Notes: generated by a model not told the origin, from the letters alone. Counted from the first letter of the stretch, positions 1-64,000 are shown. The stretch: 64,000 nt of DNA from Acidobacteriota bacterium (GCA_965205505.1 CBDBHB010000007.1:576001-640000), one strand, 5' to 3'. Numbers and translations are program-made.

Positions 1-539
1 ACGAATACGAGTTCTTCACGCCGTACGCGCAGCAGCGGATTCGTGCCCGAAAGGCGGCGTCCGGGGCCGAGCCGGGGAGCGAGCACGTCGTGTCGAGGAG
101 TTCCCGCCGGCACATCGCCGAGCTCGGCGCCCTGTTCGAGTCGGGTGGCGGCGACCTCATCATCGTCGGCACCGACGAGCCGACCTCCGGTCCGTGGCTG
201 CCAGGCTTCGCCTACCACCGTGAGCTCATGATCATGGTCTCTGCCGGGTTGCCCCCGGCGGCGGTGCTCAAGGCCGCAACCATCAACGGAGCGCGGGCGC
301 TCGGGGTAGTCGACCGGCTCGGGTCGATCGAACCCGGCAAGCTCGCCGATCTGTACGTCGCTGAGGGCAACCCACTGGAGGATATCTCCACCGCGCGCAA
401 CGTGCGCCTGGTGGTGAAGGCGGGGGTGGTCTACGACCCGGCGGAGCTGCTTGAGATGGCCAAGGGCAAGATCGGCCCCTCCGGACCGGATGACCACACT
501 GCCTGGGAGCTCGTGGTCAAGCCGTTGCGACGCCGCTAG
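1..539 (+). CDS. Amidohydrolase family protein, C-terminal part (runs in from window edge)
   Basis: Frame open from base 3; GTD motif followed by ATINGARALG..GSIEPGKLADL, typical amidohydrolase C-terminus. Confidence 0.8.
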   Translation, partial: EYEFFTPYAQQRIRARKAASGAEPGSEHVVSRSSRRHIAELGALFESGGGDLIIVGTDEPTSGPWLPGFAYHRELMIMVSAGLPPAAVLKAATINGARALGVVDRLGSIEPGKLADLYVAEGNPLEDISTARNVRLVVKAGVVYDPAELLEMAKGKIGPSGPDDHTAWELVVKPLRRR

Positions 540-569
540 CTGGTCGTCGTTCGCATAGCCTTCCTCACC

Positions 570-1961
570 ATGAAACTCCGAACCTGGCGAAGTCCCCGCG
601 GAGCACGGCGCATGATTCCTGTCTGTGCTCTCCTCCTTCTCATGATCGCGGGTAGTGCTGCAGTCCCCAGCACGACCCACAATCAAGCTGGCGTCACCCC
701 CCTCACGGAAGGAAGCGATTGGCCGCGCTTCCTCGGACCGACCGACGACGGCAAGTCCCCGGAAACCGGGATTCTCACGGACTGGGGTGAGTCAGGTCCG
801 CCGCTGGTTTGGGAGCACGTCGCTGGGGAGGGCTACGCCGGCGCGGTGGTGGCCGAGGGGCGGCTGTTCTTTTTCGATCACCACGATGGCCAGGCTCGGC
901 TGGTTTGCCTGGATCCCGAGACCGGTGCCGAGGTGTGGAGGAGCGAGCACCCCTCCGTATACCAGGACTTCTACGGCTACAGTCGCGGCCCACGCACCGC
1001 GCCGGTGGTGGACGGCGAGCGAGTATTCACCTTTGGCGTCGAGGGCACGCTCCGCGCCCACCACGTGACCGACGGCCGCGTGCTCTGGGAGGTCGCTACC
1101 GCCGAGCGTTTCGGCGTCGTGCAGAACTTCTTCGGTGCGGGCAGCTCGCCGGTCGTCGAGGGCGATCTTCTGATCGCGATGGTGGGCGGTAGCCCGCCAG
1201 GCAGCGGCGGGATCCACTCGGGCCAGGTTGCGGGCAACGGCACGGGGATCGTTGCGTTCGACAAGGCGACCGGTGAAGTCCGCTATGCGCTCAGCGATGA
1301 GCTCGCCGGCTACGCCAGCCCCGTGATCACGACGATTGCCGACAGGCGCTGGGGCTTCGTGTTCGCCCGCGGAGGCCTCGTCGGCTTCGACCCGACCAAC
1401 GGGGCCATCGACTTCCACTTCCCGTGGCGGGCGCGCCCGCTGCAGAGCGTCAATGCCTCCAACCCGGTGGTCGTCGACGACACGGTGTTCATCACCGAAT
1501 CCTACGGCCGCGGCAGTGCGCTGCTGCGGGTCAAGCCCGGTGGCTACGAAGTCATCCGGCAGGACGGGCGGCGGAACCAGAGCCTGGCGACCCACTTCGG
1601 CAATGTCGTATCCCAGGATGGGATCCTGTACGGATCGCACGGCCGCCACTCCGGCGCGGCGGAGTTGCGCGCCGTCGACCACGCCACCGGCGAGATCAGG
1701 TGGAGCGAGCCCGACCTTCTATGGACGACTCTGCTCCACGTGGACGGACATCTCATAGTCCTGAGCGAGGACGGCCGCTTGCACCTGGTAGAGGTCACAC
1801 CGGAGGCCTACCGTGCCAAAGCGTCCGTCAAGCCGGCCCGGGCCGACGGGACCGCACTCCTGAGAATGCCCTCCTGGAGCCCGCCGGTACTGTCGCGCGG
1901 CCTCCTCTACCTGAGGGGAAGGGACAGGCTGATCGCGTTGGAGTTGATCCCCGGACGTTAG
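570..1961 (+). CDS. Secreted PQQ-like beta-propeller repeat protein (BamB-like family)
   Basis: Signal peptide, DWPRFLGP start motif, repeated xDxxTGexxW and SSPVV propeller motifs; start may be 612. Confidence 0.85.
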   Translation: MKLRTWRSPRGARRMIPVCALLLLMIAGSAAVPSTTHNQAGVTPLTEGSDWPRFLGPTDDGKSPETGILTDWGESGPPLVWEHVAGEGYAGAVVAEGRLFFFDHHDGQARLVCLDPETGAEVWRSEHPSVYQDFYGYSRGPRTAPVVDGERVFTFGVEGTLRAHHVTDGRVLWEVATAERFGVVQNFFGAGSSPVVEGDLLIAMVGGSPPGSGGIHSGQVAGNGTGIVAFDKATGEVRYALSDELAGYASPVITTIADRRWGFVFARGGLVGFDPTNGAIDFHFPWRARPLQSVNASNPVVVDDTVFITESYGRGSALLRVKPGGYEVIRQDGRRNQSLATHFGNVVSQDGILYGSHGRHSGAAELRAVDHATGEIRWSEPDLLWTTLLHVDGHLIVLSEDGRLHLVEVTPEAYRAKASVKPARADGTALLRMPSWSPPVLSRGLLYLRGRDRLIALELIPGR

Positions 1962-2044
1962 TCGTAGGCCATTCGATTCGTCCGCCGCTACGCTACGGTC
2001 GCACGCGGGTGCGGCGATGGAGATCCGTCTCGCGCAGTGATGCC

Positions 2045-2431
2045 TCAGGGTCCGGGCGGCTCGTAGAGCTCGAGTCCGGGCAAGTCGCTGAAGTCGGCGC
2101 GGTTCAAGGTCCACAGCGCTGCAGCCTGCACGAGAGCACATGCGGCAATGGCGAGATCGATCTCTCGGCCGCGAGGACGCGCTACCTCCGCGTAGAGCTC
2201 GGCCGCGAGCCCGGCCTCGCGTTCACCGAAGGCCGCTGCCTGTCGTCGCGGGAACAGCGCCTCTTGCGCCTCGAGCTCGGGGATCGTCCGTGGCCCCCGC
2301 AGCCACTCGAAAAGCACGAGCGAGGGGATCATGATCCGCTCGCCGGCCGCGATCGACCGTCGCAAAGCGCCAGCCGAGCGTCGCGGCCCGGTGAGCGCGT
2401 CGACGAGGACGGAGGTGTCCAGCGCGATCAA
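2045..2431 (-). CDS. vapC: PIN-domain VapC-type toxin
   Basis: MIALDTSVLVD N-terminus, DLAIAACA and LWTLNRADF PIN motifs; overlaps upstream antitoxin by ATGA. Confidence 0.9.
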   Translation of the reverse strand: MIALDTSVLVDALTGPRRSAGALRRSIAAGERIMIPSLVLFEWLRGPRTIPELEAQEALFPRRQAAAFGEREAGLAAELYAEVARPRGREIDLAIAACALVQAAALWTLNRADFSDLPGLELYEPPGP

Positions 2432-2724
2432 TGCTTGCTTCCACCACCGGAGCGCCGCCCGCCGACGCGACGCGATTCACGGATCGCGACGAGCTCGTCA
2501 TCCACCTCGCGGACCGGTCGCTCGGGGATCTTGCCGACCAGCTCGTCGAAGGTCTTCAGCATGCGCAATCGCTCGCCCTCGCTCAGCCGCCCGATGCGCT
2601 CGGCATAGTCGTTGATCGCCTCGCGAACCACCTGGCTCTTCGGCTTTCCCAGTCGCTCAGCCGCTTCTTCGAGGCGAGCAACCGTCGCCGCGTCAATGGT
2701 GTAGGTGACCTTACGTGTGCCCAT
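2428..2724 (-). CDS. Ribbon-helix-helix (CopG-like) antitoxin
   Basis: KVTYTID..RLEEAAERLGKPKSQVVREAI RHH pattern, coupled to PIN gene. Confidence 0.85.
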   Translation of the reverse strand: MGTRKVTYTIDAATVARLEEAAERLGKPKSQVVREAINDYAERIGRLSEGERLRMLKTFDELVGKIPERPVREVDDELVAIRESRRVGGRRSGGGSKH

Positions 2725-2998
2725 ACTGATGCCATATTACCATAGTCCAGCACAACCAGACCGCCAGCATCCGTCAGAAAGGGGCCGAGCTGCGCCGCGG
2801 GGCGCAGTCCACAGCCTGCAATTAGCAGTTCTGCATACGGGTGATGCCGGCCGCCGGCCGGCGATTGCGTAGAGGATCCCTGGAGAAGACAGCGCACCTG
2901 TGATTGCATCCAGGCATCTTCACCTCACCGACGCGACTAGCTGAGTCGGCGGTGTCTATCTGGGACATTCCCGCTGACGCATTGCGGAGGAACTGAAC

Positions 2999-4573
2999 AT
3001 GAGCGATCAGATATCAGCGCCGAGTCGTCGTTTCGGCACTCGTCGGACGCCATTCTTGTTTGTCTCTTTTCTCTTCCTCTCTCTTCCAATGTTCGCCGAA
3101 GCCCAAGGCAAGCCGAATATCCTCTACATAGTGGTCGACAACCAACCCGCCTCGATCCTCGGCGTTTATGGAAACCCGGATGTCAGGACGCCCAATATTG
3201 ATCGGCTAGCCAACGAAGGAATGCGTCTTACCCGTGCCTTTGCCGTACACGGTATGTGTTCTCCAACACGCGCAACACTGCTGACCGGGCTCCTACCTTC
3301 TCAACATGGCGTTCACGACTGGCTAGATGACGGAAAGATGGAGAATTGGCCCGAAGATTGGAATGCGATCAGAGAGTACAGAACATTGCCGTACACGTTG
3401 AGAACTCGAGGATATCAGACATCATTGATCGGCAAATGGCACCTAGGTCAGCCACGTCCGCCGGACGACTGGTTCGATTATTGGGTGACGTTCAATCTGG
3501 GCCATACCGTCGATTTCTGGTCCAATGAGATCAATGACAACACCAGAACGTACAGATTAGAGGATAAGCACAGCGTCGAGTTCTTTGCCGACAAAGCAGT
3601 CGCATACTTGGAGGACTATGATCACCAGAGGCCCTTCTTCCTGCTGGTTACCTTCAACGGTCCTTATCTGAACCCACCAACAAACCTCGGTCCCGCCAAG
3701 AACCCTCATTATGCGTACTACAAGGACGAAGAGTTTCCTTCGTTTCCTAGAAACAGGATCAACGACAGGATACTCGAGCGGTTAAGGCCACCGTACTCCG
3801 GGTGGTACGCCAGCTTGGCACGCATGCACAACGACCAAGCAACAATGGCTAATGTCGCGTCGCAAAACACGATGGTGGACGAAGGTGTCGGCCGTCTATT
3901 GGCAGCACTGAAGGAGAATCAACTCGAAGACGACACGTTAGTGATTTACACGAGTGATCAGGGGAATTTCTACGGACAACATGGCCTCTGGGGTCATACT
4001 GACTACGCTTTTCCGGCAGGTTTGTACGATACGCCAATGAACATACCGTTCATTGCTCGCTATCCAAGAACCATCAAGAAAGGGCAAGTGAGTGATCTGC
4101 TCGTTGGGCAATACGACCTCATGCCCACAATTCTTGATCTGGCTGGGTTTGCGGATGTGGAAATAGCTGACTCTCCTGGAAGGAGTTTCGCTGCCCACCT
4201 ACGAGGTAGGAAGCTCGAGGCGTGGGCCGACGCCGTGTATATGGATCAAGAGGCGACGCGTGCAATCAGAACCGATCGTTATTCATATTGGAAACGGCTG
4301 AAAGGTACGGGTGAGCACGAGCTCTACGATCTACAAGACGATCCTGAGCAGATGCACGATCTATACGGGAGTCCTGACCACGCCGAAGTAGTTGCGGAAC
4401 TGGATCGAAGACTCACGACATTCTTCAACGCCCATTCCGATGTTGAGTACGATCTTTGGCGAGGCGGAACCGTAAAGGGATCCACGGACTTCGCGCAGGC
4501 TTTCAAGTCGCTTTACGGTGACCAGTGGGAGGAACAGGCAGAAGTAAAACCCGCCTTTAGAGAGAAGGACTAG
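2999..4573 (+). CDS. Secreted formylglycine-dependent sulfatase
   Basis: Signal peptide, PNILYI, CSPTRATLLTG (CxPxR), GKWHLG, TSDQG and ELYDL..DP.Q motifs; visibly more AT-rich than flanks. Confidence 0.92.
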   Translation: MSDQISAPSRRFGTRRTPFLFVSFLFLSLPMFAEAQGKPNILYIVVDNQPASILGVYGNPDVRTPNIDRLANEGMRLTRAFAVHGMCSPTRATLLTGLLPSQHGVHDWLDDGKMENWPEDWNAIREYRTLPYTLRTRGYQTSLIGKWHLGQPRPPDDWFDYWVTFNLGHTVDFWSNEINDNTRTYRLEDKHSVEFFADKAVAYLEDYDHQRPFFLLVTFNGPYLNPPTNLGPAKNPHYAYYKDEEFPSFPRNRINDRILERLRPPYSGWYASLARMHNDQATMANVASQNTMVDEGVGRLLAALKENQLEDDTLVIYTSDQGNFYGQHGLWGHTDYAFPAGLYDTPMNIPFIARYPRTIKKGQVSDLLVGQYDLMPTILDLAGFADVEIADSPGRSFAAHLRGRKLEAWADAVYMDQEATRAIRTDRYSYWKRLKGTGEHELYDLQDDPEQMHDLYGSPDHAEVVAELDRRLTTFFNAHSDVEYDLWRGGTVKGSTDFAQAFKSLYGDQWEEQAEVKPAFREKD

Positions 4574-4848
4574 CAGGCCGTGGTGAAAGTGTGGTGGGTC
4601 TGGCGACAGGGTCTTGCGAGGCGCAGGCAAGGAGAGAGGAGGAGGCGATGGTTACCCCATCGTTGACGACGAACGACGTAGCATACGCGCGCAACCCCCT
4701 GTCGCCCGAATGGTTACGGCGACTTGGGGCCATCTGCGGCGTTGGCCTTCCTCGACGATCGCGGGAGCATCGCCAGCGTCAGGCCGCCTTGCATCTCGCC
4801 CCAACTCGTCGTAACCAGACCCACCACACTTTCACCACGGCCTGCTAG
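4570..4848. mobile_element. MITE, 279 bp, with 34-bp perfect terminal inverted repeats bounded by CTAG
   Basis: ctagcaggccgtggtgaaagtgtggtgggtctgg (4570-4603) is the exact reverse complement of 4815-4848; no transposase; partial copies at 50421, 56674 and 60155. Confidence 0.85.
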
Positions 4849-5046
4849 CGTCGTCCCATCAAGACCATCAGCCACCTTCAACCCCCATGCGCTGGAGGTG
4901 ACGCTCGCCGATGAACATGGTGGTGCCCAATCGGGGCTCGTTGGTTCCTCGCGGGGACAATCCTACGCATATTTCGGGACCAACATCGCCGGCACCGGAT
5001 CAGCGCCCGGTCTAGCGGTTGGCTCTCCCCGGCCCGCCTGAGCGTT

Positions 5047-6963
5047 TCAACCCAATTCCCTCACTGCTCTCCATGCCTGATCCATTGCAACGTTCACATA
5101 AGAACTAGGCGCAGAGTCAATGTTGGCAATGGTGATTCGGCCAAAGGGTTGCCGCCCCATTCGTGCCATTTCTGGCATTTCCGGGTCATAGAGTGCATAG
5201 CCATTGTGGGCGTAGCCATGCGCCCAACGATTTACCGAAATACTCTCAACATCTCTGTCGAACTCAAATAGGTTCCTTGGGAGCATGCCACTCAGGTGTT
5301 CCCTGACTTCGGTTTCGTAATCGTCGAACTCCAACGCCAGCATTCTGTGTCTTGCTTCGCGGAACTGATCGACGGGAGGTGCGCCAACGGTTTCTCCAAC
5401 TGGAACACTCGTCATGAAGATGGTACAGGGGTCGTCCGGCGTGCTGGTGAAGTCATAGCCACCCATGCTAATCGGATAGTCCATTCCCACCACTTGATGC
5501 ATGTTTCCGGGTGACATGGCCATTCCGATCCCCATCTCTTTCATTGCTCTCCAGTTCCTCAACCCGACAGTCGTGATCTGTATGGGGAGCTTCACGAGAC
5601 GCTTCAAGGCGGCTGCCTGATCGGCTGGAAGATCGGGGACCAGATAGGGAATCATCATGTTGTAACAGGCCATTACGACAGCTCTGCCTGTTACTTGATA
5701 GGACTTGTTGTCATTGATGTAGGTGACGGTTACTTCACTCGAGCTGTCGGGATCGCCGCGATGGACCGCGTTGACGACCGTACTGTTCAATCTGATTCGT
5801 ACGGCGTTGCTGGCTTTGTCTAGCTCGTCATACTGGAATCTCGACAGCACGATGTCGTCAGCGTTGTTCCCTGGTCCGACGCCGGGAATCATCTTCCGTA
5901 CCAGCAGGCGTGCAATGGATGCATTCCCGTCGGGAAAGTGATGTATGTACGGGGCGCCCTCGTCATATAGGTACCCATCGCTCTCTATGTAGTTTCCATA
6001 TTCCTCTTCCTCCATTACATCTTCGAGCGACGACGGATCCAGACCCATGGCCCCAGATTCCAGCGCTTCCGATATGGTCATGACGTCCCCACCCGCCCCG
6101 TCGACATCGACAACGGAATGTCTGGCCATCCGTAGGACCCCGGGATCGTCGACACCCAGGGTGGTCTGGAGATAATCGAAGTAGGAATGGGTGGAGATGT
6201 AGTCCTGCAATTCCTCTTGGGGCACCGGCAATACGTGTAGGCCACCCTTGAGGACGGTGAGCAATTGTTCCTTGCCTTTCTCGCTCAAAGGAGCTTGTTG
6301 TACAGCCTCTTCATGGGCCAGTTCTGGCAGCTTGAGCCCTGCGACAAACGATGGGTAGCCACAATAGGGATGCTTTACGACCTTGTCTTCGCCAAAGGTC
6401 TTCTTGTTGAAATAGCTAACGGGCCCCAAGTCGTGTCGCTTGAAGAAGTCGAAGTCATAGGCGGTGTTGAATCGATCCAGGTCTACGCGTAGGTCGTCTA
6501 GCAGTCCTTTCGCAACGTCACTGTATGCATGTGGACTCTCTAAGCTCTCCGATCCACCGCGGATGAGTCTCGTGTCACCCCCAACTGTGTGTTCATTTCT
6601 TCTGGCGTGGCCACCGAAATCATCGTGATTGTCGAGTACAAGTACCTTCTTGTTTCGTCCGTGAACTTGTTGATAGAAATAGGCAGCCGACAGCCCGCTG
6701 ATGCCGCCGCCTACGACAACCAGGTCGTACTCTTCTTTCAAGTTGGTGGTTGGGCCCCAATCGGATTTACCGTCGAATGCTCTGGCATGAGCGTGGGTGT
6801 TCGATCCGGGTTGACTACCCCTCAAGCCTGTTAGCGCTGGTGGGTAATACGATGGCTGGAGGGCGGCCAGAACAGAGTCCTCCTTGCCTCCGAACGGGAA
6901 CATCGATGCTCCTGCCACCACTAGAGCTCCGTTGATGAAATCCCTTCTCAGAATCTTGCTCAT
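5047..6963 (-). CDS. Spermidine dehydrogenase-like FAD oxidoreductase with Tat signal
   Basis: LRRDFING Tat motif, YPPALTGLRGS, GGGISGL FAD motif, LDNHDDFGGHARRNE, FPDGNASIARLLVR, NRWAHGYA, all typical of the SpdH family. Confidence 0.85.
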   Translation of the reverse strand: MSKILRRDFINGALVVAGASMFPFGGKEDSVLAALQPSYYPPALTGLRGSQPGSNTHAHARAFDGKSDWGPTTNLKEEYDLVVVGGGISGLSAAYFYQQVHGRNKKVLVLDNHDDFGGHARRNEHTVGGDTRLIRGGSESLESPHAYSDVAKGLLDDLRVDLDRFNTAYDFDFFKRHDLGPVSYFNKKTFGEDKVVKHPYCGYPSFVAGLKLPELAHEEAVQQAPLSEKGKEQLLTVLKGGLHVLPVPQEELQDYISTHSYFDYLQTTLGVDDPGVLRMARHSVVDVDGAGGDVMTISEALESGAMGLDPSSLEDVMEEEEYGNYIESDGYLYDEGAPYIHHFPDGNASIARLLVRKMIPGVGPGNNADDIVLSRFQYDELDKASNAVRIRLNSTVVNAVHRGDPDSSSEVTVTYINDNKSYQVTGRAVVMACYNMMIPYLVPDLPADQAAALKRLVKLPIQITTVGLRNWRAMKEMGIGMAMSPGNMHQVVGMDYPISMGGYDFTSTPDDPCTIFMTSVPVGETVGAPPVDQFREARHRMLALEFDDYETEVREHLSGMLPRNLFEFDRDVESISVNRWAHGYAHNGYALYDPEMPEMARMGRQPFGRITIANIDSAPSSYVNVAMDQAWRAVRELG

Positions 6964-7187
6964 CGGTGTTGTTCCTTTCCTGGAAACCTGACGGGACTAC
7001 GATCGTCGTCTGGAAGAATCACGTGTCGGGTTAGTTTCGCGCCAGCCGCCCGGCGTCTCTGGCGAGCTGGGTCCCATGGCGCTACCACAGAGGAGTGGAT
7101 GGGCGCCTGAAGTCTATCGCCGCGACGGCCGGGGATCCACGCTGGCGGAACGACCAGCTAGGTCAGCTCCTGCGCCGGAGCTACCCC

Positions 7188-7315
7188 GACTTCTTGCTAA
7201 ACTGCGGACACAGTTTGGGCACAATCGGCACGGCAAAATCCACCGTGCGGCTCGTAAGTACCCATGAATAAAGGGAGCGCCCGTAGCTCAGCTGGATAGA
7301 GCAGCGGACTTCTAA
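7188..7315 (+). repeat. att-like junction: arm-like sequence plus 5' half of tRNA-Arg(TCT) (7277-7315)
   Basis: 39 bp identical to 15586-15624 and 38/39 identical to tRNA 23173-23211, ending at anticodon loop CTTCTAA; upstream blocks shared with 15509-15585. Confidence 0.85.
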
Positions 7316-7499
7316 GTCACTTCACTCGACCGGGCGCGTCTTGTTTCTATTTGTATCCAGTTGCATCCATTCGACTTGTGCCCGATGGAAAGTGACTGCG
7401 AGTTGTTTCTATTTGTATCTGGTTGGACATAGATTGGCAGGAATTTGGCAAGGTCGGAGCTGATGGCGTGGCGCGTCGACCGAGACTTGGCCCAGGACG

Positions 7500-7556
7500 C
7501 TACGGCTCCGTCGGCACGAGCCGCTTCAGCTCGTCGAACCAGTTGAGGATCACAAC
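7500..7556 (-). pseudogene. C-terminal remnant of an acidobacterial kinase/TolB-repeat protein
   Basis: Minus strand reads VVILNWFDELKRLVPTEP*, a characteristic terminal motif; the rest of the gene is absent. Confidence 0.5.
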
Positions 7557-7581
7557 CTTATCGGGGGTCTTCTGGTCGGTC

Positions 7582-7655
7582 CGCCGGCTTCAACAACCTG
7601 TTGACTGCACCGATTCAACGAGTTACGAAGTGGCCCCAACAGCTGGGTCAGGTCA
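7582..7655 (+). mobile_element. Solo right end of an IS3 related to 16946-18205
   Basis: cgccggcttcaacaacc...gggtcaggtca resembles 18132-18205, including the terminal ggtcaggtca. Confidence 0.6.
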
Positions 7656-7941
7656 ATACGGTTGGCCGATCGGAAGGAGGCTCATCATGACGCTGGGCAC
7701 TTCAGTACGCGGCCCGCTGCTGCCGCTTCTGGTGGTCTCGTTGGCCTTCTTCAGCTCTAACAGCACGACCACCCTACAGGGGAAACGACCAGCTGATCGT
7801 CTGGTGGATTCTGGGAGAGGACAGATAGGACACGTGGCCTCGGGCGCCGGAGCCTTCATTGGTCGTGGAGCATGACCCCATGCTCACGCGAGCGCGGTGG
7901 CGGGAGGCTGGTCGCGGTCGCCGGCCCGCCCAAGACGTCCA

Positions 7942-9222
7942 TCACTTGGCGACGCCGTACTCGATCGGATTGTACCCAGGGTCCGGGAACAGACCCCTGT
8001 AGTCGGTGTTTCCGAGCCGCTTTCCGATGATCTCGGTGATGATGTCCCGATAGTCGATCGTTACCTGCAGATCCTGCTCCTCGAACATATTCTTGCGCTC
8101 GAGGCCGGGCCATTCGGTGAGCACACGACCTCCCTTGATCGCGCTCCCCATCGCCATCATGAGGCCGCCGGCACCGTGGTCGGTTCCGGCGCTGCCGTTC
8201 TCGTGCGTATTGCGTCTGAACTCCGACATCACCATCGTGGTGACTGGTTGCCCCTTGCCCGCCGCCAGGTCTTCGTGGAACGCGGCAAGCCCCTCGGACA
8301 GCTGAGTCATCAAGTCGGCCATCCATCCCTCGAAGGGACCCTGCTTTTCATGCGTGTCCCAGCCGTCCAGATCGATCGAAATCGCCTCGACTCCGATCTC
8401 GGCCTTGATCAAGGCCGCCGTCGACTTCAGCGACTCGCCGAAAAAGTCGCTCGGATAGGCGGCGCCAGAGGCCGGCTGGTAGCTCTCGAAGTCGATCGTA
8501 TCGAGCAGCTCGATGGTCCGCACGGTGTTCTTGGCCTGGGTCCGTAGCGCGTCGCCGGCCGCCTCGTACATCGGCAGGTAGTAGTCATTGAGCGGATCAT
8601 CCCAGCCGAAGCCGTAACTGGCGAGGTCCCAGATGGGAAGGACCTTCGAGCCTCCCAGCAGCGTAACCGGGACGCCGCCGCCGATACCGACCGCTCGCAA
8701 AACGGCGTTGGCGGTCGTCGGCCCCGTTTGGGCCAGATGACGGCCCAGCCAGCCGCTGAACTCGCTGGCCCGCGGATCCTCCCGGCCGACCTCCATGAAT
8801 TTCATCGCGTCGAAGTGGGAGCGGTTGCCGTGCTTCATGCCGCAGGCGTGAACGATCAGCAGGTCCTTGCTCTCGAACACGTCGGTCAGCGGCCGCATCG
8901 CCGGCGGGAAACCGAACTGGTTATCGAGAGCCGTTGCCTTGTTCTTCTTGCCGCTGTCGGGCGGCGGAACGCTAAGCGTTGGCCGTAGCTTGTAGTAGTT
9001 GTCCTCCAGGAACGGAACGCAGATCGTCAGCGCGTCGACGCCGCCGCGAAGGAAGATCGACACCAGGACATCGCGCCCGCCTACGTAGCTGTCCGCCAGC
9101 GCGACGCGCGGTAGCCACTGAGGGATCACCGCGCTCGCCGCCACCCCGGTGGCGAGGCCGACGAACCGGCGGCGAGAAAGCTCGGAGTACTCGCTACATC
9201 CCTTGCACTCGTGTTGACTCAT
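7942..9222 (-). CDS. DUF1501 family protein with Tat signal
   Basis: LSRRRFVG, FLRGGVDAL, NRSHFDAM, GWDTH, SEFRR..ENGSAGTDHG motifs; partner of DUF1800. Confidence 0.88.
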   Translation of the reverse strand: MSQHECKGCSEYSELSRRRFVGLATGVAASAVIPQWLPRVALADSYVGGRDVLVSIFLRGGVDALTICVPFLEDNYYKLRPTLSVPPPDSGKKNKATALDNQFGFPPAMRPLTDVFESKDLLIVHACGMKHGNRSHFDAMKFMEVGREDPRASEFSGWLGRHLAQTGPTTANAVLRAVGIGGGVPVTLLGGSKVLPIWDLASYGFGWDDPLNDYYLPMYEAAGDALRTQAKNTVRTIELLDTIDFESYQPASGAAYPSDFFGESLKSTAALIKAEIGVEAISIDLDGWDTHEKQGPFEGWMADLMTQLSEGLAAFHEDLAAGKGQPVTTMVMSEFRRNTHENGSAGTDHGAGGLMMAMGSAIKGGRVLTEWPGLERKNMFEEQDLQVTIDYRDIITEIIGKRLGNTDYRGLFPDPGYNPIEYGVAK

Positions 9223-9304
9223 CGGCTCCTCCACGGGCGTCTCGCGCCGCCGAACGCACGACGGCCCGCCGTTGACTCCACGACGCGCTCCTCTATAGCC
9301 GAGC

Positions 9305-10801
9305 TCAGTACCACTGGAACTCCGGTGAGCTGATAACCAGGTTCATAACCTGCCTGACCCGCCAGTCGCCCGTGTGCGGGTTTGCCGACATGTAGTCCAG
9401 GATCACGTTCCTGGTCTCGGGTGACATGCCGCCGGCCAGGAACTGCTGGTCGATCTGGTCGACCAGCTCCGCGTCCGACGCGGGCGGATTCGCGAGAAAC
9501 GGAAGGTCTGGGTCGATGCCGTTGTTCCAGTCGCCGATCACTCCCTGCGCGAAGTTCCACCGATTCAGGAGCGACCCCGACCAGTATTCGAAAGTGTCCG
9601 GATAGCCGTCGGGTGTGTCCCAGTCAAAGAGCCCGTGGCGAAGCTCCCCCGGCACCCACATCAGCCATTTACCCGGATCGACGTCCGCCTCCATGGCCCG
9701 GACCGTCGAGACGATCAGGTGGTACGGACGCTTGAGCTTCGGCGTCGCCTTTCGCATCAGATTCTTCGACAGAACGACCCGGAGCATGGCGCGGATGTCG
9801 CCGCCGGTCTGAAGGTAGGCCCGCTTCACCTTTCTGACCATCGAACGGCCGGGCTCGTAACCCCAGAAGTAACGCAACAGCTTGCGGGCGATGAACTCCG
9901 CCGTGTTGGGGTGCTCGGCGAGCCTCGTAAGAACTGCCTCGCCGTCGCTGATCCCTCCGCCGGCCGGGATTCTTCTGCCGAGCACCACCTTGGCGTCGTA
10001 GTCGTGGGCGCCCGCCTCGAACACGAAGTCCCCCCGGCGGTTCTTCGGGTTTCCGTACAAGTCGAAGAGCGTCCATCCCGTCAGGCACCCGGCGACCTCC
10101 ACGATGTCGTTTTGCGTGTAGCCGTTGTCGACACCGAGGGTGTGGAGCTCGAGAATCTCGCGGGCGTAGTTCTCCTGCGGGAACTCCTTGGTGTTGGAGT
10201 AGTTGTCGAGGTAGAAGAGCATCGCTGGGCTGTAGGCGCTGGCGCGCAGCAGCTCCGGGAACGTGCCCATGGCATGGCGCCGGATGACGTCGCGGTCGTC
10301 GCTCGGCTTCATCAGCAGGGTGTCGTCGCCGATGTCGATATTGAAATGGTCCGACCAGAAGATGACCATGCGCTCGAAGAGCTACCGGGGGCTGGAGATC
10401 GAACGCAGCATCGTGGCGATCACGAGATGGTCGTGCGCTTTGCTGTAAGGGTCCCTCCTGTATCGCTGCAGCAGCTCCGCCGTCGTCAACGATGTGGCGG
10501 GATAGTCTCTGGCCACCCGGCGCTCGAGCACGCTGTCGTCGAGCGACTCGAAGTCGAGCTGCTCCTCCAGGTACGCGTCGTAGCCAATGGCGTTGACCCG
10601 AGCCAGCTCGCCGGGCGTTGCGCCCATCGTGATGCGCTGCACGAGGCGCTGGTTCACTGGAATGGCTGCTGCGGCAGCGATCCGACGACGCTGCATGCCC
10701 ACCTCCGCCATACCGAGCCCTAGCCGGCGCGCTCGGTAGATAACCGCACCACCGATGCGACCGCCGCCATGGCGTCGGTTCGTGTGCGTCAGACCGGGCA
10801 C
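9305..10801 (-). pseudogene. DUF1800 family protein interrupted by an in-frame TAG (10382-10384)
   Basis: Two ORFs in the same frame read SPR*LFERMVIFWSDHFNI; ENYAREILELHTLG and SSPEFQWY motifs; start uncertain. Confidence 0.82.
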
Positions 10802-10865
10802 TCCAACGTCTGCATAAAGCTAGCACAAGGAGAAACGCATTCCCTAGCCTGAACTTCCGCCCCCG

Positions 10866-11220
10866 TCATCGTCGCTTCGCCCCCTCCAGGACCCACCGAT
10901 CGAACAGGGCGAGAACACCGTCGCTCAGTGGCGGGGCGCCCTGGGGCATACGGGCTCCGGTGATCCCTTCCCCTTTGAGCTTGCGGATCAGATAGCTGTT
11001 GGCCGGGTCCCTTGGCTCGATGCGGTTGAGCTGCACCATCTGAGTGCTGCGGACTCGAACGATGTTCGCGTAGGCCGAGCCGGCGCTGAGGTTGAGAAGG
11101 GCCTCAGGCGCCACACTGCTATGGCATCCGGCCCGATCGCAGGAGGTACTGAAGACGGGTTTGATGTGGTTCTCGAAGCTGATCACCTCGGGGTTCACCA
11201 GCCTCAACGCGCGCCCCCCG
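10866..11220 (-). pseudogene. C-terminal domain of a secreted protein with CxxxxCH motif, 5' end lost
   Basis: SFENHIKPVF..SCDRAGCHS..PRDPANSYLIRKL..RMPQGAPPL..WVLEGA cytochrome-c-like domain; abuts truncated racemase. Confidence 0.55.
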
Positions 11221-11282
11221 GTCGCGATGCTGGCCGTCGGGGGCGACGATGCGCAGGGATACCGACCGTGGCTCACCCTCGT

Positions 11283-11913
11283 CCTGGATGCTGTGCGCGA
11301 ATGGCGGCAGCAGACTGCACTCCAGTAGCAACGCGCGTATCTCCGGATGATGCGCAACGAGCCCACTCGCGACAGACACGACCTCTGACTCCATGCGAGC
11401 GACATTCAGGTCGTGCTGATCGCGGAAGACAACCTCTTCGAAGTGAGGACATCCCTCTAGCCCCGCTACAACGACGCTATCGGGATCAACTCCAGCACTT
11501 TGAAGGTGCCTCGACGTGAGATGTCGCGCGTCAGCCGTCATGATGCCGACCCGGTGACCGGACTTCAGCATACGGGCGATAAGAGGCACGAGTAGGAGGC
11601 TCGAAGCGAAGACTGGAACATCAACCGCCTCGGCCAGCTGGTCCTGGAACACAGCCGTGAATCCACAGCTGGTGGTAATCGCGCGGACTCCAGCTTCCTC
11701 GAGGCTCCGCGCTCCATCGATCCAGGGACCGATGACGTCGTTTGTCTCGCGGACGACACGCTCGCCGGTCGCACCAGGCACAACGTAGTGCAAGACCGGG
11801 AATGGGAAGGTTGTTGCGTTTCCGAGCGCTCCCGGCAAACGAGGAAAATGGCCCTCGATGACGAGAATACCAATCGTATGACCGTACAGGCTCGTCGTAC
11901 CGTGTACCTTCAT
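11283..11913 (-). pseudogene. Asp/Glu/hydantoin racemase family protein, C-terminus truncated
   Basis: IGILVIE..FPRLPGALGNATTFPFPV, ITTSCGF and LLECSLLPPF motifs; similarity stops after AHSIQD. Confidence 0.75.
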
Positions 11914-12506
11914 CTGGTACCTCGTCCGTCGCGAGAATCTTGGCCTGCGGCGAGCCACGCGACGTTGTTGTTCCTCGACGCCGAGGCATTCTCCTACGCC
12001 ATTTGTCTCCCGGCCAACGCCATGTTAGCCCGCAACAGGCCAACATCTCCGGTCGCTCCTGACTTTCACTCAGTGGAACCAGGCGCGGAGAGCCGGTTCC
12101 GCGCCTGTGAGCTGACGACGGTAAGTCGGCGAGTCTCTAGGAATGCTCGTGGCAATAACAGCGTAAGGATCGCGGCGACTCGAATCAGCGAAGGTATTGG
12201 TGCGCCTTGCATACGCCGCAGCCTAACTTCAGGCGCCCGGATCGGACAACTCCGCGACTTGAGTCGGCAAGCGATCAACACGCTCCTCCGCGCAAGTTGG
12301 CTCCATCAAGCGCCGGGAAACCGACATGGAATGCACCCATGCCGACTACCTCGCCTGATACCTACCGCCGACCGCTGATTCGAGATAAGGATCCCTGGAA
12401 AATACAATGCGCGTGTGATTGGATCACACCGTCTCCGCCTCGCTGAGGGAAGTATCGACTCGGAGGTGGCTATCTCGTCACATGGGCAGTCCGCAGAGGC
12501 GAGCCT

Positions 12507-13247
12507 ATGCACCCCGAACGGCTGGGCGACTTCAAGGTCCTGACATTCGACTGTTACGGGACGCTCATTGACTGGGAGACGGGAATCCTCAATGAGCTGA
12601 AGCCGTGGGCTGCTCGACACGGTCTGACTCTGGACGACGACACGCTGTTGGAGGCCTTCGCCGAGGAGGAGGCGGCGTGCGAGAGGACCACGCCAGAGAA
12701 GCTCTATCCTCAGATCCTCGCGGCGGTGCTCGGGCGGCTCGCGAAACGGTGGTCCGTAGCGCTCGACGAGGGGGAGGCCCCGGAGTTCGGAGGGTCCGTG
12801 GGCGCGTGGCCGGCGTTCGCCGACAGTCCGAAGGCTCTCGTGTACCTCCAGAAGCACTACAGCCTGGTCATCCTCTCCAACGTCGACCGCCGTTCCTTTG
12901 CGCTGAGCGAGTCGCGGCTGGGGATCAATTTCAAGCGAGTGATCACTGCAGAGCACGTCGGTTCCTACAAACCTGACGTGCGGAACTTCGAGTACATGCT
13001 GAAGGATCTGGAGCGGACGCTGGGGGCTGGACCTGAGGTGATCCTGCATACGGCACAGAGCCTCTTCCACGACATCGTCCCCGCGAAGGCCATGGGATTG
13101 ACGACGATGTGGATCAATCGCCGTAAGGCATCCGACAGATGGGGTGCCACACCGCCGCCGCCGGTCGAAGGTACGGGCGCAGCGCCGGATCTCGAGGTAG
13201 CGGGCATGGCGGAGTTCGTCTCGCTTCACCAGGCAGTCGTCGGGTGA
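12507..13247 (+). CDS. HAD-superfamily hydrolase (haloacid dehalogenase type II-like)
   Basis: LTFDCYGTLIDWE, LSNVD, SYKPD and HTAQSLFHDIVPA motifs. Confidence 0.9.
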   Translation: MHPERLGDFKVLTFDCYGTLIDWETGILNELKPWAARHGLTLDDDTLLEAFAEEEAACERTTPEKLYPQILAAVLGRLAKRWSVALDEGEAPEFGGSVGAWPAFADSPKALVYLQKHYSLVILSNVDRRSFALSESRLGINFKRVITAEHVGSYKPDVRNFEYMLKDLERTLGAGPEVILHTAQSLFHDIVPAKAMGLTTMWINRRKASDRWGATPPPPVEGTGAAPDLEVAGMAEFVSLHQAVVG

Positions 13248-13353
13248 TCGTGGGGCCCGCGCCGGCCTTCGGACCGGCCCCTGGGCACAGGGACCATTGG
13301 CGGCCCGGTGAAAGCTCCCGGTTTCTGCCACACCCGTGCACTAGGAAACACAG

Positions 13354-15330
13354 ATGAACGACAGCGATCGCGCGTTGGGAATGCACCGACCCATCAAGCG
13401 TCGAGACTTCGTCGCCGGGGTCAGCGCGGTGATCGGTGGAACCATGGCCATCCCGGGAATCACCCGGCCCGCGGCTCCGATGTCGCTTCAAGTCAGATCA
13501 GTCAACGCCCAGAGCTACCCGCCTCTCCGTACAGGGATGCGCGGTGCCCACCCGGGGTCCTTCGAGGCGGCGCACAGGACACGCGACGGGGCCAACTGGG
13601 AAGGATCGGAACCCGTTGACGAAAGTTACGACGCCATCGTCGTCGGAGGTGGTCTCAGCGGTCTGGCTGCGGCGTACTTCTATCGTCAGATGGCAGGCCC
13701 GGAAGCTCGGATCCTGATCCTCGACAATCACGATGACTTCGGTGGCCACGCCAGGCGAAACGAGTTCGAGACGGATGCCGGGACGCTGATCTCGAACGGG
13801 GGGTCGTCCTACATGGTTCGGCCCGTGACCTACTCGGCGCCTGTCATGGCCATGCTCCGCGATATTGGTGTCGAGCTCGACGAGCCAACGAACGTAGCGG
13901 ATTCAAGCGCGTTCCGCAGCCGGGGGATGGTGCGAGGGACGTTCTTCGACCGCGAGACCTTTGGAGAGGACCGGCTGGTCACAGGAGGCAGACTTTCGCA
14001 GCCGACGCGGGAGTTCCTCGACCGGACGCCCTTGTCGGAGCACGTCCGGACGGACATTCGTCGACTTCATGCCGGGGCGGACTACCTCGCCGGCATGTCG
14101 GTGGTGGAGAAGGAAGCCTATCTGCAGCGGATCAGCTATCGAGATTATCTGCTTGACGTCGCGAAGGTCCATCCCGACGTGCTTCCCCTGGTCGGGAGCG
14201 TCTGGGCGCTTTCGCAGGACACGGCGAGCGCCTGGTTCGCCTTCTATCGCGGTGGCATGGGCTTCGAGGGCCTCGACCTGACGCGCCCGCCCTTCTCTCC
14301 GGAGCGGTCCGAGGAGGGGCACGAATCAGTGAGCTTCCCCGCCGGCAACTCCGACATCGCGCGGCTCATCGTTCGCTCTCTGATTCCGGCCGCCCTTCCG
14401 GCGGGGCGAATGGCGGACGTCATCCTGGATCGCGTTGACTATACGAAGCTCGACGACCCGCGCTCACCGGTGCGGATCCGGCTGAACAGCACCGCTGTTC
14501 AGGTCAAGCATCTGGGCGAGACCCCCGTCGGCCGCCTGCGCACGGACGATCGGGAGACCGAGGTTACCTACGTTCGGGAGGACAGGCTGTATCGGGTTGG
14601 CTCGAAGGGGGCGATTCTCGCCTGCGACAACTCGGTGATCCCGTACATCTGTCCGGAGTTACCCGAGGATCAGCGGGAAGCACTCCTCCTCGCGGACCGG
14701 GCGGTAAACATGATGACAACGGTCTTGGTTCGGACCTGGACGTCGTTCGAACGGCTAGGCATCAGCGGAGTGGACAGCCCGGGGATGTTTTACAACACCT
14801 TCAATCTCCGTACGCCGAGACACTTCGGCACATACCGGCCGGAACTCGACCCTGTGGACCCCGCCCTGGTCGGATTGCAGAGCCCGTCCGGCGTTCTGCA
14901 CCACCGAACCATGGTTCGGGAGCTGTTCGACGGCAATCCACCCGCACCCGGCACTCCGCTCCGGGAGCAACTTGCGGCGCTTCGGACCCGCGTGTTGAGA
15001 ACCCCGTTCGAGGACTTCGAGCGTCGGATCCGGGCGCAGCTTGCGCGAGTCCTTTCGCCCGGTGGCTTTGATCCCGCACGCGACATCGAGAGCATCACGA
15101 TCAACCGCTGGCCGCACGGGTTCGCGATGGGAACCAACGCTCTGTTCGATCCCGCCGAGTGGACGGGCGAGAACCACCCCACGGTCGCGGGTCACAAGCC
15201 CTTCGGGAGGATCACCATCGCGAACTCTGATGCAGCTGGCCTAAGCCTCGCGCAGGCGGCAATGGGCGAGGGTTATCGTGCTGCGACCGAATTGGTACCT
15301 CGGAACTACGGGTACTTCAGCGAAATCTGA
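13354..15330 (+). CDS. Spermidine dehydrogenase-like FAD oxidoreductase with Tat signal (paralog of 5047-6963)
   Basis: IKRRDFVAG, YPPLRTGMRGAHPGSFEAAH, GGGLSGL, LDNHDDFGGHARRNEF, FPAGNSDIARL and NRWPHG motifs. Confidence 0.85.
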   Translation: MNDSDRALGMHRPIKRRDFVAGVSAVIGGTMAIPGITRPAAPMSLQVRSVNAQSYPPLRTGMRGAHPGSFEAAHRTRDGANWEGSEPVDESYDAIVVGGGLSGLAAAYFYRQMAGPEARILILDNHDDFGGHARRNEFETDAGTLISNGGSSYMVRPVTYSAPVMAMLRDIGVELDEPTNVADSSAFRSRGMVRGTFFDRETFGEDRLVTGGRLSQPTREFLDRTPLSEHVRTDIRRLHAGADYLAGMSVVEKEAYLQRISYRDYLLDVAKVHPDVLPLVGSVWALSQDTASAWFAFYRGGMGFEGLDLTRPPFSPERSEEGHESVSFPAGNSDIARLIVRSLIPAALPAGRMADVILDRVDYTKLDDPRSPVRIRLNSTAVQVKHLGETPVGRLRTDDRETEVTYVREDRLYRVGSKGAILACDNSVIPYICPELPEDQREALLLADRAVNMMTTVLVRTWTSFERLGISGVDSPGMFYNTFNLRTPRHFGTYRPELDPVDPALVGLQSPSGVLHHRTMVRELFDGNPPAPGTPLREQLAALRTRVLRTPFEDFERRIRAQLARVLSPGGFDPARDIESITINRWPHGFAMGTNALFDPAEWTGENHPTVAGHKPFGRITIANSDAAGLSLAQAAMGEGYRAATELVPRNYGYFSEI

Positions 15331-15508
15331 CTGATTGGCTCCGCATGTACCCTTGTCCGGTCATCGATCACGCCACCGCTTTAGGGTTCCTCCGATATCG
15401 GACAGACCGCGGATTCGTGCTTACGTGGGCTCGTTGCGACTGGCCGAAGCGAATCGCGAGTGATCACCTCGTGCGGATGGAGCCCGCTACCTACCCCAGA
15501 CGTGGGCG

Positions 15509-15624
15509 GACTTCTTGCTAAACTCCGGGCACAATCCGGGCACAGTCCGAAACCGCCCGTTCGTAAGTGCCCATGAATAAAGGGAGCGCCCGTAGCTCAG
15601 CTGGATAGAGCAGCGGACTTCTAA
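15509..15624 (+). repeat. att-like junction: arm-like sequence plus 5' half of tRNA-Arg(TCT) (15586-15624)
   Basis: gacttcttgctaaact, gggcaca direct repeats and cgtaagtNcccatgaataaagggag shared with 7188-7276, followed by the 39-bp tRNA 5' half. Confidence 0.85.
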
Positions 15625-15879
15625 GTTTCCGCCCCGTTTTTGGACAGAGCTGTATCGGGCTGGATTCCTTTGGAATCAACGGCGGTTACGCAGATTCCTT
15701 TCCAGCTAGATATATCTAGGGATATACAGAATCCGGCGCTGTTTGGAAGAGAATCTGCAAGGATTGTGCAAGCAGGCCGAGACCACGATCGGAGTTCGGG
15801 TTCGCGAATCTCGGGATCCGGATCCAGAGCGCTCGGCCGGTCGGGCCAGTCGGTCCGTGATATAGAACTCGAGCAGAAG

Positions 15880-16536
15880 CTAGGTTGCCGCAGGGCTGCT
15901 GAGCACGTAGTAGATAACCAGAGCGACGATCCCAACAAAGCCGGCCCAAAGCGATTTTCGCAAGGCCGCGTACTTCCTCTGGCACACGCCGGCGAGCTCG
16001 TGGACGTGACGGAGTGTTTCACCCACGAGCTCCGCTTCGGCGAGCCCTACTACATGGTCTGAGTACTCGGCTGCTGAACCATACTCTGAGACCGCATCGA
16101 AAAAGAGGGCCCCTCGCTTTGATCCTTGCTGTCGCGGAACCACAACCCAAAGTGATAGCAAGACGGAAACGCTGATGCAGACGCTAGCTACGACACTCCA
16201 ACCGTCGGCAAAAGCCCATGTGCGCGGGTCCCGCATGGACCCGCTGATGGGAGAGAGTGTGTGCAGATACGACAGGAGCGCGATTCCAATAGCGAAAATA
16301 AAGCCTGCCTTGCGATCAGCAAGGCGGATGAAGTCACGAACGTACGCGTGAGCATGCCAAGCGAACCGCGCGGTGTCGTCCCGAATCACCCCAGCAGTGC
16401 CGGCGAACGCCCCCACATCGCTTTCCCGAGGTACAGCTGGTTCGGTCAGTGGGAGCGCTTTGTCATGAAGCTCGGTGGGTGTCTCGATCGCCGTCGGTTC
16501 GTTCTTTCTTCTCTGATGGTCGTTTCGATCAGACAT
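15880..16536 (-). CDS. Pycsar-type transmembrane effector (PycTM/DUF5706-like)
   Basis: IRLADRKAGFIF, three hydrophobic helices, VVPR, LFFDAV and KYAALRKS pattern; starts 2 bp after a nucleotide cyclase. Confidence 0.8.
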   Translation of the reverse strand: MSDRNDHQRRKNEPTAIETPTELHDKALPLTEPAVPRESDVGAFAGTAGVIRDDTARFAWHAHAYVRDFIRLADRKAGFIFAIGIALLSYLHTLSPISGSMRDPRTWAFADGWSVVASVCISVSVLLSLWVVVPRQQGSKRGALFFDAVSEYGSAAEYSDHVVGLAEAELVGETLRHVHELAGVCQRKYAALRKSLWAGFVGIVALVIYYVLSSPAAT

Positions 16537-16538
16537 CT

Positions 16539-16945
16539 CTAGATGAGCCTAGCCCAGCGCCCGTCATAGCGGTACAGGGGATAGCTGAGCCCAGAAAGCC
16601 GGTAAGTCCAGCCGGTCTCCAGGGGTAAACGAGTCGCGAATGCCCGGCTCCAGTCTTGTGGAAGCTCGAGCGTTGCTTTCTCACCGAGCACGATGTCACC
16701 CGGCTTAGCGTGCTTGAGCATCTTGGAAGCGAAGTTGGCGGCGTCCCCCACAGCGACGACCGCGTTGAAGCGCCTTGCGGCACCCAAGCGGGCGAGAGTT
16801 ACGAAGCCGTGATCAATGGAAATCCTGAACCGTATTTCTGGGACAGCGGCTCTCCGAAGTACGGGGTTAACCAGATGTTCTGTCGCGGCCATCATCGTCA
16901 ACGCCGCGGCCAGGGAGCGATGCGACCCACCTGCGGGCGGGCTGC
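16539..16945 (-). pseudogene. Class III nucleotide cyclase (Pycsar PycC-like), C-terminal part only, cut by IS3
   Basis: FRISIDHG..VGDAANFASKMLKHAKPGDIVLGE cyclase motifs; frame runs into the IS end at 16946. Confidence 0.8.
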
Positions 16946-17011
16946 TGACCTGACCCCCCAAAACGGATCCAGAGGTAATCTCACGATCTGGGTCGAAAAG
17001 GGGAGGTCAGA

Positions 17012-17290
17012 ATGCCGACGAAGAGGCACAGCGCCGAGCAGATCGTACGCAAGCTCCGGGAGGCTGAAGTGGAGCTGGCGCAAGGCGGGACGGTCAAGGA
17101 TGCCTGCCGCAAGCTAGCGATCACCGAGCACACCTACTATCGGTGGCGGCGGGAGTACGGGGGGCTGAAGGTCAACCAGGCCAGAAGGCTCAAGCAGCTG
17201 GAGAAAGAAAACGCCCGGCTCAAGAAACTGGTGGCGGAGAAAGAGCTCGACCTGTCGATCCTGAAGGAAGTCGCGGAGGGAAACTTCTGA
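17012..17290 (+). CDS. IS3 transposase OrfA
   Basis: [26 protein letters not shown] and coiled coil, ends EGNF. Confidence 0.9.
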
Positions 17291-18171
17291 GCCCAGCTCG
17301 ACGGCGCGAGGCGGTGGCGCATGTACAGGGGCGGCTGGGCGTCTCCGAGAGGCGGGCGTGCCGGGTACTGAAACAACCACGCACGACACACAGGTACATG
17401 CCAAGAGAACCGGGCGATGAGCAGATGTTGACGGAGCGGATCGTGGATCTAGCCCGACAATACGGGCGCTACGGGTATCGGCGAGTGACGGCGTTGTTGC
17501 GTATGGAGGGCTGGTGGGTGAACCACAAACGAGTGCAGCGTATCTGGAGGCGTGAGGGGCTGAAAGTACCGACAAAGCAGCCCAAACGAGCCCGGCTGTG
17601 GCTCAGCGATGGCTCGTGCATCCGGCTGCGACCACAGCGCAAAGATCACGTCTGGGCGTATGACTTCGTCCATCACCGGACGCACGAGGGTCGGGCTATG
17701 AGGCTGCTGACGATCGTCGATGAGTACACACGAGAAAGCCTGGCGATCGACGTGGCACGGAAGCTCAACTGTGAGGACGTGCTCGAGCGGCTCGGGTGGT
17801 TGTTCGTGCACCGGGGCATACCTGAGCACATCCGGTCCGATAACGGACCGGAGTTCACCGCCGAGGCGGTTCGCGACTGGCTCGGTAGGCTCGGTGTGGG
17901 CACGCTGTTCATCGAGCCGGGCTCGCCGTGGGAGAACGGCTACGTGGAGAGCTTCAACGGCAAGCTCCGAGACGAGCTGCTCAACGGCGAGATCTTCTAC
18001 ACGCTCAAGGAGGCAAAGGTTCTGATCGAGAGATGGAGGCAGCAGTACAACCGCATGCGACCGCACAGCTCGTTGGGCTACCGACCACCGGCCCCGGAGG
18101 CGCTGTTGTTGAAGCCGGCTACGCTCCGCTTCGCCGGCCTCAACAACCCCTTGTCAGCACCGAGTTACTGA
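17287..18171 (+). CDS. IS3 transposase OrfB (DDE), reached by -1 frameshift
   Basis: [31 protein letters not shown] and [12 protein letters not shown] motifs. Confidence 0.9.
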
Positions 18172-18264
18172 GATAAGACGTGGTACTAACCGTGGGGTCA
18201 GGTCACTCCGGCACCGGCGCATCCGTGGTCGGCGCGCACCCGGTGACGACTACGAGAAGGGCGA

Positions 18265-18792
18265 TCAGAACGTGGCGCAAACGCGGGCCTCCTCCCACAA
18301 GACGGCTCGGTGGTTGAAACGCACCTTGATCGCCTCGATCACCGCTTCCACCGCTGCGACGAACGAGTCGCGGTCCGAGAGTGGATGCAGGATCACGATC
18401 ATCCGTCCGGCGCTCGTACCGGCACGGCCGTCGCGACGCTGCCACCAACCCGTCGTTTCGATCACGCTGCCCCCGTCCGGGAAGTGCGGAATGAGAACTT
18501 CGTTGACCAGCGAGTCCCAGCGCTCGTCGGGTGCGCCGTCGGTGTTGCGGCCGCTCATGTAGAGAGCCGCCCGGAGGTAGGGCTGCAGTGGTGCCGGACA
18601 CACCGACGCCAGCGTCTCCGCAGGCGTGCCGCGCGGCGCATTCGCGGTAGACGCGCAGCCGGCGATTGCCACGGCGGTCGATAGCGAGCCGACCAGCAAC
18701 ACCGGCGTCCATACCGATTTCGGTGCGGCACGACCGTGCGGCCCGCTACGGCGCGCCTCGGTGCTTCGCGCCCGGAGCTGCCATCGGTGCAT
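18265..18792 (-). CDS. DUF3574-like lipoprotein
   Basis: Lipobox IAGC; EVLIPHFPDGGSVIETTGWW..VILHP..FNHRAVL pattern; TGATG overlap with upstream gene. Confidence 0.65.
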   Translation of the reverse strand: MHRWQLRARSTEARRSGPHGRAAPKSVWTPVLLVGSLSTAVAIAGCASTANAPRGTPAETLASVCPAPLQPYLRAALYMSGRNTDGAPDERWDSLVNEVLIPHFPDGGSVIETTGWWQRRDGRAGTSAGRMIVILHPLSDRDSFVAAVEAVIEAIKVRFNHRAVLWEEARVCATF

Positions 18793-18972
18793 CAGGCCTG
18801 CCACCGAGTCCGACCGCCGACCACCGTGCGCACCACGCCGATCTCCTTGATGCCATCGGGGTCGACATCGTGCGGGTCCGCCTTGAGCAGCACGAAATCG
18901 GCCAGCTTGCCGGCAGTGATCGAGCCCTTGATGTCTTCCTCGAACGAGGCGTAGGCACCGTGCATGGTGCAG
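18792..18972 (-). pseudogene. Amidohydrolase-3 family C-terminal fragment
   Basis: TMHGAYASFEEDIKGSITAGKLADFVLL..VRTVVGG; ends abruptly at an AT-rich segment. Confidence 0.7.
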
Positions 18973-19559
18973 AATAGTTTACAGGAACTTCTAGTAGACT
19001 ATCACCTCACTATTCCCACCATTAAATCGGGGAATAAAGCGAACTTCTCCGGACCTCTGGGGAGCCCTGAACACACCGAGCGCCAGGGCCGCAATCGCAC
19101 CCGGCGAGAGCCGACAAGATACAGCACATTGGGATTAAGATAGAGAACGCTAAGCTTAAGAAAGAGAACCCTAAGCTTGAGCTAGAGGACAAGCCTAAGT
19201 GGACGCCCTGTGAAATCCTCTGGATTCATAAGATTCACTCGTTCTGGTTCAACGCCACAGCAAGTTTGTTCGGCTCCGCAGCGCTCCCGATACTTGGTCA
19301 CGTAGCATGTAGACTGGATAGCGTCAATAAGATGACCATCGGAACAGCAGCACTACTGGCTTTCTTGGCTCTTCTTGCCTTCGGTGGAATAAGGGCATCC
19401 TGCCTGAAATGACCTACCGAGAGGGCTTGTTCAGTTTCTTCCGGAAGAGTAGACCCGAGTCCTCTTGACTCTAGTCGGTCTATTCAGCGACTCTGTCGGC
19501 TAGGCGGAGCTTGAAAGACGAAGAATAAGAACGACGGAAGAGAACAGAGGAAGTGTTAA

Positions 19560-20327
19560 GTGGAATCCAGTCCGACCGATAGCAAGACATGGCACTACGA
19601 CCGGCACGGGGTTCCGCTTCTGACTGCTAAGCAGGTCGAAGAGATCGCCCAGGATTTTCTGCAAACTTACTGCCCGACGCATCTGTCCAATCCAGGCACG
19701 CTGCCAGTCTCTACAATTCTCCAAAAAGTTCAAGCCCGGGATGGGCTGCGTGTATCGTTTCCTGACTTGGGACAAACTGATGGCAAAAGAATCCGTGGTC
19801 GGATCACGTTCTCGCAGCAACGAATTGACCTTGATTCTGGACTGCTGTCGGACGACCGATCTAAGTGGTTCGCCTTCACAGCGATGCACGAGTTAGGGCA
19901 TTGGGTTCTTCACCGGTACAGACCCATTCGTTGGGCAAAGGCTGGCGTTCTCACCGACGGTCGCCCGAGGAGACTAAGAAACCGACTAGAGATCGGTGCG
20001 CCCGATTGGATAGAGTGGCAAGCAAACAAGTTTGCAGCGTTCGCGCTCATGCCTCGTCGTCCGTTTCTCCGGGCGCTCGAACAAGTTCAGAGCGAGCAAG
20101 GATTGTCGCGCCGCGGCGAAGTGTGGGTAAACAACAGCAATGTCGCTGACTACAAAAAGACGTACGCAGGCCTGGCAAGAAAATTCGGCGTATCTATGAC
20201 TGCTGTCCGGTATCAGCTTAACGATTTACAGCTTCATAGGGGAAATGAGGAGCGCTACGAGGCCAACACATGGAAAAGGGTCACCGCTGCGCATGAGACA
20301 ATGGTGACCCTAGGAGTGGACTGCTGA
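19560..20327 (+). CDS. ImmA/IrrE family metallo-endopeptidase
   Basis: FTAMHELGHWVLH (HExxH), EWQANKFAAFALMP and C-terminal LARKFGVS HTH. Confidence 0.88.
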   Translation: MESSPTDSKTWHYDRHGVPLLTAKQVEEIAQDFLQTYCPTHLSNPGTLPVSTILQKVQARDGLRVSFPDLGQTDGKRIRGRITFSQQRIDLDSGLLSDDRSKWFAFTAMHELGHWVLHRYRPIRWAKAGVLTDGRPRRLRNRLEIGAPDWIEWQANKFAAFALMPRRPFLRALEQVQSEQGLSRRGEVWVNNSNVADYKKTYAGLARKFGVSMTAVRYQLNDLQLHRGNEERYEANTWKRVTAAHETMVTLGVDC

Positions 20328-20805
20328 GATAAGGACACACCCTGGTGTACCCTACGTGCCGGATGAGCGCGCTCACACTGCCGCCAGCGGTATCAAGCTC
20401 CGCGTTCAACTTGTCGTCCAACTCCTCCCCGCGGCTCGCCTTCGGCTCGAGCCGGCCAGCCTGAACAGATCGCCAGACCTGCCCAGGGAAATTCGTGAGA
20501 GAAAAGGACAGTGCCTGAACGTCGTCTTGTGCTTTGTGGATCAGTGGGAGGACTTCCCGGAAGATACTGATTCGGAGCTGGTCTCGAAGCATGCTCCGCT
20601 GTGCCGTGAATGCACTCTCGGTGCTTCGTCGGAATTCAAGCGCGCCTAACCGGACCAGCAGGAGCCAGCCAATCACGGTCAGCACGTGCAGGCGACGGCG
20701 CTTCACGTGTGGATCATCAGGCTGGCGAGAAAGACACCAAGCACCTGCGAGCTTAACGGCTATACACGGATCAGCGCTCAGCTCGTGATCTCGATGCGAG
20801 AGGAA

Positions 20806-21888
20806 CTAGTGTAGCGTCTCTAAAATGGCTTTACAGCGATTAACTTTGTCGATGATCTGCTGGGCGGAAGCACTCCAAACATAGGGCTTGGGATCGTCGT
20901 TGTAGTTGGCAATGAAGTTCTCGATGTTTTGGATGAGTGCTTGGACGGAAGGAAACGCAGCTCGTCGGACGCTTTTTGTTGTCAGCTCAGCGAACCAGCG
21001 CTCCACCAGGTTCAGCCACGAGGAGCTTGTTGGAATGAAGTGCAGGTAAAAGCGACGATGCCGAGACAACCACTTCTTCACATTGGGGTGCGTGTGGGTG
21101 CCGTAGTTGTCAACGATCAGATGCAGATCTAGTTCCTGGGGGAACTCGCGGTCGAGCTTGCGTAGGAACTTCAAGAACTCTTGATGCCGATGACGCGGCA
21201 GACACTGACCGATGACGGTTCCGTCCAGCATGTTCAGGGCGGCGAAAAGGCTCGTCGTACCGTGGCGCTTGTAGTCGTGGGTCATGGTTCCGGCACGGCC
21301 CTTCTTGAGCGGCAACGACGGCTGCGTGCGGTCCAAAGCCTGAATCTGAGACTTCTCATCCACGCACAGCACTACAGCCCGATCTGGCGGATTCATGTAC
21401 AGGCCGACCACGTCGGTGAGCTTGTCCACGAAGTGGGGATCCTTGGAGAGCTTGAACGTCTTGACCAAGTGAGGCTTGAGTCCGTGAGCGTCCCAGATCC
21501 GCTGGACCGTGGCGGCACTGACCCCTTGCGCCTTGGCCATCGTTCGGCACGACCAATGAGTGGCGTTGGGTGGCTTGGTGTGCAACGTTGCTTCGACGAT
21601 CTGTTTGATCTTGTCCCGGGAGATGGACCGGGGTCGTCCACGTCCCGGCCTGGTCTGCCCCAGCGCCACGGGACCTGCTTTCTCGAACCGCCTTCTCCAC
21701 ATGATCACAGTCGGCCGGCTGATGCCGAGCTGATCAGCAATCCCGCTATTGGACTCGCCATCTGCCGCCAGCAGGATGATCCCGGCACGAGTCGCTACTG
21801 ACTGTGGTGTGCTGGGGGCTCGGAGCCAGGCTTCCAGAACGTCTCGATCCTTGTCCGCGAGCGCTATCGGTTCTGCTTTTGTGGCCAT
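20806..21888 (-). CDS. IS630 transposase
   Basis: VDEKSQIQALDRTQP, THDYKRHGT, VDNYGTH and SSWLNLVERWF DDE motifs. Confidence 0.93.
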   Translation of the reverse strand: MATKAEPIALADKDRDVLEAWLRAPSTPQSVATRAGIILLAADGESNSGIADQLGISRPTVIMWRRRFEKAGPVALGQTRPGRGRPRSISRDKIKQIVEATLHTKPPNATHWSCRTMAKAQGVSAATVQRIWDAHGLKPHLVKTFKLSKDPHFVDKLTDVVGLYMNPPDRAVVLCVDEKSQIQALDRTQPSLPLKKGRAGTMTHDYKRHGTTSLFAALNMLDGTVIGQCLPRHRHQEFLKFLRKLDREFPQELDLHLIVDNYGTHTHPNVKKWLSRHRRFYLHFIPTSSSWLNLVERWFAELTTKSVRRAAFPSVQALIQNIENFIANYNDDPKPYVWSASAQQIIDKVNRCKAILETLH

Positions 21889-21948
21889 GCGAAGCACAAT
21901 ACAATGGTCTTCATCTAATGTAAAGCTATTTACGATACACTATACTAG
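20806..21948 (-). mobile_element. IS630-family insertion sequence flanked by CTAG
   Basis: Imperfect 30-bp IRs ctagtgtagcgtctctaaaatggctttaca / tgtaaagctatttacgatacactatactag; TA/CTAG target typical of IS630. Confidence 0.9.
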
Positions 21949-22050
21949 GCTTGGTAGAGGAGGGAGAGAGTGAGGGAATGCTAACTGCGCTCCTGGCTTT
22001 GTCCTCAGACGAAGAGGGCGACACGGCGCGAAACGACGAGGCCCCGAACG

Positions 22051-23142
22051 GTGGGTGAGATACGCAAACGCGGCAACGTCTGGTGGATCCGGTACTACCG
22101 AAACGGCCGACGCCACGAGGAAAGCTCCGGCAGCAAGCGGAAAGGCGATGCGGAGAGGCTGCTGAGAATCCGAGAAGGCGACATCGCCAAGGGCTTGCCT
22201 GTTACCGCGCGGGTCGGGCAGCTTCGCTTCGATGAGGCCGCGGCCGACGTGGTCACCGACTACCGGGTCAACGGCAAGCGAACGCTGCGGGACGTCGAGC
22301 ACCGCGTCCGGCTACACCTCGAACCGTTCTTCGGCGGTCGCCGGATGGCAACGATCACGACGGCCGACGTTCGCGCGTACACTTCGCACCGCCAAGGCGA
22401 GGGCGCGGCCAACGCCACAGTCAATCGTGAGCTCGCGATCGTGAAGCGCGCGTTCCGGCTGGCGGTCCAGGCGCGCAAGCTGCTCCACATGCCGCACATT
22501 CCCATGCTGCGCGAGGCCACCGCCCGAACTGGTTTCTTCGAGCGAGACGAGTTTGAAGACGTTCGCGATGCCCTGCCCGAGCCACTTCGCGGCATAGTGA
22601 CGTTCGCCTACCTCACCGGATGGCGGGTGCCGTCGGAGGTCCTGCCGTTGCGCTGGGCACAGGTCGATCGTAACGCGTGCACCGTCCGCCTCGAACCCGG
22701 CACGACGAAGAACTCCGAGGGCCGCACCCTACCCTACGATTCACTGCCCGAGCTCGGCGCCGTCGTTGCGCGGCAGTGGCAGGAGCATGAGCGCCTAGCG
22801 GCTGCGGACGTCCTGTGCCCATTCGTGTTTCATCGTCGCGGGAAGCCGATCAAGGGATTTCGCAAGGCGTGGGCGACGGCTTGCGAAGCTGCCGGTTGTC
22901 CGGGCAGGCTGCCCCATGACTTTCGACGGACGGCGGTCAGAAACCTGGTTCGCGCCAGCGTGCCAGAGAAGGCGGCAATGGCAATCACCGGCCATAAGAC
23001 TCGCAGCATCTTCGATCGATACAACATCATCAACGAGGCTGATCTCAGGAGCGCACTCGGGAAGCTCCCCGCTCCGACGGGGACAGAAACGGGACAATCA
23101 GACCGTACAGGCCGTTTGGTGAACTTCTCTGATTCCTCCTAA
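22051..23142 (+). CDS. Tyrosine recombinase / phage-type integrase
   Basis: N-terminal arm-binding WWIRYY, TGWR, TKN, HDFRRT, TGHKT..FDRY catalytic set; ends 30 bp before the tRNA. Confidence 0.93.
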   Translation: MGEIRKRGNVWWIRYYRNGRRHEESSGSKRKGDAERLLRIREGDIAKGLPVTARVGQLRFDEAAADVVTDYRVNGKRTLRDVEHRVRLHLEPFFGGRRMATITTADVRAYTSHRQGEGAANATVNRELAIVKRAFRLAVQARKLLHMPHIPMLREATARTGFFERDEFEDVRDALPEPLRGIVTFAYLTGWRVPSEVLPLRWAQVDRNACTVRLEPGTTKNSEGRTLPYDSLPELGAVVARQWQEHERLAAADVLCPFVFHRRGKPIKGFRKAWATACEAAGCPGRLPHDFRRTAVRNLVRASVPEKAAMAITGHKTRSIFDRYNIINEADLRSALGKLPAPTGTETGQSDRTGRLVNFSDSS

Positions 23143-23172
23143 ACTTCTGATATATAGATATTTTTATCCTAC

Positions 23173-23246
23173 GCGCCCGTAGCTCAGATGGATAGAGCAG
23201 CGGACTTCTAATCCGCAGGTCGGAGGTTCGAATCCTCCCGGGCGCG
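23173..23246 (+). tRNA. tRNA-Arg (anticodon TCT)
   Basis: Acceptor GCGCCCG/CGGGCGC, D-arm GCTC/GAGC, anticodon arm GCGGA-CTTCTAA-TCCGC, T-arm GGAGG-TTCGAAT-CCTCC; CCA not encoded. Confidence 0.96.
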
Positions 23247-23668
23247 CCTTTGTTATCAACAACTTACGCCGATTGGCCGAGTCGCCGTAGCGGTAGACCT
23301 TGCCTATTCCGAGCCATTTCGCACGTCGCCTCAGACTGGTTCGGAGTCATCGAAAGACAGCGCCACATAGCTAAGGTCAACGTGCAGCAGGTCGCCGGGA
23401 GAAGGACGGTGTCCGGGCAATCCGCAGGTCTCTGGATCGATGACGCGTCGGCCCGAAGGCGATCTGCGCCGTTCGCGCGCCCTAACGCGTGGGGAAGGTA
23501 CGTTACGCGCAAGGTGGCCCTCTAACGACGCTGCGAATCAGTTCCAGCGATCCGGATACGGCAATTGACGGGTTTGAGGCCACCAGTGGCCAACCGCCCG
23601 AAGTCTTGGCCGCCTCCCCGGGAGCCGACCCCGAGCGACCGGCGCCGTCACGACACACTTCGGACGCC

Positions 23669-25177
23669 TTAATCCCCAGCCGTGACGATCTCCTTCATGT
23701 ACCGACTGATGAAACCGGTGGGGCCGCCCTCGTGGGATGAGTAGCGGCCGGCCGTGTAGGCACCCGACTCGATGCCGGCGTGGTTGTTGTCGGTGATCCA
23801 GATATCCTCCTGGATCGTGACGTGCCAGAGCGCCTTGACGTTGTCGGGATCGAAGTCGATGCCCTCGCGAGCATCCGGGTGCACGAGCCAGACAATCTCG
23901 CAGTCGGTGAACTTCTCCGTCCGCGGCGTGAACCGCGCCACGGCAACGTGGTCGTCGTAGCACTGCCAGTAGCCGGTCGACTCGGCCGTCGTGACCACGT
24001 TGGTCTCGTGGTTCCAGCCATCGATGTTGGGCAACAGGATCGACGTTGCCTTGCCGTCGATCGAGCCGGTCACGAAGCCGGGATTGAGCATCCCGCCGAA
24101 GCTGTATTCCGGCTCATCGTCTCCCATGCCCTGGCTGCCCATGCCCGCGGCGGGACGTCGGTCGCGCCATGCCTTCTCCGGAACCCACGCCGCGACCGCC
24201 GCGGCACGCTCCTTGCGTTGCTCTGCGGTGACCTCGTTGCTCCAGTTGTGGGTGGTCACCAGCGGCGTGTGGGCCGGCCCGCAGTGGTAGCACTCCTTGA
24301 AGTTCTCCAGCGCCAGCTTCCAGTTGGCGTTGATCGGGTAGTACTCGCGTGCCCCGACCTTCAGATCGGCGAGGCTGTACTTATCGGCGATACCGCGCAG
24401 GCGACTCACGGCGGCGTCGAAATCCGGCGGCGTATCGGATTTCGACAGGTTTACGAACACCTGCCCGGCCGCCACCCGCGTGTGGCACGGAAGCAGGCCG
24501 TTGTCGGCCGGGTCGAAATCATCCTGCATGCCATAGGCATAGATGAGGCTGCCCTCGGTGTCATAGGTCCACGCGTGGTACGGACACCGGAACACCGGAG
24601 AGTTGCCCGTCTGGCCAAGCTGCTTGACCGACAGACGCGGGTCCGAGGGAATCGAATCCGCATCGTGGCGACACAGACGCGAGCCGCGGTGGCGACAAAC
24701 GTTGTAGTAGCCGCGGATCTCGTTGTCCTGGCCGCGCACGATCAGGATCGACTCGGCGCGGCCGAACTCAAAAACGTAGAAGTCGCCGGGGTTGGGAATC
24801 CGGCTCGCCTGGTCGGTGTATTGCCAGAAGTTCTCCGCCACGAACGCCTCGTCGGCGTCGAAGTGCTTCGCCTCCACGTAGTACTCGGCGGGTATCGTCG
24901 TGCCTTCCTTCCAGCCGTTGACGCTCTCCCGCGTCGGCAGCGGACCCTTCAAGAGGGGCGCGCCAGTGCCACCGTAGCCGAGGCCATCGTTGGGCAGCTC
25001 GACGCGCTTCGCACGACCGTACGTTGCGTTCGTCGCCGCGGCCTCCGAAGGGGAGCCGAGCAAGGTCTTCGGCAACGTTACGGCAGCTGTACCCGCGGCG
25101 ACCGAGGTCTTGGCGAAGGTGCGCCGGCTTAGCTTGGTCTCCGCACGATCCGCTCCACCTTTGTCTTGGTTGCTCAT
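23669..25177 (-). CDS. Rieske non-heme iron oxygenase alpha subunit with Tat-like leader
   Basis: CRHRG..CPYHAW Rieske motif, ENFKECYHCGPAH and QED iron ligands; SRRTFAK leader. Confidence 0.9.
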   Translation of the reverse strand: MSNQDKGGADRAETKLSRRTFAKTSVAAGTAAVTLPKTLLGSPSEAAATNATYGRAKRVELPNDGLGYGGTGAPLLKGPLPTRESVNGWKEGTTIPAEYYVEAKHFDADEAFVAENFWQYTDQASRIPNPGDFYVFEFGRAESILIVRGQDNEIRGYYNVCRHRGSRLCRHDADSIPSDPRLSVKQLGQTGNSPVFRCPYHAWTYDTEGSLIYAYGMQDDFDPADNGLLPCHTRVAAGQVFVNLSKSDTPPDFDAAVSRLRGIADKYSLADLKVGAREYYPINANWKLALENFKECYHCGPAHTPLVTTHNWSNEVTAEQRKERAAAVAAWVPEKAWRDRRPAAGMGSQGMGDDEPEYSFGGMLNPGFVTGSIDGKATSILLPNIDGWNHETNVVTTAESTGYWQCYDDHVAVARFTPRTEKFTDCEIVWLVHPDAREGIDFDPDNVKALWHVTIQEDIWITDNNHAGIESGAYTAGRYSSHEGGPTGFISRYMKEIVTAGD

Positions 25178-25500
25178 GCCGCCCTCCATCCGTCGAGCCT
25201 GGGACTGGTGTTCCTTCCACTAGACAGCATGGGCATATCACAACCCCGGCGGGGGTTACAACGGAGAGGGAATGGGAAGATTGTAAAGATTTGTCGAGAA
25301 ACCTCTTGGGGCTATTTTCCCTACGGATAGCGGGTCTAGTTTGCCTAAGATAGGGCGAGCCTAACGAGCGCCCCTTGCTCCACCCCAGGCCTCCGTGAGT
25401 GCGGAGGCCGGTTTAGTCCTCGGTAACGGCAGCTACCACTCGAGCGGAACCGCCTCAGACGTCTACGCGGCGACTGACAGCACCCCTGGAACACCTGGTC

Positions 25501-28348
25501 GTGCATAAGCCCAAGTCTGTTCTAATCCTCTGCGTCGCGTTGGTGGTGGGTGCGGGTCCCCGGCAGCAAACCTCGAGCCCGTCCGACGATGGCTCCGCAC
25601 AACGCAAGCGTCAGGCCGAATCCGCCCAGGGAGAATCTGCCGCAAGGGAATCCGAGCGGGCAGAGTCTGTCAGGCCAAGACTCGCCAAGCTCGAGTCGGG
25701 CACGAGGGACTCCGCCAAGACCGAGGGCCGGCAGGTACAGCAGCCGGTCGGGCCGCGCACGATTCTGGTACGCATGGTCACTCCGAGCAGGCGAATCAGC
25801 CTGCCCGGCGCACCGTTGGCAGGGAGCGGAAGTCCGACGTCGTTGTCGGCGCTCACCGTGCCCACGCAGACACCGAGAAGGTATATCCCGGTGCGGATGG
25901 TGACACCGGGCGAGTTGAACGCGCCCGTTCGTGTCACCGGCGCTCCGCTAATCGATCCCGGTGGCGTGCCGTCACCGGCACCCGTCGACCTCAGCGTGCC
26001 AGCACCGTTGGTTGCGGGCAATGCCACGACCGTGCGACCGAGCGCCCCCGGCAACGTCTTGGTACAGCCGATCAATCCGGGCGAGGCTGTCGTACAGCCG
26101 ATCAGACCGAGGGGTCCGGCCGCTGTCGCCCCCGCGCCGCCGATCGGTGCGGGAGGCAACGCCTTCGGCCCGACGCCTGCCGCCCCCGAGCCAGCGTTCG
26201 GGGCCACGCGACCACGATCGGCGCGCGCACCCGGTGTGACTCCAGGCATGGCAGTCACACGCGTCGTCGAGACTCCGGTGATGGACGGCATCGTCGATGA
26301 TGCCAGCTGGGCCCTGGCAGATGTAGCCACCGACTTCCTTCAGCGCGAGCCACAGGAAGGACAGCCGGCCTCGGAGCGGACGGAGGTGCGTGTTCTGTAC
26401 GACGACGAGAACCTGTATGTCGGCGTGATCGCCTACGACAGCAACCCGAGCGCCATCCTCGCCACGGAGTTACGACGCGATGCGCTGGGCGGCAGAGGAT
26501 GGTGGTGGTGGTGGCTCGGACGATACCTTCAGCCTCCTGCTCGATACCTTCCACGATGGTCGCAGCGCGTTCCTGTTCACGGTGAACGCGCTGGGCGCCC
26601 GCTACGACGCCACCATCCGCAACGAGCGCCAGATCAACTCCGACTGGGACGAGGCCTGGGAGGCGGCGGCGCAGATCACCGCGCGCGGCTGGGAGGCCGA
26701 GATGGTCATCCCGCTGGCGATCCTGCGCTTCTCCTCCGGCGCAGCCAACTGGGGCGTCGACTTCGAGCGCCAGATCCGCCATAAGAACGAGCAAGTGGCG
26801 TGGAGCAACTACCGACGCGATTTTCGATTCATCAGCGTGTCGCAGGCGGGTGACCTGCGTGGCTTCGAGAACCTCTCGGTGACCCAGCGGTTCCGGCTCA
26901 GGCCGTACTTTCTGGGCGGCGCTACCTCGCTGTTCGAGGATCCAGGACGCACGAACGACGTCACCAACCAGTTCGGCATCGACGATCTCAAGATCCAGCT
27001 GACGTCAAACCTCACCGCCGATCTGACCTACAATACCGACTTCGCCCACGTCGAGTTCGATCAACAACGGGTGAACCTGACGCGCTTCTCGCTCTTTTTC
27101 CCCGAGAAGCGCGACTTCTTCCTCGAGGGGGCCAACAACTTCAGCTTCGGCCCTCAAGGCGGTGGCGGCGGCGGTTTCGGAGCGCCCGTGTTGCGCCTCT
27201 TCCACTCGCGCAACATCGGCTTGTCGGAGCTTGGTGAGCCGACACCGATCAACTTTGGCGCCAAGATGACGGGCAAGCTCGGCAGCGGCAACATCGGCTT
27301 TCTCAACCTCCAGACGGGCGACTCGGAGTTCGGCGGAGGGCGCAACTATACGGCGTTGCGCTGGCGTCAGGATGTGCTGGCCCGATCGAGCGTCGGCGCG
27401 CTGATCACCAACGTCGAAGGGCCCGACGGCGCTACCAACACGGTTGTCGGAGCCGACGCCAACTTCACCTTCTTCGACAACCTCAACATCTCGGCGTTCG
27501 GGGCGCGAGCTACCGACGATGACCTCGAGGAAGGCAAGTTTGCAGGCCAGTTTCGCGCCGGGTGGCAAAGCGACCTGTGGAGCGCAAGCTTCGACATCCT
27601 GCGCATCGACCCGGGCTTCCAGAGCGACCTGGGCTTCGTCCTTCGGGAGGACATCGTTCGTCGAGCATACCGGGCGTCATGGAACCCGCGACCCAGCGTT
27701 CCATGGATGCGGTCGGTGAACTTCGACGTCAACTTCACGACCTTCCACGACACCACCGGAGTGCTCGTCAGCCGCCAGTCGTGGGTCGGCCCATCCCTGA
27801 ACTTCGAGTCGGGAGACTCGATCGCCGCCTACTACACGAACGAGTTCGAGCGGCTGGACTTCCCCTTCCAGATCCACCCGGACGTCGCGATCCCGCCCGG
27901 CGACTACAGCTTCGACAGCCTGTACATGTGGCTGTCCACTTTCGGCGGTCGCCGGGTCAGCATTGGCGGCCAGGCCAGCATCGGGGAATTCTACGACGGC
28001 ACGATCGTATCGCTGTCACCGCGGCTGACGTTCCGGCTCAGCGAGAAGCTTCTCGTTTCCCCAGCCTTCAGCTACAACAAGATCGACCTGCCCGGGGGTA
28101 GCTTCACGACCAACGTGCTCAACGCACGCGTCAACTACAGCTTCTCGGATCGATGGCTCACCGACGCGCTGGTGCAGCACAACAGCCTGTCGGACGGGCT
28201 CTCCGTGTTTGCACGTCTGCGCTACATCTACCGCATCGGCGACGACATCTATCTTGTCTACCGTCAGACGGGCGAATACGACGGCTTCCGCTTCGGCCGC
28301 CACGACCGCTCTCTCACCTTGAAGGTCACACGCTCGTTCAACTGGTAG
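25501..28348 (+). pseudogene. CBM9-like/DUF5916 outer-membrane protein with Pro-rich N-terminus, frameshifted near 26500
   Basis: DGIVDDASW..FLQREPQEGQPASERTEVRVLYD in one frame, continuing DDTFSLLLDTFHD..FFPEKRDFFLEG in another; may be a sequencing error. Confidence 0.75.
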
Positions 28349-28351
28349 GCC

Positions 28352-28445
28352 GGCACTATCAAGTTACGAACGCAGCGCTCAGATCAGGGCCAGCTGTGGC
28401 TGGAGCCGAGTTGCCTCAGCTGGTGACTACCTCGGCTTCCGGAAG
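28352..28445 (-). mobile_element. IS6-family right-end remnant
   Basis: IR ggcactatcaagtt followed by EVVTS* transposase tail; 19/20 match to 31962-31981. Confidence 0.55.
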
Positions 28446-28565
28446 AGCCGCTTGGCAGCATTGGCATTACAACGTCGCTGGACCAAGTTGTCGATCACGT
28501 CGCCGTCTTGAGAAGGTTCACCCGGCACGTTCTGCCATTGATCACACCGGGAACTTGAAGGCGCG

Positions 28566-28922
28566 TCACTCGATCCAGAGATCACGGTCGATGTCTTTCC
28601 ACACCTCCACACGCATGTCGGAGTGGTCGAAAACCTCTTGGTAGTAGGGGTCGTTCTCCTTGTACTCGGCGTACGGCCCCTGGTAGTCGCCGCGGCGAGC
28701 CTTGTATGCCTCGAACGCAGCGAGGCTTTCGTACTCCCACACCACGAAGTGACGGCCGGAAGACTCACCGGCTATCTCCTTGACGAAGTAGCGCACGCTC
28801 TTCCACTCTCTGAACAGCTCACGGTGCTCGTTGACCCAACGCAGCCACCGCCGCATGGCATCGTCGTGCTCCTCTTGCTTGCCTTCCGCCACCTTCCAGC
28901 TCTCGACCTCGAACACGGCCAT
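28566..28922 (-). CDS. Small alpha/beta-barrel (NIPSNAP-like) hypothetical protein
   Basis: Good RBS (gaggcg atg), VVWEYESLAAFE motif, natural composition. Confidence 0.65.
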   Translation of the reverse strand: MAVFEVESWKVAEGKQEEHDDAMRRWLRWVNEHRELFREWKSVRYFVKEIAGESSGRHFVVWEYESLAAFEAYKARRGDYQGPYAEYKENDPYYQEVFDHSDMRVEVWKDIDRDLWIE

Positions 28923-28927
28923 CGCCT

Positions 28928-29239
28928 CTAGCCTCCGTCGCCGAGCTCGGGGCCGTGACGGTCCAGGATTGCGAGCAGGCGTCGACGGCGATCCTCCGCA
29001 AGCGGTTCGACGGCTGGCAAGCTGCCGGCAGTTACGATGTCCCGATTACTGCTGAGGATCGGCAGTACGATGGCCATGGCCCCGGCTCCAGACGTGAGTA
29101 GCCGTCGGCGTGACCAACCTCTGCCGTGAGCCGAGCGATCCGATGCATGGCACCGCGAATCGCCGTCCACGCTGTTGCCATGCGAGCGTACTCCCGCTAT
29201 CGACGCTGTGCCGCGCCTTCCGTTAGCTCCATCCCTCAT
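28928..29239 (-). CDS. Small hypothetical protein
   Basis: Ends 5 bp before the next gene; WSRRRLL followed by a hydrophobic stretch; start uncertain. Confidence 0.4.
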   Translation of the reverse strand: MRDGANGRRGTASIAGVRSHGNSVDGDSRCHASDRSAHGRGWSRRRLLTSGAGAMAIVLPILSSNRDIVTAGSLPAVEPLAEDRRRRLLAILDRHGPELGDGG

Positions 29240-29354
29240 ACGTCGCCCTCGCTCTCCGTCAGCGTGAAGAGGAAGCCTTCAACTATCGGCCGCGAGCTCC
29301 GGTGCTGACGGTCAAACGTCGTCCTCGCCGTCTGGCGCTGGAGTTCCTCGGCAC

Positions 29355-29395
29355 CGGTCGGACTGTGCCAGGCTACCGGTCAACTTGACAGTATC
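29355..29395 (-). mobile_element. IS6-family left-end remnant
   Basis: tgccaggctaccggtcaacttgacagtatc resembles 32612-32641, which precedes an IS6 transposase start. Confidence 0.55.
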
Positions 29396-29397
29396 GG

Positions 29398-31811
29398 CTA
29401 CTGGCGCCTTAGAGTCGTCACGGGATCGACACGGGAGGCGCGGCGAGCCGGCGCTCCCGCGGCCACCAGACCCACGCCGATCAGCGTCGCTGCGACTACG
29501 AGGATTGTTGCCGGGTCGGTCGGGCTGACGCCGTAGATGAGTCCCGCTACCAGTCGCCCGGCACCTAGCGCGCCCAGAACTCCCACACCGATCCCGATCA
29601 TCACGAATGCCATCGACTGCACCACCACCAACCTCGCGGTTGAGGCGGCATCGGCACCCAGCGCCATGCGGATTCCAATCTCCGCCCGGCGCTGAACGAC
29701 AGAGTAGGAGATCACGCCGTAGATACCGACGGCTGCCAGGATCAATGCGCAGGTGGCCAGCGCTCCCAGCAACAGCATGTTGAAGCGCGGCTGTGCCAGA
29801 GACTCCCCCACCAGGTCCCTGAGCGCAGCAGCGCGGCGGATCGGCAGGCGCGGATCCAGCTCGCGAACCTGCTGCCCAACTGCGGCGATCACCTGCGCGG
29901 CTGCGCCGGAGCTCCGTACCACGAGGTACATGTCCCGGCGCGCGAATTGCTGGTAGGACGCAAACATCTCTGGCCGCGGCTCCGAGCCGAGGCCGCGGTG
30001 GCGAACATCGCCTACAACCCCGACGATCTCGATGCTACCCGCCATTGGCACTCCGAGGAACTGGCCGATCGGGTCGATCCCGGGAAAGTGGGTCCGAGCC
30101 ATCGTCTCGTTGAACACCATGACCGGGCGAGACTCTTCCCGATCGACCGCATCGATGAGCCTGCCGCGCTTGAGCGGGATTCCCAGAGCCTCGAAGTAGC
30201 CAGGAATCACGGCGCGGTACTCGGACCGTGGCCGGTCCGTCTGTGGCAAGACCGGCGCTCCTTCTATCTGAAAGGGAAGATCGAAGTCCATGCCCACGGT
30301 GCTCATTGGCAGCGCCGACACTGCACCGGCCGCTTGCACGCCGGGCAACCCCGCCACCCGGTCCACCAGCTCATGGTAGAGCTGCACTTGGCTTCCCCGG
30401 TCTCGATACAGGAGTTCCGGCAGTGACAGCCCCACCGAGACAACGTTGTCGATTCGGAACCCCGGGTCAACGTCGTTGAGGTTGCGGTAGCTGCGAATCA
30501 GCAGTCCTGCCGCGACCAACAGCACAAGCGCCAGTGCGACCTCTGCGCTCACCATCAGGTTCAGCAGGCGCCGTGCGCCGCGCCCTCCGGAGTGCCCTCG
30601 CCCTCCCTCCTGCAGCACATCGACCAACGCCGGACGCATGGCCCGCACGCCAGGTATCAGCCCTACGAGCAGCCCTGAGCCGATGGAGGCAAGCGCACTG
30701 AACACCAGCACGTTGAGGTCGATCCCCACCTCCCGCAGCCGCGGCAGCTCGGCTGGCATCGAGGCCCGCAAGGAATCCATACTCCAGGCCACCAGCACCA
30801 ATCCCGCAACGCCACCGACGAGCGCGAGCACCAGGCCGTCGGCCAGCGAGCGGCGCAACAGCGCTCCCTTCCCGGCGCCCAGCGCCGCACGAATAGCGAG
30901 CTCGCGTCGCTGATCGATCGAGCGGGCCAGCATCAGGCTGGCGACATTCACACAGGCGATCATCAGCACGAGCGCGGCCGCGCCGCCTAGCACCGTCAGC
31001 GTGGACGTCATGTTGCCCACCAGCTGCTCTTGTGCCGATACGCTGCGCGCGCCCCAGCCGCGGTTCGTGTCGGGAAAGCGAGAGGCGATTTCCGCGGCGA
31101 TCGCGTCGAGATCCTGTGTCGCCTGCTCGGGCGTGACGCCCGCCGCCAGCCGACCGACGACATTATAAACTCGCATGCCACGTACGTTGATCAATCGTGG
31201 CGGTATCGTCAGGGGCGTCCACGCTTCGACTTCTTCCTCATCCGGCGGGAACTCGAACCCTCGGGGCATCACGCCCACGACGGAATAACCCTCGCCATCG
31301 AGACGTATGGTCTGCTCGACGATTCTCGGATCCGAGCTGAAGTGGCGAGCCCAAAGACGATGACTCAGGAGGATCCTCCGCTCGCTTCCCTCCTGCTCGT
31401 CGTCAACGCCGAATAGGCGCCCGGCCACCGGTGTTGCACCGAGCACCGCGAACAACTCAGGCGTCACCTGAAGCGTTGTGATGTGCTCCGGCTCTTCCAG
31501 CTCGGTAAGCACGTGACCGCCGTAGCGATAGGCAGCCATCGTCTGGAAGCTGCGAGAACCCTGTCGCCAATCGACGAAGGTCCCTGCCGAGGCCTGGTCC
31601 TGATCGATGCCAATTTCCGGGTTGCTCTCCCAGACCGTCCTCACGCGATCGGGCTCGGGATACGGAAGTGGCCGCAGCAGTACCGCGTTCAGCACGCTGA
31701 ACAGCGCCGTGTTGACCCCGATTCCCAACGCCAGGGTCGCGACAACGATCAGACTCGGCCCCGGTCACTGCTGGCGAGCGATCTCAGGGCAACCTGTATG
31801 TCACGGAGCAT
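29398..31811 (-). CDS. ADOP-type duplicated ABC permease (MacB/FtsX), frameshift near the N-terminus (~31770)
   Basis: [54 protein letters not shown] and [10 protein letters not shown] motifs. Confidence 0.88.
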
Positions 31812-32208
31812 TATTAGGTTCCTCCGAGCGTCAAACTCGCGTGTAACGCGAGCATGCGGCGTGGCAATGCGAATCCTAAGGTGCTCGACACTTACACTCT
31901 AGAGTACCCGGCGGTAGGCATGGTTGGGCACAACTTCGCTGTCGCGAGACTCGGACCGTCTCTCAGCTGGTTACTACCTCGCCTCAGGTCCGACAGGCGC
32001 GAGTCCGAAGCACCCGGTAGTTCACGGATCGTAGTCGATGCCGGCTCAGGTTGAAGAGACTTCGGACAGCGCCGTGCATCGATAAGAACCGCTGCGCCGG
32101 AGCAGCCGACGAAGTTCTCTCCTCTGCCCTTTTAGCGACTCATCCAGGAATCAGGTGCCCGGACCTCCGAGTCGACCCTGCCGATTTCCTGCCTATCCGA
32201 TCGTTGTA

Positions 32209-32343
32209 CGACCTTGCCCCGCTTTCCCGGACACTTAGTTAAGACCCATTGTCGTAGTCGTAGTAGCGGCTGTGGGAGCTGTTGGCAACGCGGAGCGTTG
32301 TCCAAGCGACGGTGGGAATCGGGAATCGATTTCCACGGGCGCG
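32209..32343 (-). mobile_element. Solo right end of the IS3 at 58596-59968
   Basis: Near-identical reverse complement of about 59834-59968. Confidence 0.85.
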
Positions 32344-32416
32344 CCTTTGTTATCAAGGACTTACGAGGATTCCGGGGTATCGAATCGTCCCTGAACAACG
32401 CTCGTTACACGGTCGG
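32336..32416 (+). repeat. att-like remnant: tRNA-Arg 3' end, IHF-consensus site and arm-like motif
   Basis: 32336-32365 matches 23239-23268 at 28/30; 32401-32416 is identical to 60928-60943 beside an integrase tail. Confidence 0.65.
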
Positions 32417-32513
32417 CACGACGATGAAGGCCATCTTCAAACGCTTTGGGGCGTCCGTTCTGCTCGGCACCCGTTCACCCTCGATCGTGATGATGTCGTC
32501 GACGTTGAGGTCC
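32417..32513 (-). pseudogene. Fragment of the secreted protein family at 56700-60067
   Basis: DLNVDDIITIEGERVPSRTDAPKRLKMAFIVV matches DLSIDDIIAIEGERVPSSKDAPKRFKMAFIVV. Confidence 0.8.
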
Positions 32514-32794
32514 GGCCGAAGCGACGAGACAGCCACACGGCGTGGCTGATGATCTCGGGAGGGAACCGGTGTCGACGGTCGCTTTGCGGGACGGTGTTCA
32601 TCGCCGAACTCTGCCAGCCTGCCGGTTAACTTGACAGTACCCCTGAAAGTAAGACAAAAGACATTTGGGCCGGATTTTCCAGATAGCGTGGCTCAGTCAC
32701 GGTCCTCGGGTTGGTCAACGTCTCAGGCCCAGGGGCGCTGTCTCTATGACGATGCGCGTCGCGGCTACTTACCTACCGTCTAGTCCGTCGCAGC

Positions 32795-33301
32795 CTATCG
32801 CAGCTGATACTCGAACTGCTGTATGCAGTGCAGCTGGTCGTCGTTACCGACGGCCCGGCACTGGAAATCCAAGCCACCTTGAATACCGGAATACTTGCCC
32901 GTGCCACCGGTCATTTCGACGCTGCCGGTGATCTCGCCCGTCGCAGGACCACCGCCACTCCAACTCCCGTAGATCTTGTCGCCATCAGGATCTGTAACAG
33001 TGCAGTACCCTTTGAAGTCCACCACGCCGTCTGCTATGTCCGATGCGGCTGGACAGTTCCAGACCGTGTTGTGGAGCAACCCATCACCCGCGTTGTTGAA
33101 ACTGTGTCCCCAATAAGTTCCGGACCAGTGCACCCGGTTCGGCCCGACCTCAGTGGCGGTTCCCACCCCTTTGAAGGCGCCGTGGGTCTCTCCGGTTCCG
33201 CTGCTACCGAGTTGCGCCGCCCCCACGTCGCCAGCCGTCATCGCCGTGATGGCGACCGCCGCTACGAGTCCCACTGCCCTGCAGATCCGGTGTGTACGCA
33301 T
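32795..33301 (-). CDS. Secreted beta-barrel hypothetical protein
   Basis: RBS ggagg, signal peptide, C..TDPDGDKIYG and GGTGKYSGIQG motifs. Confidence 0.75.
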   Translation of the reverse strand: MRTHRICRAVGLVAAVAITAMTAGDVGAAQLGSSGTGETHGAFKGVGTATEVGPNRVHWSGTYWGHSFNNAGDGLLHNTVWNCPAASDIADGVVDFKGYCTVTDPDGDKIYGSWSGGGPATGEITGSVEMTGGTGKYSGIQGGLDFQCRAVGNDDQLHCIQQFEYQLR

Positions 33302-33541
33302 CGCAATTCCTCCTTCCTTCAGGGAAAGGTTAGGCGAACCGTCCATGGGCTCAGCCCGCACAAATGAATTGAACCGGGATTGTTCACTGAACGTCCATTG
33401 CTTCCCGACCAACACCTATCGAGATCGAGTAGCCTATGACCACAAGTTACTGTCAACGTACATTCAGCCGCTTCGGCGACCCGCGAAGGACACGCCTGAC
33501 CGTCCGTTCTCAATCGCCCGGAGACGCCGACCCTGTCGATC

Positions 33542-34924
33542 CTATGCATCCGAGACCGTCGCAATCTGGGACGGCTGGCTTTCGGTGCCGTCCGGTAGCA
33601 CGGCCGTAACGGCGTATTCGTAGTCACCCTCCAGGACAGTGAGCTCGGCGAAGGAAGTACGCTCGATCGGTTGCACCGTCGCCCTCAGGAACGGCCCGCC
33701 AGGGCGAGCCCTATAGACGTAGTAGCTCTCGGCCCTTGGGTGCGGGCTCCATCGCAACTCGGCAGAAGGTCTTTCGGACCGCCTCCCGAACCGTCTCACC
33801 CGGCGGATTTCGAGCCCTGAGGGTGGGCTGGCGATCTTTCCCGTAAAACGAAAGATCCAGAGACCGGTCTTGTCGTCGGTGACGTAGATGCGCCGCCTGC
33901 CGGAAAACGGATAGACCCCAAAGGCATTGCCCGTGTCGGCGAAGGCAACCTCGACCGGCAATCGTGGATTGGAGACATCGACGATCTTGAACCCGGCCGT
34001 GTAGTAGGCAATATAGGCCAACGACCCGACGATGTGAACGTTGTGGATGATCGCCGGCTCCTCGGCCTCGTATCGGCCCACTTGCGAGATCCTCTCGGCG
34101 CCAGGGTTGTCCAGTTTCTAGACCCGCAGGTGGCCACCCGACGTTTCGTCGGTCGTGAAGAGGAAACCGCCGTCGCTGCTGGGCCAAGAGTTATGGGTGA
34201 CCGCGCCGCGGTATCTCCTCTTGAGCAGCAGCCTCGGCGATGCCGGTTCTGTTACATCGTGAACCGTGAACCCACCCTCGAAAAAGGAGCTGTAGAGTCT
34301 TCCATTCTCAACGATCGCGTCGTGAATAAATCCCCTGGAGCTGGACACCGAGGCGAGGTGTCGCGGCTCGCTGGGATCGGTAACGTCAAAGATCTCCACA
34401 TTGCCGGTGGTGTAGGAAGAGAGATACAGAACGCCATTGTCGAGGTAGGCGTTGTGTACGCTCAAGGAACTCTCGTGGGTGATGCGGGACAGCTCCGATG
34501 GGCGGGAACGATCGGTAAGGTCGTACAAGATCGCTCCGGCGCCGACGAACCCCGCTTGGTTCGTGACCACCGCGAGGGAGCCGTCCACCTTCACGTCATT
34601 CACGGCCAGCAGCCCTAACTTGGCAATCTCCTTCGGGTTGCGGGGTCTTCGGGTGTCGACGACTCCCCAGCCGTAACTGCCCTTTGCGACAATGGCGAAC
34701 CGCCGTGTCCCCCAGACATCGGCGCGATTGAACTTCCTCGATATCCGCAGATTGCCGAGCACCTTGATGTTCTTGCTCGTTCGGATCGAACTTCTCAGGG
34801 AAGCGTTGGCCACCCTGCGCTCGAACCGGCTCTCATCCGGGGCGACGTCGATAACCGCCGCCCGTTCGGTGCCGCCGACCAGCGAAAGGAGCACCACAGC
34901 CCGGCTCAGGCGGCGTAGGAGCAC
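33542..34924 (-). pseudogene. LVIVD-repeat (choice-of-anchor B-like) protein with FN3 tail, in-frame TAG at 34118-34120
   Basis: Repeated IFDVTDPSEP, HNSWPS..LFTTDE and HNVHI..YYTAGFKIVDVSNP motifs; two ORFs share one frame. Confidence 0.78.
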
Positions 34925-34937
34925 CTTTCCGGGCTCC

Positions 34938-36260
34938 TCAGTTCGTATCGAGCTCGGCGATCGTGATGTCCGCCGAATCGATCAGCGCCTGACCCAGTTC
35001 CGGTGAGAGCACACCGGGGCGGACAAAGCTGGGCACCTTCCTGGCGAACTTCTCCAACTGCTTCTTGGCGCGCGAGACCTTGCCCTTGTCCAACAGTCTC
35101 TTCGCTCGCTTCAGCCTCGCGAGCAGTCCTTTTTTTGCGGGCGCAGACAACGTGCCTTCGCTGACGAGATTGCTCACGCGGACCTCTAGAAAGACGATCC
35201 TCTGCTCTGGAGTGAGCCCAAACGTGTAGGCCGTCCCCGGTTTTCCGATGTTCTCTTCCTTGGCTCCGATCAGGATGGTGCTTTCGTGCAAGGCGATAGA
35301 CCAGCCGAACTGGCTGAAACCCGATGTGTCAGCGGACGTGATCTTGCCGGTTTCAGACCAGACTCCCTCAATGGGCTCGAATAGGTACGCGGAGCCGGAC
35401 GAGCGTCCCCAGTCATCGTCTTGCGGCTCTCCGACCAGAATGGTTTCCCCCTCGATCGCAACTGTACTGTTACCCGTGAAGCCTCTTACATCGACACTGT
35501 CACTGGCGGTCAGCTTGGCCACCAGCGCCCAGTCGTCGGCCGAGGCCACCCCGCCTTCCCTACCTGACGCTCGGCGCTCGAAGACATAGGCGCCGAGCCC
35601 GCTGAGGACAGCAGTATCGCCGCGGACAGATACCTCCCCACCGAACCCGTCTCCCTCATCGGCATCGAGCTTGGCCTCCTGCACCCAATTGTTCCCGCGC
35701 CGTCGAAAGACGTAGGCCGCCCCGCGAAAATTGTCCTTATCGGGTGCCACTCCGATCACGACGTTGCCGTCGATGGCCACTCCATATCCGAATTGATCAC
35801 CTGTTGCCGCATCTCCCGGGCGAAGCTTCGCCAGTTGTCGCCAGCTTGTTCCGCTGCTTTGAAAGATGAATACCGCGCCGGGGCCCGGTTTACGGAACTG
35901 CGTCGCTCCCACCACCACGATGTCGTCCTGGATGGCAAGGGACCAGCCGAAGCGGTCCGAGACTCCAGCATCGTCGGCGATCAGCTTGGCCTCCTCCACC
36001 CAATTCGTCCCCTGCCGCAAGAAGACGTAGGCCGATCCCGAGTCGACACCTGCATGAGAGTCGCTAATTGCGCTGACGACAGCCCTGTCTCCGTCGATCC
36101 CCACCCGCCAACCGAGCCTCTGGCCTGCGGCGTGGTCACTGGGAGTAAGTTTGGCCTGCTCGATCCACTTGTCTCCGTCCCACACGAAGACATAGGCCGA
36201 TCCACCGGCATCGTTTCTCGGTGCTCCAACGATGGCGGTGTCGCCATCGATTGCCACATT
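34938..36260 (-). CDS. FG-GAP repeat protein with C-terminal FIMAH-like domain, 5' end lost or fused
   Basis: Multiple FGxSVAIDGD..VVGA..GSAYVF..W.E.AKL repeats. Confidence 0.8.
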   Translation of the reverse strand, partial: NVAIDGDTAIVGAPRNDAGGSAYVFVWDGDKWIEQAKLTPSDHAAGQRLGWRVGIDGDRAVVSAISDSHAGVDSGSAYVFLRQGTNWVEEAKLIADDAGVSDRFGWSLAIQDDIVVVGATQFRKPGPGAVFIFQSSGTSWRQLAKLRPGDAATGDQFGYGVAIDGNVVIGVAPDKDNFRGAAYVFRRRGNNWVQEAKLDADEGDGFGGEVSVRGDTAVLSGLGAYVFERRASGREGGVASADDWALVAKLTASDSVDVRGFTGNSTVAIEGETILVGEPQDDDWGRSSGSAYLFEPIEGVWSETGKITSADTSGFSQFGWSIALHESTILIGAKEENIGKPGTAYTFGLTPEQRIVFLEVRVSNLVSEGTLSAPAKKGLLARLKRAKRLLDKGKVSRAKKQLEKFARKVPSFVRPGVLSPELGQALIDSADITIAELDTN

Positions 36261-37102
36261 CTCGTCGACACAATCCACGTGTTCTCAGGGATGGTGGTGA
36301 TTCCTGAACACTCCGCCGGGGTTGGATCGTCGATGGGCCCGGTACACCGCGTGATCATGACGTCGTCAGGACCGGTGTTTACACAGCTCTTGCAAGAGGA
36401 GCGTGACCAGATCTTGACCCGAAAGTTCTTATTCATTTCTGTATCGGCCCAGCGCAGGTAAAAGCCGGACGCTCTCCTCCCGCCAGGCAGGATGCCCGTC
36501 AAACCCCCTCCCAAACCATCGTCCTCCACTGCGAGGTGCGCAATGTCGGTATTGGCGAGCTCTCCGACCGTCACGTTTATCGGCTCAACAAATGGCAGGG
36601 GCTGAGGACTTCCCTCGGCGTCAGAACATCCCTTTGGAGTAACGTCATCGTCCTCAAAAACACGGTCACTGAAGTTGAGTTCCACGTACCGAACTGATCC
36701 TTCAAGCCGAAGCCCGAAGTTGCCCCCTGAGCCGAAAAGGAACGCTTCAACTCCAATATCCCCACCAGCACGCTCGTCTACATACACTCCATCGCCCCGA
36801 ATGGCTCCGACGCCACGGAACTCGAACCTCATCAGCGGTAGGGTGTTGCCGCCCCCACAATCTGGGTCAGCGCCGTCGACCAACTCGTCGCCGTCGTTGT
36901 CAATCCCGTCATTGCACTTCTTGTTGCCCTTCTCTTGCTCTGAGTACGCCTCGCTGGCGTAGGCCTCGGTGCTCTTAGCTGCGATCCCGCCCGCCAGCAG
37001 TACGGTGGCCACCACCAGTCCCACGAGAAGCGGCAACAGCGTGGCACGCGCAGAGCCACTCAGCCTCATGGTGGGTCGTCTCCAGTCAGTTAAACGTTTC
37101 AT
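36261..37102 (-). pseudogene. Secreted hypothetical protein, joined out of frame to the FG-GAP gene
   Basis: Signal peptide and CNDGIDNDGDELVDGADPDC Ca-binding-type motif; sense is lost after PENTW. Confidence 0.6.
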
Positions 37103-37548
37103 GACACACTTCCTCTTGGGCTGGAATCTCTGACAGCCTTGTGCCGCCATTGATCCTAGGGAGTTGTCTGGAGACGGTTACCCATTGGCCTTTAGTTACA
37201 TGGACACCGTTGCCACAAGGCCTTGTCCGATGGCGCTGCTTCATCTTTGTCCTGCTGGCGTCCCTCGAAAGCCTGCTGGTTGAGGCTTCGCTGCACGTAA
37301 GCCCGAAGTTGTTTCAGGGAATCGGCGAGACCTGGCTCAGGACACTCAGTCATCGTCGGCAGGCTAGCTTCAGGCGGCGGCCGTTGCGCTAGTTTTTCTC
37401 TAAGAAAAGGCGAGGTTTTGGCGAGGGAGATACGAACCGCGAGCCGTCGGCGCCGTCGATTTTGCCAAGTTGATACGCTGGGATCGCGGGCCTGCGAGCA
37501 GCGTTGCGAACAGCGCAACCACCCTGCCTCCACCGTGCCACGTTCAAA

Positions 37549-39930
37549 ATGAGCGAAGGATCCAGAGGCTCGGCGCGGACAGTTGCGGCGTCTCGGTCAT
37601 TCCGGTTCGGGCCCTACCGCTTCGATCTCGGCGAGCGCCTGCTATGCGAGAACGGCCGCGAGGTGGAGTTGCCGCCGCGGGTGCTGAACGTGCTGGAGCA
37701 CCTGCTGCGACACTCAGGACAGATCGTCTCCAAGGACGACCTACTGGACTTATGGGGGGATACTGCGGTCTCGGAGAAATCGTTGACCGAGACGATCGGG
37801 TTGATCCGCAAGGAGCTCGGGGATTCCGCCGGGCGGCCGAAGTACATCCAGACGCTGAGGAAACGAGGCTACCGCTTCATCGCGCCAGTCGCAGTCGAGA
37901 GTCCCGGTGCGGCAGCGAGGCGTTCCCCTGGAGCAACGGCGGGCCGGGGACCAGCTGTCGCGATCGGCGGCCACAGCGAGGCTGGCGTTGCGGCTGCCTC
38001 TCGTTTTCCCACCGCTGCGGTCGCGGGACATGGCTTCCGGCTCATCGACCCATCCCGTCGATGGCAGCTAGCGGGCCTGGTGGTGATCGCCCTCAGCGCC
38101 GCTTTCTGGTTCCTGCTTGGCGCCGATTCGCGCAGGAATCAGGACCTGATCCAGGGATTCGCGCAGCAGCGAGATGCCGTGGCGGACATGGGCTCCCGCC
38201 TGGCACACCTGGAAAACGAGGCGGCCCTAGGAACGGCTCTGCTGACGCGAAAGGTTTGGGCCGAAGGCAACACCGATAACTACTTCAGCGCTCCGTCCCC
38301 CGATGGCAGATACCTGTCCTTCGTCGACTGGGACACGGGCGATCTGGCGCTCTACGAGATCTCGACTGGAAGCACGCGTCGCGTAACCCACAACACGCGC
38401 GTGTACGGCCCGGGAATTGCGATGTGGTCGATCTTCTCCCCGGACGGGACGCAGATCGCCTATTGGTGGACTGACAACAAGGGACCCGTGGAGCAGCTTC
38501 GAATCGTCGACGTGGCCGGTTCGTCGCCGCGAATTCTCCGCGGTTCGAAGGAGACGGGGATCCGCCCTGTAGATTGGTCGAGGGATGGCAAGGAGATCCT
38601 CGCGCTGTTCACACAGGACGCTGGCACTCAGCAGATCGTCTTCGTTTCCGTCGTGGACGGCTCCGTGCGGGATGTTGCGTCGCTTCCCGACGGCAAACCA
38701 CCCGAGCGCGTGAGTCTTTCGCCCGACGGGCGGTTCATCGCGTATGACTTGCCATCGAGCCCCGGTGTGCAGCAGCGTGACATCTTCCTCATCTCCTCGA
38801 CGGGTGGCGGGACGGTTGCGCTGGTCGAACACCCTGCCGACGACCTGTCGCCACTTTGGACACCGGACGGTACCGGGGTGCTGTTTCTGAGCGATCGCAC
38901 AGGGACAACGGGCGTCTGGTTCCTTCCCGTGCTCGACGGATTGCCTCAAGGTCGACCCCGGCTGCTCAAATCGGGTCTGGCCGATGCCTCGTCCCTGGGC
39001 ATGAGCCGGGACGGCTCCTACTTCTTCGGCACCTCCTACCGCCGGGACATCTACGTTGCCTCCGTGGATCTGGCGTCCGGCCGCGTGCTCGATGAACCTC
39101 GGATGGTCTCCTTGAGCCCAGAGGGCCAGAACATGGAGCCCGCCTGGTCACCCGATGGTGATTACCTGGCCTTCCGGTCTGGGAGCGGCTTGTTGCCCAT
39201 CCTCCACGTCGAAACCGGCTCGATCACCAACCTGAGACCGGAGCTTCTCTACAACGGGCAACCTCGATGGGCAGCGGACGGCCGATCGATCTATGTGGTC
39301 GGTGCTGACCCGTCTGGTCGCGCCGGCTACTACGAAGTCGACGCTCGGAGCGCGCAGGTGACCCCGCTGCTACAAACTCCACCCTGGAAGAACTGGCACA
39401 GGGGGCATCTCAAGGGAGTGTCACCCGACGAAAGGGAGCTCTTCTACGTTGAATGGAGTGACCTCCCCCGTTTGCTCGTTCGGGACCTCGACACCGGGGC
39501 GGAGAGAGAGCCCCTGAGCGGTTCTGGCCGCTGGGAGGCGGGAGACGTCGATTTCAATAACATGCAGCTCTCCCCGGATGGGCGCCGCCTGGCGTTCATC
39601 CACTACGGGGATAACGGTGAGCCGGTGCTGAGGGTCATGCGAGCATTCGGGGGGCGTCCACGGGAACTGCTCAGGTGGTCTTCGGAATCCAAGGACCGTG
39701 TTGTCCTGTGGGACTGGGCCCCGGACGGAATCCTCTTCACCCGCGGACAGCGTGCTGATCGGGGGACCTTGTGGATCATCTCGCCAGCGGGTGGCGCGGC
39801 GTGGCCCATTGAGCTGGAGGTCGAGGGCGTCCCGGATTACCGGCTCTCTCCGGATGGAAGCCGCATCGCCTTCAGGCGAGAATCTGGGGGTCCTGCGGTC
39901 TGGGTGCTGGAGAACTTCCTACCGTCGTAG
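37549..39930 (+). CDS. CadC/OmpR-type winged-helix regulator with TM helix and TolB-like PD40 repeats
   Basis: FRFGPYRFD..IRKELGD..YIQTLRKRGYRF, one TM segment, many SPDG repeats. Confidence 0.88.
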   Translation: MSEGSRGSARTVAASRSFRFGPYRFDLGERLLCENGREVELPPRVLNVLEHLLRHSGQIVSKDDLLDLWGDTAVSEKSLTETIGLIRKELGDSAGRPKYIQTLRKRGYRFIAPVAVESPGAAARRSPGATAGRGPAVAIGGHSEAGVAAASRFPTAAVAGHGFRLIDPSRRWQLAGLVVIALSAAFWFLLGADSRRNQDLIQGFAQQRDAVADMGSRLAHLENEAALGTALLTRKVWAEGNTDNYFSAPSPDGRYLSFVDWDTGDLALYEISTGSTRRVTHNTRVYGPGIAMWSIFSPDGTQIAYWWTDNKGPVEQLRIVDVAGSSPRILRGSKETGIRPVDWSRDGKEILALFTQDAGTQQIVFVSVVDGSVRDVASLPDGKPPERVSLSPDGRFIAYDLPSSPGVQQRDIFLISSTGGGTVALVEHPADDLSPLWTPDGTGVLFLSDRTGTTGVWFLPVLDGLPQGRPRLLKSGLADASSLGMSRDGSYFFGTSYRRDIYVASVDLASGRVLDEPRMVSLSPEGQNMEPAWSPDGDYLAFRSGSGLLPILHVETGSITNLRPELLYNGQPRWAADGRSIYVVGADPSGRAGYYEVDARSAQVTPLLQTPPWKNWHRGHLKGVSPDERELFYVEWSDLPRLLVRDLDTGAEREPLSGSGRWEAGDVDFNNMQLSPDGRRLAFIHYGDNGEPVLRVMRAFGGRPRELLRWSSESKDRVVLWDWAPDGILFTRGQRADRGTLWIISPAGGAAWPIELEVEGVPDYRLSPDGSRIAFRRESGGPAVWVLENFLPS

Positions 39931-40003
39931 TGACCGCGACACCCACCCTGCCGACAACCCGGGGATCCAGCGCCGCGGGCGGCTGAGATCGCGGGAGGTG
40001 CGC

Positions 40004-41860
40004 TCAGAAGACGACCCTGACCCCGAGCTGAGCTTGTCGCGGCGCGATCAGCCATCGAGGCTTACCAAACGCGGACTCACCGGAATAGAAGAACGTGCTG
40101 CCCACGACGTGTTGTACGCGGCCATCCGCGGAGGCGCTGTTGAACACGTTGAACACGTCGAGGATGAGCTCGAGTCTGGCAGCCTGCTGACCTTTCAGGT
40201 CGAACGACTTCTGCAATCGCAGGTCGAACTGATTCAGGGAGGGTGCGTTACGGTTCCCCCTGGGCTCGAGGGTGAGGGGCACGAACTCGTTGAGCGGCTG
40301 CGGCAGCGTGTTTTGGCGTGCCAGTGGCGACCACGGCCGCCCTGTCATCCAGCGGAAATACCCGCCAGCGAGGATGCCGCCGGACAACCGGTAGTTCGCC
40401 AGCGCCTTGAACTGCCAGTCGCGGCTGAAGGTCAGGCGCCCGACACTGTAGGGATGGCCGTTGAAGTTCGGCGAGGTGTCACCGAGTCCACGGACACCCC
40501 AAGCGGTACCAACGTGGTTCTCGATGTTGCCGGTAGAGCGTTGGTAGGTGATCGAGGTGCTGAGGTTGAAGCCGCGGCTCGGTCTTTTCTCGAACGACAG
40601 GATCGCCATGTTGTGGCGCCGGAAGTAATAGTCGGAGTTGGTGACCCAGGGATCGTTGGGATGGCTGTCGGTGCGGGTATAGAGCGTCTGCGTACCGCCG
40701 AGCGGGTCGGTGTACTGGACCGGCTCGTAGGTGTGGCGCTGGCGGTCTTGCCCGAAGACGAAGTTCCTGTCGCGTTTATGGACGAAGTCGATCCCGAGCA
40801 CGTAGCCTCTGGCCACCTCCGCCTCGAACCCAACGTTGAGAACATCGGTGTGCGGACCCGCCAGATCTGCGTCGATCGGTAGGTTCGCGTGAGGGAACGA
40901 AAACTGTAGGTTGGCCGGATCGAACACCATCGCCGCGATCTGCTGAGTGCCGACGCTATCGACATCAATCTCGCCAGGAACAATCGTGACGTAAGTTTCA
41001 TGTGGTTCCGCTCCAACGCCACCGTTCCTCACCGGCCCCCAGCTCAGGGGCTTCTCGTGGTATCGACCCCAGCTGGCATGAGCAACGTACCTTCCCACAC
41101 CGGTCAGGTCGGCAGACACGCCGATCCTCGGGGCGACGAACCCATAGCTAGTGAGCTGCTTCGGGTTACCCCCAGGTCCGTCATAGGCATCGCTGATCCG
41201 CGGGTTGTCGTAGCGCAGCCCGAGGTTGAAGGTGAGGTGGTCGGAGACCGCCACGTCATCTTGCAAGTAGGCAGCGGATCGCTCGACATCGGCTTCGATA
41301 TGCGCCGCGTTCGTATAGCCGTACAGGTAGGTGTAGCCGTAGTAAGGAAACAGGAAGACCGCACCACCGCCGGTGTAGTTGTACTGGTACACAGTCCAAG
41401 AGTCCTCGTATTCGATCCCGAGCTTCCAGTCGTGCGATGCGCCGAGAAAATCGTCCGTGTAGTGGGTGACGGACGCATCGATCTCGTGGCGGCCGTTGCG
41501 CTCGTTGTCGTACCGGATCGAGGAGCCGTATTGGATGCCGGTGTTGTAGTCATAGACTCCTGGGACATCGCAGCAGGTGTTGGGGACGTTGTCGTACGCT
41601 CCCCGGTAGCCTGAATACCGCACGTCCAAGTACGTGTCGCTACCGAGCTGCGATTGCCAACTCCCCAGCCAGGCGACGGTGCCGAAATCGATGCTGAAGC
41701 CAACGTCCGGCGCCCAGCCAGACCGCAGACCGAGGTTCCGGTCGTGCGACGGGTTGCTGTTGAGCATGAATCCCAGCGTGTTGTCGTCGTTGAGCAGGTA
41801 GTCGAGCCTGCCGTGGTAGCGATAGTGGTTGGTCTGCTCGAATGTCTCCGACAGGTACCG
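40004..41860 (-). pseudogene. TonB-dependent receptor (Oar-like) barrel, 5' truncated
   Basis: YLQDD..LTFNLGLRYD, APRIGVSADL, DVFNVFN..PRQAQLGVRVVF; no plug domain or signal peptide. Confidence 0.82.
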
Positions 41861-43492
41861 CTTGTGGTCGGCAGTGTCTGCCGTGAGTTGGTAATGCTTC
41901 TGGCATCGGTGGGAGGGTTGCTTCTCGTGGCTTGCGTCAACGTGGCCAACCTTCTGCTCGCCCGTAGCGCCTCCCGTCGTCGGGAGCTTGGGATACGCGC
42001 CGCGTTGGGCGCAAAGCGTGGACGTTTGGTGCGACAATTACTCACTGAGAGCGCCTTGCTCGCCATCCTCGGCGGCGTTCTCGGTGTCGGGTTGGCTACG
42101 GGCGGCCTCGCGTTGCTCCAATGGCTGGGCACCGCGAGTCTCCCGCGCATAGGCGAGATCGCCATCGACGGTCGAGTGCTGGCGTTCTCCCTGGCGACCA
42201 CGGCGGCAACGTGCCTCGTGTTCGGTCTGGTGCCGGCTTGGCGCACATCGCGGATCGACCTGGCCGAAACGATGAAATCCGGGGGACGGGGCACGGTGGG
42301 AGGCGGCGCACTGTGGTCGCGGTTCAACCTCTCGAGCGCGCTCGTGGTCGTCGAGATCGGCTTATCGCTGGTCTTGCTGGTCGGCGGAGGGCTGCTGGCG
42401 CGCAGCTTCATCGCCTTGCAGCGGGTGGATCCGGGTTTTGAAGCCGATAGTCAGCTCACGTTCCGGCTGCGTCTGAGCGGTACCGAATATGCCGACCGCG
42501 CCACTCGGATCGCCTTCAACGAGCAACTCGAGGAGCGTCTCGAGGCCATACCGGGTATCGATGCCGTCGGCACAACCTCGATACTTCCGTTCGCTCAAGG
42601 CGTGTTGTGGTTGCCCATAGGCACCGAGAGCTACGTGCCACCGCAGGGCGAAGACCACCAGATCATCAGCGAGTTGCGCTTCGTCACACCAACGTACTTC
42701 GAGGCGATGGGGATTCCGCTGATTCGTGGCCGTGGATTTGACGAGAGAGACCGCCTGGACGCGGCTCCAGTGGCAATGATCGACAAGAGCTTCGCCGAAA
42801 CCTACTTTCCCCAGCGAAATCCAATCGGGACGCAACTCCGGTGGGGGGGCGGCAAGGTGGCAATCATCGGCGTCGTAGGAACGGTCAAGCATGAATCCCT
42901 GGACAGCGATTCCCGTGTTACGACCTACATCCCGAACGGCCAGTTGGGTGTTCATAGGCTGTATCTGGCTATCAGAGCAGCGGGTGATCCCGCTGCACTC
43001 GTAGCGCCGGTAACCCGTGCCGTTCACGAGTTGGATGACAATCTGGTCTTGGTCGACGTCCTACCCATGAGGTCACGCCTCGCGGACTCCCTTGCTGAGC
43101 GGCGTTTTTCGATGACACTGCTGCAAGTACTCGGCGCCATGGCACTCGTGCTCGCCAGCGTCGGCGTCTACGGGCTGGTGGCGTACCGAGTAAACGAAGG
43201 TGCCCACGAGCTCGGCCTACGCATGGCTCTCGGCGCCCCGACCCGCACGATCCTGAAGCTGGTACTGCGACACGGTCTGACTTTGGCCTCCGCCGGCGTT
43301 GCAAGCGGGCTGGCCGCTGCGCTTGCGGTCACCGGGCTCATGCGGTCGATGCTCTTCGGCGTCAGCACCGTCGATCCCTGGACGTTTGCGACCGTTTCGG
43401 CTGGCCTCGTAATGACCGCGTTGATCGCCTGTTACATCCCCGCGCGGCGCGCGACAAGGTTGGATCCGTTAGACGCTCTCAAGACTGAATAG
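41861..43492 (+). pseudogene. ADOP-type ABC permease, 5' truncated
   Basis: Begins at LLLVACVNVANLLLAR and ends YIPARRATRLDPLDALK; first periplasmic domain missing. Confidence 0.82.
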
Positions 43493-43789
43493 AGTCCTGC
43501 GGGGCGGCCCCTTCTGTCGAGTGCGGTCGTGCCGATCCGTAGCGGCGGCAACCGAGTCCCGGGTAGCGTTGATGGACACTTATTGGACACCACACCTTTC
43601 TAGGGGTGGGCAGGCGCACATGTAGCATTGCGGCGGGTAGCTTCTAGCGGGGCTCGCCAGCGTCATCGGTAGACAACTTCGTCGAGGAACAGAAGCGAGC
43701 CATCGGACGCAAGTAGCACCTTCCTGTTCCTCGTGAGCAGTCCGTCGAAGACGGCTGGCGTAGGCGTCGTTGAATACAACCTATGCCGC

Positions 43790-44194
43790 TTACTCTGATG
43801 GGGGATACAGGTTGTAAATGAAAAAAGCAGCCTCGTCTCCTGTGTTCTTGAGCTTGTAGTGCCCACCGGGGGCAAGGTAGACGGCGTCGTCGGGGCCAAA
43901 CTCGATCTCGCCCTCATCGCAGAAAAGCGTCAGCTGGCCACGAGTGCAATAGTAGGTTTCCTCGACGGGTCCCATCCAGTATTCGCCCGGCCGCGCCTCG
44001 TCTTCCGGCATGGAGGACCACCAGCCGGTTTCTACGCCGGGGTCCAGGCTGGCCACTCCGAGCATGAGTTCCGATCCCTGGCGCCCGCGCGTGATCAGCC
44101 GCCGAATGCGCAAGTTCTCAGACGAACCCTCTACGACCCCCCACGGAACTGCGTCGTAGTGGATCTTGGCGGGCTTCGCTTTCGGTTTGGACAT
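43790..44194 (-). CDS. Cupin-domain protein
   Basis: EETYYCTRGQLTL..FGPDDAVYLAPG..Y.LKNTG cupin motifs; RBS aggagg. Confidence 0.82.
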   Translation of the reverse strand: MSKPKAKPAKIHYDAVPWGVVEGSSENLRIRRLITRGRQGSELMLGVASLDPGVETGWWSSMPEDEARPGEYWMGPVEETYYCTRGQLTLFCDEGEIEFGPDDAVYLAPGGHYKLKNTGDEAAFFIYNLYPPSE

Positions 44195-44311
44195 GATTTC
44201 AACCTCCTGTTCCAAGTTGTTGGGTACTTGAAACGGCGCAAGCAGACGCCGTCATCAAAGTTCGTTCGCTCGTCGGACTCTCAGGGGGCGACATCTCAAG
44301 CCTCCTCCGCG

Positions 44312-45790
44312 TCAAGAGCGAGCGGCACGGGCAAACGGGTTGAGAATCCCGAGCCGATCACGCAGCGGCACGACGTTACCCTCTGCATCGCGTAGCGGCC
44401 ATGGCGGATCGACACCCTGGGTGAGCGGGGTTGCTATCAGCAAACCCAGGGCACTTGCCAACAAACCGAAGAGATCCGCCGGCAGGGTTGGGAACAGCCT
44501 GCCGCTAACGAGCCAGGTCATGACTCCGGCGATCATGCCGGTAAGGGTGCCGCAACGATTTGCCTTCGACCACCAGATCCCAGCGATCAACGGCGCCGCC
44601 ATACACACCAGGGTGATCGAGACAGCATCGAGCATCAGCGAGTAGATCGTCCGCACATAGAGCGCAATCGCGAGCGCCGTGAAACCGAATACAGGAACCG
44701 CAAGACGTGCCGTCATCAAACGTGTCCGATCGCTGACCCCGGGAAAGAAGAAGGGCACGACGTCCGAAGCGACGATGCTCGCCGGTGACAGCAACGCGCT
44801 GTCGGCGCTGCTCATGATCGCGGCCAGCAGCGCCCCGACAAAAATCGCCATCGCGACCGGATGTAGGTAACGCATCGCCAACTCGGGGACGACGAGCTCC
44901 GGGTCGAGCAACCCCGGCAACGCGATCGCGCCGGCCATGCCCAAAAAGACAGGGATCATGCCGATGGTCAGATAGCCGATCGCAGCCAGATAGGCAGCGT
45001 TCTGGGCAACAGACTCATCACGACTCGACAATGTTCGTTGCAGAATGTTCTGACTCGGCAAGCTCCCAAGACCGACGATCGCCCAAGCTCGCACATAATG
45101 AAGCCAAGAACCGAGGTCGTGCTGTCGCGGAATCAAACGGAAGCTGCCCTCGGGCAACGCTGCCATCACGACACCAACGCCGCCGAGATCGCTGATGACG
45201 ATTGGCAGCAGCAGCACCAAACCTGCTGTCAAGATCAGGACCTGAGCGAAATCGGTCAGCGCCACCGCCCACATCCCGCCCGCCGCCGTATAAATCAGGA
45301 CGATCACGGTCGCGATCAGAACTCCCATAGTGGTCGAGATCCCTACAAGCGCATGTAGGATGTAGCCGAAGGCAAGCAGTTGCGCTCCGGCCCAGCCAAC
45401 GTTGGTGGTACAAATCGCCACCGCCGCCAGCATGCCTGCGGTATCACCGTATCGGCTCTTGAAGAAGCCTACGACCGTCAACAACCGCAGCCGGCGCAGC
45501 ATACGAGCAAAGAACAGACCGACCAGAACGAGCACCAGCGCAGCAGCAAAAGGAACTGCGATGACGCCCAGAAAGCCGTCTTCATACGCGGCGCCGGCGG
45601 CGCCCATCACGGTGCCAGCCGACATCCAGGTCGCCACCAGCGTCGACGTACAGAGCCACAGGGGAAGACGGCGTCCGGCGACGACGAACTCGTCGGCGCT
45701 CCTGACACGGCGCGCAGCGACAACGCCGATCACCAGCATGCCAAGAAGATAGAGGCCAACCCCGGTGAGAAGGATCTGTTGATCGCTCAA
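44312..45790 (-). CDS. Sodium:solute symporter (choline-transporter-like)
   Basis: FVVAGRRLP, YTAAGGMWAVALTDFAQ and AAIMSSADS motifs; many TM helices. Confidence 0.9.
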   Translation of the reverse strand: MSDQQILLTGVGLYLLGMLVIGVVAARRVRSADEFVVAGRRLPLWLCTSTLVATWMSAGTVMGAAGAAYEDGFLGVIAVPFAAALVLVLVGLFFARMLRRLRLLTVVGFFKSRYGDTAGMLAAVAICTTNVGWAGAQLLAFGYILHALVGISTTMGVLIATVIVLIYTAAGGMWAVALTDFAQVLILTAGLVLLLPIVISDLGGVGVVMAALPEGSFRLIPRQHDLGSWLHYVRAWAIVGLGSLPSQNILQRTLSSRDESVAQNAAYLAAIGYLTIGMIPVFLGMAGAIALPGLLDPELVVPELAMRYLHPVAMAIFVGALLAAIMSSADSALLSPASIVASDVVPFFFPGVSDRTRLMTARLAVPVFGFTALAIALYVRTIYSLMLDAVSITLVCMAAPLIAGIWWSKANRCGTLTGMIAGVMTWLVSGRLFPTLPADLFGLLASALGLLIATPLTQGVDPPWPLRDAEGNVVPLRDRLGILNPFARAARS

Positions 45791-46180
45791 GGTTCCGGGT
45801 CCACCTCACCCATGCCCCCCGCGCCGAGCGCGGACAGGATCTCGTAATGGCCGTCCATGACGCTCCCGAGGCAAGGTGGATGAGCGCCTGAAGCGTATCG
45901 CTGGGGCAGGCGAGGGTCCACGGGAGAGCGCGACGCGATGTCGGGGAGGGGGCTTCACGATACCGTGTCGTTGCACTCGTCCAGACCGAGAACACGCTCC
46001 CGCGTGAGGCGGCCGAGGTTCCCGACCGCATCCAGCACGTCGAGCACCGCGATCTCGCCAGCTTTACCCTGGCCGATCAAGGTCGAGCCGCTCCCTTGAC
46101 GATCGCGGTGATCGACATCTAGCCTGACTCGCGTGGGCAGCAAAGTACGACGCCAGTCTCTTCTGTCAGGAGGGCGCACC

Positions 46181-47536
46181 ATGGGCAACGAATCGGCACG
46201 CACAAGGCATTCAGGGCTGTTGGGAACCTCTCTGTTAGCGCTCCTCGCCCTGCTGACTTTCCACGGCGGCGCCTTCGCGATGCAGCAGTCCGATGAGCCA
46301 GCGTCGGGTCAGGGAACCGCTGTCTCGTTCACTCGAGACGTCGCGCCGATCTTGCAGCAGAACTGTCAGATCTGCCATCGGCCGGGCTCGGTCGGGCCGA
46401 TGTCTCTTCTTACCTACGATCAGGCCAAGAGCTACGCGCCACTGATCAAGTATCAGGTGGTCGCAAGGGAAATGCCTCCGTATCACCTCGATACACGTGT
46501 CGGGATCCAGGCGATCAAGAACGACTGGAGGCTGAGCGAGCACGAGATCCACACCATCGCAGCATGGGTGGATGACGGCGCGCCGATGGGAGACGTGGCG
46601 GACATGCCGCCCCCGGTGGAATGGCCGGAGGGCAACAAGTGGCAGCTCGAAGACCAGCTGGGCGAGCCGGATCACGTGATCGAGTCGAGACCCTATACGG
46701 TGCCGGCCGCGGGGGGCGACATCTGGTGGCGTCCGAGAGTGGAGACGGGGCTCAATGCGGACCGGCTGATTCGGGCCTTCGAGATTCGGCCTTCCTTCCC
46801 CGCCGGCCGACAAGTCGTGCACCACGCCATCCCTAGATTGATGACCCAGGACGAGAATGGTGAATGGGTGCGGACGGCGATGCTCTCGGAATACGCCATG
46901 GGCAAGATCGGGGAGATCATCCCGTCAGACGCAGCCCGCTTGCTGCCGGTGAACGCGCTGATCGAATGGGACGTGCATTACTACCCGATGGGCTATGTCG
47001 TCGAGGACGATCAGATCGAGCTTGGCCTCTGGCTATATCCCCAGGACTACGAGCCGGAGTTCACACAAGACCTGGCGATGTACCGCCTGGACGGTGATAT
47101 TGCCCTAGCACCCGGTGGAACCGCGATGACCCAGGGCTTCCACCGCTGGGATCATCCGGTCCGTATCGATAGCTTCCAGCCCCACGGGCATGTGCATCTT
47201 CATGCCAAATCCATGCGGGCGATCTATCCGGATGGCACCCAGGAGCTCTTGAGCATGGTGACCAACTTCAACGCCAGATGGCACCACAGTTATATCTACG
47301 AGGACGACGCGGCTCCGCTGTTGCCCACGGGCACCGTCTTGGTTATCACCGCGTGGTACGACAACACGGAGAACAACCTGCTGAATCCCGATCCGGAAAT
47401 CTGGTATGCGCGCGGCGCCCGTACGATGGACGAGATGTCGCACGCCTGGCTTGCGGTAACTCACCTGGATGAAGAGGGCTACGAGCAACTGGTTGCCAAC
47501 AGGAGAACGAACGCAGAGGTGGCAGCTCAGAGATGA
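46181..47536 (+). CDS. Secreted heme-c plus copper type II (PHM-like) monooxygenase-like protein
   Basis: CQICH heme motif with MPP; HH, VHY, HGH and DEM motifs in PHM ligand order. Confidence 0.78.
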   Translation: MGNESARTRHSGLLGTSLLALLALLTFHGGAFAMQQSDEPASGQGTAVSFTRDVAPILQQNCQICHRPGSVGPMSLLTYDQAKSYAPLIKYQVVAREMPPYHLDTRVGIQAIKNDWRLSEHEIHTIAAWVDDGAPMGDVADMPPPVEWPEGNKWQLEDQLGEPDHVIESRPYTVPAAGGDIWWRPRVETGLNADRLIRAFEIRPSFPAGRQVVHHAIPRLMTQDENGEWVRTAMLSEYAMGKIGEIIPSDAARLLPVNALIEWDVHYYPMGYVVEDDQIELGLWLYPQDYEPEFTQDLAMYRLDGDIALAPGGTAMTQGFHRWDHPVRIDSFQPHGHVHLHAKSMRAIYPDGTQELLSMVTNFNARWHHSYIYEDDAAPLLPTGTVLVITAWYDNTENNLLNPDPEIWYARGARTMDEMSHAWLAVTHLDEEGYEQLVANRRTNAEVAAQR

Positions 47537-48417
47537 ATGGCCGCCTGCTCCGGGTCAGTCTTTGCTTGGCGCTGATCGCCGCCATCACGAGCTCGGCACC
47601 CGTCGGTGCACAGCAGGTGCAACGGCTTCCCCTGGCGCCACGACCACCGACAGGCGAACCGGTAGCTCCGTTTTTTGAAGGCTGGTACGGGAACGCAGAC
47701 GGCACATACACCTTCTCGTTCGGATACTTCAATTTGAACATGGAGGAGATCCTCGAGATTCCCATCGGGCCAGACAACTTTGTCGAACCAGCCGCGTTCA
47801 ATGGTGGACAGCCAACTCACTTCCCGGTCGATCCACGTCGGGACAGGGGTGTTTTCACGGTCACCGTGCCAGCATCGTATGGAGATGGACAGGGGCGAGT
47901 CGTGTGGACCATCCGTGCCAACGGCGTGACCTATTCGGTGCCGGCAAGGGCGGGAATCGAGGCCCTTCAGCTCGACTACGGACCGCGAGGTATGGGATCG
48001 GTACCACCTCTATTGAGGCTTGAACCTAATGGGATGGAAGGTCAGCACCCCACGGGCGTCAGACTGAGCCAGCCACGGGTCGCGACGGTGGGGAACCCAC
48101 TGGCGCTGACCGTATGGGCTAGCGAGGTCTCCGAACGGTTCGACCACGACCTCGCGAACAGGGATGGCGTTGCGGTGAAGCTGACATGGTTCAAACATCA
48201 AGGGCCTCCCGGCGCGGTCGTGTTCGAGGATCGGGAGATCGTTTTGGAGGAGGGCATGGGCGAAGCGACTACAACGGCAACGTTCAGCGAAGCCGGCGAC
48301 TACGTGCTTCGCGTCCGGGTGGACAACTGGGATGCCAACGACAGCAGTTCAGGTGATCAATGTTGCTGGACGAATGGGTACGTGCCGGTGTCCGTTTCAG
48401 GAGGCGGAATGCGATGA
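47533..48417 (+). CDS. Secreted conserved hypothetical protein
   Basis: Signal peptide; PFFEGW..FGYFNLN, GPDN..GQPTHF and QCCWTN motifs; ATGA overlaps on both sides. Confidence 0.8.
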   Translation: MNGRLLRVSLCLALIAAITSSAPVGAQQVQRLPLAPRPPTGEPVAPFFEGWYGNADGTYTFSFGYFNLNMEEILEIPIGPDNFVEPAAFNGGQPTHFPVDPRRDRGVFTVTVPASYGDGQGRVVWTIRANGVTYSVPARAGIEALQLDYGPRGMGSVPPLLRLEPNGMEGQHPTGVRLSQPRVATVGNPLALTVWASEVSERFDHDLANRDGVAVKLTWFKHQGPPGAVVFEDREIVLEEGMGEATTTATFSEAGDYVLRVRVDNWDANDSSSGDQCCWTNGYVPVSVSGGGMR

Positions 48418-50423
48418 CGAAACCTGCGATGTGCGCCGCGATCGCGGTCACCCTGTGCTTGATGTCGATGCCTGCGGTCGGTCAGAACGGCGGATCGAGC
48501 ACCGGTACCGAGAACGGCGAATGGCGCCACTGGGGCGGCGATACCTTCAGCACACGCTACTCGCCGCTGGACCAGATCAACGCCGACAACTTCGAGGATC
48601 TCGAGGTCGCCTGGGTGTGGAGGGGCGACAATTACGGCCCTTCGGTAGACAACATCATGCGCTCCACACCGACTTATGTGAACGGAGTGCTCTACACGGT
48701 CGCCGGTCAGCGGCGCACGGTCGTCGCTATCGACCCGGCCACCGGCGAGACGCTGTGGACCTACCGTGAGCCGTACACGCCGCGCTGGGAAGATTCGATG
48801 CGGAAGAACTACGGCAAGGGGGTCGGGTATGCCAACCTCGATCGCCGCGGTGTGATCTACATGATCTCGCCCGGGTTCTTCCTGCACGCGCTCGACGCCG
48901 TCACCGGAAAGCCGATCGAGCAGTTCGGCAACGAGGGCACGGTCGACCTGCTGGCCGACCTCGGCTACGAGTACGACGCCTACGAGGGGCTTCCCAACGA
49001 AGTCGGCTATATCACCAACTCGTCGCCGCCGATGGTGGTCAACGACGTGGTGGTGGTGGGCAACTCCCACGAGCAGGGGTACCGACAGACGCGCCGCGAG
49101 AACGTGCCTGGGCATGTGTTGGCCTACGACGCGCGTTCCGGCGAGCACCTGTGGAAGTTCAACGTTATTCCGCAGCCGGGCGAGTTCGGCCACGACACCT
49201 GGGACAACGACGCGTGGTCGTACACCGGCAACGTATCAGCATGGGCACCGATGGCCGCCGACCCGGAGCTCGGGCTGGTCTACTTCGCCACCGACCCACC
49301 GACCAACGATTACTGGGGAGGCCACCATCCCGGCGACAACCTCTTCGCCACCACGATAATTGCCGTCGATATCAAGACAGGTAAGCGCCGCTGGCACTTC
49401 CAAACGGTGCACCACGACATCTGGAATTACGACAACCCCACCGCCCCAAACCTCGTCGACATCACCGTCGACGGCAAGAAGATCCCGGCGCTGGTGCAAA
49501 CGACCAAGCAGAGCTTCGCCTACGTGCTCAACCGTGAGACAGGGGAGCCAGTCTGGCCGATCGAGGAGCGCCCGGTTCCAAAATCGAAGATCCCCGGGGA
49601 GCAAACATCGCCCACGCAACCGTTCCCGACGAGGCCAGCAGCGTACGAGATGCAGGGCGTCACCGAGGACGATCTGATCGACTTCACGCCAGAGCTCCGC
49701 CAGGCGGCGGTAGAGATGCTCAGCGAATTCGAGCTCGGCCCGCTCTTCAACCCACCGCTGCACCGCGACAACAACCTGGGCTTCAAGACCTCATTGATCT
49801 GCCCCGGTGGGGGCGGCGGCACCAACATCCCCGGAGGTGCGGCAGTCGACCCGGAAACCCAGATCCTCTACGTCGCGTCGACCAAGACCTGCTCCGGGCA
49901 ATCGCTGATCCCCGGCATCGAGGCAGATGCCAACGACCCCAACCCGATCGGCAAGACAGTCATGGCGTGGGCCAGCGGACCGAGCGTCGGGCCTGGCCGG
50001 GTCCAGGGACTGTCCTACCTCAAGCCGCCCTACGGTCGTATCACGGCGATCGATCTGAACACCGGCGAGCACCTGTGGTGGATCCCCAACGGCGACACTC
50101 CCGACTCCGTCACGCATCACCCGGCCCTGCAGGGCCTCGACATCCCCAACACCGGCAAGCCATCGCACGCCACCAAGGTGGTCACCAAGACGTTGCTCAT
50201 CTACGCCGAGGGCCGCCGCGGCGCTCCACTGTTGCACGCGGTCGACAAGCTCACCGGCGAGCGGCTCGGCACGGTTGATATCCCGGCGCAGAGCAACAGC
50301 GCGCCGATGACCTACATGCACGAGGGCAGGCAGTACATCGTGCTACCCATAGGCGGGCCGGCCCACTCCGGTTCGCTCGCCGCCGTGGCGCTACCTACCG
50401 GACTAGCCCAACCGGATCACTAG
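48414..50423 (+). CDS. PQQ-dependent dehydrogenase (quinoprotein glucose dehydrogenase-like)
   Basis: YSPLDQINADN, WHFQTVHHDIWNYD, GEPVWPIEERPVP..SPTQPFP and KPPYGRITAIDL motifs. Confidence 0.9.
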   Translation: MTKPAMCAAIAVTLCLMSMPAVGQNGGSSTGTENGEWRHWGGDTFSTRYSPLDQINADNFEDLEVAWVWRGDNYGPSVDNIMRSTPTYVNGVLYTVAGQRRTVVAIDPATGETLWTYREPYTPRWEDSMRKNYGKGVGYANLDRRGVIYMISPGFFLHALDAVTGKPIEQFGNEGTVDLLADLGYEYDAYEGLPNEVGYITNSSPPMVVNDVVVVGNSHEQGYRQTRRENVPGHVLAYDARSGEHLWKFNVIPQPGEFGHDTWDNDAWSYTGNVSAWAPMAADPELGLVYFATDPPTNDYWGGHHPGDNLFATTIIAVDIKTGKRRWHFQTVHHDIWNYDNPTAPNLVDITVDGKKIPALVQTTKQSFAYVLNRETGEPVWPIEERPVPKSKIPGEQTSPTQPFPTRPAAYEMQGVTEDDLIDFTPELRQAAVEMLSEFELGPLFNPPLHRDNNLGFKTSLICPGGGGGTNIPGGAAVDPETQILYVASTKTCSGQSLIPGIEADANDPNPIGKTVMAWASGPSVGPGRVQGLSYLKPPYGRITAIDLNTGEHLWWIPNGDTPDSVTHHPALQGLDIPNTGKPSHATKVVTKTLLIYAEGRRGAPLLHAVDKLTGERLGTVDIPAQSNSAPMTYMHEGRQYIVLPIGGPAHSGSLAAVALPTGLAQPDH

Positions 50424-50513
50424 CAGGCCGTGGCACAACGATACGCTCGTAAGGAACTGTATGGATCTGTAAATGCCACTGTGCGGCCACCGATGTGTTC
50501 CCGGAGCCTGCTA
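50421..50513. repeat. Short element with MITE-type ends TAGCAGGC..GCCTGCTA filling the gap between two convergent stop codons
   Basis: ctagcaggccgtgg matches the MITE IR; each terminal TAG is the stop codon of a flanking gene. Confidence 0.55.
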
Positions 50514-51749
50514 CCGCCGGCCGTCGGTCGCCGTCAGCGGGCTCAGGTAGTCTCTGCCGCTCAGCCCTAGCTTCTTCATCGCAATCCCCGTCAGGCACTC
50601 GTCGACAACTTGTTTGGAGTTGAGCACGGTTGTGTAGCCGGGGTCGAGGAGAGGGTTCAGCTCGACTAGGTCGAATCCGACGACGTTGTTCTCGGCGCAG
50701 AGGCCGCGGATGAGGGGGAACACCTCTCGGGGCATCAGTCCCCCCGGCACCGGCGTACCTGTTCCCTCGGTGTATGCCGGGTCCATGACGTCGATGTCGA
50801 AGGAGATGTGGAGGTACTCCGGTCCGTCGTTCGCCTCCTCGAGAACCAGCTCCATGACGGTCCCCCAACCGTCGCGATCGATCTCCGCCATCGTATGGTA
50901 GCGCAGGTTCGCCCGCATCCACTCGAACCCGGCCTCCCCTGGCCAGGCGCCACGAAGGCCCACCTGGATGAAGTTCTGGCCGAGGATGTGCCCGTCGTCG
51001 ACGAGCCGACGGACCGGCTGGGCATGGGAGATCAGGTGACCGCTGCGAGTGTCGCCGGCATCGTAGTGAGAATCGAAATGGATGACACCGACGTTTTCCT
51101 TGCCGTACACGTCGGCGAGCCCGGCGACGTTGGCGAACTCGATGGAGTGATCACCCCCGATGATGATGGGAATCGCTCCCGTCTGAGCGATCTCCCGAAC
51201 CATCCGCCTAATCGGCGGCATGCTGCGCTCCACGCTCAGGTTGTCGATGGGCGCGTTGCCGTAGTCCACGGCCTTCAGCTCCCTCTTCCAGCTCACCATC
51301 GTCTCCATGCTGCCGCCGCCACGCCGGAACGCGCGCATCGCGGTGGGACCCTCGCCAGCGCCTCGAAAGCCGACCCCCATGTCGACCGGTGCTCCGATGA
51401 ACGCCACCTCCACTTCGCCAGCGATCAGGTCCTCGACCGTCACCGCGATGGGCAGCCGGAAGAAGCTCAGGGCCGCCCCGATTCCGACGGGTCCGGGCTC
51501 TCGAGGTGGATCGTCCGAGATGTCCCGATCTCTCCACACCTCGAGGTTCTCGTCGTTCGGGTCCAGGCGAATGATCGCCAGCTCAGGATCCACTTCCTGC
51601 TCGCCCTGCTGCTCGCCTTCCGCTGGCTCGGCTTGGTCGGAGCCCGGCTCCGCAGTGGCCTCGGCGGGCTCGGAGGCCGGCTGTGGTGTACAGCCAACCG
51701 AGAACACCAGCACCAGCAGAATCGCGATCGCCCGCCTGATTAGCCTCAC
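50511..51749 (-). CDS. Agmatinase/ureohydrolase family lipoprotein
   Basis: GGDHS, HFDSHYD and SFDIDVMDP..GTGTP Mn ligands; RBS ggagg, GTG start, signal ending SVGC. Confidence 0.88.
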   Translation of the reverse strand: MRLIRRAIAILLVLVFSVGCTPQPASEPAEATAEPGSDQAEPAEGEQQGEQEVDPELAIIRLDPNDENLEVWRDRDISDDPPREPGPVGIGAALSFFRLPIAVTVEDLIAGEVEVAFIGAPVDMGVGFRGAGEGPTAMRAFRRGGGSMETMVSWKRELKAVDYGNAPIDNLSVERSMPPIRRMVREIAQTGAIPIIIGGDHSIEFANVAGLADVYGKENVGVIHFDSHYDAGDTRSGHLISHAQPVRRLVDDGHILGQNFIQVGLRGAWPGEAGFEWMRANLRYHTMAEIDRDGWGTVMELVLEEANDGPEYLHISFDIDVMDPAYTEGTGTPVPGGLMPREVFPLIRGLCAENNVVGFDLVELNPLLDPGYTTVLNSKQVVDECLTGIAMKKLGLSGRDYLSPLTATDGRR

Positions 51750-51917
51750 GATACTCCTCCGTCTCGAACTCCAAATCGTACCCAGCGGGGCCCGGTTCTT
51801 CAGGGTGCGGATAGCGTAGTCGATCGACTGACCGGCCGACACGCCGGCGACTTTGTTTACGTCGGTCGTCCATGCTCAGCGAGCATCGAGAGGCGTCGAG
51901 AACCTGACCGGGACATG

Positions 51918-54900
51918 CTAGAAAGCTGTCCCCGCGGGTATGAGGTCTTCGTTGAAGGCGAGCTCCAGGACCCAGTTGCGGACCGCCTCGGGAGTCACCA
52001 CATTGGGCACAGCGATGGCGATCTCGTCCCAGATGGTTGCAGTGTCCGGATCGATGGCCTGGAGCGCCGCGCCCATGGCGGGAAGTAGCAAGGGCGCTGC
52101 CAGAGCAGCGGGGTAGCCATTTTCTGCGAGGCCCCGCGCCAGCTCGACTCGAATCCCGAGCACCCGGGCGTATAGCAGACCATCCGTGACCGCATCAGCG
52201 GCTTCACCCTTCGGGACCAAGCTCGGGTGGGTGACACCGAGGGTTCCTTCACCGCGCCAGTAGGGCAGTCCCACGAGATTGTCCGCTTCCCAGCGCTGCG
52301 CGGGGTCGATCGCGTCGGCGAGATCTTCCGCCCCCCAGGCGAGCAGGTAGCGATCGCCGGGCGTCATCCCTTCCAAGGCAGACCGGGCATCACCCGCCGC
52401 GATGTCCTGGCGCAGCCGCCAAGCATCCGGCGGACGGTGCAGCAAGTTCAGCATCCCCTCCAGCGTGGGCACGTCATGCGCCGACTCGAGCCAGGGTGCA
52501 GGGAGCGCCGGATCGGAGACCGCCGCGGCGGCCTCCACCCATTCGGCGGCGCGCTCTAGCCGTGCCGTTAGTGCCTTCAGCGATGGAGCACTCAGCGCGG
52601 CGGGATGGACGGCGAACACCGCTTCACTCCATGACTCCGCCGCCGACCCCGCCGCGAAGCTGACTCCACCTTGCAGTGTCTGCACGCGCAGCGCCCAGCG
52701 GCCAAGGTGACCGGGTATGCCCAGCAAGCTGTTCTGCAGCCGCAGACCTGATGCTTGGTCGCGCACCTCCCGCGTGTGCAGCCACGGCCCGGTGCTTCTA
52801 GGCGACTCCTGGAGAGGACCGAGTCGATGCAGCCAGGCGGGCTGGCGATCGTCAAAGTAGAGCCCCCTCGGATCGTTGATATGAATCGCGTAGGCAACCG
52901 CCACCAGGGAGTCGGTGAACCAGCTCGTGAGGTGCTTGCGGACGTCCGCGAAGTACTCGGGACGGTTCTCGTTCCTGCCGGCATCGCGCAGTAGGCGCCC
53001 CACCTGGTCCGGGAGATCCTCGCGCTTGAGCGGCAGAGGGACCTCGTCATCGCCGTCGCCCTCATAGATCGCCGTTGCGACGGAATCCCGCAGCGCGTTC
53101 CAGACGGGACGTACCCGTGCCTCGATCTCGTTGCCCAGCTGCCCCAGCTCGGCGCTCGACTTGTCCCCGTATTCGGCGGCTATCGCATCGAGCTCGACAA
53201 CGTGGCCGAACGGTGCCAACCGCTGCATCTGGAGGCTGTCATGGATGCGTGGGACCCACATGTCGCTGGTGGAGAAGCGGAGTTGGATGCCGTCGACCGT
53301 CACTTCAGCTGCCGGTGCCCGGTCCGCCAGGGCTGTGACCAGACTCTGGCTGAGGCTCTCGGCGTCGGCGAAGTTGCCCTCGTGGCCGATGGCAGGGAGG
53401 AGTGTCTGCCGCCACCAGTCGGCGAGGCCGCGGCCGAATCCTCCCGCTTCTTGATCGAGCGGCAGATCGAAGAGCTGCCCGAGCACCTCGTGGCGTTGCT
53501 CCGCGGGCACCCGGCCGTTATCCAGGAGTCGTTTGAGGATGAGCAGGGTCGCCTGCGCCTGCCTCGCCGCGGCTTCGCGTTGCCTCCCGTCGGGCGCGCT
53601 TTCCGCACGCCCCAGAAAGTAGATCACGCGTTCGACGCTATCGGCCTGGATGGGAGTGGGGCCGACAAGAAACCCGTAGGCTTGCGCCAAGCGGTCGTAG
53701 TTTCGGTACAGCAGGGTGACCGTTCTGGGCGTGGCGGCCGCAGGCTGGTACCGAAAGGCCGCCTGAATGGCGACAAACCGCTCGATCGCATGGGTACCTT
53801 GCTGAAGCTCGGAGCCCTCGAATCCCTGTGCGAGTCGCCGCAGGATCTCGCCATCGACGGCCGGTCCGTAATCCGCCGCCTCTCGGACCCGTTCGTCGCG
53901 CAGCTCCTCGTCCAGGGCGGCGCTGTCACTCACCACGCGGTCGCTCCGGAGTGCCGCGATCCATGCCTTACCGCCGCCGCGCCAGCTGATGCCTTCGCCG
54001 TCGGGACGGAGGCGCAGCTGCAGGAACAGATCGGCCAGGTCGCCCCGCCAGCGCAGCGCCTGCTGGCGACCAGGGATACGGATGCTGCCGTAGAGATCGC
54101 TCGCCCACCGCTCGGTGCTCTCCCGGTCGGTGGCACCGAGGGTCAGCAGGAAGCGAGCCCGGCGTGGCGGCACCAGGGAAAGCGCCCGCCACAGGTGGAG
54201 TGCGCGTCCGTCGTCGCGATCCACGAGCCGTCGCACGAGATCCGAGGGCGAGTTCCAGGAGCCCAGTATCTTCGTCCAGGCGAGGCGCGATTCGCCCGGC
54301 AGCACGAGCGCACCGTCATGACTTCGGAGGTAGTGGGCCAGCTCGGCGAACACGCTGCTCAAGCGGCGGTCCCGATACGGCTCACGCAGCCCCATCGTTG
54401 CCCGGAAGAGGTCGCGCGTGTCGGGTTCGAGTCGTGCGTAGCCGAGCATCACCCAGCGCGCTTCGTTGTCGCGCAGGAACTCGCGGAACAATTCTGTCGG
54501 CGTGAGCTGCTTGTCGAAGACCTCCTGTTTCCAGGCGCCGCCACCGAACATTACGGTAGCCGTGTCTTCGGGCACCGGCATGTGGATGGGCTCACCGCTC
54601 GCCCAGAGCGGGATCAGCTCGGGGATGTCGTAGCCGAGGTGAGCAAATACCTCGCGCCTGAGCTTCTGTGAGTCGCCGCCACGCAGCTCCAGGTTCAGAG
54701 GGCCGTCACGTTCGACGGGCCGAACACCGAACCAACCAACCAGGTCGCGAGCCTTGGCGTAGGCAGAAGCATCCGGGTGCGCGAAGCTCGGCGGTTCCGA
54801 ACCGTGCTTGCGACGGAGCTGTTGCTGCAGCTTCTCGTAATCAAGGAGCTCGTCGATCGCCTTGTCCAGACGCAAGGCACGCGTGCGCATGCCGGGTTCC

Positions 54901-55121
54901 TGGAGGTACTCGGCAAGCTCGTGAAGAAAGTCCTTGCTGCGCCCCTCCACCATGCCGAGATACGAGCGGGCGAATTCTTTACCGCCAGGAACAACGACGC
55001 CCTCCTGCGCGGCAACCGTCTCCTGGGGAGCAACCGAACCGTAAAGGTCCAGTGCCGGGATACCGCTGACCAGCAGCGCAGCAAGGGCGTCGACCCACAA
55101 CTGCCGGCTCCCCAACTTCAC
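51918..55121 (-). CDS. Large secreted hypothetical protein (about 1067 aa)
   Basis: Long ORF, GTGA overlap with the VWA gene, N-terminal hydrophobic stretch; no recognised motif. Confidence 0.75.
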   Translation of the reverse strand: MKLGSRQLWVDALAALLVSGIPALDLYGSVAPQETVAAQEGVVVPGGKEFARSYLGMVEGRSKDFLHELAEYLQEPGMRTRALRLDKAIDELLDYEKLQQQLRRKHGSEPPSFAHPDASAYAKARDLVGWFGVRPVERDGPLNLELRGGDSQKLRREVFAHLGYDIPELIPLWASGEPIHMPVPEDTATVMFGGGAWKQEVFDKQLTPTELFREFLRDNEARWVMLGYARLEPDTRDLFRATMGLREPYRDRRLSSVFAELAHYLRSHDGALVLPGESRLAWTKILGSWNSPSDLVRRLVDRDDGRALHLWRALSLVPPRRARFLLTLGATDRESTERWASDLYGSIRIPGRQQALRWRGDLADLFLQLRLRPDGEGISWRGGGKAWIAALRSDRVVSDSAALDEELRDERVREAADYGPAVDGEILRRLAQGFEGSELQQGTHAIERFVAIQAAFRYQPAAATPRTVTLLYRNYDRLAQAYGFLVGPTPIQADSVERVIYFLGRAESAPDGRQREAAARQAQATLLILKRLLDNGRVPAEQRHEVLGQLFDLPLDQEAGGFGRGLADWWRQTLLPAIGHEGNFADAESLSQSLVTALADRAPAAEVTVDGIQLRFSTSDMWVPRIHDSLQMQRLAPFGHVVELDAIAAEYGDKSSAELGQLGNEIEARVRPVWNALRDSVATAIYEGDGDDEVPLPLKREDLPDQVGRLLRDAGRNENRPEYFADVRKHLTSWFTDSLVAVAYAIHINDPRGLYFDDRQPAWLHRLGPLQESPRSTGPWLHTREVRDQASGLRLQNSLLGIPGHLGRWALRVQTLQGGVSFAAGSAAESWSEAVFAVHPAALSAPSLKALTARLERAAEWVEAAAAVSDPALPAPWLESAHDVPTLEGMLNLLHRPPDAWRLRQDIAAGDARSALEGMTPGDRYLLAWGAEDLADAIDPAQRWEADNLVGLPYWRGEGTLGVTHPSLVPKGEAADAVTDGLLYARVLGIRVELARGLAENGYPAALAAPLLLPAMGAALQAIDPDTATIWDEIAIAVPNVVTPEAVRNWVLELAFNEDLIPAGTAF

Positions 55122-56332
55122 CGTCCCCCGTCGTCGCCCACGGCGACGTAGCCCAGCTTGTGAAGGAGCGTCAAACGACGACGCTCCGGCACTTCGACCG
55201 TCAGCTCGTGCCACCCCGACGACCGGATATCGGATATGAAGGAAACGAAGTACATGGCCCGCATGCGCCTGGCTATCTGCGCGAAGATCGGGGAAAGGTG
55301 ATCCGCGCGGGGCACGAAGAACGCCTCACCCCCCGTAGAGCGAGCAATCTCGCGCAGCGTGGCACGCAGCTCGTCGCTCTCGAGCGCCTCACCGTGCCCC
55401 ACTGCGAAGATCGTAGCGCCCACTTCTCGAACCCGATCGATGACGCGGCTCATCGGGTTGACGCTGTCTTGATCCCAACCGTCCGAGAGAATCACCATGG
55501 CCGGCCGGGTCGGCGATACGGTGGCGGTCTCGAAGCTCTGCAGCGCGAGCAGAATCGCGTCGTAAAGCGCCGTGCCGCCACCAGCCTCCAGAGAGGCTGC
55601 GCTGGCGCGGATCACATCACGGTCTTGGGTGAAATCGACCAGCTGGTTGATGTGGTCGTTGAATGCCACCAGCTTCAACTGGTCCCGGGCATCGAGCCTG
55701 CTCAGGAGCTGATCGAGCGCCTGACGCGCCATCTCCATACGGCCATCCATGCTGCCGCTGTGATCCAGAAGAACCAGAGCCCGGAGTGGAATGTTCTCGC
55801 GCCCGAACCCCAGAATCTCCTGGGGGCGGCCGTTGTCGCGAACGATGACCTCGTGCCGCTGCAGGTCGAGAATCCGTCGCTTCCAGCTGTCGAAAACGCC
55901 GATATTCAGTGTGACTGCCTGGCTATCGGAGTGAAACAACGGGACTTCGTTGGCTCCTCCAACCAGCACCTCTTCAGATGCTTGGTGGCCGTGCTCGTCG
56001 CGAGCTGTGACCCGCACGCTAACCGTAGAGTCACTGGCCCGCGGAGGCATATCCCACCGGTACGGCGGCCCCGCAAGTGATTCCAGCGGTATCCCGTCGA
56101 CAAACGCCGTGACCGCTACAACCGGGCCGTCGCCGGCACGGACCAGCACCTGGATGCGGCCCACCGACTCAGGGTCGTCAGCGGTCCTCGGAGTCACGAT
56201 GCGGATCTGCGGCTCTTGCGCCGACGCTTGTCCCAGCACAAGCGCCGGAGTGGCCGCGATCAGAACCAGCAGGAGCGACTCGGGCACCCTAGTTCGCTTC
56301 AGCCAGGGGAAACGGCAACGTTTCATTCTCAT
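55118..56332 (-). CDS. Secreted Ig-like plus VWA domain protein (acidobacterial VWFA type)
   Basis: LLDHSGSM MIDAS, GGTALYDAI, LSDGWD and TGGEAFF motifs. Confidence 0.87.
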   Translation of the reverse strand: MRMKRCRFPWLKRTRVPESLLLVLIAATPALVLGQASAQEPQIRIVTPRTADDPESVGRIQVLVRAGDGPVVAVTAFVDGIPLESLAGPPYRWDMPPRASDSTVSVRVTARDEHGHQASEEVLVGGANEVPLFHSDSQAVTLNIGVFDSWKRRILDLQRHEVIVRDNGRPQEILGFGRENIPLRALVLLDHSGSMDGRMEMARQALDQLLSRLDARDQLKLVAFNDHINQLVDFTQDRDVIRASAASLEAGGGTALYDAILLALQSFETATVSPTRPAMVILSDGWDQDSVNPMSRVIDRVREVGATIFAVGHGEALESDELRATLREIARSTGGEAFFVPRADHLSPIFAQIARRMRAMYFVSFISDIRSSGWHELTVEVPERRRLTLLHKLGYVAVGDDGGR

Positions 56333-56673
56333 GGGTCGTACGGAAGCACCATCCTCGAAGTCACGCCCAGGGTAGCGACAAGGACCAGTATCGCCAGCAA
56401 CGTGTGCCTGCATCATTGTGGGGCTCCTGGCTCCCGGTTGCCTGAGCCGAACATGAAGAATGCCTGAAGTTTTCATCAGGACAGGTTACTGGACGCTTCT
56501 GCGTCGCTCATTTGATCTCTTATGCCACAAACCGCGCCAAAAGGGCTCAGTTGAGCGCAGATAGCTCGAGCTAGTCCTCAACGACCCGGGGCGGAAGCCG
56601 GCCGTTTGGTGACCCCGCCGCAGTGGGGCAAGCACGAACAGCCTTCACTTCTCGTGGTCCCCCGATACGTCTA

Positions 56674-56703
56674 GCCCGCCACACTCTCACCACGGCCTGC
56701 TAG
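56674..56703 (-). repeat. Solo terminal repeat of the MITE family
   Basis: cccgccacactctcaccacggcctgctag matches the MITE IR; its CTAG contains the stop of the adjacent gene. Confidence 0.7.
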
Positions 56704-58656
56704 CTTCTCTCGACAAGATCCGTCTTGACGCTCCCGTTTCCGCTGGCCTTGCGGAAATAGGGTCCCCAGCGCTTGCGAATCGTATCGACCTTGTCGATGG
56801 ATGCCTGCGAGGGTGGCTCTCCCTCGCGACCCACGACGATAAAGGCCATCTTGAAACGCTTTGGGGCGTCCTTGCTGCTCGGCACCCGCTCGCCCTCGAT
56901 GGCGATGATGTCGTCGATGCTGAGGTCCAGCCGGGTGCCCTCGAAGGTGAGATTGAGCCCGCTGCTAGTATGAAGCGCCGTCAAGCCCGTGCCCGAGACT
57001 ACGGTGACCAGGGAAATGTCGCCCACCTGTTGAGCCGGGATCAAACCCATGAGGTATCGATCCAGACGGTTGTAGCGGTCGTTGGCGGCGATCGTGGTGA
57101 AACAACCATCGCCGTTGTCGCGTAGATCGAAGCCACCCATGACCGAGGCGTCCGAATCGAGGAACGCCGGCACGCCATTGGTGAGCTGGAGGGCCGTGGG
57201 GGAGTTCCAGTGAGTAGCATCTGCGATTGCCGCGGGTCCGGTGCCGGCGGCGAACTGGCCGTCATCCACTCCCCTGAGGAGGTCGTTCGCATTGCCCTCC
57301 GCATCCCGGAAGCGCACGTAGCTCAGCCAGCGATGGCCTACTGCGTGGGCCACCGCATCCCAGGTGTTGCTGTTGCGGCATTTACAGGCATCAGGTAACG
57401 CCCCGACGAGGCCCCCGTCGTCGGTGACATCCTCCGCTGGATCGAGCGAGTAGTTGGCCAGCGTCCCCATCTGTGCGTAACTCCTCAGATTGCCATCGCT
57501 ACCGTAGGCCGCCGAGAGGTCGTGGAGGTCGCGACCGATGCCTTGCACCGCGTTGCTAGGCATGAGCGCGTAGGAGAGGCCGGCGAAGGAGAAATACAGC
57601 CAGACAATGAGCTGGTCGTAGACATCCGCAAAGCGGCTGTAAAAGGCTTGGGCGACCGCCTGATCGTCCAGTACGGGGAATTGGTTGAAGCGCTCCAGGA
57701 GCGCCGTGGTAGTCGTAGCGACCGGTAGGTCCGCCGTGAAGTCGAGCAACTGCAGCTCGCCTCCGCCGCCGGGCGCCACACCGACCACCGCAGATCTGTG
57801 TAGGTGCGCCCCCTGACTGACTAACGCACCACTTCCTACTTGAGTATCCAGCAGGGCCAGCTCCCCGTAGGCGATGAGGATTCGACCGTTCTTGAACAAG
57901 GTGACTTGGAAGGTGTTTTCGTTGGCACGCGTGCCGGGCGCGTCGCCAAACCCAGTAAGGCCGCCGATGTCCCCCAAGGAGCCCCACTGCGGGACCCTCA
58001 ACCAGGTGATCTGGAGGCTCTTAGGGGTAAGCTTCGCGTAGACCCCAGCGGAGCCGATCGCCTCGTTCGGATCGAGCTTGAAGAACAGCGGTGCGATTCG
58101 CGGCGGGCCGGTGAGCACCCGCGCCACGCTGCTGGTATCCAAGGAGACAGTGTCGGGCTGGGTGAAGGTCAGGTTGCCGTCCGTGTTGACGTACACACCG
58201 TCGTAGTTGGTGCCAAAGAAGGGGAACTCGAAGCGCACCGGGAACTCCACGAAGACGCTTGTACCAAGCCCCATGTCGAGCTTCGAACCGAGACTCTTCT
58301 TGATCGGCACGGAGCTCTTAATGGTGGCCCGGAGGCCGTCCTTGCGGCGCTTGAAGTCGATGCCGCGCCCGGCGAGATCGACACGGTTAGGCGGGATCAT
58401 GAGGGTACCGTCATCCTCGATCACCGCCACGTCGCCACTTCGGGTCACCGTCGGAGCTGTGTGAAGGCTCCGGCGGCTTTGCCGCCGTGCCCAGGTGGCC
58501 AAACCACCGTCCCCGGAAAAGCCTCCGGCCCCATTCCCCGCCACGGTGCTGTTGTTTCCAACCGCGGCCAACGCCGGGACGACAAGAATCAGCAATGGGC
58601 CTCCCCCGATTTCCCGGACACCTTTGGAAGCCCGATAATGGGCTCGGAGGTGAAGC

Positions 58657-58950
58657 ATGGGGTCACGACGGCGGTACAGTCGCGAGTTCAAGATTGAGGC
58701 AGTGAGGATGGTGACGCAGCTGGGCCATCCGGTGTCTGAGGTGGCCCGGGATCTGGGTGTTGGCCGCGGCATGTTGACCAAGTGGCGCAAACAGCTCCAG
58801 GAGCAGGGGGTCACGGCGTTTCCGGGCGCGGGGAAGATGCCCGACCAGGACCTGGACGGGCAACAGCTACGGCGGCACCTGCGGCGAGTACGGCAGGAGC
58901 GCGACATTCTAAAAAAAGCGTTGGCGATCTTCTCGGAACGCCCGCGATGA
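58657..58950 (+). CDS. IS3 transposase OrfA
   Basis: RRYSREFKIEAVR..VARDLGV..ERDILKKA. Confidence 0.9.
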   Translation: MGSRRRYSREFKIEAVRMVTQLGHPVSEVARDLGVGRGMLTKWRKQLQEQGVTAFPGAGKMPDQDLDGQQLRRHLRRVRQERDILKKALAIFSERPR

Positions 58951-59942
58951 AGTACCCGATCATCAAGCAACTGTCCGGCAAGTTCCCGGTGCGGCGGTTG
59001 TGCAAGATGCTCGAGGTGTCTCACGGCGGTTACTACGAGTGGCGAGGAAGGGGGCCGAGCCCGAGAGCGCGAGAAGATCGCCGTCTACGTGTGCAGATCA
59101 GAGCTGCATTCCGAGAGAGCCGCGACCGTTACGGAAGTCCGCGCATCCACAAGCAACTTCGGCAACGAGGGATCCGCTGCTCTCGCAAGCGGGTAGCTCG
59201 GCTGATGCGCCAGGAAGGACTTCGAGCTCGCCAACCCCGTCGGTTCCGGGTGACAACACGGCCCACACCTGGCCGGTCAGCGGCGCCCAACGTGCTGGCA
59301 CGGCGCTTCACGGTGGATGCCGTGGACAGCGTCTGGGTGGGCGACCTGACATACCTGTGGACGCAGGAAGGATGGCTATACCTGGCCGTGCTGATGGATC
59401 TGTGCTCGCGACGGATCATCGGCTGGGCGGTGAGCGAGACGATGACGGACGATTTGACGCTGGCGGTCCTGGATCAGGCCTTGGAGCAACGCCGTCCCGG
59501 TTCCGGAGTGCTCCATCACAGCGACCGCGGCAGCCAGTACAGCAGCGACGATTACCTAGACAAGCTGCGTGACCGTGGCTTCACCATCAGCATGAGCAGG
59601 AAAGGAGACTGCTGGGATAACGCGCCGATGGAGAGTTTCTTCTCTACCCTGAAGTTCCAACTCGGTGGCTGCTTCAGTTCCCGGGCGGCGGCCCGAGCCG
59701 AGTTGTTCCACTACATCGAAGTGTTCTACAACCGGGCTCGCATGCACACCTCGATCGGAGACCAGAGTCCGGCTCAGTTCGAGGCGGCAATGCGGCGGCC
59801 AGGCCAGAGCGGCCAATCAGCTGTGGAAGCTGACGCGCCCGTGGAAATCGACTCCCGATTTCCACCGTCGCTTGGACAACGCTCCGCGTTGCCAACAGCT
59901 CCCACAGCCGCTAATACGACTACGACAATGGATCTTAACTAA
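58947..59942 (+). CDS. IS3 transposase OrfB (DDE)
   Basis: YGSPRI, WVGDLTY, HSDRGSQY and CWDNAPMESFFSTLK motifs. Confidence 0.9.
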   Translation: MKYPIIKQLSGKFPVRRLCKMLEVSHGGYYEWRGRGPSPRAREDRRLRVQIRAAFRESRDRYGSPRIHKQLRQRGIRCSRKRVARLMRQEGLRARQPRRFRVTTRPTPGRSAAPNVLARRFTVDAVDSVWVGDLTYLWTQEGWLYLAVLMDLCSRRIIGWAVSETMTDDLTLAVLDQALEQRRPGSGVLHHSDRGSQYSSDDYLDKLRDRGFTISMSRKGDCWDNAPMESFFSTLKFQLGGCFSSRAAARAELFHYIEVFYNRARMHTSIGDQSPAQFEAAMRRPGQSGQSAVEADAPVEIDSRFPPSLGQRSALPTAPTAANTTTTMDLN

Positions 59943-60154
59943 GTGTCCGGGAAAGCGGGGCAAGGTCACAACGCGAGCGGCGCCAGTAGCCACGCGATCC
60001 CTGGCGTGCGGCGTTTCAAGAAGTCCATCGCGGCCAGCAGGGTGAGGCCGATTCGGGTTCTCACCATGGCAACGTTCCTCCTGAAACGCGTTGGGACATG
60101 TTGCCACGTTAGCGGGGCTCCTGGCCCGGCGGATCAAGCTGAGCTCAAGCGTAT

Positions 60155-60236
60155 CCATCGCCTTCTCCTCTCTCCTTGCCTCCACTTCGCAAGACCCTGT
60201 CGCCAGACCCACCACACTTTCACCACGGCCTGCTAG
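60155..60236 (-). repeat. Partial MITE copy (left about 82 bp of 4570-4848, inverted)
   Basis: Reverse complement aligns to 4570-4651; its CTAG contains the PIN gene stop. Confidence 0.85.
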
Positions 60237-60628
60237 CGCGACTCGAGGTAAGCTCCCAAGCGCACGATCCGGACTCCCTCGTAGTCGCTGAGTCCGAGCA
60301 TCTCTTTGTCGCCGGTGACGATCAGCTCCGCCCCACCGTCCAGGGCGCATTCGAGGATACGGTTGTCAGCTTCGTCTGCGAGCATGGTGATCGAGACTTG
60401 CGGCTCGATAACCTCGGCGATCCCGGCTACGAACACCGCCACGCGAGCCAGCTCTTCGCGATCGCGGGCGAACTTACCCGCCAGCACCCCGAGAAGCTCG
60501 CCGACGATTGCTCGCGACACCAGGAGATGATCGTGCCCATCGATGACCCGCTGTATCGTCCGCTCGCCATGGCCGCCAGGAAACACGAGCGCCGATACGA
60601 AGACGTTCGTATCGAAGACGACCCTCAT
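60233..60628 (-). CDS. PIN-domain toxin
   Basis: MRVVFDTNVFVSAL and DEADNRILECA..IVTGDKE motifs. Confidence 0.9.
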   Translation of the reverse strand: MRVVFDTNVFVSALVFPGGHGERTIQRVIDGHDHLLVSRAIVGELLGVLAGKFARDREELARVAVFVAGIAEVIEPQVSITMLADEADNRILECALDGGAELIVTGDKEMLGLSDYEGVRIVRLGAYLESR

Positions 60629-60861
60629 TCGGCGAGGTAGCGGTCAAGATCGTTCTCGCCGACGATGCCGGCGTCGCGTGCCTTTCGGCTCCAGAACGCC
60701 TGCACCTCACGCAGCTCGGACCGGGTGCGCTGGACCCGAGCGATACGCAGTGCCTCTTGCACGATGGCGCTGAAGCTCTTGCCCTCGGCGCGGGCGATCT
60801 CTCCGGTCTCGCGGGCGAGATCTTCAGGCAACGAGATGGTTCGTTTGACGGCGGTACCCAT
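60625..60861 (-). CDS. Ribbon-helix-helix antitoxin
   Basis: KRTISLPEDL..EGKSFSAIVQEAL; ATGA overlap with the toxin. Confidence 0.85.
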   Translation of the reverse strand: MGTAVKRTISLPEDLARETGEIARAEGKSFSAIVQEALRIARVQRTRSELREVQAFWSRKARDAGIVGENDLDRYLAE

Positions 60862-60927
60862 CGGCAAAGAGCCTTCTTTTTGAGTGAGTATGAAGCAATC
60901 ATACCACGGCAAAGCTCGTTTCTGAGC

Positions 60928-61045
60928 CTCGTTACACGGTCGGTGCCGCCAAACCTCCGCGTCGCCACGGCGTCCTGTTTGGCCTGCTCGCTAACGTGGG
61001 AGTATCGGCGGGTCATCTCGAGGGACCGCTGACGCAGTGACCACC
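60928..61045 (-). pseudogene. Tyrosine integrase C-terminal remnant
   Basis: SLEMTRRYSHVSEQAKQDAV is a catalytic-Tyr box; followed by the motif shared with 32401-32416. Confidence 0.6.
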
Positions 61046-61132
61046 TTTCTGAAGTGATGACTGTCGTCGTGTGCCGGTCAGGGTAGCCTCGGCGGCACCG
61101 TAGGCAATGCCCGTCTCCCGCTCCTCGAGCGC

Positions 61133-61397
61133 CTAGCTCTTCTCGACAAGATTCGTCTTGACCGTCCCGTTTCCGCTGGCCTCGCGGAAATAGGGTCCCC
61201 AGCGCTTGCGAATCGCGTTGACCTTGTCGATCGATGCTTGCGAGGGTGGCGCTCCCTCATGGCCCACGACGACAAAGGCCATCTTGAAGCGCTTGGGGGC
61301 GTCCTTGCTGCTCGGCACCCGCTCACCCTCGATGGCGATGATGTCGTCGACGCTGAGGTCTAGCCGGGTGCAGCGATGGCCTACTGCGTGTGTCAGC
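61133..61397 (-). pseudogene. Internally deleted 3' fragment of a paralog of 56700-60067
   Basis: Aligns to 56700-56937, then jumps to about 57328 (HAVGHR). Confidence 0.85.
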
Positions 61398-61504
61398 ATT
61401 GGCACTGTCGACGCTGGGCCATGGTTTGCGGCAAGTGTGCGACAGGTGGCTGAGCCAGGCGTGACAGTGACCGGGTCACGAAACGGCGTGTGTATACTCC
61501 GGCC

Positions 61505-61726
61505 ATGCGCGATCCTGTGAAGGTCCAGCCGCACCGCGCACACTACCTGCGCACACTTGCCGCGATGTCGCCCGAGCAGCGGCTGGAGAAGGCATTCGAG
61601 CTATCCACGTGGAGCCGAGAGCTGTTCATGGCAGGTCTGCGGGACCGATTCCCGGAGTTGGAGCCGGACCAGCTTCGTGCCCTGTACGTGAAGCGATTGT
61701 CGCGGTGTCACAACAGAGACTGCTGA
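61505..61726 (+). CDS. Small protein typical of nucleotidyltransferase-associated TA-like pairs
   Basis: AMSPEQRLEKAFELS..GLRDRFPE pattern; overlaps the next gene. Confidence 0.65.
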   Translation: MRDPVKVQPHRAHYLRTLAAMSPEQRLEKAFELSTWSRELFMAGLRDRFPELEPDQLRALYVKRLSRCHNRDC

Positions 61727-62274
61727 TCCGCGTACTCGGGGCCCTCGATCTCGTCGGTGTTGCGTACATGGTCACCGGGTCAACCGCCTCCAGCATCCAG
61801 GGCGAACCGAGGTCAACGCACGACATCGACATCGTGGTTGATCTCGGGGAAGGTGCGGTCGCGGCGCTCGTGGCGAGTTTCCCGGAGCCTGACTTCTACG
61901 TGAACGAGGACACCGTTGTCGGTGCCATCAAGACGAGCTCGATGTTCAATCTCCTCGATCTCACTTCGGGCGACAAAGTCGATTTCTGGCTGCTGACCGA
62001 TCAACCCTTCGACCGGTCGCGTTTCGATCGTCGGGTGGAGGTCGAACTGTTCGGCATGAGCGTGTTCGTATCGAGTCCGGAGGACACGATCTTGCAGAAG
62101 CTGCTCTGGTCACGGCTCTCGGGAGGCAGTGATCGTCAAGAACTCGACGCGCTGGCCGTGTACGAACTGCAATTCTCCCGACTCGACCAGTCTTACCTGG
62201 ATGTATGGGCCGGGCGTCTGGAAGTGAGTGCTCGGCTGGAGGACGTGCGGGCTCGAGCGGAACCGTTGGAGTGA
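61705..62274 (+). CDS. Nucleotidyltransferase-like protein (DUF6036/AbiEii-like)
   Basis: YMVTGSTASSIQGEPRSTHDIDIVV (GS..DxD) and SPEDTILQKL motifs. Confidence 0.8.
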   Translation: MSQQRLLIRVLGALDLVGVAYMVTGSTASSIQGEPRSTHDIDIVVDLGEGAVAALVASFPEPDFYVNEDTVVGAIKTSSMFNLLDLTSGDKVDFWLLTDQPFDRSRFDRRVEVELFGMSVFVSSPEDTILQKLLWSRLSGGSDRQELDALAVYELQFSRLDQSYLDVWAGRLEVSARLEDVRARAEPLE

Positions 62275-62398
62275 ACGGGCGCGGCAGGAATGAGCCGGCG
62301 GCTGCCACCGTGTATTCCGAGTACTGGGTACTCATTGGATCGTCTGCGACGAAACCTCTCACCTGAATGGGCAGGTAGCGTCCGCTCTCGTGTCGGGC

Positions 62399-62436
62399 CT
62401 AGCTCCTCTCCACGAGATTCGTCTTGACGCTCCCGT
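62399..62436 (-). pseudogene. 38-bp 3' end of another paralog of 56700-60067
   Basis: Encodes GSVKTNLVERS*. Confidence 0.65.
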
Positions 62437-62746
62437 AAGCTGGGGCGCGCTGCCGCAGCCGCTCAATGAGACGGCGCGTGTGAGCTTGGAGCCGAGGGGC
62501 AGCCGCAACGGGCCTGCCCTCCACCAGTTCGACCTGCGACTGCAAAAGTCGTTCGACCTCAGCGCACCGCGGGCCGCCAGACTCGAGCTCATCCTCGACG
62601 TGTTCAACCTCTTCAACAGCGACTCCGGGAACAGCCAGGTAAGCAACTGCCTGGACTGCACATTCCGCGGCGAGCCGGCCTTCGGTCTACCCCGCTGGAT
62701 CATTGCACCGCGCCAGGCCCAGCTTGGGGTCAGGATGGTTTTCTGA
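62437..62746 (+). pseudogene. TonB-dependent receptor C-terminal fragment, paralog of 40004-41860
   Basis: LPQPLNE..LEPRG..QFDLRLQKSFDL..PRQAQLGVRMVF. Confidence 0.8.
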
Positions 62747-62961
62747 GCAACCAGGGCAGCTGATGGGTCAGTGGTGCCAGGTTCGAGTTCTCCAGATTGA
62801 TCGTAAGCGGGTTATGAGAAATCGATGGAGCAAGACATACGCGCATACCTGACCGAGATCGGCCGCCGTGGCGGTCGCAAGAGTCGGCGTACGCTGGACT
62901 CCGTGGCCTTCTCATCCCATCTGGTTAGACAGCAACTGATCCTCAGCGCTAACCTCTAGGC

Positions 62962-63159
62962 ATGAAGTACAAGGTCGTACTGTAGGAATCAGAAGAGGGC
63001 GTTAGCGTTTCCGTTCCCGGGCTCCCCGGGTGTTGGTCGCAAGGAGCCGACGAGAGTGAGGCGCTAGACAACATCAAGATCGCCGTCCGCGAGTATCTGC
63101 AGGTTGTCGCGGATCTGACCAAAGACGCCGACGTTCGAGAGATCGAGATCGCCGTCTAG
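62962..63159 (+). pseudogene. hicB: HicB-family antitoxin with in-frame TAG at codon 8
   Basis: MKYKVVL*ESEEGVSVSVPGLPGCWSQGADESEALDNIKIAVREYL. Confidence 0.8.
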
Positions 63160-63162
63160 CTG

Positions 63163-63270
63163 ATGCCCAAGATCCCCGGCATCAATCACAAGCGCGCGAT
63201 CCGGGCACTGCAGAAGGCCGGCTTCCGCGTCGCACGCGACAGCAAGCACATCATCATGACCCCGGGTTGA
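63163..63270 (+). pseudogene. hicA: HicA-family toxin, truncated
   Basis: MPKIPGINHKRAIRALQKAGF..SKHIIMT then a premature stop. Confidence 0.75.
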
Positions 63271-63315
63271 AGATCCAGCGGCTACGGATCGATGTAAGCG
63301 CGGATGGGGATGACG

Positions 63316-64000
63316 CTACGGCGACGTCGCCACGGACCCTATGAGGTCGAGGAGCCACGCGAGATTGCAGGAGGCCCGGTGTTCGTCACCGGCCGGCCTC
63401 CGCGTCTGCGAAACGAGGAATCGACGGGTAGCCCCGACAAGGTCCGCAGTCGCGTCCAGCTTCGCCAGATCGCCCCGGGCTGGCGAGCTCGTCAACTTCA
63501 CCTCAATAGCCCAGCGCTCCCCGGCCAGTTCGAGGATCAGATCCAGCTCCCGCTGGTCACTCGTACGGAAGTAGAACGCCTCGTGCAGTATTCCACGTGC
63601 CTGCAGATGGCCGATGGCCTGCTCGATGACGAAGCCCTCCCAGCTCGCTCCCACCGACGGCTGCACCAGCAACGACTGGCGATCCGTCACGCCGTAGAGG
63701 AAGTGCAGCAGACCGCTGTCGCGCCAATACACCTTCGGGCTCTTGACCAGCCGTTTCTTGATGTTGGCGTGGAATGGTGCCAGATAGCGAATCAGGAACG
63801 CGCCGACGAAGTAGTCCAGGTAGCTGTTTACGGTGTGATAGGAGAGCCCCAGACTCTTTCCTAGCTGCGAAGCGTTCCATACCTGCCCATGCTGGGCAGC
63901 GAGCATGCGGATCAGACGATTTGTCGTTTGCGGCCGGGCCGGGAGTCCCCAGTTGGGTAGGTCGCGCTGTACCAGCAAGTCGAGGTAGTCGCGTTGCCAT
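63316..64000 (-). CDS. AAA+ ATPase with DUF4143 domain (partial, runs off window)
   Basis: KRLVKSPKVYWRDSGL, GASWEGFVIEQ and YFRT..ELDL..AIEVK motifs. Confidence 0.88.
   Translation of the reverse strand, partial: WQRDYLDLLVQRDLPNWGLPARPQTTNRLIRMLAAQHGQVWNASQLGKSLGLSYHTVNSYLDYFVGAFLIRYLAPFHANIKKRLVKSPKVYWRDSGLLHFLYGVTDRQSLLVQPSVGASWEGFVIEQAIGHLQARGILHEAFYFRTSDQRELDLILELAGERWAIEVKLTSSPARGDLAKLDATADLVGATRRFLVSQTRRPAGDEHRASCNLAWLLDLIGSVATSP

Follow-up and report, generated by a model that had tools for sequence, protein, structure and literature searches.

Tandem displaced 5' halves of the tRNA-Arg(TCT) gene and an integrase clade of proposed reversed polarity in Acidobacteriota

CIMEs and accretion arrays at ICE sites, such as those of ICESt1 and ICESt3 in Streptococcus thermophilus, consist of integrase-less, att-flanked segments in tandem with an integrase-bearing element. 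There the site is the 3' end of a protein gene, and one or two units are found.

At tRNA genes, of the 3919 islands in Table 1 of the Islander paper (Hudson, Lau and Williams, 2015; PMC4383910) 159 have a 5' fragment, and the table also counts 125 tandems of at least two islands and four of at least three; the part of the paper around that table describes neither the integrase families responsible nor switches of polarity. As such islands are already catalogued, an earlier note on the DNA studied here, made from the sequence alone, had set the novelty of the locus too high. The pTN3-like archaeal integrases (Cossu et al., 2017; reviewed in PMC8371274) use a tRNA gene's 5' half as attB; according to the review the rebuilt tRNA is expressed from the element side, and this use is "seldomly encountered in bacteria". 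The tycheposons of Prochlorococcus (Hackl et al., bioRxiv 10.1101/2020.12.28.424599) appear, in the relevant part of the preprint, as tyrosine-recombinase elements at a few tRNA genes, tRNA-Arg(TCT) included; in their islands newcomers push older elements inward, and the islands also contain degenerated elements and additional partial tRNAs at scattered places. Islands with 5' fragments, tandem arrays and integrase-less att-flanked elements are therefore all in print, and this mode of insertion is rare but catalogued, though the class that replaces the 5' half is hardly studied in bacteria. A limited literature search yielded no paper on changes of polarity inside one integrase family or on integrase-less 5'-half cassette arrays.

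The tRNA-Arg(TCT) gene and its displaced 5' halves

The window, by which we mean the whole stretch of 64,000 nt that was analysed, comes from the genome of a soil-type Acidobacteriota (G000), assembled in nine contigs, of which a 717-kb one (C7) contains the array. ARAGORN found a sole tRNA in the window, an intact tRNA-Arg(TCT), which is single-copy (1 among the 55 tRNAs of the genome). The earlier note had reported two 39-bp copies of its 5' half, co-oriented with the gene, upstream of it and stopping at the end of the anticodon loop, and sequence matching confirmed them. The features concerned are as follows.

7164-7276, plus strand: block X, first copy, with paired GGGCACA-type repeats at 7206-7223 and CGTAAGT.CCCATGAATAAAGGG (nhmmer match C7:583164-583315; repeat family D3/D1)
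7277-7315, plus strand: displaced tRNA-Arg(TCT) 5' half, positions 1-39, C16 (repeat comparison, pattern search, blastn-short)
15488-15585, plus strand: block X, second copy, with GGGCACA repeats at 15527-15544 (repeat comparison, nhmmer profile)
15586-15624, plus strand: displaced tRNA-Arg(TCT) 5' half, positions 1-39, C16 (repeat comparison, pattern search, blastn-short)
23173-23248, plus strand: intact tRNA-Arg(TCT); positions 1-39 (23173-23211, A16) attributed to unit 3, positions 40-76 (23212-23248) to the resident 3' part

The two halves do not differ from each other and agree with positions 1-39 of the tRNA at 38/39 nucleotides (blastn-short, E = 3.4e-13 for each). The single mismatch is at position 16 (window 23188), which is C in the fragments and A in the gene. 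Both halves end at CTTCTAA, on the last base of the anticodon loop, after which the sequences diverge (GTCACTTC... and GTTTCCGC... after the halves versus TCCGCAGG in the gene). This end was common to every copy read, in G000, G001, G003, G004, G005, G006, G021, G335 and G352. The D-loop difference had been taken in the note to fit replacement of the 5' half, and it does: G003 and G004 have C16 in their intact tRNAs, so A16 came with unit 3.

A genome-wide pattern search returned three sites only, the two halves and the gene, all on the plus strand of one contig (0 matches for the reversed pattern as a control). Left of the window, where the note had proposed a search for the original chromosomal 5' half, an nhmmer profile of block plus half found a fourth, decayed copy at C7:571938-572084, approximately 3.9 kb left of the window start. 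The array therefore continues leftward beyond the window, and decay is strongest in this left-most copy.

Each half is preceded by the same block with GGGCACA-type repeats, as the note had seen. The 25 nt immediately 5' of each fragment are 24/25 identical, a further 58-nt block is 74% identical, and a frame reading ...DFLLN.GH..GT... is open in both copies of block X. Paired GGGCACA repeats occur in the window at these two places only (chance expectation 0.70 over the whole window). The analogous repeats noted in the integrase tail were located as GGGACA-N5-GGGACA at 23080-23096, the only such pair in the window (0.53 expected by chance), and the IHF-consensus site at 23140-23152 (minus strand) is present as one of three matches in the window against 0.82 expected. 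Another of these matches lies at 23254-23266, immediately past the tRNA.

Block X was also found before the intact tRNA-Arg in G004, G011 and G012, so it may be the native upstream region of the gene rather than an arm of the element. In G011 and G012 the shared stretch is limited to about 139 nt, covering part of X and the tRNA, and no shared flanks were found within 1.5 kb of it. A derivation of block X from the tail of a lost integrase was rejected, as tblastn with the integrase gave no match there and the tails of 11 homologs are unlike X. A simple sigma-70 and terminator scan of 6900-23400 gave four promoter-like sites (2.9 expected), with none before the tRNA or the halves; for this reason we infer, rather than observe, that the element supplies a promoter.

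Units of the array, their cargo and the integrase

The note had proposed at least three stacked units, ending at 7315, 15624 and 23211. The stacking stands, but the older units proved to be integrase-less and the array to be longer on its left side. The contents of the units are listed here.

1-7315, plus strand: right-hand part of older integrase-less unit(s), beginning outside the window at C7:572085 (Pfam)
2999-4573, plus strand: sulfatase, cargo of the unit(s) ending at 7315 (Pfam)
5047-6963, minus strand: FAD oxidoreductase, cargo of the unit(s) ending at 7315 (Pfam)
7316-15624, plus strand: unit 2, 8.3 kb, integrase-less, bounded by 5' halves (Pfam)
7316-7546: left end of unit 2, with 28-nt repeats at 7336-7363 and 7398-7425
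7942-9234, minus strand: DUF1501, unit 2 (Pfam)
9305-10369, minus strand: DUF1800, unit 2 (Pfam)
11119-11958, minus strand: racemase, unit 2 (Pfam)
12507-13247, plus strand: HAD hydrolase, unit 2 (Pfam)
13354-15330, plus strand: FAD oxidoreductase, unit 2 (Pfam)
15625-23211, plus strand: unit 3, a 7.6-kb integrase-bearing island holding the 5' half now in use (Pfam, PADLOC; boundaries given by the 5'-half repeats)
15880-16536, minus strand: PycTM effector, unit 3 (Pfam/PADLOC)
16539-16961, minus strand: PycC fragment, unit 3 (Pfam/PADLOC)
17143-18171, plus strand: IS3-family transposase, unit 3 (Pfam)
18265-18804, minus strand: DUF3574, unit 3 (Pfam)
19560-20327, plus strand: M78/CapP-like peptidase, unit 3 (Pfam/PADLOC)
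20806-21897, minus strand: IS630-type transposase, unit 3 (Pfam)
22051-23142, plus strand: tyrosine integrase, 363 aa, PF00589 plus a SAM-like N-terminal domain, unit 3

In the window an integrase was found in unit 3 only; neither Pfam, nor tblastn with this integrase, nor a search with seven family queries (E <= 0.01) detected an integrase or a remnant of one in units 1-2. The ends of the units are conserved, on the left over about 150-230 nt and on the right over the 39-nt half and another 110-150 nt; two G003 units with other cargo have left ends that match that of unit 2 at 83-86% identity. A recent duplication of the window units was rejected, as the identity between their two FAD oxidoreductases is only 34%; the two genes also run on opposite strands.

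The integrase precedes the intact tRNA, as claimed, with its stop codon 30 nt before it. The match to PF00589 is above the gathering score (E 3e-14, 53.6 bits, cut-off 27.1), and R192, K220, H289, R292, H315 and Y324 are invariant in seven homologs (alignment A1). We take these residues to be the R..K..HxxR..H..Y catalytic set of tyrosine recombinases. The GGGACA repeat of the tail was present in 11/11 homolog loci read.

The integrase family and the arrays of related genomes

Homologs of the integrase were collected, as the note had suggested, from 26 genomes of the order, giving 11 loci. An intact, co-oriented tRNA begins 8-90 nt past the stop codon in eight of these (Arg-TCT in three, Lys-CTT in three, SeC in two), a tRNA-Arg 5' half follows in two and nothing in one, so that the gene ends just 5' of a co-oriented tRNA or 5' half at 10/11 loci. 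Across 80 loci of the wider family the tRNA is co-oriented in 16 and opposite in 34, with a displaced 5' part upstream in 5/16 of the former and a displaced 3' part in 5/34 of the latter. All of these fragments break around positions 30-46, and which half is supplied has changed at least 5-9 times within the wider family.

In G004, which is of the same genus, DNA matching window 2770-7315 at 94-97% is collinear and lies directly upstream of an intact tRNA, with another 5' half as its left boundary. The match stops precisely at the loop; beyond it G004 has the 3' part of its tRNA. Since 2770-7315 is thus joined straight to the tRNA, 7316-23211 is an insertion relative to G004. Unit 2 is not at the tRNA-Arg site of G004; parts of its cargo lie downstream of the tRNA in that genome. 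Downstream of the tRNA the two genomes are alike for only about 35 nt, and the empty site among relatives, which the note had proposed for comparison, is therefore one-sided, in a rearranged locus. A site that is clean on both sides was found for a paralog island in the genome of the window. There a 78%-identical integrase is followed after 90 nt by tRNA-Lys(CTT); a 5' fragment of this tRNA (1-43) stands 6.5 kb upstream, separated by 39 nt from the preceding tRNA-Arg(CCG). The site is empty in three of the five genomes examined (G003, G002 and G006), where His-Arg-Lys-Leu are contiguous with a 40-41-nt spacer. The island contains an integrase, an HTH pair and a Toprim protein.

The longest array, in G003, has seven halves and the gene in 27 kb, with 1-4 unrelated cargo genes per unit. 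No match to PF00589 or to the family was detected in its seven units, no tyrosine recombinase within about 250 kb of the array, and no member of the unit-3 integrase family in the genome at E <= 1e-30. The left ends of units group into families with 78-95% identity, independent of cargo; identity is 100% among the 5' halves and 71% on average in the block next to them. Two adjacent units of G003 have paralogous Calx-beta genes (55% identity over 417 residues) and identical 130-nt flanks.

These last two units, the abundance of paralog families in the genome of the window and the resemblance of block X in G004, G011 and G012 to a native upstream region of the gene would agree with repeats that arose without site-specific recombination, by unequal crossing-over or segmental duplication of the promoter region with the 5' half, the neighbours coming later. 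We consider this very improbable, given that every copy read in the nine genomes ends at the same loop base. Moreover, the cargo of neighbouring units is mostly unrelated (the divergent, oppositely oriented oxidoreductases of the window being one case), the left-end families are conserved whatever the cargo, and the integrase family has the same break at proven empty sites.

An assembly artefact, with repeats collapsed or mis-joined, is hardly credible. In public reads, taken as Logan contigs, short-read contigs (four runs, four studies) do end at 7290/7520, near 15599 and near 23202, and no contig bridges the repeats; but breaks at repeats of 39-150 nt are a normal product of unitig assemblies. 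Against an artefact, the independent assembly of G003 has block X, the half and GTCACTTC... at 83-86% identity to window 7188-7546, junctions of integrase and half are present in G004 and G005, and the array of the window lies well within a large contig of a nine-contig genome. Logan contigs that seemed to join 7303 to 23219 and 15611 to 23217 were discarded, as other letters stand between the two sides and they look like tRNAs of other organisms.

It is less easily dismissed, though in our judgement unlikely, that the integrase-less units are ordinary decayed islands, each of which brought an integrase of its own beside the 5' half and lost it by deletion, the arrays being graveyards with no mobilisation in trans. 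Decay does occur, since in G004 a 5' half is immediately preceded by an integrase cut down to residues 184-363; two integrase-bearing units stand in tandem in G005, and unit 3 already holds two IS transposase genes and a truncated PycC. Yet the seven queries (E <= 0.01) found no integrase remnant in seven units of G003, two of G001 or units 1-2 of the window. Where an integrase gene is present it reaches to 8-90 nt from the tRNA, and in the integrase-less units this place is taken by block X, which is unlike an integrase tail. Both ends of the units are also conserved while the cargo differs.

Proposed mode of insertion and comparison with known systems

The evidence supports the note's scheme, in which the element brings the 5' half with upstream DNA, crosses over in the anticodon loop and comes to lie as the newest arrival next to the gene. 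We think it probable that tRNA-Arg(TCT) is an attachment site for elements of reversed polarity, with the 5' half in their attP, and that the older integrase-less units entered by the same crossover. The attP would consist of upstream DNA and the tRNA 5' half as far as the end of the anticodon loop. From the common end of the halves we infer recombination in or beside the 7-nt loop, which would put the element between the resident 5' and resident 3' halves. The old 5' half would be displaced upstream and become dead, and the gene would then use the element's 5' half and whatever promoter it brings. Unit 3, with its intact integrase kept, would be the newest arrival, and unit 2 and the unit(s) ending at 7315 earlier ones. 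If joined in a circle, the conserved unit ends would match an attP in size and layout. Judging from sequence, the integrase-less blocks were most likely inserted, and are most likely removable, by a trans-acting integrase of the unit-3 family. Homologous recombination between the repeats of about 150 nt could likewise delete or duplicate units.

A further reading, which we offer tentatively, is that tRNA-Arg(TCT) serves in this genus as an integron-like capture site, at which small integrase-less cassettes, each made of cargo plus an attP of about 300 nt with a promoter-bearing block and the tRNA 5' half, are inserted, stacked and rearranged by an integrase of the 22051-23142 family that acts in trans. 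As the gene is single-copy, each cassette would need a perfect half, which would explain halves at 100% beside flanks averaging 71%.

Replacement of the 5' half would swap the promoter too and so place an essential single-copy tRNA under mobile-DNA control. Integrase-less units whose ends are conserved suggest a cassette-like route by which soil bacteria collect accessory genes (dehydrogenases, hydrolases, kinases and defence genes), and island finders that require an integrase per unit would overlook them. One integrase clade here combines consistent reversed polarity with clean empty sites and close normal-polarity relatives, for example a 70%-identical 3'-supplying one at tRNA-Leu, which makes the determinant of polarity in tRNA-site integrases directly testable.

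Like the 5'-fragment islands tabulated in Islander, the locus has an intact tRNA with a co-oriented 5' end fragment upstream that breaks at the anticodon loop, a tyrosine integrase within the interval (unit 3) and tandem stacking. Islander requires an integrase in every unit, whereas units 1-2 of the window and all seven units of G003 have none; arrays also reach four units here and seven in G003. The interval 15625-23211 contains an integrase, and 7316-15624 and the unit ending at 7315 do not; unit 3 is the only full member of the Islander class. In pTN3-type elements, as the review presents them, the integrase gene contains attP and is split when the element integrates, whereas here the integrase stays intact and ends before the tRNA; the hosts are archaeal there and bacterial here, and the likeness drawn is one of site use. 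With the tycheposons, as far as the preprint's account of them goes, the tRNA-Lys island has a comparable module set (integrase, HTH pair, Toprim protein), in another phylum and by comparison of modules and site; that account gives neither the tRNA half supplied nor arrays of integrase-less cassettes with conserved ends.

The array resembles integrons as a series of integrase-less units by one site, the newest nearest and each with its own recombination sequence. Unlike integron cassettes, the units hold 1-5 genes in either orientation, which does not fit cassettes; every unit has to restore the function of the tRNA gene that serves as the site, and the integrase is a generic PF00589/SAM-like one. 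The layout is that of CIMEs, with a recombinase-less segment between two att-derived repeats beside an integrase-bearing element at the same site that could act on it, but here the site is the anticodon loop of a tRNA, the 5' half is supplied by the incoming unit, and up to seven units are stacked.

The tRNA-Arg(TCT) gene and its displaced 5' halves

The window has a single tRNA (ARAGORN), tRNA-Arg(TCT) at 23173-23248 on the + strand. It is the sole gene of its kind in the genome (5.98 Mb, 55 tRNAs). The earlier note had described two 39-bp copies of its 5' half, stopping exactly at the end of the anticodon loop and lying upstream of, and co-oriented with, the intact gene. This observation was confirmed for both copies:

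7277-7315, + strand: displaced tRNA-Arg(TCT) 5' half, matching tRNA positions 1-39 at 38/39 bases (E 3.4e-13)
15586-15624, + strand: displaced tRNA-Arg(TCT) 5' half, matching tRNA positions 1-39 at 38/39 bases (E 3.4e-13)

The two copies do not differ from each other. Both end at CTTCTAA, the final anticodon-loop base, and their sole mismatch to the gene is at position 16 (C in the fragments, A in the gene). A search of the whole genome for the 5'-half pattern found these three places only, all on the same strand, and a reversed-pattern control found none.

The same conserved stretch, block X, does precede each displaced half (7164-7276 and 15488-15585), as had been proposed. The repeats described with it were also found: across the window, paired GGGCACA repeats are confined to the two block X copies, and a GGGACA pair to the integrase tail. 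The IHF-consensus match at 23140-23152 is present, and the window holds three such matches vs 0.82 expected. A second match (TATCAACAACTTA, 23254-23266) lies 6 nt past the tRNA, in a stretch also retained downstream of the tRNA in G004, a genome of the same genus. Block X immediately precedes the intact tRNA-Arg in G004 and in two further genomes, G011 and G012, which around it have nothing else in common within 1.5 kb. It may be either the native upstream region copied by cassettes, or an element arm that has since been fixed. In integrase-type arms as in X-type arms, GGG(C)ACA pairs stand 50-110 nt ahead of the start of the tRNA; they recur at some unit left ends.

The tRNA-Arg site was compared with relatives. 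Window 2770-7315, with the sulfatase, the FAD oxidoreductase, block X and the 5' half, has a 94-97% identical counterpart in G004 that continues directly into an intact tRNA-Arg. The match stops at the anticodon loop, so that window 7316-23211 is a loop insertion relative to G004. The suggested search for an empty tRNA-Arg site was thus answered for the upstream side only, as downstream of the tRNA the likeness extends for only ~35 nt before the flank diverges. The intact tRNA-Arg genes of G004 and G003, also of the same genus, carry C16, indicating that A16 arrived with unit 3 (15625-23211) and agreeing with the reading of the D-loop difference as 5'-half replacement. The G004 homolog of unit 1 (the DNA ending at 7315) has another 5' half as its left boundary, and a truncated integrase with a 5' half lies 37 kb farther upstream. 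Searching upstream of the window in its own genome revealed a fourth, decayed copy of block X plus half (C7:571938-572084), in keeping with the oldest copy being the farthest from the gene. The stacking of at least three units is supported, but the array is longer than the earlier note stated and mostly integrase-less.

A contig from one public sequencing run (X5) joins 16640 to 22061, or replaces the interval, and continues with 9.7 kb unlike the window, so unit 3 cargo differs between strains. Unit 3 also carries a Pycsar-type defence pair, with a PycTM effector (15880-16536, -) followed by the C-terminal part only of a PycC cyclase (16539-16961, -; profile positions 108-189/226). The pair adjoins a transposase gene of the IS3 family (17143-18171), and the system therefore seems to have been interrupted. 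In unit 2 (7316-15624), the profile match of a DUF1800 ORF (9305-10369, -) begins only at position 89, and a 385-aa ORF (9669-10826, -) overlaps it in a different frame; the region 9305-10826 may contain a frameshift or a mis-set start.

A mirror-image set was also seen, consisting of the tRNA-Arg(TCT) 3' part (33-76) and then ~120 nt resembling the downstream flank of the tRNA. The G004 set (C15:1288216-1288259) is co-oriented with the gene and situated 26 kb downstream of it. That of the window's genome lies outside the window in inverted orientation (C7:451765-451808, -), at a distance of 147 kb and close to a 93% copy of the Rieske dioxygenase gene found at window 23669-25189. It seems that the tRNA-Arg(TCT) site is used from either side. 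This genome is rich in tRNA end fragments, with 3' parts of Met, Leu(CAA/CAG), SeC, Thr, Val and Phe, and two tRNA-Lys(TTT) 5' parts (1-38 at C9:1745436 and 1-36 at C9:1747438) that are 2 kb apart, 360 kb from the tRNA-Lys(TTT) gene and on the other strand. At C9:617574-617648, ARAGORN also reported a tRNA-like gene to which no amino acid was assigned and whose anticodon has four bases (agca).

The integrase and its polarity

The intact tRNA is preceded by an integrase whose stop codon lies 30 nt from the tRNA start:

22051-23142: tyrosine recombinase ORF (PF00589, 53.6 bits vs cut-off 27.1) with a SAM-like N-terminal domain

The residues taken as its catalytic set are invariant across seven homologs. 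Searching 26 genomes of the order recovered 11 homolog loci, including two from the genome of the window. An intact co-oriented tRNA follows 8-90 nt after the integrase stop in eight (Arg-TCT three times, Lys-CTT three times, SeC twice), and a tRNA-Arg 5' half ending CTTCTAA follows the integrase in two (G005, G004). No tRNA or half was found after the integrase at the remaining locus (41% identity). The expectation that such integrases end just 5' of a tRNA or a 5' half hence held at 10/11 loci.

The cleanest test of whether this integrase type rebuilds 5' halves is given by an in-genome paralog (78% identity, C7:19594-20640) that ends 90 nt ahead of tRNA-Lys(CTT). Positions 1-43 of this tRNA were found 6.5 kb upstream, 39 nt past tRNA-Arg(CCG). 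Among five genomes examined, the His-Arg(CCG)-Lys(CTT)-Leu(TAG) cluster is contiguous with a 40-41-nt spacer in G003, G002 and G006, the spacer being 66 nt in G005 and 373 nt in G004. The displaced part and the uninterrupted cluster show that the island entered the tRNA-Lys anticodon region and brought a new 5' half; here the empty site is clean in three relatives. Besides the integrase gene, the compact 6.5-kb island (within C7:13900-21000) has two HTH (Xre/Cro-like) genes that are divergent, and it encodes a Toprim protein of 779 aa and another protein, of 407 aa, for which Pfam gave no match. Its gene layout is that of a satellite-like or replicative integrative element.

Polarity was then compared across 80 related loci, mainly from Acidobacteriota MAGs and otherwise from Nitrospira, Rokubacteria, Binatia and Gemmatimonadota, by seeking a tRNA in the interval between 90 nt before and 200 nt after the integrase stop. 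The tRNA is co-oriented at 16/80 loci, the integrase reading into its 5' end, and opposite at 34/80, the integrase reading into the 3' end, the usual polarity; 30/80 had no tRNA in that interval. Within flanks of up to 10 kb, a displaced 5' part (1-39 to 1-46) lies upstream at 5/16 co-oriented loci and a displaced 3' part (position 30-40 to end) at the far end of 5/34 opposite loci, and none of either set had the opposite fragment pattern at that end. A tree of 73/87 sequences (14 were left out because their match was shorter than 280 residues or they had an internal stop) requires at least nine polarity changes, five of them forced by well-supported branches, indicating that polarity is labile in this anticodon-loop integrase family. 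The clade of the window integrase (SH-aLRT 99) has nine rows, representing seven distinct sequences as two were fetched twice, and all are of reversed polarity; its nearest neighbors are normal-polarity tRNA-Leu integrases.

Integrase-less units and their conserved ends

No integrase was found in units 1 and 2 by Pfam, or by tblastn with one or with seven queries. G003, an assembly of two contigs, has seven 5' halves plus the intact gene within 27 kb. Its units are 2.5-6.4 kb long with 1-4 genes each, and their cargo includes PQQ dehydrogenases, amidohydrolases, an ion channel, a Ser/Thr kinase and Calx-beta proteins. No recombinase was found in the seven units, no PF00589 match within about 250 kb of the array, and no member of the window integrase family in the G003 genome at E <= 1e-30.

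Unit ends are conserved and cargo is variable. Eight left ends starting ACCAAACGG share 78-95% identity and have TTGG repeats with a 10-11-nt period, and three starting GTCACTTC, at window 7316 and in two G003 units, share 83-89%. Across seven X-type right ends, the 115-nt flanks have a mean identity of 71% (range 56-88%) whereas the 39-nt halves are 100% identical, as expected if every unit, on arrival, needed to bring a functional half of this single-copy tRNA. At the left ends of many units (loci L048/L049 in G003 and L054 in G001), each 5' half is followed directly by 4-12 copies of a TTGG-ending 10-11-nt unit and then a GGGCACAATCGTGGGCACAG pair. These repeats could be protein-binding or bending sites. 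In a 401-genome phylum sample, at least three copies on one strand were found in this genus only (window's genome 3, G003 8, G004 3) and paired copies in eight other genomes. Small units with the same break also occur in G021, G335 and G352.

Proposed mechanism and comparison with known systems

The supply of a 5' half at the anticodon loop, as put forward in the earlier note, is supported by the homolog loci, the tRNA-Lys island empty sites and the G004 comparison. The analysis shows the break point, the way integrase and tRNA are arranged, the insertion polymorphisms and the decay gradient. Strand exchange would take place within the 7-nt loop, the anticodon stem providing the core sites, as in the classical model that PMC8371274 cites. 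Putative arm-type sites are the GGG(C)ACA pairs, with an 11-nt period. The element would also supply the tRNA promoter, for which a simple promoter scan gave no support, and integrase-less units would be mobilized in trans.

The Islander figures given in PMC4383910 are 159 islands with a 5' fragment vs 3760 with a 3' fragment, and 125 tandems of two or more vs four of three or more. Attachment at a 5' half is described in PMC8371274 as typical of archaeal pTN3-like integrases and "seldomly encountered in bacteria". The tycheposon preprint (bioRxiv 10.1101/2020.12.28.424599) describes newcomers displacing older elements deeper into tRNA-anchored islands that contain degenerated elements and partial tRNAs. 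To these the present locus adds an integrase-less 5'-half array capped by an intact integrase of matching polarity, a clade-wide reversed-polarity pattern with clean empty sites, and polarity switches within the wider integrase family.
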